Source: a virus
Taxonomy: Duplodnaviria; Heunggongvirae; Uroviricota; Caudoviricetes
Length of the DNA: 28,026 nucleotides
Direction: 5' to 3' (one strand)
IMG/VR virus record: IMGVR_UViG_2636415477_000009
Span: 1-28,026 of that record
Shown here: piece by piece, positions 1 to 28,026 of the stretch
Layout of the letters: each line of letters opens with the position of its first letter
Numbering within the stretch: the stretch's first letter is position 1
Position numbers and translations under genes: made by a program
The notes under the pieces: model-generated
Told to the model about the DNA's origin: nothing
What the model saw: only the letters and a program-made list of their open reading frames with translations
Database searches by the model: none

Positions 1-1215
1 TTATTTTTCAACCTCTGACAGGGGTAAGTAATGAGATGTCTGTAATGTCAAACTCTCTATCTCAAAGGAAATGTTGCTGATATTTTGACCTGCAAATTGC
101 GGATGCCACTCAGCGCCAGGGAATAACATTTCCGCAGAAGTAGCAACTATAGGGTCAATAGCATTAAGATAATGTAACTTATCAGGTGCGCTGTGTAACA
201 GTAACCACTGCAACTCCACTGAAGGATTTGTAAAATGTTCTAATAAATGAAAGTTATTATGTAGTACGCTTAGTAAAAAACTGGTTTCGTATACTTCCGT
301 TACATATTTCCACCCCTGATATTCAGGTGTATTTTCATAAACAATACCCATACCTTCACAATCACTATGTCGAACTGCTTGTGGTGATAATAGTTGCAAA
401 AGAGACAAAACATCGTCCGCATATTTTTTAACTGGATGACGATTTTGCTTACCTTTTATTTGATCAATTTCAAGTGAATCACCAACAACATTGAGAGCAA
501 TAGTAACATGAGGAATATTATTATTATCACGCAAACTGAATAACCGTAATTTATGTTGCTCAATTTGATTTGCATAATACTCACCATAACCACCGGTAAG
601 ATTTTTTCGATCATCAAACTGGCCTACGCAATGTTGCATATGCCATGATTCATAAGCCATTTCACGACGAAGGTTCGAATGACTGGCATCAAACTCAACA
701 ATTTTTCCGTCTGGCACATCAAGTATTGACTTTACAGTATTTTGTTCACTCGGCTGCCACCCTTTCTCGCGTCGTTGAAGCATCTTTTCATGCTCTTCTT
801 CACGCATTCTGAACGCAACGTAGCAGGTTATGCGCTGTAGTTTTGATTCCAGACGGGTACCACATTTCCTGGAAAGAAATTCCACCAACTCCCGTTCTTT
901 GGTTAATATTTGTTGATGATCGGTTTCGATATAATAAAGTGTCGCAGTTGATACTGAGGCAGTATTAAACTTCGATACCAGCCATTCCGGGATTACATCA
1001 TCATTTTTATTAAACAGTGAATATTCTGCAAGCGAGTTAATTTGTTGCACCATTGGAAAGTCACTAATTAGCCATCGATAAAAATGGTTGAGTAACCATT
1101 TTTGGATGGTCTCATTATCCTGGCGAAACAGACTTCTTTGCAAAATTGCTGTTTTTACTTCCGGGGCATTAATTACATCCCTTGCATTATAATTCTGGTG
1201 AATATTTCCAGTCAT
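1..1215 (-). CDS. Hypothetical 404-aa protein, AT-rich, likely horizontally acquired; function unassigned
   Basis: Complete ORF (ATG at 1215, stop at 1..3). Markedly AT-rich compared with neighbouring yegQ. Lies where K-12 has yegP, as I recall. No Walker A or other motif I can assign with confidence. Confidence 0.55.
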   Translation of the reverse strand: MTGNIHQNYNARDVINAPEVKTAILQRSLFRQDNETIQKWLLNHFYRWLISDFPMVQQINSLAEYSLFNKNDDVIPEWLVSKFNTASVSTATLYYIETDHQQILTKERELVEFLSRKCGTRLESKLQRITCYVAFRMREEEHEKMLQRREKGWQPSEQNTVKSILDVPDGKIVEFDASHSNLRREMAYESWHMQHCVGQFDDRKNLTGGYGEYYANQIEQHKLRLFSLRDNNNIPHVTIALNVVGDSLEIDQIKGKQNRHPVKKYADDVLSLLQLLSPQAVRHSDCEGMGIVYENTPEYQGWKYVTEVYETSFLLSVLHNNFHLLEHFTNPSVELQWLLLHSAPDKLHYLNAIDPIVATSAEMLFPGAEWHPQFAGQNISNISFEIESLTLQTSHYLPLSEVEK

Positions 1216-1702
1216 AACATCCGCCCGTGTTTATTATATCACTCAAAGCAATAATTGTTGACTATAGATTTTTTATCTAAATCAGCATGGTTGCAGGTAC
1301 ATACTCAAGTAAGCCACTCAAGAAAATAACGTAAACTCAATAGTGGCAGCGTCACAAACTTTGGAAATTATGTCTTATATTTGCAGTTTATTTTAGTGAA
1401 TAATTGAGATAAATGACATTATTTTACATCCTCAATAATTCAGGCTGTAAGAGGACGGCAAATACATTCATAATTATCAGGGGATGAACATTCAGGAAAG
1501 TAGTCAGTATCGTCAACTTTTTCTTTTATCACTACATGAAGATTTCGTGTAGATACTCCCATCTCTGCCACTTCTCCCCTCACATTTACACTGGAGCTAA
1601 ACCCGCCGATTGCGCTACAATGCCCGCCCTTAAAGTGGGGGCACTCCCCTAACCGCTTCATCAGGTGAAGCGGCTCTGACCTGTCATCAGAACGAGAGAA
1701 TT

Positions 1703-3064
1703 ATGTTTAAACCGGAACTCCTTTCCCCGGCGGGAACGCTGAAAAATATGCGTTACGCTTTCGCTTATGGCGCAGATGCTGTTTATGCGGGCCAGCCGCG
1801 TTACTCCCTGCGTGTGCGCAACAACGAATTCAACCACGAAAATCTTCAGCTCGGCATCAATGAAGCCCACGCGCTGGGGAAAAAGTTTTATGTCGTGGTC
1901 AACATTGCACCGCACAACGCCAAGCTGAAAACCTTTATCCGTGACCTGAAACCGGTGGTGGAAATGGGGCCGGATGCGCTGATTATGTCCGATCCAGGGC
2001 TGATTATGCTGGTGCGTGAGCACTTCCCGGAAATGCCAATCCACCTCTCGGTACAGGCTAACGCCGTAAACTGGGCGACGGTAAAATTCTGGCAGCAAAT
2101 GGGTCTGACCCGCGTGATCCTCTCTCGCGAACTGTCACTGGAAGAGATTGAAGAGATCCGCAATCAGGTACCGGATATGGAGATCGAAATCTTCGTTCAC
2201 GGCGCGCTGTGCATGGCCTACTCCGGTCGCTGCCTGCTCTCTGGCTATATCAACAAGCGCGACCCGAACCAGGGCACCTGCACCAACGCCTGCCGCTGGG
2301 AATATAACGTCCAGGAAGGGAAAGAAGATGACGTTGGCAACATCGTACACAAGTACGAGCCGATTCCGGTGCAAAATGTTGAGCCGACGCTGGGTATCGG
2401 CGCACCAACCGACAAAGTGTTTATGATCGAAGAAGCCCAGCGTCCGGGCGAGTATATGACCGCGTTTGAAGATGAGCACGGCACTTACATCATGAACTCG
2501 AAAGATCTGCGCGCCATCGCCCATGTTGAACGCCTGACCAAAATGGGCGTGCATTCGCTGAAAATCGAAGGCCGTACCAAATCTTTCTACTATTGCGCAC
2601 GCACCGCGCAGGTTTACCGTAAAGCTATCGATGACGCCGCTGCGGGCAAACCGTTCGATACCAGCCTGCTGGAAACGCTGGAAGGTCTGGCGCATCGTGG
2701 CTATACCGAAGGTTTCCTGCGTCGTCATACCCACGACGATTATCAGAACTACGAATACGGTTATTCGGTTTCTGACCGCCAGCAGTTTGTTGGTGAGTTT
2801 ACCGGTGAGCGCAAGGGGGACCTCGCGGCGGTAGCGGTGAAAAATAAATTCTCCGTTGGCGACAGCCTTGAGCTGATGACGCCGCAAGGCAACATTAACT
2901 TTACCCTTGAGCATATGGAAAACGCCAAAGGTGAAGCTATGCCGGTCGCACCAGGCGATGGTTATACTGTGTGGCTCCCGGTGCCGCAGGATCTTGAGCT
3001 AAATTACGCGCTGCTGATGCGTAATTTCTCCGGGGAAACCACGCGTAACCCCCACGGTAAGTGA
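1703..3064 (+). CDS. yegQ: Peptidase U32-family protein YegQ/RlhA (23S rRNA hydroxycytidine synthesis factor)
   Basis: 453-aa ORF whose sequence (MFKPELLSPAGTLKNMRYAFAYGADAVYAGQPRYSLRV...) matches my recollection of E. coli YegQ; conserved Cys-rich segment CLLSGYINKRDPNQGTCTNACRW. Confidence 0.9.
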   Translation: MFKPELLSPAGTLKNMRYAFAYGADAVYAGQPRYSLRVRNNEFNHENLQLGINEAHALGKKFYVVVNIAPHNAKLKTFIRDLKPVVEMGPDALIMSDPGLIMLVREHFPEMPIHLSVQANAVNWATVKFWQQMGLTRVILSRELSLEEIEEIRNQVPDMEIEIFVHGALCMAYSGRCLLSGYINKRDPNQGTCTNACRWEYNVQEGKEDDVGNIVHKYEPIPVQNVEPTLGIGAPTDKVFMIEEAQRPGEYMTAFEDEHGTYIMNSKDLRAIAHVERLTKMGVHSLKIEGRTKSFYYCARTAQVYRKAIDDAAAGKPFDTSLLETLEGLAHRGYTEGFLRRHTHDDYQNYEYGYSVSDRQQFVGEFTGERKGDLAAVAVKNKFSVGDSLELMTPQGNINFTLEHMENAKGEAMPVAPGDGYTVWLPVPQDLELNYALLMRNFSGETTRNPHGK

Positions 3065-3148
3065 TTAATTTCGATTATTTTTCCCGGATGGAAAATTCTT
3101 AGAAACCGATCACATACAGCTGCATTTATTAAGGTTATCATCCGTTTC

Positions 3149-3235
3149 GCTGAAAAACATAACCCATAAAATGCTAGCTGTACCAGGAACCACCTCCTTA
3201 GCCTGTGTAATCTCCCTTACACGGGCTTATTTTTT
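3149..3235 (+). ncRNA. cyaR: CyaR (RyeE) small regulatory RNA; its 3' terminator carries the prophage attachment core
   Basis: Sequence gctgaaaaacataacccataaaatgctagctgtaccaggaaccacctccttagcctgtgtaatctcccttacacgggcttatttttt matches the E. coli CyaR sequence as I remember it; ends in a hairpin plus U-run. Confidence 0.85.
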
Positions 3236-3236
3236 A
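3209..3236. repeat. Prophage attachment core, left copy (attL), 28 bp, inside the CyaR terminator
   Basis: aatctcccttacacgggcttatttttta at 3209..3236 is identical to 27354..27381; the two copies bracket the P2-like gene set. Confidence 0.8.
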
Positions 3237-3300
3237 CGCGTAATTCAATGAAATAAAAGGATTTATTTCTGGTCACGTCCACACATTGACCACATCGACA

Positions 3301-3329
3301 AAAAAGCCCCTCGACTGAGGGGCTTTCTG
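3301..3329 (-). terminator. Rho-independent terminator downstream of ogr
   Basis: Plus-strand aaaaaagcccctcgactgaggggctttct; on the minus strand this is a GC stem (gcccctc/gaggggc) followed by a T-run immediately 3' of the ogr stop. Confidence 0.6.
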
Positions 3330-3336
3330 TTTGTAA

Positions 3337-3555
3337 TTACATCCACATAATTTGCTGCCCTGACGGCAACGGGTGCGGCCTTACTGCGTGGACTTCTCCC
3401 GGCTTCACGATGTATCGCTGTACCGACTCATAAGTGATGAACGTGGCGCTGCAATTCACGTTCTGACACTGGTGATAACGCTCTTTTGTCGTGTCAGTGA
3501 TATAGCGACTTGTACGCGCATGTGCGGCATGCTGGCATAAAGGACAATGAAACAT
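3337..3555 (-). CDS. ogr: Ogr late-gene transcriptional activator (zinc finger)
   Basis: 72-aa product MFHCPLCQHAAHARTSRYITDTTKERYHQCQNVNCSATFITYESVQRYIV... matches P2 Ogr; Cys4 zinc finger. The tracked ORF extends upstream, but the conserved protein starts at the internal ATG at 3555. Confidence 0.9.
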   Translation of the reverse strand: MFHCPLCQHAAHARTSRYITDTTKERYHQCQNVNCSATFITYESVQRYIVKPGEVHAVRPHPLPSGQQIMWM

Positions 3556-3636
3556 CGCGAGCACCTCTTCCGGTTTTGTTGATGGTGCCATTTTAGTTAA
3601 TTTATCCTTACAAAACAAACAGATAAATAAAACACA

Positions 3637-3727
3637 TCATTCTTCATCTTCTGTTTCGTACTCCACATCAGAAAGCCTGACCTCAAGCTCCAAGGACGTC
3701 GTGAAGCCGCTATTATTCAGAAAATGT
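3637..3727 (-). pseudogene. Possible 3' remnant of tail gene D, cut by the IS element
   Basis: Minus-strand frame reads ...HGNTQVTHFLNNSGFTTSLELEVRLSDVEYETEDEE-stop, abutting the IS end. P2 has D immediately upstream of ogr and K-12 has a D fragment (yegZ) next to ogrK. Sequence identity to D not verified. Confidence 0.35.
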
Positions 3728-3818
3728 GTCACCTGCGTATTACCGTGAAGGAGATCGGTGAGTAACATCGATGGAGATCGGTTCGTGTCACTTTCACAGA
3801 ACCGTTTTTAAATTACCT

Positions 3819-4568
3819 TCACTGATCTCCTTCGGTCAACGGAGATTGTATTTTCCGCATTGATTCTCCTTTAAGTTCGATCTTGATACTGCCATGAACC
3901 AGTCGATCTAGGATGGCATCCGCATGTGTGGAGTCTCCGATCATTTTGTACCAGTTTTCCACCGGCAACTGGCTCACTACGATGATTGAGCCTCGTTGGT
4001 ACATCAGATCCACTATTTCCAGCAGGTCGCTACGCTGTTCTGATGAGAGAGGTTCCAGCCCCCAGTCATCCAGAAGCAGCAGATCGCTATTATTCAGCCT
4101 GGTCAAAAGTTTGCTGTATCTTCCATCAGCATGCCCCTGATAGCACTGTTCCATCAGCGCTTTAAGGCGATAATAGTAGACCTTGTATCCCTGTCGGCAG
4201 GCATTATGACCAAGTGCACATGCCAGGAACGTTTTACCGCTGCCGGTGGCCCCGGTCAGTAAAATATTTTGTTTCAGGGTTAACCAGTTTCCCTGACTGA
4301 GTGAACGGATGAGGGCCCTGTCCAGCCCTCTATTGTTACGATAATCCAGCTTTGATAACTCAGCATTAAGTCTGAACCGTGCATGTTTGATCAGACGCTC
4401 TGCCTTCCTGTTTTCACGGCAGGTTAGTTCTTCTGCTGTCAGTAATGACAGGCGTTCTTCGAAGCCCAGCTCCTGGTATGTGCCCGGCTGAGCAAGTTGC
4501 TTTTTAAGCGCATCACGGAAGCCGGTGAGTTTAAGTGCGGTCAGTTGTTCGTAAAGATGATTCATCAT
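3819..4568 (-). CDS. istB: IS21-family helper ATPase IstB
   Basis: 249 aa; Walker A LLTGATGSGKTFLACALG and Walker B LLLLDDWG; overall resemblance to IS21 IstB. Confidence 0.85.
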   Translation of the reverse strand: MMNHLYEQLTALKLTGFRDALKKQLAQPGTYQELGFEERLSLLTAEELTCRENRKAERLIKHARFRLNAELSKLDYRNNRGLDRALIRSLSQGNWLTLKQNILLTGATGSGKTFLACALGHNACRQGYKVYYYRLKALMEQCYQGHADGRYSKLLTRLNNSDLLLLDDWGLEPLSSEQRSDLLEIVDLMYQRGSIIVVSQLPVENWYKMIGDSTHADAILDRLVHGSIKIELKGESMRKIQSPLTEGDQ

Positions 4569-4579
4569 TGGATCCCGTA

Positions 4580-6121
4580 TCAGTGGTAATACTCACTGCC
4601 GCGTACGTTTTCGTGTTCCATCGTGGATAACAGATCTGGTTTTGGATCCTGAACAGGTTGTTTATCCAGACCTTTTTCCAGGATCGATTTAATACCTGAC
4701 AGACGCCATACCTTTGTTTTCAGAGCTCTTGCACATGCTGCATTAAGTCTGGCTTTACTGTATTTTTTATGAAGGTTCAGGAGTCCAAGGCAGAAGCGAT
4801 AGCTTTGTTCCGGATGTGGACGAGAGTTCAGTATATGAAGCACATAACTATGAGTTTCACTGCCTATGTGCCCCGCCCATTCCAGAAGACGCTCTGGCGT
4901 CCAGGTGGCATGCTGTCGATGAGCTTCAGGCATGTGCTCGTTGCGGGTACTGTAGCCATAAGTACGCTTGCGCGGGTGCACAGCAACCTCCTGCCCCTGA
5001 TTGAAGAGTCTTACCAGTTCTCCGGAGATCCATGCTTCCAGTTGCTGGCCTAACAGCGAACATGGAACCGAGTAGTAATGTTTGTCGATTTCCACGTGGT
5101 AATCGGCATGAACTCTGACTTTCTTCACCAGGGTGTAACTGTAACTGGCTTCAGGAAGAGGCTTCAGTGCGGGTTTATCAAGCTGGATGAAGAGTTCTGC
5201 ACGTGAATAACCCAACTTCTGCATTATTTTGTTATTCAGTCTTTCCAGCAACTCCCGAATGCGCTGATTAAGCGATGCAAGGCTGTAGAAGATCTCATGC
5301 CTGATTCGGGCCATGATCCAGCGTTCAACAACCTGAACGCCAACTTCAGCTTTGGCTTTATCTTTCGGTTTACGTGGCCGCGCAGGCAAAACTGCGACAT
5401 TATAATGCTCAAGCATCTGCTGGTAGGTAGGGTTAACGTCAGGATCATACTTACATGCCCTGGATGTGGCGCTTTTCAGATTGTCCGGAACAACAAGTTC
5501 AGGAACGCCACCCAACCACTGGAAGCAGCGAACATGACTCATCACCCAGTCTTCAAGCTGCTGAGACCAGGTGGCCTCTGCCCATGTGTAACTTGATGCC
5601 CCGAGAACAGCTACGATGACCTGAGCAGTTCTTATTTCTCCGGTCTCAGGGTCGGTAACGCCAACGGTAGGTCCACAGTAATCAACGAAAAGTTTTTCGC
5701 CAGCTTTATGTACCTGACGCATTGATGGTGAAGTGGTTTTGAGCCATTCACGGTACATCCGGCAGTAATGGTTATAGCTGTAAAAACCGCCTGGATTACG
5801 CTCACAGTATTCTTCCCAGAGTAGCTGCAGCGTCACGCATTTATTACGCAGTTCCCGGTGTACTGTAGCCCAGTCAGGCAGAGAGTGCTTCTTCATCTTA
5901 ACCTGGGTCTGAAGGAACGCATGTTTTAGTTTTGTATCATCCCATCCTGTAGGTAAGGGCCACTGCTTTATGCCAAGTTGAGCCGCCCGATTAGCATATC
6001 TGGATACAACGGAAGGGGAGATTGCAAGACTACGACCAATTTGTCGATGGCTGAGTCCAACACCGTATTTAAGCCTAAGAATTTCTTTAAGTTTTCTCAT
6101 AGAAATTGGAACTGTTGGCAT
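4580..6121 (-). CDS. istA: IS21-family transposase IstA
   Basis: 513 aa; N-terminal HTH (LSHRQIGRSLAISPSVVSRY) and an integrase-core-like middle region; sits 12 bp upstream of istB on the same strand. Confidence 0.8.
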   Translation of the reverse strand: MPTVPISMRKLKEILRLKYGVGLSHRQIGRSLAISPSVVSRYANRAAQLGIKQWPLPTGWDDTKLKHAFLQTQVKMKKHSLPDWATVHRELRNKCVTLQLLWEEYCERNPGGFYSYNHYCRMYREWLKTTSPSMRQVHKAGEKLFVDYCGPTVGVTDPETGEIRTAQVIVAVLGASSYTWAEATWSQQLEDWVMSHVRCFQWLGGVPELVVPDNLKSATSRACKYDPDVNPTYQQMLEHYNVAVLPARPRKPKDKAKAEVGVQVVERWIMARIRHEIFYSLASLNQRIRELLERLNNKIMQKLGYSRAELFIQLDKPALKPLPEASYSYTLVKKVRVHADYHVEIDKHYYSVPCSLLGQQLEAWISGELVRLFNQGQEVAVHPRKRTYGYSTRNEHMPEAHRQHATWTPERLLEWAGHIGSETHSYVLHILNSRPHPEQSYRFCLGLLNLHKKYSKARLNAACARALKTKVWRLSGIKSILEKGLDKQPVQDPKPDLLSTMEHENVRGSEYYH

Positions 6122-6235
6122 AGGTATCCTTTACCGGAATGGCAAAAGATACAGATCAACACACCTGTGAAGTTCCAATAACATTGATGGAGATCACTGA
6201 ATAACAAAATGAGTCAAAAGTGATCTCCATCGATG

Positions 6236-6946
6236 TTATTCAGCGATCTGTTCAAATGTTATTACCCGATCTCGATGGAAGTTATTGAGTGATCTCCTTT
6301 CATGAAAATACGCATGTGCAGTGTATTTCCCGTTAGCAAGGTCATATGCTGCTTTTACCGCTTTTGGTGTTGCGGCGAGTGTTTCAGACGTGCTGTTGGT
6401 CGCACTGCTTAACTGAGTAAAACCTTTTGCGGTCAAAGAAGCGTCCGGGTGACGTCGTGACTGTTCATGTTCTGCAATTTTGTCATCAACGTAATCCTGC
6501 GTTGCCATCACCGTTGTGGTGTCAATAGTCAGCTCCACTGAGGCCACACTGCTGACGATGATGACCATGCGGCAGGTCTGCGAACGCCCTGAGCCTTCGG
6601 CAAGGGCAGGTTTATAACTTTCGGCCATGTTCGCCACGGCAATTAACGTTCCCGCATCATCGTACAGGCCAAGCTCTCGCATCCAGAAACCGCCCACCTC
6701 CGGCGGAATAACCAGCTCTGCGATAATATAATTACTGTTTCGTTTGTCCTGGCTGATTTTGTTCAGCGCATGTCGCCAGACTTCATGGATAAGTCCGGTC
6801 TGTCCGGCATCCGGGACAGGCAATTTACCACCGCCATCCCCGACGGCCATCGTGGTAATGTTGACCTTCCGCCCTCCCGGTGCGGTTGCCGCTGCCAGCT
6901 TTGCTGCACCGGCAGTGGTGATAACGGTTCTGAATTTTGTGCTCAT
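6236..6946 (-). pseudogene. Truncated tail fibre gene H (N-terminal ~210 codons) reading into the IS end
   Basis: N-terminus MSTKFRTVITTAGAAKLAAATAPGGRKVNITTMAVGDGGGKLPVPDAGQTGLIHEVWRHALNK... matches P2 gpH, which is about 669 aa. After ...DLANGKYTA the frame runs into IS inverted-repeat sequence and stops at 6236. Confidence 0.75.
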
Positions 6947-6956
6947 TATTCCTCAC

Positions 6957-7487
6957 TTATCCGGGGTAAACCGTAATTACATCGCCGTCGTAAGCCACAC
7001 CACCGGCGAACAGGTAGCCGGGAATGTCCCGGGTAATGTTCAGGCCAATAAGGTGACGGCTTGCAGGTTTGGCATCAGCAATCAGCCGTTCCATTTCCTG
7101 ATACATTGCCTCTGTGATGCCACTTTCCAGTACACCAATATCAAGCCGGAAGGTGCCGGGCGGGTCACTGTTTTCCCACCACTCCGTCACGTTGATGAGA
7201 TAGCCGAGCGGCTCCACCACACGCCGGATTGCACCTATAGTGCCTTTATGACAGTGGATGAAATACGCATCGCGGATAACGGCGCGTTTTGTCGCTTCCG
7301 GCCACTTCTCATCCCACCTGTCGACCGAAAACGCCCACGCCAGCCACGGCAGCAAATTTGCCGGACAGGTATCCGGGTTCCACAGCTCACGAATACTGAC
7401 CGGCGTTTTTTCAATTTCCGCACAGGCTTTTGCGGCGGAGACCTCAAGCGGTGATGAGCCGGTCGGCAGCAGTCGCGAATCACTCAT
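6957..7487 (-). CDS. Baseplate/tail protein gpI
   Basis: 176 aa; matches P2 gpI by sequence and by position between H and J. Confidence 0.8.
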   Translation of the reverse strand: MSDSRLLPTGSSPLEVSAAKACAEIEKTPVSIRELWNPDTCPANLLPWLAWAFSVDRWDEKWPEATKRAVIRDAYFIHCHKGTIGAIRRVVEPLGYLINVTEWWENSDPPGTFRLDIGVLESGITEAMYQEMERLIADAKPASRHLIGLNITRDIPGYLFAGGVAYDGDVITVYPG

Positions 7488-8388
7488 CCGAGCCTCCGGT
7501 CACAACGCGGTATTCGGTACAGAAAGACGCCTGCGTACTGTTGAGCACGATGTCGGCCAGCGGTGCAGCCAGTTCGACACGCTGCACGCCTTCCACATGC
7601 AAAGCGGCATAAATGGCAGACAGACGGATGTCGCGCCCCAGCCGGTGCTGTGCCGTGATATATGCTTCCAGTTTTTTCACGGCGGCCGCGCGGATGGGTT
7701 CGCTTTCGGGACCAGGGTAAAGGTAAAGCGTGGCGTTTATCTGGTATTCAACAATGGCGGCAGACTGCACGGTCACGCGGTCGGCCACCGGTCTGACGTC
7801 CTCGCCATTAAGGGCGTTACGCACCACGGCCAGCAGGTCTTCGGATGCGACGCCGTTATTTTCACGTGACAGCACGGAGATGGTGACGCAGGCCGGAGAC
7901 GGACTGGTGACAGAGATATCCGCGACGCGCCCGTCGGCACTGCGACCATGATACTGATAGGCACCCACCGACCCGGCGACGCTTAAACCCTCAAACGCCT
8001 GCTGAATACGCAGACGATAATCGGTGTCAGACTCCATCACTGCCGGTGTCGGCGGGATGGTCGAATCATCTGCCGGGGTGATAATCAGGCGCGTGGTGTT
8101 GTAATTGGCACCAATCACATCAAGGTCATTACCGGCGGCACAGGCCAGCATTACCGCCCGTGCGGCCTCATTCACACGCTGACGCCAGATAAGCTCACGA
8201 TAAGCATTTTCCTCCAGCAGTTTGACGAGAGGCTCAGATTCCAGCGTCAGGGTACGGGCGACCGCCTCCTGCTGGTCTTCCGGGTAAAGGGAAATCAGTG
8301 TCGCCTTGCGTTCGGCGAGAATGGTTTCAAAGTCCAGCTCCTCGACCACATCCGGTGCGGGTAGCTGGTTCAGGTCGATAATCGGCAT
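7480..8388 (-). CDS. Baseplate assembly protein gpJ
   Basis: 302 aa; MPIIDLNQLPAPDVVEELDFETILAERKATLISLYPEDQQ... matches P2 gpJ. Confidence 0.85.
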   Translation of the reverse strand: MPIIDLNQLPAPDVVEELDFETILAERKATLISLYPEDQQEAVARTLTLESEPLVKLLEENAYRELIWRQRVNEAARAVMLACAAGNDLDVIGANYNTTRLIITPADDSTIPPTPAVMESDTDYRLRIQQAFEGLSVAGSVGAYQYHGRSADGRVADISVTSPSPACVTISVLSRENNGVASEDLLAVVRNALNGEDVRPVADRVTVQSAAIVEYQINATLYLYPGPESEPIRAAAVKKLEAYITAQHRLGRDIRLSAIYAALHVEGVQRVELAAPLADIVLNSTQASFCTEYRVVTGGSDE

Positions 8389-8392
8389 GGTT

Positions 8393-8740
8393 TCAACTCA
8401 CAGGGATGGTTAACGAAAGTGGCTGGCCGGTGTCGTTGTGCTGGCCGGTTAACGTGACCGTCATTCGCCCGTCAAAACTGCGCTCAGTGGTGACGGATGA
8501 CAGGGTGACGCGGGGTTCCCATTTCAGCACTGCCATGTAACAGGCGACCTTAATCTGCAACTCAAGCGCCGGAGTCTGCGGCTGGTCAATCATTGACGCC
8601 AGCAACGAGCCGTAATCACGACGCATCACCCGTGAGCCGACCGGTGTGCGCAGGATATCGCCGATACTCTGGCTGATATGCTCAAGGTCAGTGACCGTCA
8701 GGCCATCACTGCGATTCATTCCGAGATAACGCGCTGTCAT
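8393..8740 (-). CDS. Baseplate wedge protein gpW (gp25-like)
   Basis: 115 aa; matches P2 gpW; sits between V and J. Confidence 0.85.
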   Translation of the reverse strand: MTARYLGMNRSDGLTVTDLEHISQSIGDILRTPVGSRVMRRDYGSLLASMIDQPQTPALELQIKVACYMAVLKWEPRVTLSSVTTERSFDGRMTVTLTGQHNDTGQPLSLTIPVS

Positions 8741-9372
8741 AAAGGACTCCCGGTTGTGCCGCCGCTGTCGCCGGGGTGTTTGTGGGTATGCAGTACCTTA
8801 CCGTTTGATGAGAGTTCACCGCCGGTGTGTTCAATGTTGCCGCGCATCGTCCCGCCCTTCTGCACTTCCAGCGTGCCGGTAGTCAGTTTGTTAGTGCAGA
8901 CCACTTCCGGTGTGTCCAGGGTGACACGGGTTGACGCTTTCACCGTGACCACCGGTACCGTGGCAGTAACAGAATCAGAAGCCGTCACGCTGGCCGTTTT
9001 AATTCCGCTTACCGTGAGTGCACTGGTTTCGGGTTCATACTCAATCACCGCCCCGTCAGGGAAACGGATATGCAGGGCATCCGCCGACGCAGACGGCGGA
9101 GGGTTATCACCGGAATAAATCCCCGGCAGAACGAACGCCGTGTCGAGTTCACCGCCCACGGCCAGAATCAGCACCTGTTCCCCCACGGAAGGTGCCCACC
9201 ATGTGCGCGAACGCCCGGCGCGATGGGTCAGCCACTGAAGCCAGTCGGTGCACATGCCGCCGGTCTGCACACGGCAGCGACCGGCGTTAAGGTCGGTTTC
9301 GACGATAATGCCGGTGCGGATCATGTTGCGCAGTGCGCGCGCGAGTTCCTGAATATTTGCGAGAGTGTTCAT
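8737..9372 (-). CDS. Baseplate spike protein gpV
   Basis: 211 aa; MNTLANIQELARALRNMIRTGIIVETDLNAGRCRVQTGGM... matches P2 gpV. Confidence 0.85.
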   Translation of the reverse strand: MNTLANIQELARALRNMIRTGIIVETDLNAGRCRVQTGGMCTDWLQWLTHRAGRSRTWWAPSVGEQVLILAVGGELDTAFVLPGIYSGDNPPPSASADALHIRFPDGAVIEYEPETSALTVSGIKTASVTASDSVTATVPVVTVKASTRVTLDTPEVVCTNKLTTGTLEVQKGGTMRGNIEHTGGELSSNGKVLHTHKHPGDSGGTTGSPL

Positions 9373-9438
9373 AACGGGAAGGATGCCGCCGGGTCATACC
9401 GGCGGCAATGTGACGATGAGGTGTCGGGAATGGCACAA

Positions 9439-9891
9439 CTAACGGTCGAGGTGAGCCAGGATAATCTCTTCAATCATCTGCACATCCTCACCGGTAAAGC
9501 CGAGCAGAGGACGCGCCGGATAATCAATTTTCTTACCGTCTTTCCGGTTTTCTTCCGACAGACCGAACTGATGCACACTGGCGATTTTCGGTGACTTCCC
9601 GCCGTAAAATTCCATTGATGCCTGTTCCGGGCTGGCGCGGATATGCAAAAAACGACTGGTGATAAGTTTCGCAAACATTTTTCGCTTAACGCGACCGGTC
9701 TTTTTTCTGGCGCTCTGCTGCTGGCGTGGCGCGTAGGGGGTGCCGTCCGGGGCTTTCTGTGCCATCACACGATGCTGCTGACTCTGCCGCAGACGTTTCG
9801 CCAGTTCGGCACTCAGTCGCCGACGCCCTGATGGTGACAGCGACTCAATCAGTCCGGTCAGCCGGTCTTCAAAACGCTTAAACTCATTCAT
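9439..9891 (-). CDS. Tail completion protein gpS
   Basis: 150 aa; matches P2 gpS; in the R-S pair upstream of V. Confidence 0.8.
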   Translation of the reverse strand: MNEFKRFEDRLTGLIESLSPSGRRRLSAELAKRLRQSQQHRVMAQKAPDGTPYAPRQQQSARKKTGRVKRKMFAKLITSRFLHIRASPEQASMEFYGGKSPKIASVHQFGLSEENRKDGKKIDYPARPLLGFTGEDVQMIEEIILAHLDR

Positions 9892-10351
9892 CCCACTTAC
9901 TCACCAGTTCACCATTGATATAAAGCTCCATCGGGCGGGTGACCGGCTCCGGCGGCGGTGGTTCCGGGATATTCTTCACATGCAGCGCGCCGTCAACCTC
10001 ACTGACCAGCGTGCGCTCGGTCAGCATCAGGCTGATGCTGATATCAAAGCTGCTGTCATTGTTGATGTCCGCATAAAACGTGAAGCCCTTTTTCTGGCCT
10101 TCGTCGGTGGTCATGATGTCGGGCTGATTTTCCCGCAGCCACGCCAGCACCGGCACGATGAGCAGGTCAAAATCACCGGTAAAGTCGGTCACAATCACAT
10201 TGAGCGTGTAACGCTTTTCGAATGACAGCGACGTCGCCAGTGTGGAGGCAATACTCCCGTTATCCACGAATATCCGCAGCATCTCTGGACTGGTTTTCAG
10301 CACCGTGACGGCATCAGTCAGCGCCCTGCGCAGGCTGTCGGGTTTGAGCAT
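9884..10351 (-). CDS. Tail completion protein gpR
   Basis: 155 aa; matches P2 gpR. Confidence 0.8.
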   Translation of the reverse strand: MLKPDSLRRALTDAVTVLKTSPEMLRIFVDNGSIASTLATSLSFEKRYTLNVIVTDFTGDFDLLIVPVLAWLRENQPDIMTTDEGQKKGFTFYADINNDSSFDISISLMLTERTLVSEVDGALHVKNIPEPPPPEPVTRPMELYINGELVSKWDE

Positions 10352-10604
10352 CGTTTTCGTCCTGACAGTGTTTAATCATTTTTACCTGGCTGGCACAGCG
10401 TGCCAGCGCGTTCTCAAGCTGCCGGATATCGGCACTTAAATCGCCGTTCGTCTCCGGGTCACTGCCCGGCATCGGGCAAAGACTCACTTTCGGGCAGGCG
10501 TTGGCGACAATCACTGGCGTCAGTGCAGGCGGGGCGCTGGTGCAACCGGCGCACAGCATCAGGCAGGTCAGCACCGTACCAGCGGCGAAAATCTTCGTTT
10601 TCAT
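10314..10604 (-). CDS. lysC: LysC, Rz1-like outer-membrane spanin lipoprotein, nested out of frame in lysB
   Basis: Internal start gives MKTKIFAAGTVLTCLMLCAGC... with a lipobox (LCAGC) signal peptide; lies in an alternative frame of the lysB 3' region, as in P2. Confidence 0.65.
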   Translation of the reverse strand: MKTKIFAAGTVLTCLMLCAGCTSAPPALTPVIVANACPKVSLCPMPGSDPETNGDLSADIRQLENALARCASQVKMIKHCQDENDAQTRQPAQGAD

Positions 10605-10884
10605 TGAGTAATCTCGTGATGGTTTTCTCGCGCTGTGCTTCACGCTTCGCGGCGTTCTCCAGTTCCTGACGCAGAGCCACCTGCGCCAGCTCGTTTTTGT
10701 CTGCCCTGGTGATGGCAACATGAAGCTGATTTTTCAGCATGGTGATGGTCGTCTGCTGTTCACTGGCGACGTTGTTCGCCCTGTCCAGCAAGGCGCGCAG
10801 GCTGGCGTTTTCATGCTTCGCCAGAAACAGACCGGCCACCGCCAGTGATAACAACACAACCAGCACAATCATCAGCTTTGACAT
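10459..10884 (-). CDS. lysB: LysB, Rz-like inner-membrane spanin
   Basis: 141 aa; N-terminal transmembrane helix (MSKLMIVLVVLLSLAVAGLFLA) followed by a coiled-coil-like region; position matches P2 lysB. Confidence 0.8.
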   Translation of the reverse strand: MSKLMIVLVVLLSLAVAGLFLAKHENASLRALLDRANNVASEQQTTITMLKNQLHVAITRADKNELAQVALRQELENAAKREAQREKTITRLLNENEDFRRWYGADLPDAVRRLHQRPACTDASDCRQRLPESESLPDAGQ

Positions 10885-11297
10885 GGTTCCCGCCCCTCAA
10901 AACGCTGACGACAGGCCGTGCGTATCAACCGGAAGAACACCGACGCCACGAGGTAAATCAGCGCGGTAAAAATCCACCCGGCAGCGACCAGCGAGATAAA
11001 CGTCGCCACCATCACCACCAGAGCCGCCGCCCGTCTGCGCCACGGCACCGGCTGCAAAAACAGCGACGCGACAATCTTCACGGCCAGCGATTCCGGCGGC
11101 AGCTCCCGCCCGTAGCGTTCCAGCACATACTCAGTGGCATACACGCCGACACCACCGGCAACCACACAGATAACCGTCGCCAGAATCGCCCAGGTGGCGA
11201 CAAAACTGACGGCCACGCTCTGCGGGTAAATCAGGGACAGTGCCGGCATCAGCGCCAGCGACACGTTCAGCATCAGTGAAAGGGATAATTTCTTCAT
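10872..11297 (-). CDS. lysA: LysA, membrane lysis-timing protein
   Basis: 141 aa; several hydrophobic segments; position between K and lysB as in P2. Confidence 0.75.
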   Translation of the reverse strand: MKKLSLSLMLNVSLALMPALSLIYPQSVAVSFVATWAILATVICVVAGGVGVYATEYVLERYGRELPPESLAVKIVASLFLQPVPWRRRAAALVVMVATFISLVAAGWIFTALIYLVASVFFRLIRTACRQRFEGREPCQS

Positions 11298-11311
11298 GGT
11301 GTTTACTCCGT

Positions 11312-11809
11312 TTAAGCCGGTACGCCGCCAGCGGTACGCCAGACGGTGACCAGTTTTTCCAGTGAATGCTCACGCTGACCGTAACCGGCTCCCGGCAGGG
11401 ACGCCCAGATATTGCGACAGCGTGAAATGGCGCGCTCAATGCGTCCCGCCCGGATGTCATCCAGTGCACCGCGTTCGCGGATCAACTGAATGGCGAGTCT
11501 GTCCTGTGACAACGGACTGAAATCCGGCAGGGCAAGCTGTTTGCGGTAGTGCGGCCAGAACAGGTAAAGCTGCTGATAGCGACCGGAGGCCGTGGATTTT
11601 TCACCGCGACGGTTAAACACCTTCGCCGGTCGGCCATGCGCGAACGGGTGGTCACTGTAGTCGGTGAAAATTTCCGGCTTCCCGTCCAGTCCGGTGACTA
11701 TCACGTCATAGCCCCGGTTTTTCGTCAGCGGATGATTCGCCGTCCCTTCGGACACGGCCAGCATGTCGAGAAAGGCAGCGATATTCTGATGCGTGTTAAT
11801 TACCGGCAT
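11312..11809 (-). CDS. Endolysin gpK (lysozyme-like)
   Basis: 165 aa; MPVINTHQNIAAFLDMLAVSEGT... matches P2 gpK. Confidence 0.85.
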   Translation of the reverse strand: MPVINTHQNIAAFLDMLAVSEGTANHPLTKNRGYDVIVTGLDGKPEIFTDYSDHPFAHGRPAKVFNRRGEKSTASGRYQQLYLFWPHYRKQLALPDFSPLSQDRLAIQLIRERGALDDIRAGRIERAISRCRNIWASLPGAGYGQREHSLEKLVTVWRTAGGVPA

Positions 11810-12090
11810 TACTGTTTCCCCCTGCCCTTAAAACGGCGCTGAATGGCAATCTCAATCACCTGATAACCGGCGATACCCAGCATGGAGCCGATGCCGCACA
11901 CCGCAGGCAGTGACAGGTCAGGGAACTGCACCAGAACAACACCGGCAACCATCGAGACAAAACCACCGAGCAACATGCGCCCGATAAACAGACGCGGGGT
12001 GATGGGTTCACCACCGGCAAGCACCTTGCCGACAACAATCAGCACTCCAATCATAAAAAGCGACAGGACGCTTTTTTCTTCTGCTGTCAT
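11809..12090 (-). CDS. Holin gpY
   Basis: 93 aa; hydrophobic helices and a charged C-terminus (RRFKGRGKQ); directly upstream of the endolysin. Confidence 0.8.
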   Translation of the reverse strand: MTAEEKSVLSLFMIGVLIVVGKVLAGGEPITPRLFIGRMLLGGFVSMVAGVVLVQFPDLSLPAVCGIGSMLGIAGYQVIEIAIQRRFKGRGKQ

Positions 12091-12093
12091 GCG

Positions 12094-12297
12094 TTACTCC
12101 CACAGATTGACAGTTTCAGCCACGGGCGCGGTCTGAACGTCGGGCAGTTCGACGGCGGTGCCGTGCGGCAGCACCGCGCCCAGTTCAGCCAGTCCCGGAT
12201 TTGCGGCGAGCACGGTCTCAACCACGCCCTCAGTGCGCCCGTAATACCGGACACAAATGGCGTCGAGCGTGTCGCCCTGTAGCGCAAAGGTCTTCAT
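12094..12297 (-). CDS. Tail protein gpX
   Basis: 67 aa from the internal start MKTFALQGDTLDAICVRYYG...; its ATG overlaps the L stop (ATGA) at 12295..12299. The tracked ORF extends upstream to 12366. Confidence 0.7.
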   Translation of the reverse strand: MKTFALQGDTLDAICVRYYGRTEGVVETVLAANPGLAELGAVLPHGTAVELPDVQTAPVAETVNLWE

Positions 12298-12806
12298 CAG
12301 ATTTGACTCACTATGCAGCGCGGCTTGTCCTGGATACGCGCCACTGCCCAGCGCATATCCCGCCACAGCTCATCAATGGTGCTGTCAATGCTGTCGGCCT
12401 TCTTGTCGCCTTTCGCACTGGCATCCACACCGCGATAACGTTCATAAAGCGACGCGGTCGCCATCGCACACACGGCGCGCTCGTAGTAAAAAACTTTGAT
12501 GCTTTCACCGTCGATGTCGTCCGCCGGGACGTCCGCCAGACGCGTAAAACCGGCGGCAATTTTCTGTTCGCGGTACTCGTACAGCTCCGCATTCGTCTCC
12601 GCCATGCCTGACTTGATGGCCTCACGCAGACGGGCGGGGGCGACGGTCTGCTCAAGGCGCATACGTTCCCGGACGCGCTTCGGGTCGATATCGGGAAAAA
12701 AGAACGTGTTTTTAATCACCGGCTCGTCGCCTGCCGGTTGCGGGATGACCACCGTACCCTCACCGGACACGGGAGCCTCCTTTCGCGGAATAATCAGCGT
12801 CATCAT
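12297..12806 (-). CDS. Head completion protein gpL
   Basis: About 169 aa from the internal start MMTLIIPRKEAPVSGEGTVV...; matches P2 gpL. Confidence 0.8.
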   Translation of the reverse strand: MMTLIIPRKEAPVSGEGTVVIPQPAGDEPVIKNTFFFPDIDPKRVRERMRLEQTVAPARLREAIKSGMAETNAELYEYREQKIAAGFTRLADVPADDIDGESIKVFYYERAVCAMATASLYERYRGVDASAKGDKKADSIDSTIDELWRDMRWAVARIQDKPRCIVSQI

Positions 12807-12905
12807 GACTACCTCTGAAAAGTCGGGCGGTGGACGCCGGTGCAGTGTCAGGTGATTCACCCTCACTGACCGGCGTGCCGCCCTGGCGCGGGGCGCATTC
12901 GGTTG

Positions 12906-13649
12906 TTAACTGGCTTTCTTTTTCGGGCGTCCACGTTTTGCCGGTGTCACGCTCCGGATCTTACGCGGGGCGCGGGTGGCCGCTTTGGGCTGCGGCTCCG
13001 GCTTCGGTTTCAGCTCCCGCTCCAGTCGTTCAATCTCTTTTTTGACGCCTGCCTGACAGTCGAGCTGTGTCGCACGTTGCAGGTGAGCCAGCGCACCGGC
13101 GGCATCACCACCGTCACGCAGAAACAGACCGGTGATTTTGTGCAGCTTTGCGCGCACTTCATCAGGCATGTCAGCCGTGGCGGTCAGTTCAAGGGTCTCC
13201 GTCAGCAGGCGGGTATCCACAGACTCACCGGCAGCGTGGGCACGCATGGCCGCAAGCGCTACCTCCTCGGTGAACATGTACGGCGGGGTACGGCGGTGTT
13301 TACCCGGCATGGTCAGACCGTACTTCAGGGCATAACGGGCAATCTCCAGCGCACCGGCAATATCGCCGGTATCCAGACGCCACAGCATGACCGTCATCAG
13401 AATGTCATCCTGTGCACCTTTGCCCTGCTCCAGCACGCCGTTCACCCACGGCAACCAGAACGGCAGCAGTTCGCGTTTTTTCGCGGCCTTCAGCTCTTTT
13501 GAATAAATCGCTTTCAGTGTGCGCTGGTCTGCGGCGAGCTTAACCAGCATCTGCTCATAGACAGTTGCATGTCGCAGCGGGGCGGCTTCCCGCTGCGCGG
13601 TCATCGCTGCCGAGACCCGCATCATGTGGCGCTGTGCGGGACTCGTCAT
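12906..13649 (-). CDS. Terminase small/endonuclease subunit gpM
   Basis: 247 aa; matches P2 gpM; basic C-terminal tail (KRGRPKKKAS). Confidence 0.85.
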   Translation of the reverse strand: MTSPAQRHMMRVSAAMTAQREAAPLRHATVYEQMLVKLAADQRTLKAIYSKELKAAKKRELLPFWLPWVNGVLEQGKGAQDDILMTVMLWRLDTGDIAGALEIARYALKYGLTMPGKHRRTPPYMFTEEVALAAMRAHAAGESVDTRLLTETLELTATADMPDEVRAKLHKITGLFLRDGGDAAGALAHLQRATQLDCQAGVKKEIERLERELKPKPEPQPKAATRAPRKIRSVTPAKRGRPKKKAS

Positions 13650-13652
13650 CGG

Positions 13653-14726
13653 TTACGCTCCCGGCTCTGCGGTCGCTTTAGCCAGTGTGGAGAAATCACC
13701 GACCTTAATTTTTTCCACCAGACAACCGGCGGCGTAGTCTTCCACCACGTAATCAATGTTCATTGACTCGTAGTTCTCCACGCGGTCGAGTTTCGGGTTT
13801 TCCTCAATCACGCGGCGATGGCTGTCATCCATGTAGTAGATGGACAGGTTTTCCAGCTTTGTGATGAGCATCGCATCCGCCGGGAAGTACGGGACGCGTA
13901 CCGCCGGCAGGTTACCGATGCGTTTCTGGCTGATGATGACGTCAGCGGCCAGCATTTCGCTGTTGTCCTGCTCCTTGTTGACGATGGGAAAATACTTGTC
14001 CGCCAGTAGCTGACGTCCCACAATCACCACAAGGTCAGGGTCTTCCTGATACCACGGCTCAATCAGGTTGTTGGTCGCATCCATCACCAGTGCGTCAAGG
14101 CTGGCATAATCACCGCCCTTACCCACGCGGATAACCTCAGAGGTGGTGTGCCCTTCCTCGTCAGTGACCTTGCTCATCACGCGCGCCGGGGCTTCATTGC
14201 GGTATTTCTGCAGCCAGCCGACCGCCACATCCTGCAGCATCGGATTGCTGCTGCGGTCAGAGGTTTCGGCACGCCTCACGCCGTTAAAACCGGCCATGAT
14301 TAAATCAAGGGACTGGCGTTTGATAATGGCGTTACGGACACGGAGCTGGAAATCCTGATAACGCGCCCACAGGTCCAGCGTTTTGTAGCGGATATAAAAA
14401 TCGAAGTTAATCTGGTCGCATTCGTACTTGTTTGACGCCAGCTTCGAGAAGTCCTTCGGCTGACGCTCGGTGCCACCGGCGGTGTCGGTGGTGCTGGCGA
14501 TGGAGCCGGTGACACCGATGCCAATTTTTTCCCCTTTCATTTCGCTGACCGGCACAATGTTGATGCGGGTCAGAAAGTCAGAGGACTCCTGCATGGTGTT
14601 CATCAGGGTCTGGGTGACCGACGGTTCAACGGTGAATTTTTTCGACACATCACCGGCGTCGATGCCGTTCAGTTCGGCAACACGGGACAGGTAGGCATTA
14701 AATTTAAAGCGGGTTTCCTGGCGCAT
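13653..14726 (-). CDS. Major capsid protein gpN
   Basis: 357 aa; MRQETRFKFNAYLSRVAELNGIDAGDVSKKFTVEPSVTQ... matches P2 gpN. Confidence 0.9.
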   Translation of the reverse strand: MRQETRFKFNAYLSRVAELNGIDAGDVSKKFTVEPSVTQTLMNTMQESSDFLTRINIVPVSEMKGEKIGIGVTGSIASTTDTAGGTERQPKDFSKLASNKYECDQINFDFYIRYKTLDLWARYQDFQLRVRNAIIKRQSLDLIMAGFNGVRRAETSDRSSNPMLQDVAVGWLQKYRNEAPARVMSKVTDEEGHTTSEVIRVGKGGDYASLDALVMDATNNLIEPWYQEDPDLVVIVGRQLLADKYFPIVNKEQDNSEMLAADVIISQKRIGNLPAVRVPYFPADAMLITKLENLSIYYMDDSHRRVIEENPKLDRVENYESMNIDYVVEDYAAGCLVEKIKVGDFSTLAKATAEPGA

Positions 14727-14784
14727 AGTTTTTCCTGAAATTAAGGGTTAATCGTGAAGGTTTTCCCGGACTGACTGACGCCGG

Positions 14785-15639
14785 TCAGCAGTTCGTCATC
14801 AGGGCGTCACCGCCACCACCGGTGGCCTTGCTGCGGCGCTGCTGGGTCAGACTTTCGGTGTGGTCGAGACTGTTTTTCAGGCGGGTGAATGCCTGGCTGG
14901 TTTCATCCGCCCTGTCAGTCACATCCTGCTTAAGTGCGGAAAAAGCGGTTTCCATCTCAGCGAGGCGCTGCTCAGTGGCGCTCAGTTTTTCCTGCACATG
15001 TTCAGCAACAGCGGTCACCGCTTCATGCACGTCATTCAGACGGGCGTCATCGCTGGCCTGTTTGCGGCCAAAAATGGACTTCACCTTTTCGGTCAGGGCG
15101 GTGAACACGGTTTCAGGCAGGTCTTCAAATTCCAGCTCAACGGGCGTTGCCACTGAAATCAGGTTTTCAGGGCTTAATTTGAAGCGGTTCAGGGGGTTGT
15201 GTTTTGCCGTGCGGCAGAATTCCAGGTATTCCGTGCCGAGGCTTGCCGGGTCATCGGTGACGGCCAGACCCACCAGATAACATTTGCCGGTGTTGGCAAA
15301 GTTCGGCTGAATTTCCATTGAGGTGTAGACCTTCTGCGCGGCCTTGTTCATCGCGATAAGGTCATCGGTCGGGGTGATTTTCGCAAACAGCGCCCATTTG
15401 CCTTTCAGCGCCGAATCATCGTCAATCTTTTCGGCCTTCAGTTCGACCACATCGCCATAACGCTTAAAAATACCGTCAGGCAGGATGCCGCGCAGATGTT
15501 CCAGGTTAATGCGGCAACCATAGACTCGCGGGTCAAAGGTTTCGGCCATTTCCTGAATATCCTGCGCACTGATGACACGCCCGTCACAGGTGTCACCCTC
15601 AACGCCGATACGAAAGAATTTTGAGACTTTTTTTGCCAT
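14785..15639 (-). CDS. Capsid scaffolding protein gpO
   Basis: About 284 aa from the internal start MAKKVSKFFRIGVEGDTCDGR...; matches P2 gpO. The tracked ORF extends to 15705. Confidence 0.85.
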   Translation of the reverse strand: MAKKVSKFFRIGVEGDTCDGRVISAQDIQEMAETFDPRVYGCRINLEHLRGILPDGIFKRYGDVVELKAEKIDDDSALKGKWALFAKITPTDDLIAMNKAAQKVYTSMEIQPNFANTGKCYLVGLAVTDDPASLGTEYLEFCRTAKHNPLNRFKLSPENLISVATPVELEFEDLPETVFTALTEKVKSIFGRKQASDDARLNDVHEAVTAVAEHVQEKLSATEQRLAEMETAFSALKQDVTDRADETSQAFTRLKNSLDHTESLTQQRRSKATGGGGDALMTNC

Positions 15640-15812
15640 TGTCAGGAGTCCTGAATAGTGATTAGAGGAGTCACATGTCGGCATCAGTTTCCCGACGATG
15701 CGCATCCTCCGCCATCAGTCCCGGATGGCTTATCACTGACACAACAGCACCTTAGCGAATCGCGGGGCGCGACTCAGTAGCCTTGCCGTGTATTCATCAC
15801 GGCGAGGTATTC
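15640..15812. promoter_or_regulatory. Divergent late-promoter region between gpO and gpP (expected Ogr-dependent)
   Basis: Intergenic region between the divergently transcribed O (minus) and P (plus) operons, where P2 has its Ogr-activated late promoters; the activator-site dyad itself was not confidently identified by eye. Confidence 0.4.
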
Positions 15813-17585
15813 ATGACCATCACCACAGACACCACTCTTTTGCACGACCCGCGTCGTCAGGCGGCGCTGCTGTACTGGCAGGGGTTTTCCGTGCCGCAGA
15901 TTGCCGCCATGTTGCAGATGAAACGCCCGACGGTGCAGAGCTGGAAACAGCGCGACGGCTGGGACAGCGTTGCCCCCATCAGCCGTGTCGAAATGAGTCT
16001 GGAAGCGCGGCTGACCCAGCTCATCATCAAACCGCAGAAAACCGGCGGTGACTTCAAGGAAATTGACCTGCTCGGACGCCAGATTGAACGACTGGCACGG
16101 GTAAACCGCTACAGCCAGACCGGCAACGAGGCAGACCTTAATCCGAACATCGCTAACCGCAACAAAGGCGGGCGGCGCAAACCGAAAAAGAATTTTTTCA
16201 GTGACGAGGCTATCGAAAAGCTGGAGCAGATTTTCTTTGAGCAGTCTTTCGAATATCAGTTGCACTGGTATCGCGCCGGGCTTGAGCACCGCATCCGCGA
16301 TATCCTGAAATCCCGCCAGATTGGCGCGACGTTTTATTTTTCCCGCGAGGCGCTGCTGCGCGCCCTGAAAACCGGTCATAACCAGATTTTTCTGTCGGCC
16401 AGTAAAACGCAGGCGTATGTGTTCCGCGAATACATCATCGCCTTTGCCCGGCTGGTTGACGTTGACCTGACCGGTGACCCGATTGTCCTGGGCAATAACG
16501 GCGCAAAACTGATTTTTCTCGGCACCAACTCCAACACCGCGCAGAGCCATAACGGCGACCTGTACGTCGACGAGATTTTCTGGATACCGAATTTTCAGGT
16601 ACTGCGTAAGGTGGCATCAGGTATGGCCTCACAGAGTCACCTGCGCTCGACCTATTTCTCCACCCCGTCCACGCTGGCGCACGACGCCTACCCGTTCTGG
16701 TCGGGTGAACTGTTCAACCGGGGACGCGCCAGCGCCGCCGAACGCGTGGAAATCGACGTCAGTCATAACGCTCTTGCCGGTGGGCTTCTCTGTGCGGACG
16801 GTCAGTGGCGGCAGATTGTCACCATTGAGGACGCGCTGAAAGGCGGCTGCACGCTGTTCGACATTGAGCAGCTCAAACGCGAAAACAGCGCCGACGATTT
16901 TAAAAACCTGTTCATGTGTGAATTTGTTGACGACAAGGCGTCAGTGTTCCCGTTCGAGGAGCTGCAACGCTGCATGGTCGACACGCTGGAAGAATGGGAA
17001 GACTACGCGCCGTTTGCCACCAATCCGTTCGGCTCCCGCCCGGTATGGATTGGTTACGACCCGTCACACCGTGGCGACAGCGCCGGATGCGTGGTGCTGG
17101 CACCGCCGGTGGTGGCCGGTGGCAAATTCAGAATACTTGAGCGCCATCAGTGGAAAGGCATGGACTTTGCCACCCAGGCGGAATCCATCCGCAAACTCAC
17201 TGAAAAATACAACGTCGAATACATCGGTATTGATGCCACCGGCCTCGGTGTCGGCGTGTTCCAGCTCGTGCGCTCGTTCTATCCCGCCGCGCGCGATATC
17301 CGCTACACGCCGGAAATGAAAACCGCAATGGTGCTCAAGGCAAAAGACGTTATCCGCCGTGGCTGTCTGGAATATGACGTCAGCGCCACCGACATCACCA
17401 GCTCGTTTATGGCTATCCGCAAGACCATGACCAGCAGCGGACGCAGCGCCACCTATGAGGCCAGCCGCAGCGAGGAAGCCAGCCACGCCGACCTCGCCTG
17501 GGCGACCATGCACGCCCTGTTAAATGAGCCACTCACCGCCGGTATCAGCACCCCGCTGACATCCACCATTCTGGAGTTTTACTGA
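15813..17585 (+). CDS. Terminase large subunit (ATPase) gpP
   Basis: About 590 aa from the internal start MTITTDTTLLHDPRRQAALLYWQGFSVPQIAAMLQ...; matches P2 gpP. Confidence 0.9.
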   Translation: MTITTDTTLLHDPRRQAALLYWQGFSVPQIAAMLQMKRPTVQSWKQRDGWDSVAPISRVEMSLEARLTQLIIKPQKTGGDFKEIDLLGRQIERLARVNRYSQTGNEADLNPNIANRNKGGRRKPKKNFFSDEAIEKLEQIFFEQSFEYQLHWYRAGLEHRIRDILKSRQIGATFYFSREALLRALKTGHNQIFLSASKTQAYVFREYIIAFARLVDVDLTGDPIVLGNNGAKLIFLGTNSNTAQSHNGDLYVDEIFWIPNFQVLRKVASGMASQSHLRSTYFSTPSTLAHDAYPFWSGELFNRGRASAAERVEIDVSHNALAGGLLCADGQWRQIVTIEDALKGGCTLFDIEQLKRENSADDFKNLFMCEFVDDKASVFPFEELQRCMVDTLEEWEDYAPFATNPFGSRPVWIGYDPSHRGDSAGCVVLAPPVVAGGKFRILERHQWKGMDFATQAESIRKLTEKYNVEYIGIDATGLGVGVFQLVRSFYPAARDIRYTPEMKTAMVLKAKDVIRRGCLEYDVSATDITSSFMAIRKTMTSSGRSATYEASRSEEASHADLAWATMHALLNEPLTAGISTPLTSTILEFY

Positions 17586-18619
17586 TGAGCAAGAAAAAAG
17601 GGAAAACACCGCAACCTGCGGCAAAAACAATGACCACCAGCGCCCCGAAAATGGAGGCATTCACCTTTGGTGAGCCGGTGCCGGTACTCGACCGCCGTGA
17701 CATTCTGGATTACGTCGAATGCATCAGTAACGGCAGATGGTATGAGCCACCGGTCAGCTTTACCGGTCTGGCAAAAAGCCTGCGTGCTGCCGTGCATCAC
17801 AGCTCACCGATTTACGTCAAACGTAATATTCTGGCCTCGACATTTATCCCGCATCCGTGGCTTTCCCAGCAGGATTTCAGCCGCTTTGTGCTGGATTTTC
17901 TGGTGTTCGGTAATGCGTTTCTGGAAAAGCGCTACAGCACTACCGGTAAGGTCATCAGACTGGAAACCTCACCGGCAAAATATACCCGCCGTGGCGTGGA
18001 GGAGGATGTTTACTGGTGGGTGCCATCCTTCAACGAGCCGACACCTTTCGCGCCCGGCTCCGTGTTTCACCTGCTGGAGCCGGATATCAATCAGGAGCTG
18101 TACGGCCTGCCGGAATATCTCAGCGCCCTTAACTCTGCCTGGCTGAATGAGTCGGCCACGCTGTTCCGCCGCAAGTATTACGAAAACGGCGCACATGCCG
18201 GATACATCATGTACGTCACCGATGCCGTGCAGGATCGCAACGATATCGAAATGCTTCGCGAAAACATGGTGAAGTCGAAAGGCCGCAACAACTTTAAAAA
18301 CCTGTTTCTCTACGCCCCACAGGGAAAAGCCGACGGTATTAAAATTATCCCGCTCAGTGAAGTGGCAACGAAGGACGATTTTTTTAATATCAAAAAAGCC
18401 AGCGCCGCAGACCTGCTGGACGCGCACCGCATCCCTTTTCAGTTGATGGGCGGCAAGCCGGAGAACGTCGGGTCGCTGGGTGATATTGAGAAAGTGGCAA
18501 AGGTCTTTGTCCGCAATGAGCTTATCCCGTTACAGGACAGGATCCGCGAGATAAACGGCTGGCTCGGTCAGGAGGTCATCCGCTTTAAAAACTACTCACT
18601 GGACACTGACAACGGCTGA
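17585..18619 (+). CDS. Portal protein gpQ
   Basis: 344 aa; matches P2 gpQ; start overlaps the P stop. Confidence 0.9.
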   Translation: MSKKKGKTPQPAAKTMTTSAPKMEAFTFGEPVPVLDRRDILDYVECISNGRWYEPPVSFTGLAKSLRAAVHHSSPIYVKRNILASTFIPHPWLSQQDFSRFVLDFLVFGNAFLEKRYSTTGKVIRLETSPAKYTRRGVEEDVYWWVPSFNEPTPFAPGSVFHLLEPDINQELYGLPEYLSALNSAWLNESATLFRRKYYENGAHAGYIMYVTDAVQDRNDIEMLRENMVKSKGRNNFKNLFLYAPQGKADGIKIIPLSEVATKDDFFNIKKASAADLLDAHRIPFQLMGGKPENVGSLGDIEKVAKVFVRNELIPLQDRIREINGWLGQEVIRFKNYSLDTDNG

Positions 18620-18624
18620 ACATC

Positions 18625-18646
18625 GCCGCCTGCGGGCGGCTTTTTT
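18625..18646 (+). terminator. Rho-independent terminator after gpQ
   Basis: gccgcctgcgggcggc hairpin followed by tttttt, a few bp after the Q stop. Confidence 0.7.
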
Positions 18647-18788
18647 ACACCCCGTCATCACGCCCTCACACGCTCACCACCGCACAAAACAGCCCGCATA
18701 CACACCAACGCCCCGGCGAACAATCCAAACGCCATCACGACGCGCTCAGACGCTGAAAAAATAAAATCAGCACCACCGCCAGCGCGCA

Positions 18789-18807
18789 GTGCTTTCCCCG
18801 CCTCGCC
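18789..18807. other. cos site (19-nt cohesive-end sequence)
   Basis: gtgctttccccgcctcgcc is the reverse complement of the P2 cohesive end GGCGAGGCGGGGAAAGCAC as I recall it; position next to Q matches P2. Confidence 0.75.
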
Positions 18808-19011
18808 CGCCCGCTTCGTGGGGCGGTTTTAATGCAGATGCATGTGAACACTCGAGATTGACTGGATAAGACCTAAGGTGCATTAATTTTTTGTTTTTTT
18901 ACATGCAGTTTGATGCAAGAACATGCCCTCTAAAGTCTTGGTTTAATGTGCTACACTTTTATACAAACCTATGATAAAAGCGATAAAAAATCTTCCATTT
19001 TGGCGAACATT

Positions 19012-19995
19012 ATGACGGATATTGAAACAGCTCGATGGAACACAGAAAGTGCCGCTTTGTTGGCACTATCAGAAATACATGGCGTTAGTTATTGGACTCT
19101 ATATAAAGTTGCTCAAAAGGGAATCAGATTTAGAGACATTGTTACCAGCCAAACATTAGCCAACTTTGAGTATCTACTTGGAGTAAAACTTCATCGCCAA
19201 CCTTATTATTTGAATGAAGGCAATTGGTCTGTTTTTCGGGACAGCATGATTTCTACGGCTAAAATATTACTCACACATTATCATAATAGTGGTTACAAAA
19301 TCATCCACCATGGTTCTCCGAGCTATCCAGACAAGTTGAATGACCTGTCTGAGCCGCCTTTCTGGTTGTTTGCTCAAGGCAATGTATCCTTGCTAGATAA
19401 AAAGTGTGTTGGAGTTGTCGGCACCAGAAACCCAACCGCACTTGGAATTTATTTAACTCAAGCAGTAATCTCGCAATTTATAGATTCGGATTATTCAACT
19501 GTAAGCGGTTTAGCATATGGTATAGATCAATCTGCACATGAAGCATCCCTGTTATTTAAAATACCGACAATTGCTGTGTTAGGTACTGGCGTAAACTCAA
19601 ATTATCCCAAAAATAGTGGCGAGATGAGAGGCCATATTGTAAATAATGGCGGACTGATTCTTACTGAGTATTTACCAAACCAAAAACCATCACAGGAAAA
19701 CTTTGTTCGTAGAAATAGAATTCAAGCAGCTTTAAGTGATGTATTGATCCCAGTTGAATGGGGCCTAAAAAGTGGGACATCTCATACTGTGAGATATGCT
19801 GCTCAATTAAAAAGAGCGATACTTTGTCCTTTACTTAGGGGAACTACACCTCAAGAAGAGATTAAACATGCCTTGTCAGAGTACTCAGCTACGATAATGA
19901 ATATTCCACTATCCGATTTTAAAGACGTGCAAAGCTTAATTAAATCAGCATCCGGTGTAAAAACACAGCAACTTTCTCTTCTGGGAGATGAATAA
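19012..19995 (+). CDS. DprA/Smf-like (SLOG-type Rossmann fold) protein; first gene of the hotspot cargo operon
   Basis: Motifs matching the DprA family: PDKLNDLSEPPFWLFAQGNVSLL, GVVGTRNPTALG, SGLAYGIDQSAHEASL, IAVLGTGVNSNYPKNSGEM, ENFVRRNRIQAALSDVLIPVEWGLKSGTSHT. AT-rich. Start uncertain: ATG at 19012 (MTDIE...) preferred, upstream in-frame ATG at 18946 possible. Confidence 0.75.
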   Translation: MTDIETARWNTESAALLALSEIHGVSYWTLYKVAQKGIRFRDIVTSQTLANFEYLLGVKLHRQPYYLNEGNWSVFRDSMISTAKILLTHYHNSGYKIIHHGSPSYPDKLNDLSEPPFWLFAQGNVSLLDKKCVGVVGTRNPTALGIYLTQAVISQFIDSDYSTVSGLAYGIDQSAHEASLLFKIPTIAVLGTGVNSNYPKNSGEMRGHIVNNGGLILTEYLPNQKPSQENFVRRNRIQAALSDVLIPVEWGLKSGTSHTVRYAAQLKRAILCPLLRGTTPQEEIKHALSEYSATIMNIPLSDFKDVQSLIKSASGVKTQQLSLLGDE

Positions 19996-19996
19996 T

Positions 19997-21271
19997 ATGT
20001 ATTTAAAGGCAGTTATATTTTCAATCGCAGATGTTGTATTACCATTAACATCTAACACTCAACCTCAGGAACTAAAATCTAGAATCGACTCTGAATTACG
20101 TAAGTTGTTTGCGTTTTTGTCATCAAAAGGGATTAAAGTTATCTTCTTGACAAATAAAAATAGAAACGTGAGAACACATGACGGGATCGTAACACTAGAC
20201 GAATACCTAAAAAGGAAATTCCCAGAATCAATTCACTTTTGCCGTGAACTCGACAACAACATACCAGCAAAACAAACAGGGAAGGCCATAGATTTCATCA
20301 TGGCTGCGTTAGAATTAAAACGAAACGAAATGATCTATGTAGGGCGTTCTCAGGAAGACTTACAAGCAGCTACCAACGGGAATACCCTATTTATTAATGC
20401 GACCTGGTATGAACCGGTTACTGAGTACGGTTTTCAATTTTCAGAACCCAAAGAAATCGCTAGATTTATTGATGTCTTTTGCTTAAGAGAGCAGTTGTGG
20501 GGATGGCAAGGGCATTTTAATGAAGATGTTCACTACTACGCCTTAGCACCATTTAGCACATATGTCCCTGAATTTACAATGTATTCAGCCAATGCAAGAG
20601 ACCTCGCAAAGCTATCGGTTGGAAGCCCCGATTTTTGGATAAGATATCTTGGTGCTAGCATTTATTTCTCTGGCTTAAGTGAAGGAGCAAGTTTTATAAC
20701 CACCTACGTTGGACATAACGCTGAAGATCCTTATAAACTAGCAAACATTATGGAGCATGACCTAAAAGGTTTAGCAGTCTCATTCAAAGGAAAGTATCTA
20801 AAAGATCTATTCTTACGACATACAACAGCTATTAAATCACAGCAAGCTCGGATAGCTAAGCAAGAAGTAAACATCACATCTCAAATAAACACCGTTAATT
20901 TAAATCCTGCCCCTATTAAAAACCTCATCACCGGCGAAAGATATACCAACCCTCCTAAATTGAAAGGTAAGAAAATATTAGTTATTGATGATTTTTGCAC
21001 TGAAGGAAATGCTCATGAAACAGCCAGAATGTATCTAAAAGCTGCAGGCGCAAATGTAATAAATATATCGTGGTTAAAAACCATCAATCGTGACGTTTCT
21101 ATCTGTGAACCAACTCGCAAGATACGGCCATGGGAGGCCAATACACTTGATGTTGATGACATTAACTATGTCGGTACGATTGGTTATGCTGAAAATGTAA
21201 CTCACGGTAGTGCACCTCAAGTGTTATCAGAAAAAATTCAACAATATGATAACTGGGACTGGCCACAATAA
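19997..21271 (+). CDS. Phosphoribosyltransferase-domain protein (C-terminal type-I PRT motif; N-terminal ~300 aa unassigned, possibly degenerate HAD-like); second cargo gene
   Basis: C-terminal KGKKILVIDDFCTEGNAHETARMYLKAAGANV fits the PRPP-binding loop of type-I PRTases. N-terminus has AVIFSIADVVLPLT and MIYVGRSQEDL, weakly reminiscent of HAD motifs I and IV. SD-like gggag precedes the ATG at 19997; an ATG at 19988 overlaps the upstream stop. Confidence 0.7.
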   Translation: MYLKAVIFSIADVVLPLTSNTQPQELKSRIDSELRKLFAFLSSKGIKVIFLTNKNRNVRTHDGIVTLDEYLKRKFPESIHFCRELDNNIPAKQTGKAIDFIMAALELKRNEMIYVGRSQEDLQAATNGNTLFINATWYEPVTEYGFQFSEPKEIARFIDVFCLREQLWGWQGHFNEDVHYYALAPFSTYVPEFTMYSANARDLAKLSVGSPDFWIRYLGASIYFSGLSEGASFITTYVGHNAEDPYKLANIMEHDLKGLAVSFKGKYLKDLFLRHTTAIKSQQARIAKQEVNITSQINTVNLNPAPIKNLITGERYTNPPKLKGKKILVIDDFCTEGNAHETARMYLKAAGANVINISWLKTINRDVSICEPTRKIRPWEANTLDVDDINYVGTIGYAENVTHGSAPQVLSEKIQQYDNWDWPQ

Positions 21272-21287
21272 ATTAATCCCATAATTT

Positions 21288-21317
21288 AAAGTGCCCCCTA
21301 ATAATGGGAGGCACTTT
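21288..21317. terminator. Bidirectional terminator between the cargo operon and gene A
   Basis: Palindrome aaagtgccccc-taataat-gggaggcacttt with T/A runs on both sides, between convergent genes ending at 21271 (+) and 21447 (-). Confidence 0.55.
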
Positions 21318-21446
21318 AAATATTAAGAAGATAATGTCATTAAGCGAAATTTAACTATAATTTAAAACATTACAATTATTATTTTTTAAAGTTTACTATT
21401 ACCCAATCCATCAATAAGACCTGTATTTATTCGTAATTTAATAGCC

Positions 21447-23702
21447 TTACCACTCATCAATCACTGGATATTTGAATTTTTTATTATCATAAATCACCAT
21501 CGCCCCACGCGCCAGCGCCTCAAGCTCCCATCGCTGAGGCCTGATACCGTTCTGAGCAAGGTCAACGCGGATACGGGTAATTTGCAATCGTTCCGGCCGG
21601 GTCAGCCTGGCCGATGGTGCAATTTCATGTGGTTTTAACGGGCTTCCGTTTCTTTGCTGACGATTTGGTGTTCTCAGGCCGTGTTTTAATGCGCCCCTGA
21701 GCACCCTCACGACCTCCGGGTCATTCCATTCGATAACACCGTCATCAACCAGATTAAGCACTGCTGCGGCGTGTTCAGAAGGTGTGGGAGCCGGTAACGA
21801 AGTATCACCACTGGTGAGCTTTCCACAGTTATTGACAGGACTCCGAGGCGCGGCGATGCCGCTTTTTAAAGTCAAAGGCTCAACGACCGGCACTTTCGGA
21901 ACAATGCGCCAGTCCGTCGTTCTGGTGATATGAATATGACGCGCGCCGAGATGCGGCGCGTAAATGCCGACCACTCTCTCGACTTCTTCCTCGTACTCGT
22001 TAACTTCATCCGACGGACTACGGGCAACCCTGACAGTCTGACAATCGCGCGGGACATTTGCCCCGCCCTGCGCGCTGATATACAGCGCAAAATCGCCACT
22101 GTCTGCGGCGGCGCGTGCAGCCTCCACGCGTTCGTCAAATTCATCAGCAATGCTGACGCCGCGAGGCAATTTACGTAGCTCACGGTAAGCTCCCATTGTC
22201 GGCAGGCCAACCGTTTTAAATTGCGGGATGCGCCACGTTGACGCCCATGCGGTAACAGCCGCCGCAGTATCTTTCAGCGGTCTGCCGGTATCGTTATCGA
22301 GCTGACCGTCCAGTGCATAGCCGTCGATATTTTTTGAAATGTATTTCGCGATATATCCCGCAGCACCGCCCCGGTTAAGGTGTTTTGCCTGAAAACGGTT
22401 TCGCGCGGCTCCTCTTTCGTCGCCATCCTCTTTGAGCGCATAGCGACGCATGATTTCGATAATCTGGTTACGCTGGCGTGGATTACAAAAAAGCATCATA
22501 TGCCAGTGCGGCGTTCCGTCGTGGTGTGGCTCGACGACTCGCAAACCGTAGACCTGTAAATCATTATCCTTGAATGCCGTGCGCATCAGGCTCCAGATAC
22601 GGCAGAGATAACGCTGCGCATCCTTTGGATTAAATGCCTCATCGTTCCAGCCGTGATTAAGCTGGACGGTTTTACTTTCGCCTTTTCCGACCTGACGTGT
22701 CGGGTGATACTTTGACGGCGCGGTCAGCGTGATAAACATGCCCACATCGCCCTCTGCGGCGGCGTAACGCTCAATACCGGCAATGGTGTTCATCAGCTCC
22801 ATCCGGCGAATTTCAGGATTAGAAATACTGCCCATCACCTTACTGATAAGGTCGATGCGCTCGCCGGTTTCCCTGTTTTCAAGGTCACACGATTTAAGAA
22901 ATTCCAGATTTGCCTGGCGGCGCGCACGCACATCACGAATGGCATGTTTACTGGCATAAGGAGAACGGTCTTTATTGACCTCCCCGACAGCAATCAGTAA
23001 CGCCTCATGCCAGCGCATACGCTGGCCTTTAAGCTGATGAGTCCACCACTCATCGTTAAACAGACGGGCAATGGCAGAATATGCCTGCCTCGTGGTCATC
23101 TGTCCTTTACGGTATTTTTTCCAGTAGAGAGGGGAAATATTGAAAGCACGTGCAGCGCCAGCAACATGACCATACAGATGCGCCTGCGCCTCATCTGTAA
23201 ACAGCGATTCTTTCTCGCCATGTGCATCAACCCATGCATCGCAGAGTTCCTCATACATCATGAAAAGCTGCGATGAGATACGGGCGGCAAACTTTTTCAG
23301 CTCCTTGTCATTCATCCCCGGCAGACGCGCATAATGGTCACGCTCTGCCAGAAACAGCAACGACGCGTCGGTATTCATTTCATGGCGCTGATTCACGCGC
23401 TCAATACGCGGCCATAAACGGCGCTGAAAAGTGGATGTGAGGAAATAAAACCCGTGCACCGGGCTTTTATTGCGCCGGATGTAGTCATAGCGTGAAGTAA
23501 ACAGCGAGCGCAAAAAGTAAGGCAGGCGATTAATCGTGGATAAAACACCTTGCACCTGACGCATCTCGTCACGTGTAAGGGGTCTTTCGCGCCCGACGGC
23601 CTCGCGTGGCGCGTTCCATGCATAAGCACCGGTAAACGTCTCACCGGTGCCTGCGGCAAATACTGACGGAGGGACAAAACGCCCGGAGGCTTTAACGGCC
23701 AT
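21447..23702 (-). CDS. Replication initiation protein gpA (rolling-circle initiator)
   Basis: About 751 aa from the internal start MAVKASGRFVPPSVFAAGTGETFTGAYAWNAPREAV...; matches P2 gpA. The tracked ORF extends to 23744. Confidence 0.9.
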   Translation of the reverse strand: MAVKASGRFVPPSVFAAGTGETFTGAYAWNAPREAVGRERPLTRDEMRQVQGVLSTINRLPYFLRSLFTSRYDYIRRNKSPVHGFYFLTSTFQRRLWPRIERVNQRHEMNTDASLLFLAERDHYARLPGMNDKELKKFAARISSQLFMMYEELCDAWVDAHGEKESLFTDEAQAHLYGHVAGAARAFNISPLYWKKYRKGQMTTRQAYSAIARLFNDEWWTHQLKGQRMRWHEALLIAVGEVNKDRSPYASKHAIRDVRARRQANLEFLKSCDLENRETGERIDLISKVMGSISNPEIRRMELMNTIAGIERYAAAEGDVGMFITLTAPSKYHPTRQVGKGESKTVQLNHGWNDEAFNPKDAQRYLCRIWSLMRTAFKDNDLQVYGLRVVEPHHDGTPHWHMMLFCNPRQRNQIIEIMRRYALKEDGDERGAARNRFQAKHLNRGGAAGYIAKYISKNIDGYALDGQLDNDTGRPLKDTAAAVTAWASTWRIPQFKTVGLPTMGAYRELRKLPRGVSIADEFDERVEAARAAADSGDFALYISAQGGANVPRDCQTVRVARSPSDEVNEYEEEVERVVGIYAPHLGARHIHITRTTDWRIVPKVPVVEPLTLKSGIAAPRSPVNNCGKLTSGDTSLPAPTPSEHAAAVLNLVDDGVIEWNDPEVVRVLRGALKHGLRTPNRQQRNGSPLKPHEIAPSARLTRPERLQITRIRVDLAQNGIRPQRWELEALARGAMVIYDNKKFKYPVIDEW

Positions 23703-23967
23703 ATGAGCCAAAAGCCTCTGAACAACGCTTGCTGAGTTGCTCAACCTGCGCGTTTAAATCAGCAAAAGACTTTGCGCTTCCGGTCAGAATATCGTGATGC
23801 ATCAGGCCGGAAACGAGCTGGCTTAATTTCGGGTAATAACCAACCACCGCCAGCCATTCCTGACCGGCGTTTTTACCGCTTTCAGCTCTCTTTTTCTCGT
23901 GGAGAATAAACTGAAAGCTGTCACTGGTAACGACATAACGTTCGCCAATTTCAATACGAATACTCAT
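23692..23967 (-). CDS. Small early-operon protein (P2 orf83 position)
   Basis: 91-aa ORF overlapping the A start; one of four small ORFs between B and A, as in P2. Confidence 0.6.
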   Translation of the reverse strand: MSIRIEIGERYVVTSDSFQFILHEKKRAESGKNAGQEWLAVVGYYPKLSQLVSGLMHHDILTGSAKSFADLNAQVEQLSKRCSEAFGSYGR

Positions 23968-24188
23968 GCCGTTCTCCGGTAATGTTTGTTTTTTGCTTCA
24001 AAGACTGACTGGCAGGAAACACAACGCGTGGCTGACGGATAAGCCGCACGACGGGCAGCAGGTATTGGCGCGTCACACTCTTCGCAAACCAGCGCAGAAA
24101 CACCGCAATGCTTTACCCTTGCCGCGTTAATCTGGCGCTCCAGTAATTCAGCCTGTTGTTCCTGAATAAAATCTACGTTGTCCGGCAT
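23964..24188 (-). CDS. TraR/DksA-family C4 zinc-finger protein (P2 orf82 position)
   Basis: 74 aa with a CxxC...CxxC motif (CEECDAPIP...CVSCQ), typical of the TraR/DksA zinc finger. Confidence 0.7.
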   Translation of the reverse strand: MPDNVDFIQEQQAELLERQINAARVKHCGVSALVCEECDAPIPAARRAAYPSATRCVSCQSVFEAKNKHYRRTA

Positions 24189-24493
24189 TACCAGCTCCTT
24201 TTGTCGTTAAGTTTTTTAAATTCATCAGCGCAATAGCTGGCAATTTCTGTCGTTAATTTCGTCAGTTCATCCACGGAGGAGATTTGCTTGTGAAATACAG
24301 CGCGTTTAACAAGTAAATTGACCACATCAGACAGGAGATTTAATTCGTTCTGATAAATCGCGATAACAGACTCAGTTATTTCGCGTTTTTCTTTATCAAG
24401 ACCAAGTTGAATAAGAGATAAATCGCCATTTTTCATAACGGCGATTTTTAAGGCGTTATTCAGTAATACAACTGAACGAGAACAGGACATCAA
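24188..24493 (-). CDS. Small early-operon protein (P2 orf81 position)
   Basis: 101-aa ORF with overlapping start/stop codons to its neighbours, consistent with a coupled operon. Confidence 0.55.
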
Positions 24494-24747
24494 AGCACCT
24501 CCCCGCGAGACAATCCAATATTGTGAAATTTTTCCGACTCCTGACTGAGCAGCTCTACTATCTCCACGCGGGATAACTCCGCCTTTGTGATGTGGCGAAT
24601 CATGGCGTCAAGATGAGAAGAAAAGCGCGTCGCTGCGTCGGCCTGTGCTTCGGTTCTGGCCTGTTGCAGCAGTAATGCGTATTTACCGCACTGATTTTCA
24701 GAAACTGTATGCATGACTTTCTCCAGGCAAAAAGAAGCCCCGCACAA
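24490..24747 (-). CDS. Small early-operon protein (P2 orf80 position); start may be the internal ATG at 24714
   Basis: 85-aa ORF immediately downstream of B on the same strand. Confidence 0.5.
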
Positions 24748-24777
24748 TTAAGTGCGTTAAAAACTCTGGTTAATTAC

Positions 24778-25284
24778 TTAATGCAGATATTGCTCTGGTT
24801 TTACCGACGTCAGAATTGTCGGTGCATACTCAAACAGGCTGAATAATTCACGTAATGCACGGAATAAAGCATCACGCCAGTAACATGATTCTTCATTAAT
24901 TCGCCAGTATGGCTGGTTGAATTCTTTTTCAGTCAATCCGGCATGCATAAATAAAGTACGACGCTGACTGACTGTTAAAAAACTAATATATGCATACTCA
25001 CTTGCGCCAACCTGACGGCGTTTTGAGAATGCCCCACGCAATTCATCAATTGCGCAAACCAGCCGTTCACGTTCGACGTCGTTCATTTCTTCAAAACGCA
25101 TCGTTGCGTGACGTTGTTTTAACTGCGCATGAAAGCAAACTGTTAGCCGTTCGCGCTCCATCATCTGATTATAATAATCACATGTATCCTGCCAGCGAGG
25201 AACGGCAAGATGCTTACCAATTATCCGACGCATGGTTGCTGGCTGTTTTTCAACGAGATTGAGCGTCATCACTGTCATTTCCAT
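24778..25284 (-). CDS. Replication protein gpB
   Basis: 168 aa; MEMTVMTLNLVEKQPATMRRIIGKHLAVPRWQDTCDYYNQMMERERL... matches P2 gpB. Confidence 0.9.
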   Translation of the reverse strand: MEMTVMTLNLVEKQPATMRRIIGKHLAVPRWQDTCDYYNQMMERERLTVCFHAQLKQRHATMRFEEMNDVERERLVCAIDELRGAFSKRRQVGASEYAYISFLTVSQRRTLFMHAGLTEKEFNQPYWRINEESCYWRDALFRALRELFSLFEYAPTILTSVKPEQYLH

Positions 25285-25469
25285 ACCCTCCGGCTTTTCA
25301 GAAAGGTCAGAGCCTTTTTTAACGGACTCTGTTTTTTGGTGCGGATAATGATTCCCTTACGCCCCTTACCGTGGGTGATGGTGAAGTCAATCGCCCTGGG
25401 GCTTTCGTTACGCAGTAACTGAGCAATACAACGAGGCTCATTCATACGGTTCTCCTTAACGTGGTTCAC
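25275..25469 (-). CDS. Small early protein (P2 orf78 position)
   Basis: 64-aa ORF between cox and B with overlapping termini. Confidence 0.5.
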   Translation of the reverse strand: MNHVKENRMNEPRCIAQLLRNESPRAIDFTITHGKGRKGIIIRTKKQSPLKKALTFLKSRRVWK

Positions 25470-25731
25470 CGAGACCTAACCACATCAACCAGCCGTCACG
25501 AATCTCTTTAGGGCGGCTTTCATAAGCCAGTTTTAGTCCGTTATTCCATGCCGGAAGGTATACCCAATATTCACCTGCACGACCTGAAGCTGATTGTGGA
25601 TCGGTCATATCAATTACAGGCAGCTTTCCTTTATCGATCATCCGACGAACCGCTCCTGTCGATTTTCCTATTAGTTTTGCGAACTCCTGATAAGGAATCG
25701 CATCAGTCATGAGTGTTACTTGCTTACTCAT
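25456..25731 (-). CDS. cox: Cox (excisionase and transcriptional regulator of the lysogeny switch)
   Basis: 91 aa; MSKQVTLMTDAIPYQEFAKLIGKSTGAVRRMIDKGKLPVIDMTDPQSASGRAGEYWVYLPAWNNG... matches P2 Cox. Confidence 0.9.
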   Translation of the reverse strand: MSKQVTLMTDAIPYQEFAKLIGKSTGAVRRMIDKGKLPVIDMTDPQSASGRAGEYWVYLPAWNNGLKLAYESRPKEIRDGWLMWLGLGEPR

Positions 25732-25845
25732 GTCGTCCTCCAGCCCTCATGAATTGCGTTTAATGCCTTATAATGCCTTTTAGTGCCCACATCCAAGCAC
25801 TAAACAATCTACATCTAAACTAAATACTATTGAGATCTAAACACC
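25732..25845. promoter_or_regulatory. Lysogeny switch region between cox and C (face-to-face early and repressor promoters with operator repeats)
   Basis: Intergenic region between the cox and C genes. Direct repeat atctaaac at 25813..25820 and 25835..25842 (22 bp apart), a plausible repressor operator pair; a tataat-like cttataatg lies upstream. Confidence 0.5.
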
Positions 25846-26145
25846 ATGTCAAACACGATAAGCGAGAAGATAGTCTTAATGCGAAAATCAGAGTATTTGA
25901 GCAGACAACAACTTGCTGATTTAACAGGGGTTCCGTATGGCACGCTGAGTTACTATGAAAGTGGTCGTTCAACACCTCCAACAGATGTCATGATGAACAT
26001 CCTGCAGACCCCACAATTCACCAAATACACTTTATGGTTCATGACCAATCAGATCGCTCCTGAGTCCGGGCAAATTGCGCCCGCTCTCGCACACTTTGGG
26101 CAAAACGAAACAACGTCGCCCCACTCCGGTCAAAAGACTGGTTAA
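25846..26145 (+). CDS. C: Immunity repressor C
   Basis: 99 aa; MSNTISEKIVLMRKSEYLSRQQLADLTGVPYGTLSYYESGRSTPPTDVMM... matches P2 C; HTH motif. Confidence 0.9.
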   Translation: MSNTISEKIVLMRKSEYLSRQQLADLTGVPYGTLSYYESGRSTPPTDVMMNILQTPQFTKYTLWFMTNQIAPESGQIAPALAHFGQNETTSPHSGQKTG

Positions 26146-26260
26146 CAATTCATCGTGAATATATTCATTACAAGTGCCTACTATTGGTGGCTAAATTTCA
26201 GCCACCACGAAAAAAGCGATTAGTAGTCGCAAAAAAACACACCACTCGGAGGGTTTTCTG

Positions 26261-27274
26261 ATGGCAATCAAAAAACTCGATGATGGTCGATATGAAGTGG
26301 ACATCCGCCCTACTGGACGTAATGGAAAACGCATCCGTAGGAAGTTTGATAAGAAAAGCGAAGCTGTCGCTTTCGAGAAATACACGTTGTACAACCACCA
26401 CAATAAAGAATGGCTATCAAAACCAACAGACAAACGACGTCTGTCGGAACTGACACAGATCTGGTGGGATTTAAAGGGTAAACACGAAGAGCATGGGAAA
26501 TCTAATCTTGGAAAAATTGAAATCTTCACAAAAATAACGAATGACCCATGCGCATTTCAAATCACGAAATCCCTTATCAGCCAGTACTGCGCCACCCGAA
26601 GAAGTCAGGGTATTAAACCTTCGAGTATCAATCGTGATTTAACATGTATTAGCGGCATGTTTACAGCCCTGATTGAAGCGGAGTTATTCTTTGGTGAGCA
26701 CCCTATCAGAGGGACAAAGAGGCTTAAGGAGGAAAAACCAGAAACAGGCTATCTCACACAGGAAGAAATTGCCTTACTGCTTGCAGCACTTGACGGCGAC
26801 AATAAAAAGATTGCGATTCTTTGCCTGAGTACAGGAGCACGTTGGGGAGAAGCAGCTCGTTTGAAAGCAGAAAATATCATCCATAACCGCGTCACGTTTG
26901 TTAAAACGAAAACAAACAAACCACGCACCGTCCCGATCTCAGAGGCTGTTGCCAAAATGATCGCGGATAACAAACGAGGTTTTTTATTCCCTGGTGCTGA
27001 TTACCCTCGCTTCAGACGAACAATGAAAGCAATAAAACCGGATTTGCCAATGGGGCAAGCCACACATGCACTAAGGCACAGCTTTGCCACTCATTTCATG
27101 ATTAATGGAGGAAGTATTATCACGCTACAACGGATACTAGGTCACACGCGGATTGAGCAAACGATGGTTTACGCTCATTTTGCGCCAGAGTACCTTCAGG
27201 ACGCCATTTCTCTTAATCCGCTAAGAGGTGGTACTGAGGCCGAGAGTGTCCACACAGTGTCCACAGTAGAGTAA
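26261..27274 (+). CDS. int: Tyrosine integrase
   Basis: 337 aa; C-terminal HALRHSFATHFMINGGSIITLQRILGHTRIEQTMVYAHF carries the R..HxxR..Y catalytic signature; adjacent to attR. Confidence 0.9.
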   Translation: MAIKKLDDGRYEVDIRPTGRNGKRIRRKFDKKSEAVAFEKYTLYNHHNKEWLSKPTDKRRLSELTQIWWDLKGKHEEHGKSNLGKIEIFTKITNDPCAFQITKSLISQYCATRRSQGIKPSSINRDLTCISGMFTALIEAELFFGEHPIRGTKRLKEEKPETGYLTQEEIALLLAALDGDNKKIAILCLSTGARWGEAARLKAENIIHNRVTFVKTKTNKPRTVPISEAVAKMIADNKRGFLFPGADYPRFRRTMKAIKPDLPMGQATHALRHSFATHFMINGGSIITLQRILGHTRIEQTMVYAHFAPEYLQDAISLNPLRGGTEAESVHTVSTVE

Positions 27275-27353
27275 CGTTTAAGGGCTTTCAGTGGTAATTT
27301 ATGCCGCTCAAACCCGCATTGTACCGTTGAAAGCCCCTACTGGTGACACCCTG

Positions 27354-27381
27354 AATCTCCCTTACACGGGCTTATTTTTTA
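27354..27381. repeat. Prophage attachment core, right copy (attR)
   Basis: aatctcccttacacgggcttatttttta, identical to 3209..3236; 80 bp downstream of int. Confidence 0.8.
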
Positions 27382-27708
27382 TGCATAAGCCCTATCCCTG
27401 GTCACCGTCTTCCATTGACCACATCGATAGAATCCTCCTTCATAGCACGATGCTTTTCACTTATCGACATCGTGCTCGCACAGGTTCCGGTTACGCACAG
27501 CCAGAACGCGCATGTTTGACGCTTACCAAAAAATGAACCTAAAGCATTGGAATATTTTTGACATCATTTTCTGATGGCTGCATAAAATAAAAATTCTGCT
27601 TTAGTTTCATCTATCTGTTTGTCATTATTACTCACATTCAATAATGGTGTTGAAGAATATCCCATCACAGATAAAATAAATATGTGCATGGTAGTCTTGA
27701 ATCTATTC

Positions 27709-28026
27709 TCACTCTCCACATTTGAATGTCAGACGAGCGACGCCATGTAATCCTGCACCTTCTGTCTTCAGGTCAACTATCTGCATTTTTTTGCCCTGAG
27801 TAACACAGAAATGAGTTGCATCATTTTTTACTATATTTTCTGCACCAGATATTCTACCCCTGGCTAAAGAAGCTTCGGCTTCGGTGTAGTATTGGTTATC
27901 GAGTTTACGCTGAATATTACTTTTATATGCAAGGCCAAATTTACCGATACTTGTCTCATCATTATGCACAGCACAACCAGACATAAGAAAAACACTAATT
28001 AATGATATAGCAGCTATCTTTTTCAC
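27709..28026 (-). CDS. yegR: Lipoprotein YegR
   Basis: 105 aa; signal peptide with lipobox (LMSGC); sequence matches E. coli YegR as I recall it. GTG start at the window edge (28024..28026), so a longer upstream start cannot be excluded. Confidence 0.7.
   Translation of the reverse strand: MKKIAAISLISVFLMSGCAVHNDETSIGKFGLAYKSNIQRKLDNQYYTEAEASLARGRISGAENIVKNDATHFCVTQGKKMQIVDLKTEGAGLHGVARLTFKCGE

Follow-up and report, generated by a model that had tools for sequence, protein, structure and literature searches.

Loss of a contiguous tail-gene block from a P2-type Escherichia coli prophage, with a single ISEc12 copy at the joint

How has a P2-type prophage come to carry an insertion sequence in the place of much of its tail gene block, and what can such an element still be expected to do? 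The question is raised by a 28,026-nucleotide stretch of DNA (hereafter the window; IMG/VR record IMGVR_UViG_2636415477_000009), for which a first-pass annotation had proposed replacement of most of the tail genes by an IS21-family element. We find it very probable that a P2-type (Peduovirus) prophage at the cyaR/yegR attachment site lost a contiguous segment of about 10.2 kb in an IS-dependent manner, which left one ISEc12 at the joint and a prophage that cannot build tails.

The window represents the E. coli yegQ(trhP)-cyaR/yegR locus, with the prophage lying between two attachment (att) cores:

3147-3232, plus strand: cyaR small RNA gene (Rfam RF00112, 100.7 bits, full-length model)
3209-3235, strand not applicable: P2 att core on the ogr side (attR), exact 27-bp repeat of 27354-27380
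26261-27274, plus strand: intact integrase gene, 337/337 residues aligned, 99.7% identity to P2 Int
27354-27380, strand not applicable: P2 att core on the int side (attL), exact 27-bp repeat of 3209-3235

The 3′ end of cyaR, which was the only match in an Rfam scan, overlaps the att core at 3209-3235, and this core aligns to the P2 attP core (24356-24382). An exact 27-bp repeat of this kind has a chance expectation of 0, and strains with an empty site (L017 and L018) have a single copy of the core. The duplicated core at both flanks and the P2-type integrase identify the element as a P2-type prophage, and both att flanks are those of one locus. From core to core, the prophage measures 24,172 bp including the IS, compared with 33,593 bp for P2, in agreement with the initial estimates of about 24 and 33.6 kb. 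As to its surroundings, a flanking PcfJ-like gene is too common to serve as a lineage marker (23,655 index blocks); a search with it still yielded empty-site and intact-prophage versions of the locus.

The insertion sequence is complete and comprises the following features:

3734-6314, minus strand: ISEc12 (IS21 family), complete, 2581 bp, ends defined from five independent flanks
3819-4568, minus strand: istB, AAA+ helper ATPase, 249-aa open reading frame (Pfam IstB_IS21, E 2e-67)
4580-6121, minus strand: istA, DDE transposase, 513-aa open reading frame (Pfam rve and Mu-transpos_C_2; PHROG 1157 transposase, E 4e-155)

Base-level comparison with five other copies gave the termini as TGCGT...ACGCA, which moves the start of the element from position 3728, as originally proposed, to 3734. 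The terminal inverted repeats are imperfect (TGCGTATT.../...AATACGCA). The 5′-TG...CA-3′ ends, the inverted-repeat arms at 3748-3800 and 6247-6299, the repeated subterminal GGAGATC motifs and the position of istB directly downstream of istA, after a gap of 11 nt, are all those of the IS21 family. The family assignment made at first reading is confirmed by istA and istB and by identity over 2581/2581 positions to RefSeq-annotated ISEc12 copies in other E. coli (L002, L003 and L007). ISEc12 is a multicopy element; a single genome can have it at as many as about 14-18 sites, the figure varying with the query.

The flanks of the window copy, TCACC on one side and TGTGC on the other, share no 5-bp duplication; such an absence had been predicted for an IS-mediated deletion. 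Simple insertions of the identical element elsewhere do carry 5-bp target duplications (GCTAT, CCTGA, TCCCC and TCACC), as does its insertion in tssM (ACTGC; PMC10711316). Unmatched flanks are the signature expected of a rearranged copy, and are no bar to membership of ISEc12.

The genes on either side of the element define the extent of the loss:

3337-3555, minus strand: ogr late-gene activator, intact (Pfam Ogr_Delta; 72/72 residues identical to P2 Ogr)
3637-3733, minus strand: 3′ remnant of tail gene D, the last ~32 codons and stop (tblastn to P2 D residues 355-387)
6236-6946, minus strand: truncated tail-fibre gene H (Pfam Phage_tail_fib and Phage_fiber_2)
6957-9372, minus strand: retained baseplate genes I, J, W and V (full-length tblastn to P2, 97-99% identity; Pfam Tail_P2_I and Baseplate_J)

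The H open reading frame consists of 210 P2-derived codons (6315-6946) followed by 26 codons encoded by the IS, and its DNA alignment to P2 stops at 13365; on the other side, the alignment through D stops at P2 ~23857/23858. The P2 segment 13366-23857, about 10.49 kb, is therefore absent by alignment to P2, and the segment absent relative to an IS-free prophage in E. coli H15 is 10,195 bp (L027, 5812-16006). A single intact ISEc12 sits exactly at this joint, the lost block running from H codon 211 to ~32 codons before the end of D. These endpoints bear out the earlier description of gpH as intact for about 210 codons before it reads into the IS inverted repeat, and of a D 3′ remnant and ogr beyond the IS. 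Lost with the block are the 3′ part of H, G, the Z/fun cargo slot, FI, FII, E, E+E′, T, U and the 5′ part of D, and tblastn found no match for G, Z/fun, FI, FII, E, T or U anywhere in the window, as had been claimed. The essential tail gene set (H, G, FI, FII, E, E+E′, T, U and D) is thus incomplete, with H and D truncated. The loss of the second P2 hotspot (Z/fun), also proposed at first reading, is real; in H15 this slot holds a HEPN protein. The statement that the IS replaces most of the tail block needs qualification, in that R, S, V, W, J, I and X, which serve the baseplate and tail completion, are retained. The tail module is hence partly kept, and what has gone is the sheath, tube, tape measure, E/E′, U, D, G and the receptor-binding part of H. 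The ogr gene keeps its own promoter region, and in a promoter and terminator scan of 3200-7000 only the ogr and cyaR terminators exceeded shuffled expectation.

The deletion event itself was, we infer, IS-dependent, and could have proceeded by recombination between two copies or by intramolecular transposition, with the same product. We favour the two-copy route, in which two ISEc12 copies in the same orientation, one inserted in D and one in H, would have undergone homologous recombination that removed the intervening DNA and one copy of the IS. At or near both endpoints, further P2-like prophages have independent ISEc12 insertions: CUVET16-819 has one at exactly the TCACC target in D, in the opposite orientation, and insertions near the H endpoint lie 28 bp away (same orientation) and ~92 bp away (opposite orientation). 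Since the relative GCA_002245075.1 has ISEc12 in a second P2-like prophage, insertion into P2-type tail genes appears to have been repeated in this lineage. Junction probes of 100 bp and 420 bp, in both IS orientations, found neither junction in 5426 complete E. coli genomes, nor was there a parental single insertion at the exact sites in the window orientation; only nearby independent insertions were recovered. The two-copy intermediate is undocumented for this reason.

The same product, a single IS with unrelated flanks and no duplication, is also what would be expected if one ISEc12 in D or H had attacked the other site, for example via an IS21-type tandem or abutted-end junction. This intramolecular route is a real possibility, though we incline against it. 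One primary insertion would suffice for it, and tandem as well as single copies are substrates of the IS21 transposase (PMC10122671). In L010, two ISEc12 copies stand in a natural tandem, separated by 2 bp, not flanked by a duplication and adjoined by a truncated P2 gpA, so that reactive forms of this kind do occur in P2-like prophages. However, no strain with a single parental insertion is present among the 5426 complete genomes, and the sequence has no mark that distinguishes this route from two-copy recombination.

It is very unlikely that the two sides derive from different P2-type prophages, either a tandem double lysogen at att or an exchange elsewhere, joined by recombination between their IS copies. 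Such an origin would fit the 97.8% identity of the ogr-D′ segment to H15 (D′ and H′ denoting the retained parts of D and H), beside an adjacent retained block that is 100% identical, and the presence in a relative assembly of a second P2-like prophage with ISEc12 in H. P2-like prophages are mosaic in any case, though, and other blocks of this same prophage are 97.5-98.6% identical to H15. Moreover, in Z217-2 the identical ogr-D′ allele (100% over 470 bp) is found together with identical cargo at the same locus, and both att flanks here belong to one locus.

Also very unlikely in our estimation is an assembly artefact, in which a collapsed repeat conceals a tail block still present between one ISEc12 copy in D and another in H, or flanks that are paired differently. 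The window does cross a multicopy repeat of 2.6 kb, and the short-read contigs L013-L015 all break inside the IS. In addition, the partner of H′ in a near-identical scaffold (L012, contig b) is not D′ but the H of a second prophage, so that the repeat was possibly resolved wrongly either there or in the window assembly. The other two IS junctions in L012, however, share the 5-bp duplication ACACG, as in a simple insertion in the second prophage; this pair belongs together, and by elimination D′ pairs with H′, as it does in the window. An unrearranged arrangement would contain the reciprocal junctions, namely the istA-proximal IS end joined to TCACCTTAGTG... and ...GTCCTGTGC joined to the istB-proximal IS end, with the 10-kb block between (in sequence, ...AAAATACGCA joined to TCACCTTAGTGATTG and ...GGCGTCCTGTGC joined to TGCGTATTACCG), and no reciprocal junction was found near the locus in L012 or in the 5426 complete genomes. 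Finally, a natural lineage of satellite-like or head-only P2-like elements that never had tail genes, for which nothing speaks beyond the absence of the genes itself, can be dismissed, as the IS ends plainly interrupt both H and D within their coding sequences and the same prophage has a full tail block in H15.

The IS-free version anticipated at the same locus in relatives exists in E. coli H15, which has the same prophage, locus and cargo with a complete tail block. The 9 kb from H′ to O are 100% identical to this intact twin and every remaining gene is intact; therefore the deletion appears to be young and selection has had little time to act. The cargo is indeed retained, as in the proposal of a grounded prophage; that the prophage was kept for its accessory genes is at most a possibility, as the deletion looks recent. 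The D′-IS junction is also present in GCA_002245075.1 at 100% identity, and the IS-H′ junction occurs in at least 8 contigs; the 236-aa H-IS fusion protein recurs unchanged in E. coli assemblies at NCBI (at least 4) and in gut metagenomes (2 contigs), and its database entries include GCS74331.1, GCW17448.1, GCX13355.1 and OYC64991.1. It had been noted that the missing tail genes, if found elsewhere in a functional arrangement, would speak against a tail defect. A near-identical relative assembly does carry G, FI, FII, E, T, U and D in its second P2-like prophage, but the H of that prophage is also split by ISEc12.

Within the final ~620 bp of D there are six independent ISEc12 events, of which four fall inside 66 bp, and two prophages located at different chromosomal sites have insertions at the 5-bp target TCACC, one in each orientation. 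We tentatively entertain, at rather less than even confidence, a genuine ISEc12 hot spot in P2-type late genes (chiefly the final ~100 bp of D and the 132-bp repeats within H), in which case the element may be a recurrent inactivator of P2-like prophages in E. coli and the deletion a by-product. The recurrent insertions in D are possibly of some interest for target choice in the IS21 family. A resemblance of the D target CAGAAAATGTGTCA-CC to the IS end CATGAAAATACGCA-CC (at the L010 tandem junction) was rejected as evidence of IS-end mimicry: the similar flanks (L008 and L011) had been picked by BLAST for their similarity, shared 7-8-mers are within chance expectation, and the same D site is also used in the opposite orientation.

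Beyond the deletion, the prophage is well preserved. Q, P, O, N, M, L, X, Y, K, lysA/B/C, R, S, V, W, J and I are full length without stops or gaps, as are int, C, cox, B and orf78-83, while gene A aligns over 754/761 residues and ends ~10 residues early, at the same length as in the IS-free H15 copy. The comparison with P2 upholds the initial view that head, terminase, lysis, replication and integration genes are intact. The cargo lies at the cos-adjacent (tin/old) hotspot, 18946-21271:

18946-19995, plus strand: ShosA, DprA-like (PADLOC 2e-231; Pfam DNA_processg_A)
19988-21271, plus strand: ShosT, PRTase (PADLOC 4e-296; Pfam Pribosyltran, below the Pfam gathering score)

These adjacent, overlapping genes match full-length PADLOC profiles, by which the cargo is identified as ShosTA, an already described defence system of DprA-like antitoxin and PRTase toxin; a DprA and PRTase system in a P2 hotspot protected against T7 and lambda (PMC9122126).

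Judged from the loss of genes annotated as essential for P2 tails, the prophage is very probably unable to make infectious particles; the earlier suggestion to this effect is well founded as to the missing genes, the virion defect being deduced from them. Still present are the repressor, integrase, Cox, ogr, the two att sites and cos, together with the genes for replication, head, terminase, lysis and baseplate; the pF promoter is gone, along with the tail components listed above. From P2 biology, immunity to P2 would be expected to persist, and the ShosTA cargo should still be carried, with predicted activity. If derepressed, the prophage might still excise and replicate, and go on to fill heads and lyse its host, but without tails it would neither spread as a phage nor give full help to a P4-type satellite. 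P2 is not SOS-inducible. The window prophage and P2 have 100% identical C repressors, so that mitomycin C, which had been suggested for induction, would be the wrong assay.

For annotation, the element is best recorded as a defective prophage and left out of any tally of potential P2 helpers or transducing phages. Removal of structural genes through IS activity is a standard way for prophages to become defective, and the case at hand is ordinary and recent; on its own it matters little, ShosTA in a P2 hotspot having been described already. Its value is as a clean, datable example, given the intact twin, of a first step of P2 decay at a locus where K-12 keeps the end state (ogrK-yegZ).

The closest known systems are bacteriophage P2 (AF063097) and P2-like E. 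coli prophages. Over ~21.6 kb, the window prophage is 96.7-97.7% identical to them in DNA sequence, and it follows their gene order through the early, head, lysis and baseplate regions. P2 and the window prophage have identical C, Cox, Ogr, X, Y and K proteins and the same 27-bp att core; the latter differs in lacking 13366-23857 and orf30, in having ShosTA in place of tin/old and in carrying ISEc12. The K-12 cryptic prophage PR-X (ogrK and yegZ, a D pseudogene) occupies the same yegQ-cyaR/yegR site in the same orientation, and both elements leave ogr and a D 3′ piece beside cyaR. In PR-X, 219 nt of D are joined directly to a partial att core, without an IS, and the other phage genes have gone; PR-X is an independent and far more advanced case of decay. 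A reading of ogr-D′ in the window as an old K-12-type remnant beside a new phage was rejected, as the K-12 D piece is longer and abuts that partial core. At the Yersinia pestis pgm locus, a deletion flanked by IS100 (IS21 family) arises by recombination of two direct repeats and leaves one copy; there, a 102 kb chromosomal island is lost, as against 10 kb of prophage here, and only there is the two-copy parent known. In ST131 clade C, the same IS inactivates another contractile-machine cluster, the type VI secretion system, through tssM, but by simple insertion with its 5-bp duplication and no deletion (PMC10711316). Finally, the P2-like defence hotspots described by Rousset et al. (2022; PMC9122126) have the same DprA-like and PRTase pair next to cos, whereas the carrier here is tail-defective and has lost the second (Z/fun) slot, which in H15 is still occupied.

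The prophage lies between the following genes on its left and yegR on its right:

1703-3064, yegQ/trhP (Pfam Peptidase_U32)
3147-3232, cyaR sRNA (Rfam, 100.7 bits), next after yegQ/trhP

The window has two exact copies of the 27-bp P2 att core (AATCTCCCTTACACGGGCTTATTTTTT), at 3209-3235 and 27354-27380 (0 expected by chance), with yegR following beyond the second copy as in K-12. The limits of the prophage are exact, since two empty-site strains (L017 and L018) carry one core between cyaR and yegR; core to core it measures 24,172 bp, compared with 33,593 bp for P2. The att core supplies the last 24 nt of cyaR, terminator stem included (3147-3235), and integration therefore regenerates the 3′ end of the sRNA, as is already known for P2 at this site.

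Positions 1-1661 form a low-GC island (37-38%) between yegP and yegQ, replacing the K-12 intergenic region and encoding a very widespread 404-aa PcfJ-like protein (23,655 index blocks) and a 73-aa ORF; PADLOC recognises no defence system in it. Some other strains have a longer island, extended by DUF1266, DUF4034 and a 201-aa protein, and in others again a ParDE toxin-antitoxin pair occupies the yegP-yegQ spot. Upstream of yegR, an AT-rich 169-bp segment (27535-27703), with coding potential for a 42-aa minus-strand peptide, is present in L017 and L018 and absent from K-12, H15, Z217-2 and Br_178; it is a host polymorphism outside the prophage.

Alignment to P2 (AF063097) ends at P2 ~23857 on the left flank of the insertion sequence and begins at P2 13365 on the right, so that P2 13366-23857 (~10.49 kb) is missing. 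With it have gone G, Z/fun, the pF promoter, FI, FII, E, E+E′, T and U, as well as two-thirds of H at its 3′ end and D up to codon ~355 (P2 coordinates). In tblastn searches of the window with every P2 protein, G, Fun(Z), FI, FII, E, T and U were nowhere found, and only residues ~1-210 of H and 355-387 of D are left, whereas the remaining essential genes keep their full length and have neither stops nor gaps. The first-pass annotation's IS-associated loss of the tail genes, together with the Z/fun hotspot, is thus confirmed, as is its view that head, terminase, lysis, replication and integration genes were kept. In addition, orf30 is absent and tin/old is replaced.

The element between the two remnants ends at 3734 and 6314 (2581 bp; TGCGTATT...AATACGCA), as set by comparison with five other copies, and carries two genes with the expected IS21-family domains:

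4580-6121, minus strand, istA
3819-4568, minus strand, istB

It is identical at 2581/2581 positions to copies annotated ISEc12 by RefSeq, and very probably active. Its istA-proximal end touches the H remnant (H′) and its istB-proximal end the D remnant (D′); the H reading frame continues for 26 codons inside the element to a stop at 6236. Simple ISEc12 insertions are flanked by 5-bp target-site duplications, namely GCTAT (L001), CCTGA (L002), TCCCC (L004), TCACC (L007) and ACACG (L012) among our comparison sequences, and ACTGC in tssM (PMC10711316). The window copy has none, as foreseen from the sequence alone: its flanks, ...GTGTCACC| and |TGTGCAGTG, differ. Unlike flanks without a duplication are the mark of a rearrangement at the element.

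Other, independent ISEc12 insertions lie close to both joints.

ISEc12 insertions in P2-type D and H genes, by distance from the window junction
D, strain 1442: -20 bp
D, CUVET16-819: 0 bp, opposite orientation, duplication TCACC, prophage at the pflB site (L007 9051)
D, Br_178: +46 bp
D, OZ040192: +433 bp
D, ST131 strain 751: +501 bp, opposite orientation
H, Jnd12: +28 bp
H, EC05: about +92 bp, opposite orientation

Further insertions in H lie more 3′ than those of Jnd12 and EC05. Both deletion end points are sites that ISEc12 picks on its own. The hits at the 3′ end of D (window 3700-3780; L001 12715, L002 12780) come from prophages integrated at no fewer than two chromosomal att sites (yegQ and pflB), and their recurrence seems far above uniform-insertion expectation. 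Gene H of this prophage type has tandem 132-bp repeats (44 aa, Phage_fiber_2; window 6315-6430, L027 15611-16023). The four copies in E. coli H15 (L027) each contain the window-junction sequence, and the junction sits in the copy nearest the N terminus; the insertions of the window, Jnd12 and EC05 cluster in or near these repeats.

Two same-orientation ISEc12 insertions followed by homologous recombination would yield the observed product. So would a single insertion that later attacked the second site by intramolecular transposition, a route inseparable from the first by sequence. It gains from a natural direct ISEc12 tandem in NZ_OZ501570.1 (L010 236-5399), with a 2-bp spacer (CC) and no target duplication, between truncated genes for the P2 replication endonuclease (gpA) and a recombinase. 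This is an IS21-type tandem with a "reactive junction", in nature, showing that such forms occur in these prophages; tandem and single copies alike are substrates of the IS21 transposase (PMC10122671). We lean slightly towards recombination between two insertions.

That the window itself is a wrong repeat resolution is very unlikely. The 236-aa H′-IS fusion protein recurs unchanged in E. coli assemblies at NCBI (at least four) and in two contigs from human-gut metagenomes. Contigs L013-L015 match the window at 99.8-100% identity and end inside the element, as is usual for short-read assemblies. In KZ269843.1 of GCA_002245075.1 (L012), a scaffold of contigs joined by 100-N gaps, the D′|IS junction is 100% identical (window 317-3915) and the IS|H′ junction 99.98% identical. 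One of its contigs joins H′-IS to the 5′ part of H of a second P2-like prophage (88% identical), but the remaining two junctions share ACACG and therefore pair as a simple insertion in the second H, so that D′ and H′ are left to pair with each other, just as they do in the window. The conflict comes either from a repeat resolved wrongly or from an inversion between IS copies in that strain. No reciprocal junctions were found in 5426 complete genomes. Over positions 1-17012, L012 represents a near-identical relative of the window's strain; its second prophage (88% identity in H-I-J) carries G, a 259-aa cargo gene, FI, FII, E, T, U, D and ogr, its H being split by ISEc12 about 53 codons before the stop.

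A lineage naturally without the tail genes is ruled out by H15 (NZ_CP010178.1), the IS-free version of the locus that had been looked for: the same prophage, locus and cargo, with a complete tail block of H (709 aa), G, FI, FII, E, E′, T, U and D, and a HEPN-domain gene in the Z/fun slot. Identity is 99.16% over window 6315-27534 and 100% over 6315-15314, and the window lacks L027 5812-16006 (10,195 bp); the comparison makes the deletion recent. Where P2 has orf30 and the S-V intergenic region (938 bp, including the annotated pV activator site), the window has 64 bp (9373-9436) with a TGT-N12-ACC motif and a GC-rich hairpin; this is a lineage feature rather than damage, since H15 has the identical arrangement.

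The prophage retains C (100% identical to that of P2), int, cox, both att arms, B, A with ori, cos, Q-P-O-N-M-L, the lysis genes, R, S, V, W, J, I, and ogr with its own promoter. Lost are pF, all sheath, tube, tape-measure, U and D functions, G and the distal fibre. P2 biology and the reference annotations predict a lysogen that is immune to P2 and carries the ShosTA defence system; the corresponding hotspot system of DprA and PRTase gave protection from T7 and lambda (PMC9122126). If derepressed, the prophage could still kill the cell but would not produce infectious particles, in line with the first-pass view of a prophage probably unable to form virions. As a structural remark only, late transcription from pV would read past H′ into the same-orientation istA and istB. 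The P2 repressor is not SOS-sensitive, and mitomycin C is therefore unsuitable as a test.

Evidence on whether the prophage is kept for its cargo, as had been proposed, is weak in both directions. The deletion must be young, given 100% identity to H15 beside the joint and the intactness of all other genes, and retention therefore needs no selection. Z217-2 (L026 12300-28935) has the same prophage and locus, matches the window at 100% identity in both cargo and ogr-D′, and has decayed independently through several IS-free internal deletions (a D-U fusion, and loss of the T-FII region and of head and lysis genes). It still keeps Q-ShosTA-A...int, early region included, which is suggestive but anecdotal. 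Overall, the original observation is borne out and its interpretation supported. The target choice of ISEc12 in P2 gene D is a modestly interesting side observation, and the deletion itself adds one more case of a well-known process and is of low general interest.

Follow-up and report, generated by a model that had tools for sequence, protein, structure and literature searches.

What is encoded by the AT-rich gene pair that separates cos from replication gene A in this P2-like prophage, and does it act against phages? The stretch analysed here (the window) comprises 28,026 nt of DNA, and the sequence-only reading of it had proposed a gene for a DprA-like protein and a gene for a phosphoribosyltransferase (PRTase)-domain protein as a candidate anti-phage system. 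Our analysis identifies the pair, with a probability of about 95%, as ShosTA, a type IV toxin–antitoxin system with anti-phage activity that here forms the cargo of the cos-adjacent hotspot of a P2-like prophage.

The cos-adjacent slot and its flanks

The interval corresponds to the P2 cos-adjacent hotspot defined by Rousset et al. 2022 (PMC9122126), as had been proposed. It extends from cos to gene A, with Q and A as flanking genes; the backbone is kept on both sides and the content between is variable, and the slot is also home to further defence systems, old and tin among them. The elements of the locus are listed below.

17585..18619, plus strand: portal gene Q (344-aa ORF; 'portal protein' in Peduovirus P24C9 and PGAP), left backbone flank
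18789..18807, no strand assigned: cos cohesive-end sequence, read directly (reverse complement GGCGAGGCGGGGAAAGCAC)
18807..18830, plus strand: GC-rich hairpin and TTTT abutting cos (terminator-like match at 18807..18826), last conserved backbone element before the cargo
18837..21446, no strand assigned: variable cargo of the P2 cos-adjacent hotspot, here assigned to ShosTA (divergence from P2, GC 0.37; old/tin/orf91 slot in P2)
18837..19011, plus strand: upstream non-coding region, expected to hold the native shosTA promoter (clones with the region work from the 'native promoter')
21284..21321, no strand assigned: strong hairpin where the genes shosT (plus) and A (minus) converge
21447..23702, minus strand: replication gene A (ORF; 'replication endonuclease' in PGAP, 'nicking at origin of replication' in P24C9), stop at 21447, right backbone flank

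The string GGCGAGGCGGGGAAAGCAC, the reverse complement of 18789..18807, is presumably the P2 cohesive-end sequence. It is also present in the P2 and P4 clones of Rousset et al. 2022, and the linear record of P24C9 terminates within the cos sequence. P2 and the window are alike through ttttaatgca (to 18836) and diverge from 18837 onwards, and P2 itself matches only 53 nt of 18800..21450. P24C9 shows 100% identity over the cassette region and 96.7–98.8% identity to the backbone of the window. Of 5426 complete E. coli genomes, 30 contain at least 80% of the region; in the records listed it lies between phage genes that flank the DprA gene. The order of DprA gene followed by PRTase gene is kept on plasmids of five other genera (five loci).

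The cassette had been described as much more AT-rich than the phage backbone, and its GC content is indeed 0.371 (18853..21446) compared to 0.569 (6341..18788) and 0.481 (21447..27388). GC3 amounts to 0.29 and 0.32 in the two cassette genes versus 0.655 in the portal gene and 0.543 in gene A. Of the terminators that had been placed on each side of the cassette, the upstream part holds: the consensus scan gave two terminator-like hairpins, one behind Q (18625..18640) and one, with TTTT after it, at 18807..18826. The downstream part does not hold in this form, as the hairpin at 21284..21321 has no U-tract and was not called by the same scan. It is nevertheless a strong hairpin (MFE -21.8 kcal/mol, z = -4.92, with 0 of 200 shuffles folding as well) and possibly terminates transcription in both directions. 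In the region upstream of shosA the consensus scan gave no promoter call, the 7 promoter-like sites being no more than the 7.9 ± 2.8 in shuffles; by eye, TTGACT (18858..18863) together with TG-cattaa (18879..18886) might serve as a candidate. An Rfam scan of the whole window returned CyaR alone, with no match in the cassette.

Gene pair, start sites and protein identity

Two co-oriented, coupled ORFs are present as had been described, 18946..19995 (plus strand, 349 aa) and 19988..21271 (plus strand, 427 aa), with the stop of the first at 19993..19995 and ATGs for the second at 19988 and 19997. Genes and domains were assigned as follows.

19012..19995, plus strand: shosA, DprA-like antitoxin, 327 aa (PADLOC, Pfam, PDB, PGAP start; alternative ATG 18946)
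19012..19293, plus strand: SAM-like domain of shosA (limits from PMC11961720)
19294..19950, plus strand: Rossmann/DprA domain of shosA (limits from PMC11961720)
19951..19992, plus strand: unstable C-terminal tail of shosA (limits from PMC11961720)
19997..21271, plus strand: shosT, toxin, 424 aa (PADLOC, PDB, residue mapping; alternative ATG 19988, giving 427 aa)
19997..20488, plus strand: HAD-like N-terminal domain of shosT (weak Pfam HAD matches)
20489..21268, plus strand: non-canonical PRTase domain of shosT (weak Pfam PRT match)
20987..20992, plus strand: D331/D332 of shosT (residue mapping)

The identity of the proteins was settled by PADLOC profiles, a check that had been suggested from the sequence, and by comparison with the PDB. 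The ShosA profile PDLC02997 matched with E = 2.2e-231 (aa 23–349 on profile positions 1–327 of 327) and the ShosT profile PDLC03012 with E = 4e-296 (positions 1–427 of 427). Structures 8ZVB, 8ZVC and 8ZVD are 100% identical to the window ShosT (427/427 aa) and 9W2P and 9W2Q near-identical, while 9VZO and 8ZVA are 100% identical to residues 23–349 of the window ShosA (327/327). Entries 8ZVA–8ZVD come from Pu et al. 2025 (PMC11961720) and 9VZO, 9W2P and 9W2Q from Yang et al. 2026 (PMC12961424). All published functional residues were found in the window, K200, R206 and N211 in ShosA and H240, K280, R285, D331, D332 and E336 in ShosT. The layout also agrees with ShosTA, shosA lying 5' of and adjacent to shosT with both genes on the plus strand.

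The ShosA start is likely at 19012 (327 aa), because PGAP, Table S2A of Rousset et al. and both crystal papers use this ATG, and because the PADLOC model covers only aa 23–349 of the longer ORF. ShosT likely starts at 19997 (424 aa), because the published residue numbering fits only that start; a GGGAG Shine-Dalgarno sequence at 19983..19987 lies 9 nt ahead of this ATG and directly abuts the one at 19988 (0 nt). The two genes are therefore 1 nt apart, whereas a start at 19988 would give an 8-nt overlap.

ShosTA is thus already known: the system has a name, solved structures and a validated defence phenotype. The DprA-like/PRTase pair that the sequence-only reading placed among hotspot systems comes from Rousset et al. 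2022, where the same locus was tested. The mechanism had been taken as not established; it has in fact been studied in PMC11961720 and PMC12961424 on proteins identical to those of the window. With the exact pair already characterised mechanistically, the premise of novelty falls, while the annotation stands. Recognition of a real defence cassette from the raw sequence is of value as a positive control.

Defence phenotype and proposed mechanism

The cloning and phage challenge that the sequence-only reading recommended had already been published. Protection against T7 and lambda was obtained with plasmid pFR105, whose insert is the E. coli APEC O1 counterpart of window positions 18599..21466 and encodes the same two proteins (Rousset et al. 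2022, PMC9122126). The assignment as a candidate anti-phage system agrees both with the PADLOC call and with published protection by identical proteins. The window ShosTA sits in the same phage hotspot where ShosTA was first validated. Pu et al. 2025 (PMC11961720) reported T7 plating reduced 10^6-fold and culture collapse at MOI 2. The cloned locus has been described as showing abortive-infection-like behaviour, but since early culture collapse was absent at high MOI (PMC11961720), classical abortive infection is not clearly shown. A preprint by Millman lists ShosTA as a defence system and notes that a shosA deletion could not be transformed.

This last result also bears on a different reading of the locus, in which ShosTA would mainly be an addiction or stabilisation module that keeps a now-defective prophage in the chromosome, with phage defence as a side effect. 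In favour of this reading, ShosT and ShosA form a true toxin–antitoxin pair whose antitoxin is unstable, and the cassette remains intact within a defective prophage from which about 10.6 kb of tail genes has been lost beside an ISEc12. The region of the IS/deletion junction, 2900..7000, is matched over at most 83% of its length in any complete E. coli genome. We nevertheless consider this reading unlikely in view of the strong reduction in T7 plating, the protection against lambda and the presence of defence systems such as old and tin in the same slot; moreover, the addiction and defence roles are mutually compatible.

For ShosTA as a defence system, we propose that infection would release ShosT that is already present in the cell. 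Release could follow either or both of two routes: host shutoff by T7 Gp0.7 may cut off the supply of new ShosA, which is short-lived, and ShosA may be titrated off RecA by phage ssDNA or replication intermediates. Freed ShosT would then halt replication of cell and phage, either by consumption of PRPP or through a phosphoribosylated product.

As to the trigger, Pu et al. 2025 (PMC11961720) found that Gp0.7, chloramphenicol and rifampicin act as triggers and that ShosA decays after infection, whereas in the model of Yang et al. 2026 phage ssDNA or replication intermediates displace ShosA from RecA, in place of transcription shutoff and ShosA decay. The latter model draws on the inhibition of ShosA–RecA binding by excess ssDNA and on RecA-binding mutants that have no antitoxin activity (PMC12961424), and escape mutations of T7, SECphi4 and SECphi18 are reported to fall in SSB and primase-helicase. 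It is built, however, on pull-down experiments in vitro and on an interface predicted by AlphaFold 3, and sits less easily with the observations that co-expression of T7 SSB with ShosTA is non-toxic while Gp0.7 is lethal, that chloramphenicol or rifampicin alone activates the system and that the level of ShosA drops after infection. We would put displacement by ssDNA at somewhat below even odds as the trigger in place of shutoff, and the two may act together.

The description of gene 2 by its PRTase motif was correct, although it missed the HAD-like N-terminal domain. The Pfam match of the PRTase domain to PF00156 is weak (E = 1.1e-4, 22 bits, below the gathering cut-off of 26.3), but crystal structures of the 100% identical protein show bound PRPP (PMC11961720, PMC12961424). 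The VIDDF string noted earlier is part of a VIDDFCTEG motif in which D331, D332, T335 and G337 are invariant in the homologue alignment, as in a type I phosphoribosyltransferase, and the PRPP-binding residues are invariant among homologues at 32–43% identity. ShosT alone is toxic. Mutation of the acidic pair, which had been suggested as an experiment, was likewise already in print: D331A/D332A abolishes the toxicity, as does R285E, so that PRPP binding by the PRTase domain is needed (PMC11961720, PMC12961424). Expression of identical proteins has been reported to perturb purine metabolism and to cause filamentation and genome duplications. The PRTase is described as monomeric and non-canonical, with a fold similar to adenine PRTase; ShosT binds PRPP, yet none of the purines tested (PMC11961720).

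The weakest step of the proposed mechanism is the coupling of the ShosT reaction to pyrophosphate hydrolysis by the N-terminal domain. Pfam HAD matches to this domain do not reach the gathering score and extend over the C-terminal half of the profile only. In HAD-superfamily phosphatases, strand 1 ends in motif I, a DxD with the Asp nucleophile, and motif IV contributes acidic residues. In six aligned ShosT homologues the nucleophile position reads S/S/G/S/S/S, with motif I placed by eye without a profile alignment, and the first position of motif IV is R/A/A/S/S/S, so that the Asp nucleophile of a HAD phosphatase is absent in 6 of 6. A phmmer search of the domain against the PDB gave a marginal match to the HAD protein 2HI0 (E = 0.23, motifs II–IV without motif I), and BLASTP against a HAD hydrolase of P24C9 gave E = 0.09 over 26 aa only. 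T/S52, N53, K92 and D121 are conserved across the homologue alignment and R56 is not. The published PPase activity was Mg-independent, and R56A hardly lowered toxicity (PMC11961720). Because the nucleophile is absent in every homologue compared and the mutated R56 is not conserved, the N-terminal domain might be a pseudo-enzyme that binds phosphate or the acceptor, or has a regulatory role, and does not hydrolyse pyrophosphate, with the PRTase killing by a phosphoribosylated product or by PRPP drain and not by a coupled reaction. We regard this as a tentative and rather doubtful proposal; if it is true, the published ShosT enzymology is incomplete.

For gene 1, the DprA-like assignment was confirmed by Pfam PF02481 (DNA_processg_A, E = 9.8e-60), and the GVVGTRNP motif is present. 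The NCBIfam cut-offs for dprA equivalogs are not reached (TIGR00732, 171 vs 191.15 bits; NF008007, 128.3 vs 495 bits); ShosA has a DprA fold, but is not a DprA equivalog. It neutralises ShosT without binding it, and this requires ssDNA binding, dimerisation and direct contact with RecA through K200 and R206 (PMC11961720, PMC12961424). Full-length ShosA is unstable owing to its C-terminal tail (PMC11961720), and it has been reported to promote deletions between short repeats. Binding of ssDNA and RecA, the short-repeat deletions, the strong Pfam match and the resemblance of ShosT to adenine PRTase would also suit a metabolic or recombination cargo in place of immunity, with ShosA as a phage recombination or DNA-uptake mediator with true DprA function and ShosT as a nucleotide-salvage enzyme. 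We consider this highly improbable: ShosA stays under the equivalog cut-offs, ShosT is lethal on its own, binds no common purine and is a monomeric, non-canonical PRTase, and a defence phenotype has been demonstrated.

Comparison with known systems

The closest relatives are the ShosTA systems of APEC O1 and KTE181, which have the same proteins, gene order and cos-adjacent P2 hotspot as the window. At the DNA level the comparison with the pFR105 insert covers 18599..18997, plus primers and proteins; the upstream cargo DNA of the APEC O1 clone is identical over 18824..18997, and nine substitutions fall in the backbone and cos-side flank (18650..18823). Unlike in the APEC O1 case, the carrier prophage of the window has the ISEc12-associated deletion; no functional difference was noted. 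Proteins identical to those of the window are covered by three independent published data sets.

PsyrTA/RqlHI likewise pairs a DprA-like antitoxin with a PRTase-domain toxin, and its cells filament. The PADLOC PsyrA model matches the window ShosA with E = 3.8e-24, and no match to the PsyrT model was obtained from the window ShosT. In place of the HAD-like N-terminal domain of ShosT, the PsyrT/RqlH toxin has a RecQ-like helicase region. With DprA/Smf of natural transformation ShosA shares the SAM-like and Rossmann folds, ssDNA binding, dimer formation and RecA binding, but it is encoded by a phage-cargo gene with a toxin partner and acts as antitoxin rather than in DNA uptake. The old/tin/orf91 genes of P2 occupy the same slot between cos and gene A and are also AT-rich and anti-phage, whereas their genes and mechanisms are unrelated to ShosTA. 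Retrons with PRTase effectors resemble ShosTA in using a PRTase-domain effector in an abortive-infection-type system; in contrast to them, the two-gene cassette has no reverse transcriptase or msDNA partner, and its antidote is DprA-like.

The cargo slot of a defective P2-like prophage

In the window, a P2-like prophage has inserted at the 3' end of cyaR, with 96.7–98.8% identity to the Peduovirus P24C9 and 100% identity to it over 18800..21450. The prophage and its cargo slot, the hotspot adjoining cos, are framed by the following features:

1703..3064: yegQ (peptidase U32), upstream of the prophage
3147..3232: CyaR/RyeE sRNA at the left prophage end (Rfam, 100.7 bits)
3209..3236 and 27354..27381: 28-nt att core AATCTCCCTTACACGGGCTTATTTTTTA, present at each end of the prophage; the one on the left overlaps the CyaR 3' end
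3735..6340: ISEc12 (IS21 family), with istA at 4580..6121 (minus strand) and istB at 3819..4568 (minus strand)
17585..18619, plus strand: portal gene Q, left flank of the slot (ORF call, annotation)
18625..18640: terminator-like hairpin after Q, upstream of the cargo (scan)
18807..18826: terminator-like hairpin with TTTT, adjoining cos, upstream of the cargo (scan)
18946..19995, plus strand: gene 1, 349 aa in its long form (ORF call; stop at 19993..19995)
19988..21271, plus strand: gene 2, 427 aa in its long form (ORF call; ATGs at 19988 and 19997)
Stop at 21447, minus strand: replication gene A, right flank of the slot (ORF call, annotation)

ISEc12 is bordered on one side by what is left of late gene D and on the other by a truncated tail-fibre gene (6236..6946). 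It stands in place of about 10.6 kb of P24C9 (12449..23069) comprising the C-terminus of the tail fibre, the gene for fibre assembly, a cargo pair of NUDIX and HAD genes, sheath, tube, tape-measure, U and most of D. Because this gene block is replaced, the prophage is defective, with the ShosTA cassette still intact. The exact ISEc12 junction pair was shared by none of the complete E. coli genomes in the collection; the cassette region was found at ≥80% coverage in 30 of 5426. A 404-aa ORF of the host flank (1..1215, minus strand), which lies upstream of yegQ, gave a weak PcfJ-like domain match (7.5e-6).

The sequence-only reading had placed two co-oriented AT-rich genes between cos and gene A, and the ORFs, the base composition and the flanking genes Q and A bear this out. 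Read on the opposite strand, 18789..18807 is GGCGAGGCGGGGAAAGCAC, which we take to be the P2 cohesive end (cos). The same string is also found in P2 and P4 clones of Rousset et al. (PMC9122126). GC content is 0.33–0.42 across the gene pair and 0.50–0.61 in the flanks; measured directly, it is 0.371 in the cargo (18853..21446) and 0.569 (6341..18788) and 0.481 (21447..27388) in the backbone. GC3 is 0.29 and 0.32 in the two cargo genes versus 0.655 in the portal gene and 0.543 in gene A. A terminator had been proposed on each side of the pair, which held upstream, where both terminator-like hairpins lie; the downstream element (21284..21321) forms a strong hairpin (-21.8 kcal/mol, z = -4.9), but lacks a U-tract and gave no match in the terminator scan. 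The best promoter-like match of the region (21334..21361, plus strand; ATGTCA, 16 nt, TATAAT; 10/12) lies in the AT-rich spacer 3' of shosT and would transcribe the 3' end of gene A in antisense; it is probably a chance match, as such sites are no more numerous in the region than in shuffled sequences.

Identity of the two proteins and their start codons

Both proteins were named over their full length by PADLOC, gene 1 as ShosA (2.2e-231) and gene 2 as ShosT (4e-296). The DprA-like assignment of gene 1 is supported by Pfam (DNA_processg_A, 9.8e-60) and by 100% identity of residues 23–349 to the ShosA structures 9VZO and 8ZVA. For gene 2 the Pfam matches to PRTase and HAD are both below threshold, yet its 427 residues are 100% identical to ShosT in 8ZVB, 8ZVC and 8ZVD and almost the same as in 9W2P and 9W2Q, so the PRTase motif was rightly recognized; the N-terminal HAD-like domain had been overlooked. 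Because of these PADLOC, Pfam and PDB identities, the pair is the characterised ShosTA system itself rather than a homologue of a known system.

Public records conflict on both start codons, with P24C9 using 18946 and 19997 and PGAP using 19012 (giving 327 aa) and 19988. ShosA begins MTDIETARW in the table of Rousset et al. (PMC9122126) and in both crystal constructs, and in the long ORF the PADLOC ShosA model spans only residues 23–349; the extra 22 codons at the 5' end in the P24C9 record (18946..19011) are probably not translated. The entry for ShosT in the same table begins MYLKAV, and the published numbering (N53, K54, R56, K92, H240, K280, R285, D331, D332, E336) is compatible only with ATG 19997 (424 aa). 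A GGGAG at 19983..19987 lies 9 nt before this ATG and immediately adjoins ATG 19988. On the grounds of Shine-Dalgarno spacing and published residue numbering we favour 19012 for ShosA and 19997 for ShosT. The tight coupling noted earlier is upheld, with the start of gene 2 settled toward 19997, which leaves 1 nt between the genes; shosA and shosT are translationally coupled with either ShosT start.

Published defence activity and mechanism

Rousset et al. 2022 (PMC9122126) described the hotspot adjoining cos in P2-like phages and reported that a DprA and PRTase pair from it, tied to shosTA, guards against T7 and lambda; this is the DprA-like/PRTase pair that the sequence-only reading had placed among such hotspot systems. 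According to their Table S2A, plasmid pFR105, from E. coli APEC O1, carries these two proteins. Its primers were placed on the window at 18599 and 21447..21466, and the 399 nt of insert compared show nine differences from the window, none of them beyond 18823 and thus all on the backbone side. The cloning and phage challenge suggested earlier have therefore already been published, and the presumed anti-phage role agrees with both the PADLOC call and the protection by the APEC O1 locus. ShosTA is also listed as a toxin–antitoxin defence system in the preprint of Millman et al., where the shosA deletion was untransformable.

Pu et al. 2025 (PMC11961720), who used the APEC O1 genes with their native promoter, report T7 plating reduced 10^6-fold and cultures that stop growing at MOI 2. 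ShosT alone is toxic and is rescued by ShosA, whose ssDNA binding is required for rescue. In the crystal structures, residues 1–164 of ShosT form a hydrolase domain and residues 165–424 a PRTase domain, and the protein binds PRPP, but none of the tested purines; D331A/D332A abolished toxicity and R56A had only a marginal effect. The cells are described as filamentous, with disturbed purine metabolism and duplications in the genome; T7 Gp0.7, chloramphenicol and rifampicin act as activators, and the ShosA level drops after infection. Yang et al. 2026 (PMC12961424; E. coli KTE181 genes) confirm the structures, find that ShosT and ShosA do not bind each other, and report toxicity abolished by R285E and by D331A/D332A. 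ShosA dimerises and contacts RecA via K200 and R206, and because surplus ssDNA inhibits RecA binding, phage ssDNA is proposed as a trigger. Escape mutations are reported in SSB and primase-helicase. It has thus been shown that ShosT is a PRPP-dependent toxin, that ShosA is an unstable antitoxin which binds ssDNA and RecA and acts indirectly, and that cells with the locus are protected from T7 and lambda. Infection would take away ShosA function by host shutoff and ShosA decay, by competition from phage ssDNA, or by both, and ShosT already present would then block host and phage replication via disturbed nucleotide metabolism.

Regarding residue names, the PRPP-binding section of PMC12961424 gives 'H204' as a PRPP contact; the identical window protein has Ala 204 and the mutant tested was H240E, so that 'H204' is evidently a misprint of H240. 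'D336' of the same paper corresponds to E336 in the window protein.

The ShosT family and its HAD-like domain

The window ShosT was aligned with homologues encoded on plasmids of Pseudomonas fragi, Piscirickettsia salmonis, strain NT-25, Sinorhizobium alkalisoli and Paracoccus denitrificans, five sequences at 32–43% identity. At the PRPP site, H240, K280, R285, D331, D332, T335 and G337 are invariant in all six sequences. A C-terminal WDWP motif (W-D/V-W-P, 21257..21268) is likewise kept, with W420, W422 and P423 invariant; it is not mentioned in the available text of either structural paper (PMC11961720, PMC12961424). The plasmid homologues keep the DprA-then-PRTase gene order. In strain NT-25 (L007, 3065..4598) and S. 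alkalisoli (L008, 3079..4612) a second, convergent pair, consisting of a DprA-like gene and a 219-aa hypothetical gene, directly follows the ShosTA-like pair and may represent the short ShosT subtype (PADLOC PDLC03961/03962), back to back. On pBma45 of Bermanella marisrubri (L005, 1769..2996) the ShosT homologue is annotated as separate HAD family hydrolase and phosphoribosyltransferase ORFs with a 148-nt gap; the gene is either a pseudogene with a frameshift or a natural two-domain split.

HAD enzymes carry an Asp nucleophile in motif I and acidic positions in motif IV. In the N-terminal domain of the window ShosT (19997..20488) the putative nucleophile site reads FSIADVV, and with the position placed by eye the Asp is absent from all six sequences (S/S/G/S/S/S). 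Motif IV has R/A/A/S/S/S at its first acidic position, and R56, the residue mutated to probe the 'PPase' function, varies; N53, K92 and D121 are the same in all six, with either Thr or Ser at position 52. PMC11961720 describes a Mg-independent PPase activity, and the missing nucleophile is discussed neither there nor in PMC12961424. Together, the N-terminal pattern, the lack of Mg dependence and the marginal effect of R56A cast doubt on the proposed PPase coupling and make it the weakest link in the published mechanism. The remark concerns ShosTA enzymology generally and not the present locus, where nothing is new: ShosTA is already known, named and validated in the same hotspot, and its structures are solved.

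Follow-up and report, generated by a model that had tools for sequence, protein, structure and literature searches.

We analysed a 28,026-nucleotide stretch of a Caudoviricetes virus record (IMGVR_UViG_2636415477_000009; hereafter the window), in which two adjacent genes on the plus strand, shosA (19012..19995) and shosT (19988..21271), are co-oriented as one operon. The first encodes a 327-aa DprA-like antitoxin with a SAM-like N-terminal domain, a DprA Rossmann domain and a labile C-terminal tail. The second encodes a toxin, 427 aa when counted from the first ATG, that joins an N-terminal HAD-fold pyrophosphatase to a C-terminal non-canonical PRTase. The DprA-like protein and the PRTase protein that the earlier note had placed here are both present.

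Both proteins match their PADLOC models over the full length, and both are already known from crystal structures published in 2025-2026 (Pu et al. 2025; Yang et al. 2026): ShosA is 100% identical to the crystallised ShosA (PDB 9VZO and 8ZVA) and ShosT is 100% identical to the crystallised ShosT (PDB 8ZVB/C/D and 9W2P/Q). Because of this complete protein sequence identity, we assign the pair to ShosTA, an already characterised toxin-antitoxin anti-phage system. The earlier note held that it was unknown which of its suggested activities applies, a statement that is out of date for a named and structurally solved pair. Compared with ShosTA as described from the E. coli APEC O1 and KTE181 alleles (PDB 8ZVA-D, 9VZO, 9W2P/Q), the locus is the same in protein identity (100%), gene order, coupled junction, functional residues and P2-hotspot site; there is no protein-level difference, and what sets it apart is that the carrier prophage is defective in the window. 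Two phage records, Peduovirus P24C9 and phage 10W, also contain an identical ShosT, and among the complete genomes of E. coli (5,426) about 30 have the same island.

A cargo island in the gpQ-gpA hotspot of a P2-like prophage

The pair is phage-borne, as the earlier note had stated. To its left lie the terminase gene gpP and the portal gene gpQ (15783-18619), followed by cos, and to its right lies replication gene A. Portal gene Q (17585..18619, plus strand; Pfam Phage_portal) is about 97.7% identical to its counterparts in P2-like phages and gene A (21447..23744, minus strand; Pfam Phage_GPA, E 3.2e-124) about 96.5-96.8% identical, with the hotspot flanks as a whole at about 96.5-97.8%. The true start of gene A may lie inside the listed ORF, downstream of its first codon. 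The left anchor of the hotspot is an exact 19-nt match on the minus strand (18789..18807) to GGCGAGGCGGGGAAAGCAC, which we take to be the P2 cos cohesive-end sequence; the window holds one exact match, as compared with none in 100 shuffles.

Between these conserved flanks lies the variable cargo island (18842..21474), which carries only shosA and shosT and has a GC content of 37%, versus 53-56% in the flanks. Sequence similarity to P2-like phages whose slot holds different cargo (phage 899, PhiR44_1) breaks off at 18841/18842 and picks up again at 21475-21486. The island with its gene pair is a real feature and not a chance pattern. In other P2-like phages the same slot is occupied by Fic, ParB-domain, paraMORC3 plus Dcm, cdtAB or exoribonuclease cargo. 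The gpQ-gpA hotspot has been described as cos-adjacent, and this DprA plus PRTase pair, taken from it, blocks T7 and lambda (Rousset et al. 2022). The carrier prophage is itself defective, having undergone an IS21-associated loss of tail genes; ShosTA is presumably still expressed in, and of benefit to, its host.

Several features of the island bear on expression of the operon. A longer shosA ORF opens at 18946, and we set the start at Met 19012 because RefSeq, the PADLOC model and PDB 9VZO all begin there. Read directly from the sequence, the shosA-shosT border forms a translational coupling junction (19983..19999, plus strand), in which a GGGAG Shine-Dalgarno motif (19983-19987) is followed by the first shosT ATG (19988), the shosA stop codon TAA (19993-19995) and a second ATG (19997). 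Counted from the first ATG, the two genes overlap by 8 bp; counted from the second, which stands 9 nt after GGGAG and yields a 424-aa protein, they are separated by a 1-nt gap and share the Shine-Dalgarno motif. Published ShosT residue numbering and the phage 10W annotation use the 19997 start. Downstream, between the convergent shosT and gene A, lies a strong hairpin (21284..21321; RNA fold -21.8 kcal/mol, z-score -6.0, none of 200 shuffles as stable), a candidate bidirectional terminator. A consensus scan upstream of shosA gave no convincing sigma-70 promoter, with site counts not above those of shuffles, and an Rfam scan of the island returned nothing.

The DprA-like protein ShosA

The earlier note's reading of the first gene as DprA-like holds: ShosA matches Pfam PF02481 (DNA_processg_A) with an E-value of 9.8e-60 over model positions 3-209 of 212, and has sequence matches to the DprA structures 3UQZ and 4LJR. 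The match to the dedicated PADLOC model PDLC02997 (ShosA) covers model positions 1-327 of 327 at E 2.2e-231, and the PADLOC PsyrA model is matched as well (E 3.8e-24). Neither NCBIfam DprA equivalog cutoff is reached by ShosA (TIGR00732, 171 bits versus 191.15; NF008007, 128 versus 495); by these scores ShosA is a DprA-family paralog, not an orthologous DprA. For the same reason we rejected ShosA as a candidate for the host's true DprA.

All published functional residues are retained, namely the DNA- and RecA-binding residues R139, R234, R261, K200 and R206 together with L181 and F182. Work on the identical protein has shown that ShosA is a DprA-like homodimer whose antitoxin activity requires all of three properties: dimerisation, binding to ssDNA and binding to RecA (Pu et al. 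2025; Yang et al. 2026). It binds both ssDNA and RecA, in line with the ssDNA handling that had been proposed for it; the RecA interaction is disrupted by excess ssDNA. Published work further shows that ShosA promotes recombination between short repeats, and that it is a labile, intrinsically unstable antitoxin.

The HAD-PRTase protein ShosT

The Pfam matches of ShosT are weak and sub-threshold, with a C-terminal Pribosyltran match of 22 bits (cutoff 26.3) and an N-terminal HAD hydrolase match. The PRTase fold that had been proposed for this gene is nevertheless secure, because ShosT is 100% identical to the protein crystallised with PRPP. The PRPP-binding and catalytic residues R59, H243, K283, R288, D334 and D335 are present, the last two being PRPP-site residues numbered as in this ORF, and we examined residue conservation across 107 homologs. 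An AlphaFold model built on the 107-sequence alignment reached a pLDDT of 93.7; a single-sequence run (36.9) was unusable.

According to published work on the identical protein, ShosT is monomeric and couples a HAD-fold pyrophosphatase domain to a non-canonical PRTase, the latter with a sheet of six strands, a PPi loop of 9 residues and a long flexible loop. ShosT binds PRPP-Mg and loses its toxicity when the PRPP site is mutated, while the pyrophosphatase domain only enhances toxicity. Its expression perturbs purine metabolism, as metabolomics indicates, and leads to filamentation, genome duplications and DNA damage. The suggestion that the module acts on nucleotides or PRPP is borne out by these results. 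None of the purines tested was bound by ShosT, and no product was identified. Expression of ShosT by itself is toxic, and ShosA neutralises the toxin with no binding between the two; a ΔshosA construct was not obtained by Millman et al., possibly because of toxicity. The earlier note did not recognise the toxin-antitoxin and abortive infection role of the pair, the N-terminal HAD-type pyrophosphatase domain of ShosT or the known P2 defence hotspot.

The likeness of ShosT to ComF, which the earlier note had drawn, stands in one respect and fails in others. There is no N-terminal four-cysteine zinc finger: the four cysteines (85, 165, 337 and 373) are scattered and form no CxxC motif, and the N-terminus is a HAD-fold domain where ComFC has its zinc finger. 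The NCBIfam ComF family model TIGR00201 does not match ShosT at E ≤ 1. Among the 107 homologs, 52 match the ComF model weakly (best E 0.002), versus 96-98 for the HGPRT, OPRT and APRT models; salvage PRTase models are matched both more often and more strongly than ComF. A profile of ShosT homologs searched against PDB sequences hit no ComF chain at E ≤ 10 and returned only HAD phosphatases and, at the level of the PRPP loop, salvage PRTases, the loop being the extent of sequence similarity between ShosT and this class. The DDFCTEG PRPP loop of ShosT does align to the ComF homolog YhgH of E. coli, a feature common to all type I PRTases, and hhalign with the ShosT profile paired 34 columns with YhgH and 40 with E. 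coli Apt, both confined to the PRPP loop region and too short to place ShosT with either. What favours ComF is the fold: among solved structures, Foldseek ranks H. pylori ComF (7P0H) above every other non-HAD match to the ShosT model (E 3.4e-4), at 6.1 Å rmsd and with no query range reported. A search of the BFVD viral folds gave HAD matches and only marginal salvage PRTase matches (E about 0.06).

Discussion

In published work, proteins identical to these form a type IV toxin-antitoxin module that acts by abortive infection. Very probably ShosTA has this role at the present locus too, where, from the cos-adjacent slot of a P2-like prophage, it would guard the lysogen against infection by other phages. 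On the mechanism as published (Pu et al. 2025; Yang et al. 2026), we infer that in the uninfected cell ShosT-induced DNA damage would be continuously repaired by ShosA and RecA-dependent recombination. Upon infection, shut-off of host transcription (as by T7 Gp0.7) would end the resupply of unstable ShosA, and/or phage ssDNA would compete ShosA off RecA; the persisting ShosT would then kill or arrest the cell ahead of phage spread. The two mechanism papers put the weight on different triggers, transcription shut-off via Gp0.7 in one and ssDNA competition in the other. T7 SSB alone did not trigger ShosTA, though escape mutations map there, and Pu et al. 2025 did not observe cultures collapsing early, as they typically do in abortive infection. 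Expressed from its native promoter, ShosTA reduces T7 plating about 10^6-fold; it blocks T7, and lambda too in the assay of Rousset et al.

The earlier note proposed a partnership modelled on the competence proteins DprA and ComFC. Spelled out as a physical model, this would be a sensor-effector complex repurposed from competence, in which ShosA would recognise phage ssDNA and, as part of a heterocomplex, hand it over to or activate the PRTase protein. ComFC proteins of two species are reported to interact with DprA, and ComFC binds both ssDNA and PRPP. A comparison of a DprA/PRTase pair with competence dates back to 2017, when it was made for the sister system RqlHI/PsyrTA, and Rousset et al. 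2022 first proposed that the DprA protein detects phage DNA and switches on the PRTase. In both ShosTA and DprA-ComFC, a DprA-fold protein that binds ssDNA and RecA is paired with a PRTase-fold protein that binds PRPP, and both the ssDNA binding of ShosA and the Foldseek rank of H. pylori ComF would fit such a complex. Against it, two independent laboratories found no interaction between ShosA and ShosT by co-purification, reciprocal pull-down or co-crystallisation. Moreover, ShosT is toxic alone and suppressed rather than activated by ShosA, with ΔshosA constructs unobtainable; and it lacks both the ComFC zinc finger and a ComF family model match. ShosTA also differs from DprA-ComFC in lying in phage and defence contexts and not beside comEC or comFA, and in serving defence, not DNA uptake. 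Of the three findings that the earlier note had said would count against its own proposal, two have been obtained (no interaction, no ComF-specific sequence features), while the third, a first gene product that does not bind ssDNA, has not, as ShosA binds it. We regard the heterocomplex as largely refuted and exceedingly improbable.

A different use of the ComF likeness leaves the two proteins apart and asks what ShosT acts on. ShosT might be a nucleic-acid-directed PRTase of ComF type that would use DNA, or a group associated with DNA, as its acceptor in place of a free purine; it would then damage DNA directly, leaving the lesions for ShosA and RecA to repair. Such an activity would suit the failure to find a purine acceptor despite PRPP binding being essential for toxicity, as well as a phenotype of DNA damage and duplication that is countered by a recombination mediator never touching the toxin. 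It would also suit the best non-HAD fold match, the ssDNA binding of ComFC, and the lengthened PPi loop, long flexible loop and extra strand(s) extending the core sheet that ShosT and ComFC have in common. Yet metabolomics leads to purine metabolism, salvage PRTases outrank ComF in the sequence profiles, APRT was judged the closest fold by Pu et al. 2025, and the literature holds no report of nucleic-acid binding by ShosT; the ComF match itself comes from a single method, with the rmsd and missing query range given above. We consider this activity quite unlikely. Much the same doubt attaches to the wider proposal that the ShosT PRTase groups with ComF-type nucleic-acid-associated PRTases and that ShosA and ShosT are an offshoot of DprA/ComFC, with DNA or a DNA-bound group as the acceptor, direct DNA damage, and repair by ShosA and RecA. 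Its structural basis is one Foldseek ranking together with shared non-canonical traits of loops and sheet that were described for ShosT and for ComFC in separate work, ComF being considered in neither mechanism paper (Pu et al. 2025; Yang et al. 2026), and we hold it to be unlikely. That the pair exists mainly for the prophage, as an addiction module stabilising it or as a helper of recombination, and acts on phages only incidentally, strikes us as highly unlikely. In favour, ShosA and ShosT form a true toxin-antitoxin pair whose antitoxin is labile, ShosA promotes short-repeat recombination and the pair is kept in a prophage that has lost its tail genes. Against it, the slot has been validated as a reservoir of anti-phage systems, T7 plating drops about 10^6-fold with the pair under its native promoter, and distant homologs lie in defence-island contexts. 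Addiction and defence roles are not mutually exclusive.

These distant homologs keep the arrangement seen here. A DprA-like gene followed by a HAD-PRTase gene occurs in the same order in a cyanobacterium, Billgrantia and Methylobacterium, where the neighbours include integrases, Abi_2, GmrSD and a phage tape-measure gene, and never competence genes. Like ShosTA, PsyrTA/RqlHI has a DprA-like antitoxin, a PRTase-containing toxin, toxin-antitoxin behaviour and an anti-phage role; it differs in that PsyrT/RqlH fuses the PRTase to an SFII RecQ-like helicase, whereas ShosT fuses it to a HAD pyrophosphatase, and ShosT gives no PADLOC PsyrT match. The PRTase-like effectors of type III retrons, compared here by description, are likewise PRTase-fold proteins in anti-phage or abortive-infection systems, but their partners are reverse transcriptase, msDNA and winged-helix proteins, not a DprA-like antitoxin. 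With APRT and other salvage type I PRTases, which give its strongest sequence-profile matches, ShosT shares the core fold and three PRPP-binding loops; it differs from them in being monomeric, in its six-stranded sheet, 9-residue PPi loop and long flexible loop, and in binding no tested purine.

The locus is one more copy of a named, validated and crystallised system in a documented phage defence hotspot. Its value lies in correct annotation, since the RefSeq labels of the two genes remain 'DNA-processing protein DprA' and 'hypothetical protein'. The ComFC analogy together with the Foldseek ranking suggests nucleic acid as a candidate acceptor class for the ShosT PRTase.

The locus encodes the known ShosTA system

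The pair of genes that the earlier note placed at 19012-21271 was confirmed; the two are co-oriented and translationally coupled. The first, shosA (19012-19995, plus strand), encodes a 327-aa protein with a Pfam DprA domain (PF02481, E 9.8e-60); an alternative longer ORF begins at 18946, and the Met at 19012 is the start used by RefSeq, the PADLOC model and PDB 9VZO. The second, shosT (19988-21271, plus strand, 427 aa), yields exclusively sub-threshold Pfam matches: a HAD hydrolase at the N-terminus and Pribosyltran at the C-terminus (22 bits against a cutoff of 26.3). There is an 8-bp overlap between the ORFs, and translation of shosT could begin in frame at either 19988 (427 aa; RefSeq, PADLOC and PDB 8ZVB) or 19997 (424 aa; phage 10W). 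The Shine-Dalgarno sequence GGGAG at 19983-19987 abuts the first ATG and lies 9 nt before the second, and published ShosT residues all map with an offset of +3, implying a 19997 start in the literature numbering. The distance from the Shine-Dalgarno sequence, the annotation of phage 10W and the residue numbering in the literature favour 19997.

The PADLOC models for ShosA (E 2.2e-231) and ShosT (E 4e-296) match the two products over their full length. ShosT is 100% identical to PDB 8ZVB, 8ZVC and 8ZVD across all 427 residues and also matches 9W2P and 9W2Q, while ShosA is 100% identical to 9VZO and 8ZVA. The end-to-end matches and the identity to solved structures establish that the locus is the already known, previously published ShosTA system itself and not just a relative. 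The same island (coverage of at least 80%) is present in 30 of the 5,426 complete E. coli genomes, where RefSeq labels the genes only 'DNA-processing protein DprA' and 'hypothetical protein'. An identical ShosT is found in Peduovirus P24C9 and Escherichia phage 10W.

Published activities of ShosT and ShosA

The components and their activities have been demonstrated experimentally on identical proteins. Millman et al. list ShosTA among defence systems and could not obtain a ΔshosA construct, possibly because of toxicity. Working with the APEC O1 allele, Pu et al. (2025) found that ShosT alone is toxic and that ShosA rescues, a toxin-antitoxin logic that the earlier note overlooked. The D331A/D332A mutant (published numbering) is no longer toxic. 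ShosT disturbs purine metabolism, makes cells filament and gives rise to duplications in the genome, while ShosA prefers ssDNA to dsDNA and brings down recombination proteins in co-precipitation. Toxin release is attributed to the combined effect of T7 Gp0.7, transcription or translation shut-off and an unstable ShosA C-terminus. For the KTE181 allele, Yang et al. (2026) described ShosT as a monomeric non-canonical phosphoribosyltransferase (PRTase) whose sheet has six strands and whose PPi loop has nine residues; ShosA acts as an antitoxin only if it can dimerise, bind ssDNA and bind RecA directly, and excess ssDNA disrupts the ShosA-RecA interaction. Thus, both ssDNA handling and nucleotide chemistry, between which the earlier note wrongly considered the choice unknown, are borne out by work in which both proteins were crystallised.

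The island occupies a cargo slot of a defective P2-like prophage

The island carrying shosA and shosT has a GC content of 37%, against 53-56% in the flanking phage genes: terminase gpP (15783-17585) and portal gpQ (17585-18619) on the left and replication gene A (21447-23744, minus strand) on the right. Positions 18789-18807 exactly match a 19-nt query that we take to be the P2 cohesive end. Many P2-like phages (Peduovirus) share the flanks at ~97% identity, yet the cargo of these phages in this slot is entirely different: Fic/VbhT, a ParB-domain protein, paraMORC3 with Dcm, cdtAB or an exoribonuclease. Pairwise BLAST against two P2-like phages with other cargo placed the breakpoints at 18841/18842 and 21475-21486, so the variable insert is ~2.63 kb with shosA and shosT as its only genes. 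Since gene A stops at 21447 and P2-like homology restarts only at 21475-21486, the variable segment includes the final 10-13 codons for the replication protein, and these vary among phages with different cargo. The convergent genes shosT and A are separated by an AT-rich spacer with an unusually stable hairpin at 21284-21321 (-21.8 kcal/mol, z -6.0). Passed over by the terminator scan for want of a clean T-run, it is likely a bidirectional terminator that is part of the cargo. In P2-like phages, Rousset et al. (2022) identified the cos-proximal stretch from gpQ to gpA as an anti-phage system hotspot, reported protection against T7 and lambda by a DprA and PRTase pair derived from it, and tied that pair to the toxin-antitoxin systems shosTA, psyrTA and rqlHI.

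Elsewhere in the window (3819-6946), an IS21-family element (istB, 3819-4568, and istA, 4580-6121, both minus strand) has ogr (3337-3618) on one side and, on the other, a truncated tail-fibre gene (6236-6946) that retains only its N-terminal 236 aa. The P2 tail sheath, tube, tape-measure and gpD genes are absent from their expected place between ogr and the tail-fibre gene, an interval that is ~7 kb longer in related E. coli prophages. The insertion, the truncation and the absent tail genes indicate a defective prophage that has kept its defence cargo.

Comparison with the DprA-ComFC partnership

The earlier note likened the pair to the competence proteins DprA and ComFC. The premise is sound: ComFC, which combines a zinc finger with a PRTase and binds both PRPP and ssDNA, is reported to interact with DprA in two species. 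An equivalent physical partnership is contradicted by experiment, since ShosT did not co-purify with ShosA (Pu et al., 2025) and the absence of direct binding was confirmed (Yang et al., 2026). Evidence on the likeness of ShosT itself to ComF points both ways. Whereas ComFC has a zinc finger, ShosT has no CxxC motif and carries an N-terminal HAD domain instead. The NCBIfam ComF model TIGR00201 does not match the window protein and gives weak matches in 52 of 107 ShosT homologs (best E 0.002), while the HGPRT, OPRT and APRT models match 96-98 of the 107 (best E 2e-6). No ComF chain was found among PDB sequences by profile search at E ≤ 10, and hhalign aligned the PRPP loop alone with both the E. 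coli ComF homolog YhgH (34 columns) and Apt (40 columns, with the higher score). Among solved structures, however, H. pylori ComF (7P0H) is the best Foldseek match after ShosT itself and HAD proteins (E 3.4e-4, probability 1.00, 208 columns), outranking PRPP synthetase and UMP synthase, with no APRT among the best 50; viral salvage PRTases reach an E no better than ~0.06. In separate published descriptions, ShosT and ComFC each have a lengthened PPi loop and a long flexible loop, and their core sheets are extended by extra strand(s). ComF is mentioned in neither ShosTA mechanism paper; as Iyer et al. (2017) had already compared ComFC/ComFA with RqlHI, a helicase-PRTase and DprA system, this kind of analogy has a precedent. 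We consider a ComF-like, nucleic-acid-directed activity of ShosT improbable; it is the one lead left, since neither mechanism paper assigns an acceptor substrate to ShosT. Overall, the earlier interpretation is partly supported.

Residues R288, D334, D335, T338 and G340 (427-aa numbering) are invariant in ShosT homologs down to ~35% identity. A DprA-like gene lies directly 5' of a HAD-PRTase gene in a cyanobacterium, Billgrantia (Halomonadaceae) and Methylobacterium, next to integrases, a resolvase, Abi_2, GmrSD, an SNF2/PLD helicase or a phage tape-measure gene; none of the three loci has competence genes beside the pair. Two loci with distant ShosTA homologs look like defence islands: in Cyanobacterium aponinum (locus L004, 410-6209) the neighbours are an SNF2/PLD-domain helicase and an Abi_2 protein, and in Billgrantia (locus L006, 4022-9422) a GmrSD-like enzyme and a UmuD/IMS pair.

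Proposed mechanism

ShosTA is most likely a type IV toxin-antitoxin, abortive-infection module. As to the sequence of steps and the chemistry of killing, we infer that ShosT would use PRPP, with the fused pyrophosphatase pulling the reaction forward, and thereby disturb nucleotide pools and damage DNA. ShosA, together with RecA-mediated recombination, would continuously repair this damage. Infection may take away ShosA function in one of two ways, by shut-off acting together with the instability of the antitoxin or by competition from phage ssDNA; the cell would then die or arrest.

Follow-up and report, generated by a model that had tools for sequence, protein, structure and literature searches.

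The N-terminal HAD-fold domain of ShosT, a prophage-borne phosphoribosyltransferase toxin, appears to have lost its catalytic aspartates

The viral DNA analyzed here (IMGVR_UViG_2636415477_000009, 28,026 nucleotides, the whole of which is called the window) contains a gene whose product carries a phosphoribosyltransferase (PRTase) motif late in its sequence, behind a long N-terminal region resembling HAD phosphatases without their key aspartates. What is this protein, and what could such a domain do in it? The first question is answered by identity. The protein of the window is 100% identical over its full length to the PDB ShosT chains 8ZVB, 8ZVC, 8ZVD, 9W2P and 9W2Q, and the PADLOC model ShosT (PDLC03012) covers its residues 1-427. 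The gene encodes ShosT of E. coli, which is the toxin in ShosTA, an anti-phage toxin-antitoxin system of two genes. Both phage protection and toxicity neutralized by ShosA have been published for a protein identical to that of the window. The second question is answered by a reading to which we give a probability of about 0.85 as a whole: an authentic ShosTA pair, in which a toxic PRTase would be joined to a degenerate HAD domain serving as an accessory module and probably descended from an active ancestor.

The reading frame given in the preliminary description stands and ends at 21271; its length of 427 aa and its start at 19997, however, belong to different starts. Read from the first ATG, the frame spans 19988..21271 (+ strand) and encodes 427 aa; read from the ATG at 19997, the fourth codon of the longer frame, it encodes 424 aa. 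A GGGAG sequence at 19983-19987 lies 9 nt 5' of ATG 19997 and directly abuts ATG 19988. Additionally, the ShosT homologues start at the Met equivalent to ATG 19997, and residues are numbered 1-424 in both structure papers (Pu et al. 2025, PMC11961720; Yang et al. 2026, PMC12961424). Because of this spacing, the homologue starts and the published numbering, 19997 is favored over 19988 as the likely start. The RefSeq entry begins at 19988, three codons upstream, under the label 'hypothetical protein', which could be upgraded. The longest frame of the preceding gene, shosA, begins at 18946, and RefSeq, where it is annotated as DprA (WP_001389235.1), and the PADLOC profile both begin at ATG 19012, the PADLOC match covering residues 23-349 of the long frame. 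The two genes are co-oriented, and the stop codon of shosA lies 1 nt before the shosT ATG at 19997.

The features of the locus are collected in Table 1. The shosTA pair is low-GC cargo of a P2-like prophage remnant and sits in its cos-proximal variable hotspot: GC content is 0.38 over 19-21 kb and about 0.52-0.57 in the flanks. In RefSeq E. coli the shosTA locus likewise has the portal gene on one side and the replication endonuclease gene on the other. The flanks match 2156 of 5426 complete E. coli genomes; the full cargo occurs in only 30. A cos-adjacent P2 hotspot was described by Rousset et al. (2022), in which a DprA and PRTase system protects against T7 and lambda. Terminator-like hairpins were found at 18625-18640 and 18807-18826. 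The scan of 18600-21500 gave no promoters above shuffle expectation and no terminator 3' of shosT, and no tRNA was found in the window. As prophage-borne anti-phage cargo, the locus is a textbook case.

Table 1. Position, strand and supporting evidence of the features at the shosTA locus (positions counted from the first nucleotide of the window).
Feature	Position	Strand	Evidence or remark
P2-type portal gene (Q), left hotspot flank	17585..18619	+	RefSeq 'phage portal protein'
Non-coding stretch, Q to shosA	18620..19011	.	Left edge of cargo hotspot; Q terminator hairpins, P2-like cos position
shosA, DprA-like antitoxin, 327 aa	19012..19995	+	Pfam DNA_processg_A 9.8e-60; PADLOC ShosA 2.2e-231
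shosT, toxin gene	19997..21271	+	100% identity to PDB ShosT chains; PADLOC ShosT 4e-296
N-terminal HAD-fold domain, residues 1-164 (424-numbering)	19997..20488	+	Crystal-structure boundary 164/165; AF2 and Foldseek; family profile against PDB
Motif I remnant, S-I-A-D-V-V for D-x-D-x-(T/V)-(L/V)	20021..20038	+	Ser replaces nucleophile Asp, Ala replaces Asp+2
Motif II, T55-N56 (427-numbering), T52-N53 of the papers	20150..20155	+	Aligned to 'VVSNK' of 2HI0
Motif III lysine, K95 (427-numbering), K92 of the papers	20270..20272	+	Aligned to 'RRKP' of 2HI0
Motif IV remnant, G-R-S-Q-E-D for G-(D/N)-x-x-x-D	20342..20359	+	Aligned to 'IGDSEIDIQTARN' of 2HI0
PRTase (toxic) domain, residues 165-424	20489..21268	+	Crystal structures with PRPP-Mg
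PRPP-binding loop KKILVIDDFCTEGNAHET	20969..21022	+	Holds D331/D332 pair (424-numbering)
P2-type replication gene A, right hotspot flank	21447..23744	-	Pfam Phage_GPA 3.2e-124; RefSeq 'replication endonuclease'

The PRT motif had been placed at about 20965..21020, and it is found there as KKILVIDDFCTEGNAHET, at 20969-21022. The sequence VIDD at residues 332-335 (427-numbering) includes the aspartates called D331 and D332 in the papers, which, as D334 and D335 of the longer numbering, are invariant in 45 homologues. The double mutation D331A/D332A abolishes toxicity (Pu et al. 2025, PMC11961720), as does R285E according to the literature, and toxicity requires the PRPP-binding residues (Yang et al. 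2026, PMC12961424). Type I phosphoribosyltransferases carry PRPP, PPi and flexible loops on a five-stranded core and are usually dimeric or hexameric. In ShosT the PRPP loop is found by sequence, and all three loops are seen in the crystal structures. The structure was determined at 1.7 A by Pu et al. (2025, PMC11961720). Yang et al. (2026, PMC12961424) confirmed the two-domain architecture and described the PRTase as non-canonical, being a monomer with a nine-residue PPi loop and a six-stranded sheet. ShosT consists of two Rossmann-type domains; according to the literature, residues 165-424 are a type-I PRTase that binds PRPP-Mg and supplies the toxic activity.

The proposed N-terminal extension of about 300 aa has to be shortened considerably. 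According to the crystal structures the accessory domain comprises about 164 aa, with the boundary at 164/165, and the PRTase domain about 260 aa; residues 165 to about 325 are already part of an unusually long PRTase domain. The PRPP loop comes late in ShosT because the PRTase domain itself, with its long PPi and flexible loops, is about 260 aa in length.

Residues 1-164 are a small HAD-fold domain, as established by the crystal structure and by profile and fold searches. With a single sequence, all HAD and PRTase matches of ShosT (Pfam, NCBIfam, phmmer against PDB) remain sub-threshold; in Pfam the N-terminal part reaches E 3e-4 with PF00702 and 5e-3 with PF13419, both below the gathering score. 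A family profile was therefore needed for significant HAD matches. A profile of 28 N-terminal domains retrieved HAD phosphatases from PDB, namely 2HI0 (E 1.2e-6), 3KZX (6e-4) and 2GO7 (7e-4), followed by 2OM6. The AF2 model of residues 1-169 has a pLDDT of 91.5 and a TM of 0.94 to 8ZVB. With this model, Foldseek found 82 PDB matches at E<=1e-3; among the best 50 of the 82, the three at the top are entries of ShosT itself and the remaining 47 all belong to the HAD superfamily. The matches include the BT2127 pyrophosphatase (3QUQ, E 1.8e-4, TM 0.68; also 3QU4), the enzyme that the domain was reported to resemble (Pu et al. 2025, PMC11961720). The resemblance to HAD proteins suspected in the preliminary description thus exceeds chance, and its alternative of an unrelated domain is excluded by these profile, AF2 and Foldseek results. 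When each half of ShosT was scanned separately with PADLOC, no other defense family sharing either domain was found at E<=1.

HAD enzymes are recognized by four motifs (PMC12357310). Motif I is DxDx(T/V), with a nucleophilic first Asp and a second Asp (Asp+2) that activates water as general acid/base; motif II is Ser/Thr; motif III is Lys; and motif IV, G(D/N)xxxD, binds Mg2+. The nucleophile, Asp+2 and the first motif-IV ligand are essential (PMC12357310). Both HAD-like strings that had been noticed are present, AVIFSIADVVLPLT with the motif I remnant at nt 20009-20050 and MIYVGRSQEDL with the motif IV remnant at nt 20330-20362, and the key aspartates are replaced in both: motif I of ShosT reads S-I-A-D-V instead of DxDx(T/V), and motif IV reads G-R-S-Q-E-D. 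The alignment of the family profile with 2HI0 pairs "FLTN" with "VVSNK" at motif II, "PAKQ" with "RRKP" at motif III, and "YVGRSQEDLQAATN" with "YIGDSEIDIQTARN" at motif IV. For motif I, the register is supported by the subsequent T/V and L columns, and a sub-threshold alignment with 3KZX pairs 'VIFDWYNTL' with 'vilsvedvi'. A shifted nucleophile at D15 (427-numbering) was also considered and rejected as a conserved catalytic residue, since its column holds D 91, N 16, G 4 and H 2 and the T/V-L pattern would set the register one turn earlier.

Are the substitutions conserved? Columns were counted over 115 sequences, comprising the query and 114 homologues of at least 380 aa. The nucleophile column holds S in 96, G in 16, T in 1 and A in 1, and Asp in 0 of the 115; the Asp+2 column varies, E, R, A and S being among its residues. 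At the first motif-IV position (120), where ShosT has Arg, A (37), S (31), N (26) and R (21) occur. The phosphate-binding positions behave differently. Motif II residue T55, a Thr in ShosT as expected of a Ser/Thr position, is T in 69, A in 22, S in 15 and G in 8, and the adjacent N56 is kept in 113/115. The K95 column shows K in 108 and R in 7, in agreement with the Lys/Arg of motif III. G119 is conserved, and the last motif-IV aspartate, D124 (D121 of the papers), is present in 115/115. Phosphate contacts have been reported at T52-N53 of motif II in the papers' numbering, and that of K92 is water-mediated. From these alignments, ShosT and its sampled relatives are predicted to have lost the phosphoaspartyl-transferase machinery and to have kept the phosphate-binding half of the site, that is, Thr-Asn, Lys and the last motif-IV Asp.

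Conservation of the domain as a whole points in the same direction. Among distant homologues, identity is 37% in the N-terminal domain compared to 40% in the C-terminal domain. Within the N-terminal domain it is highest at residues 121-170, and not at motifs I and II; the C-terminal 50 residues of the HAD domain are very conserved. Because its conservation is close to that of the PRTase and peaks away from motifs I and II, the domain appears to be under selection, but not for canonical HAD chemistry.

When did the aspartates disappear? A search of 1.84 billion representative proteins with the N-terminal-domain profile gave 1145 matches at E<=1e-3 and 112 at E<=1e-10. In addition to ShosT's relatives it recovered more distant HAD-PRTase fusions of about 380-407 aa, referred to here as clade B. 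Across the full-length HAD-PRTase fusions sampled, the nucleophile Asp is absent in 148 of 161 and present in 13, in a sample which leans towards the window protein's own relatives since the search profile was built from them. In the 148 lacking it, among which those relatives are included, the column holds S (107), G (33) and A (4). Loss of the nucleophile is accompanied in the sampled fusions by loss of the first motif-IV Asp, while K95, N56 and D124 are conserved. Clade B keeps the nucleophile Asp almost without exception, and its fully canonical members, of which there are several, include P0226 ("IVDLDGTVI ... YLGDTDHDM") and P0235 ("LFDLDGTLV ... YIGDNDRTDA"). Clade-B matches to PADLOC ShosT have E values of 1e-24 to 1e-43, and the proteins pass the gathering scores of Pfam Hydrolase and HAD_2 (36-58 bits, cut-off 23.8). 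In all four cases with a complete upstream gene, the clade-B gene lies directly downstream of a PADLOC ShosA match (E 1e-69 to 1e-79).

Homologues with a canonical DxD had been named in advance as a sign that the phosphatase is active. Such homologues exist in the distant clade (P0226, P0235, P0222, P0223) and not among ShosT's own relatives; found only at this long range, they bear on ancestry and not on the activity of the window protein. Since DxDGT and GDxxxD are kept in a distant ShosT clade whose members are likewise paired with ShosA, the ancestral HAD-PRTase fusion probably carried an active HAD enzyme. These motifs and the pairing with ShosA imply that the fusion is old in ShosTA systems and that the lineage of the window protein lost the catalytic aspartates.

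What, then, would the degenerate domain contribute? It could be an accessory module: placed beside the PRTase, it would hold phosphate, PPi or some phosphorylated ligand, and it may support the fold, stability or turnover of the PRTase. Hydrolysis of PPi by the domain, if any, would be slow and non-canonical, and unlike that of a classical Mg-dependent HAD phosphatase. It was reported that purified ShosT consumes PPi weakly and independently of Mg2+, and that orthophosphate occupies the HAD pocket after co-crystallization with PPi (8ZVD; Pu et al. 2025, PMC11961720). The domain is not simply dead, because of this reported hydrolysis and pocket phosphate and because N56, K95 and D124 are nearly invariant. 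In the same work, the 'PPase mutant' R56A lowered toxicity only marginally (Pu et al. 2025, PMC11961720); this small effect was counted by us in favor of an accessory role. The main texts of the structure papers report no N-terminal truncation or pocket mutant (K92A, D121A).

In the interpretation of Pu et al. (2025, PMC11961720), the domain is a true pyrophosphatase and its activity pulls the reaction of the PRTase forward. In this explanation, which we consider possible though clearly not favored, the N-terminal domain is a genuine inorganic pyrophosphatase with a Mg-independent mechanism unlike that of other HAD enzymes; by hydrolyzing the PPi that the PRTase sets free, it drives phosphoribosyl transfer. 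It accounts for the consumption of PPi by 1 uM ShosT, for the phosphate in the 8ZVD pocket, for the structural similarity to BT2127, which Foldseek also finds (3QUQ), and for the conservation of the pocket residues N53, K92 and D121. However, the nucleophile Asp, Asp+2 and the first motif-IV ligand, essential in HAD enzymes (PMC12357310), are all absent. The residue mutated as 'PPase-dead', R56 (R59 in the 427-numbering), is Trp in 72 of the 115 sequences, and its phenotype is the marginal one described above. The assay is a single end-point, and a catalytic mutant control is absent from the main text (Pu et al. 2025). The reported activity is hard to reconcile with the missing catalytic residues, and the domain may be a pseudo-HAD phosphate binder or scaffold. 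Preparations of PPi often contain orthophosphate, so that bound Pi is no proof of hydrolysis. If the published activity is robust, 'accessory binder' understates the domain.

A sharper form of the accessory reading can be put forward only tentatively. It would make the HAD domain a pseudoenzyme in ShosT of the E. coli-type clade, one without physiologically relevant hydrolysis, whose N53/K92/D121 pocket binds PPi, Pi or a phospho-metabolite and gates or stabilizes the PRTase; the published 'pyrophosphatase' would be a misread fold match, and clade B would be a true bifunctional enzyme, perhaps dephosphorylating the PRTase product and not PPi.

It is rather unlikely that the domain is a regulatory sensor, in which the degenerate pocket binds a phosphorylated metabolite, a nucleotide, PPi or Pi and switches the PRTase allosterically during infection. 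A ligand pocket conserved without catalytic residues would suit such a role. According to the literature, ShosA neutralizes ShosT without binding it, so control of the toxin must be indirect. Moreover, RqlH, from the sister system, is not toxic as a PRTase domain alone and requires its N-terminal partner domain. Against a sensor, the N-terminal domain does not change its conformation when phosphate binds (Yang et al. 2026, PMC12961424), and in the trigger models that have been published ShosA instability or ShosA-RecA-ssDNA is the point of action, and not ShosT. Finally, that the first 300 residues form one large non-PRTase extension, or a fold unrelated to HAD, is hardly credible: the Pfam PRTase model (Pribosyltran) does match only residues 306-360, sub-threshold at 1.1e-4, but the crystal structures put the PRTase domain at 165-424, and residues 1-169 are HAD-like, with the listed structural matches other than ShosT itself all from the HAD superfamily.

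ShosT, its crystal structures and its two-domain architecture are already known. Since the protein has been solved and partly characterized, nothing categorically new comes from the present finding. The words 'nucleophile' and 'aspartate' do not occur in the main text of Pu et al. (2025, PMC11961720), nor do 'haloacid' and 'HAD' in the main text of Yang et al. (2026, PMC12961424); because these words are absent, the HAD catalytic motifs are taken to be undiscussed in either. The modest addition made here, which those main texts do not cover, is the absence of the HAD catalytic residues across ShosT's relatives compared with their presence in an intact clade. The mismatch between the published pyrophosphatase and the missing residues offers a testable handle on the role of the accessory domain in the toxin.

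Compared to known systems, the locus is closest to E. coli ShosT itself (8ZVB/8ZVC/8ZVD, 9W2P/9W2Q): the protein, the upstream ShosA and the position between portal/cos and gene A are all the same, and no protein difference exists over 427 residues. PsyrT/RqlH of the PsyrTA (RqlHI) system is similar in having a toxic, non-canonical C-terminal PRTase and a DprA-like antitoxin without a classic tight complex, and the toxicity of both proteins involves filamentation and genotoxic stress. Unlike ShosT, its N-terminal partner is a RecQ-like helicase and not a HAD fold. The PADLOC PsyrT models gave no match to ShosT at E<=1, so the relationship is drawn from the literature. By analogy, the dependence of RqlH/PsyrT on its helicase domain fits the importance of N-terminal partners.

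With BT2127 of Bacteroides thetaiotaomicron (3QUQ, 3QU4) and the subfamily-IA protein 2HI0, ShosT shares the Rossmannoid HAD core, and it aligns with them at the Ser/Thr of motif II, the Lys of motif III and the last Asp of motif IV. Unlike these proteins, ShosT is without the Asp nucleophile, Asp+2 and the first metal ligand, and sequence identity is 12-19%. Its cap is also much smaller: motifs I and II are separated by about 40 residues, and the aligned core segment of 2HI0 begins at about residue 106. A fusion of the HAD fold to a nucleotide-metabolizing enzyme is likewise seen in 3EWI, the C-terminal domain of murine CMP-sialic acid synthetase (Foldseek rank 23, E 2.5e-4). This domain, a non-catalytic HAD-like module, is known as an oligomerization platform rather than as a phosphatase. 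It differs from ShosT in belonging to the KDO8P-phosphatase-like HAD subfamily and in being tetrameric and eukaryotic. The clade-B fusions (P0226, P0235, P0222, P0223; from metagenomes, about 390 aa) have the same two-domain architecture as ShosT and a ShosA-like DprA gene directly upstream; unlike ShosT, they keep DxDGT and GDxxxD and pass the Pfam HAD gathering scores.

The P2-like prophage in the window is a remnant; the table lists its tail-fibre ORF and integrase, the IS21-type element and the non-phage genes. The portal and gpA genes that flank the ShosTA cargo have matches in 2156 of the 5426 complete E. coli genomes; the complete cargo (window 18600-21460) is present in only 30 of them. 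In RefSeq, the toxin ShosT still carries the label "hypothetical protein".

Features of the window and of the contigs carrying distant ShosA-ShosT operons
Feature	Position	Strand	Remark
PcfJ-like ORF	1..1215		non-phage; left of IS21-type element
Peptidase U32	1703..3064		non-phage gene; left of IS21-type element
IstB	3819..4568	-	IS21-type element
Transposase	4580..6121	-	IS21-type element
Tail-fibre ORF	6236..6946	-	only 236 aa; adjoins IS21-type element
shosT ATG	19988	+	427 aa; start chosen by RefSeq (WP_001062015.1)
shosT ATG	19997	+	424 aa; fits GGGAG Shine-Dalgarno spacing, homologue N-termini and published residue numbering
R59 (427-numbering)	20162-20164	+	R56 in Pu et al. 2025 and Yang et al. 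2026
Integrase	26261..27274
Distant operon, L002	721-3115
Distant operon, L005	1471-3784
Distant operon, L007	85-2446
Distant operon, L008	2793-5200

Two in-frame ATGs of shosT lie within window 19983-19999. As only 1 nt separates the second of these, at 19997, from the stop codon of the antitoxin gene shosA, translational coupling of the two genes is suggested. The longest ORF of shosA starts at 18946 and encodes 349 aa. Both the PADLOC profile and RefSeq begin the gene at ATG 19012 (327 aa), and the first 22 codons of the long ORF (18946-19011) are probably untranslated.

The arginine mutated as the "PPase-dead" control in the literature, R56 of ShosT, does not occupy a conserved column: among 115 homologues, Trp is found in 72 and Arg in 16.

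Four distant ShosA-ShosT operons were obtained from metagenomes and one NCBI assembly, and the ShosT of each retains the canonical HAD motifs, DxDGT and GDxxxD. A RecD2-like helicase gene is located upstream of shosA in L008. In L005, a small upstream ORF on the opposite strand gave a weak LSDAT_prok match. An intermediate group of ShosT-like proteins (P0184, P0186, P0196, and P0187) was also found, with motif I reading L(I/V)SPxGT or LVSVTGT; Ser occupies the nucleophile position, and the subsequent G-T is similar to the canonical motif. This motif may represent a transitional state between the two ShosT clades, the relatives of the window protein without the nucleophile Asp and the distant clade with canonical motifs.
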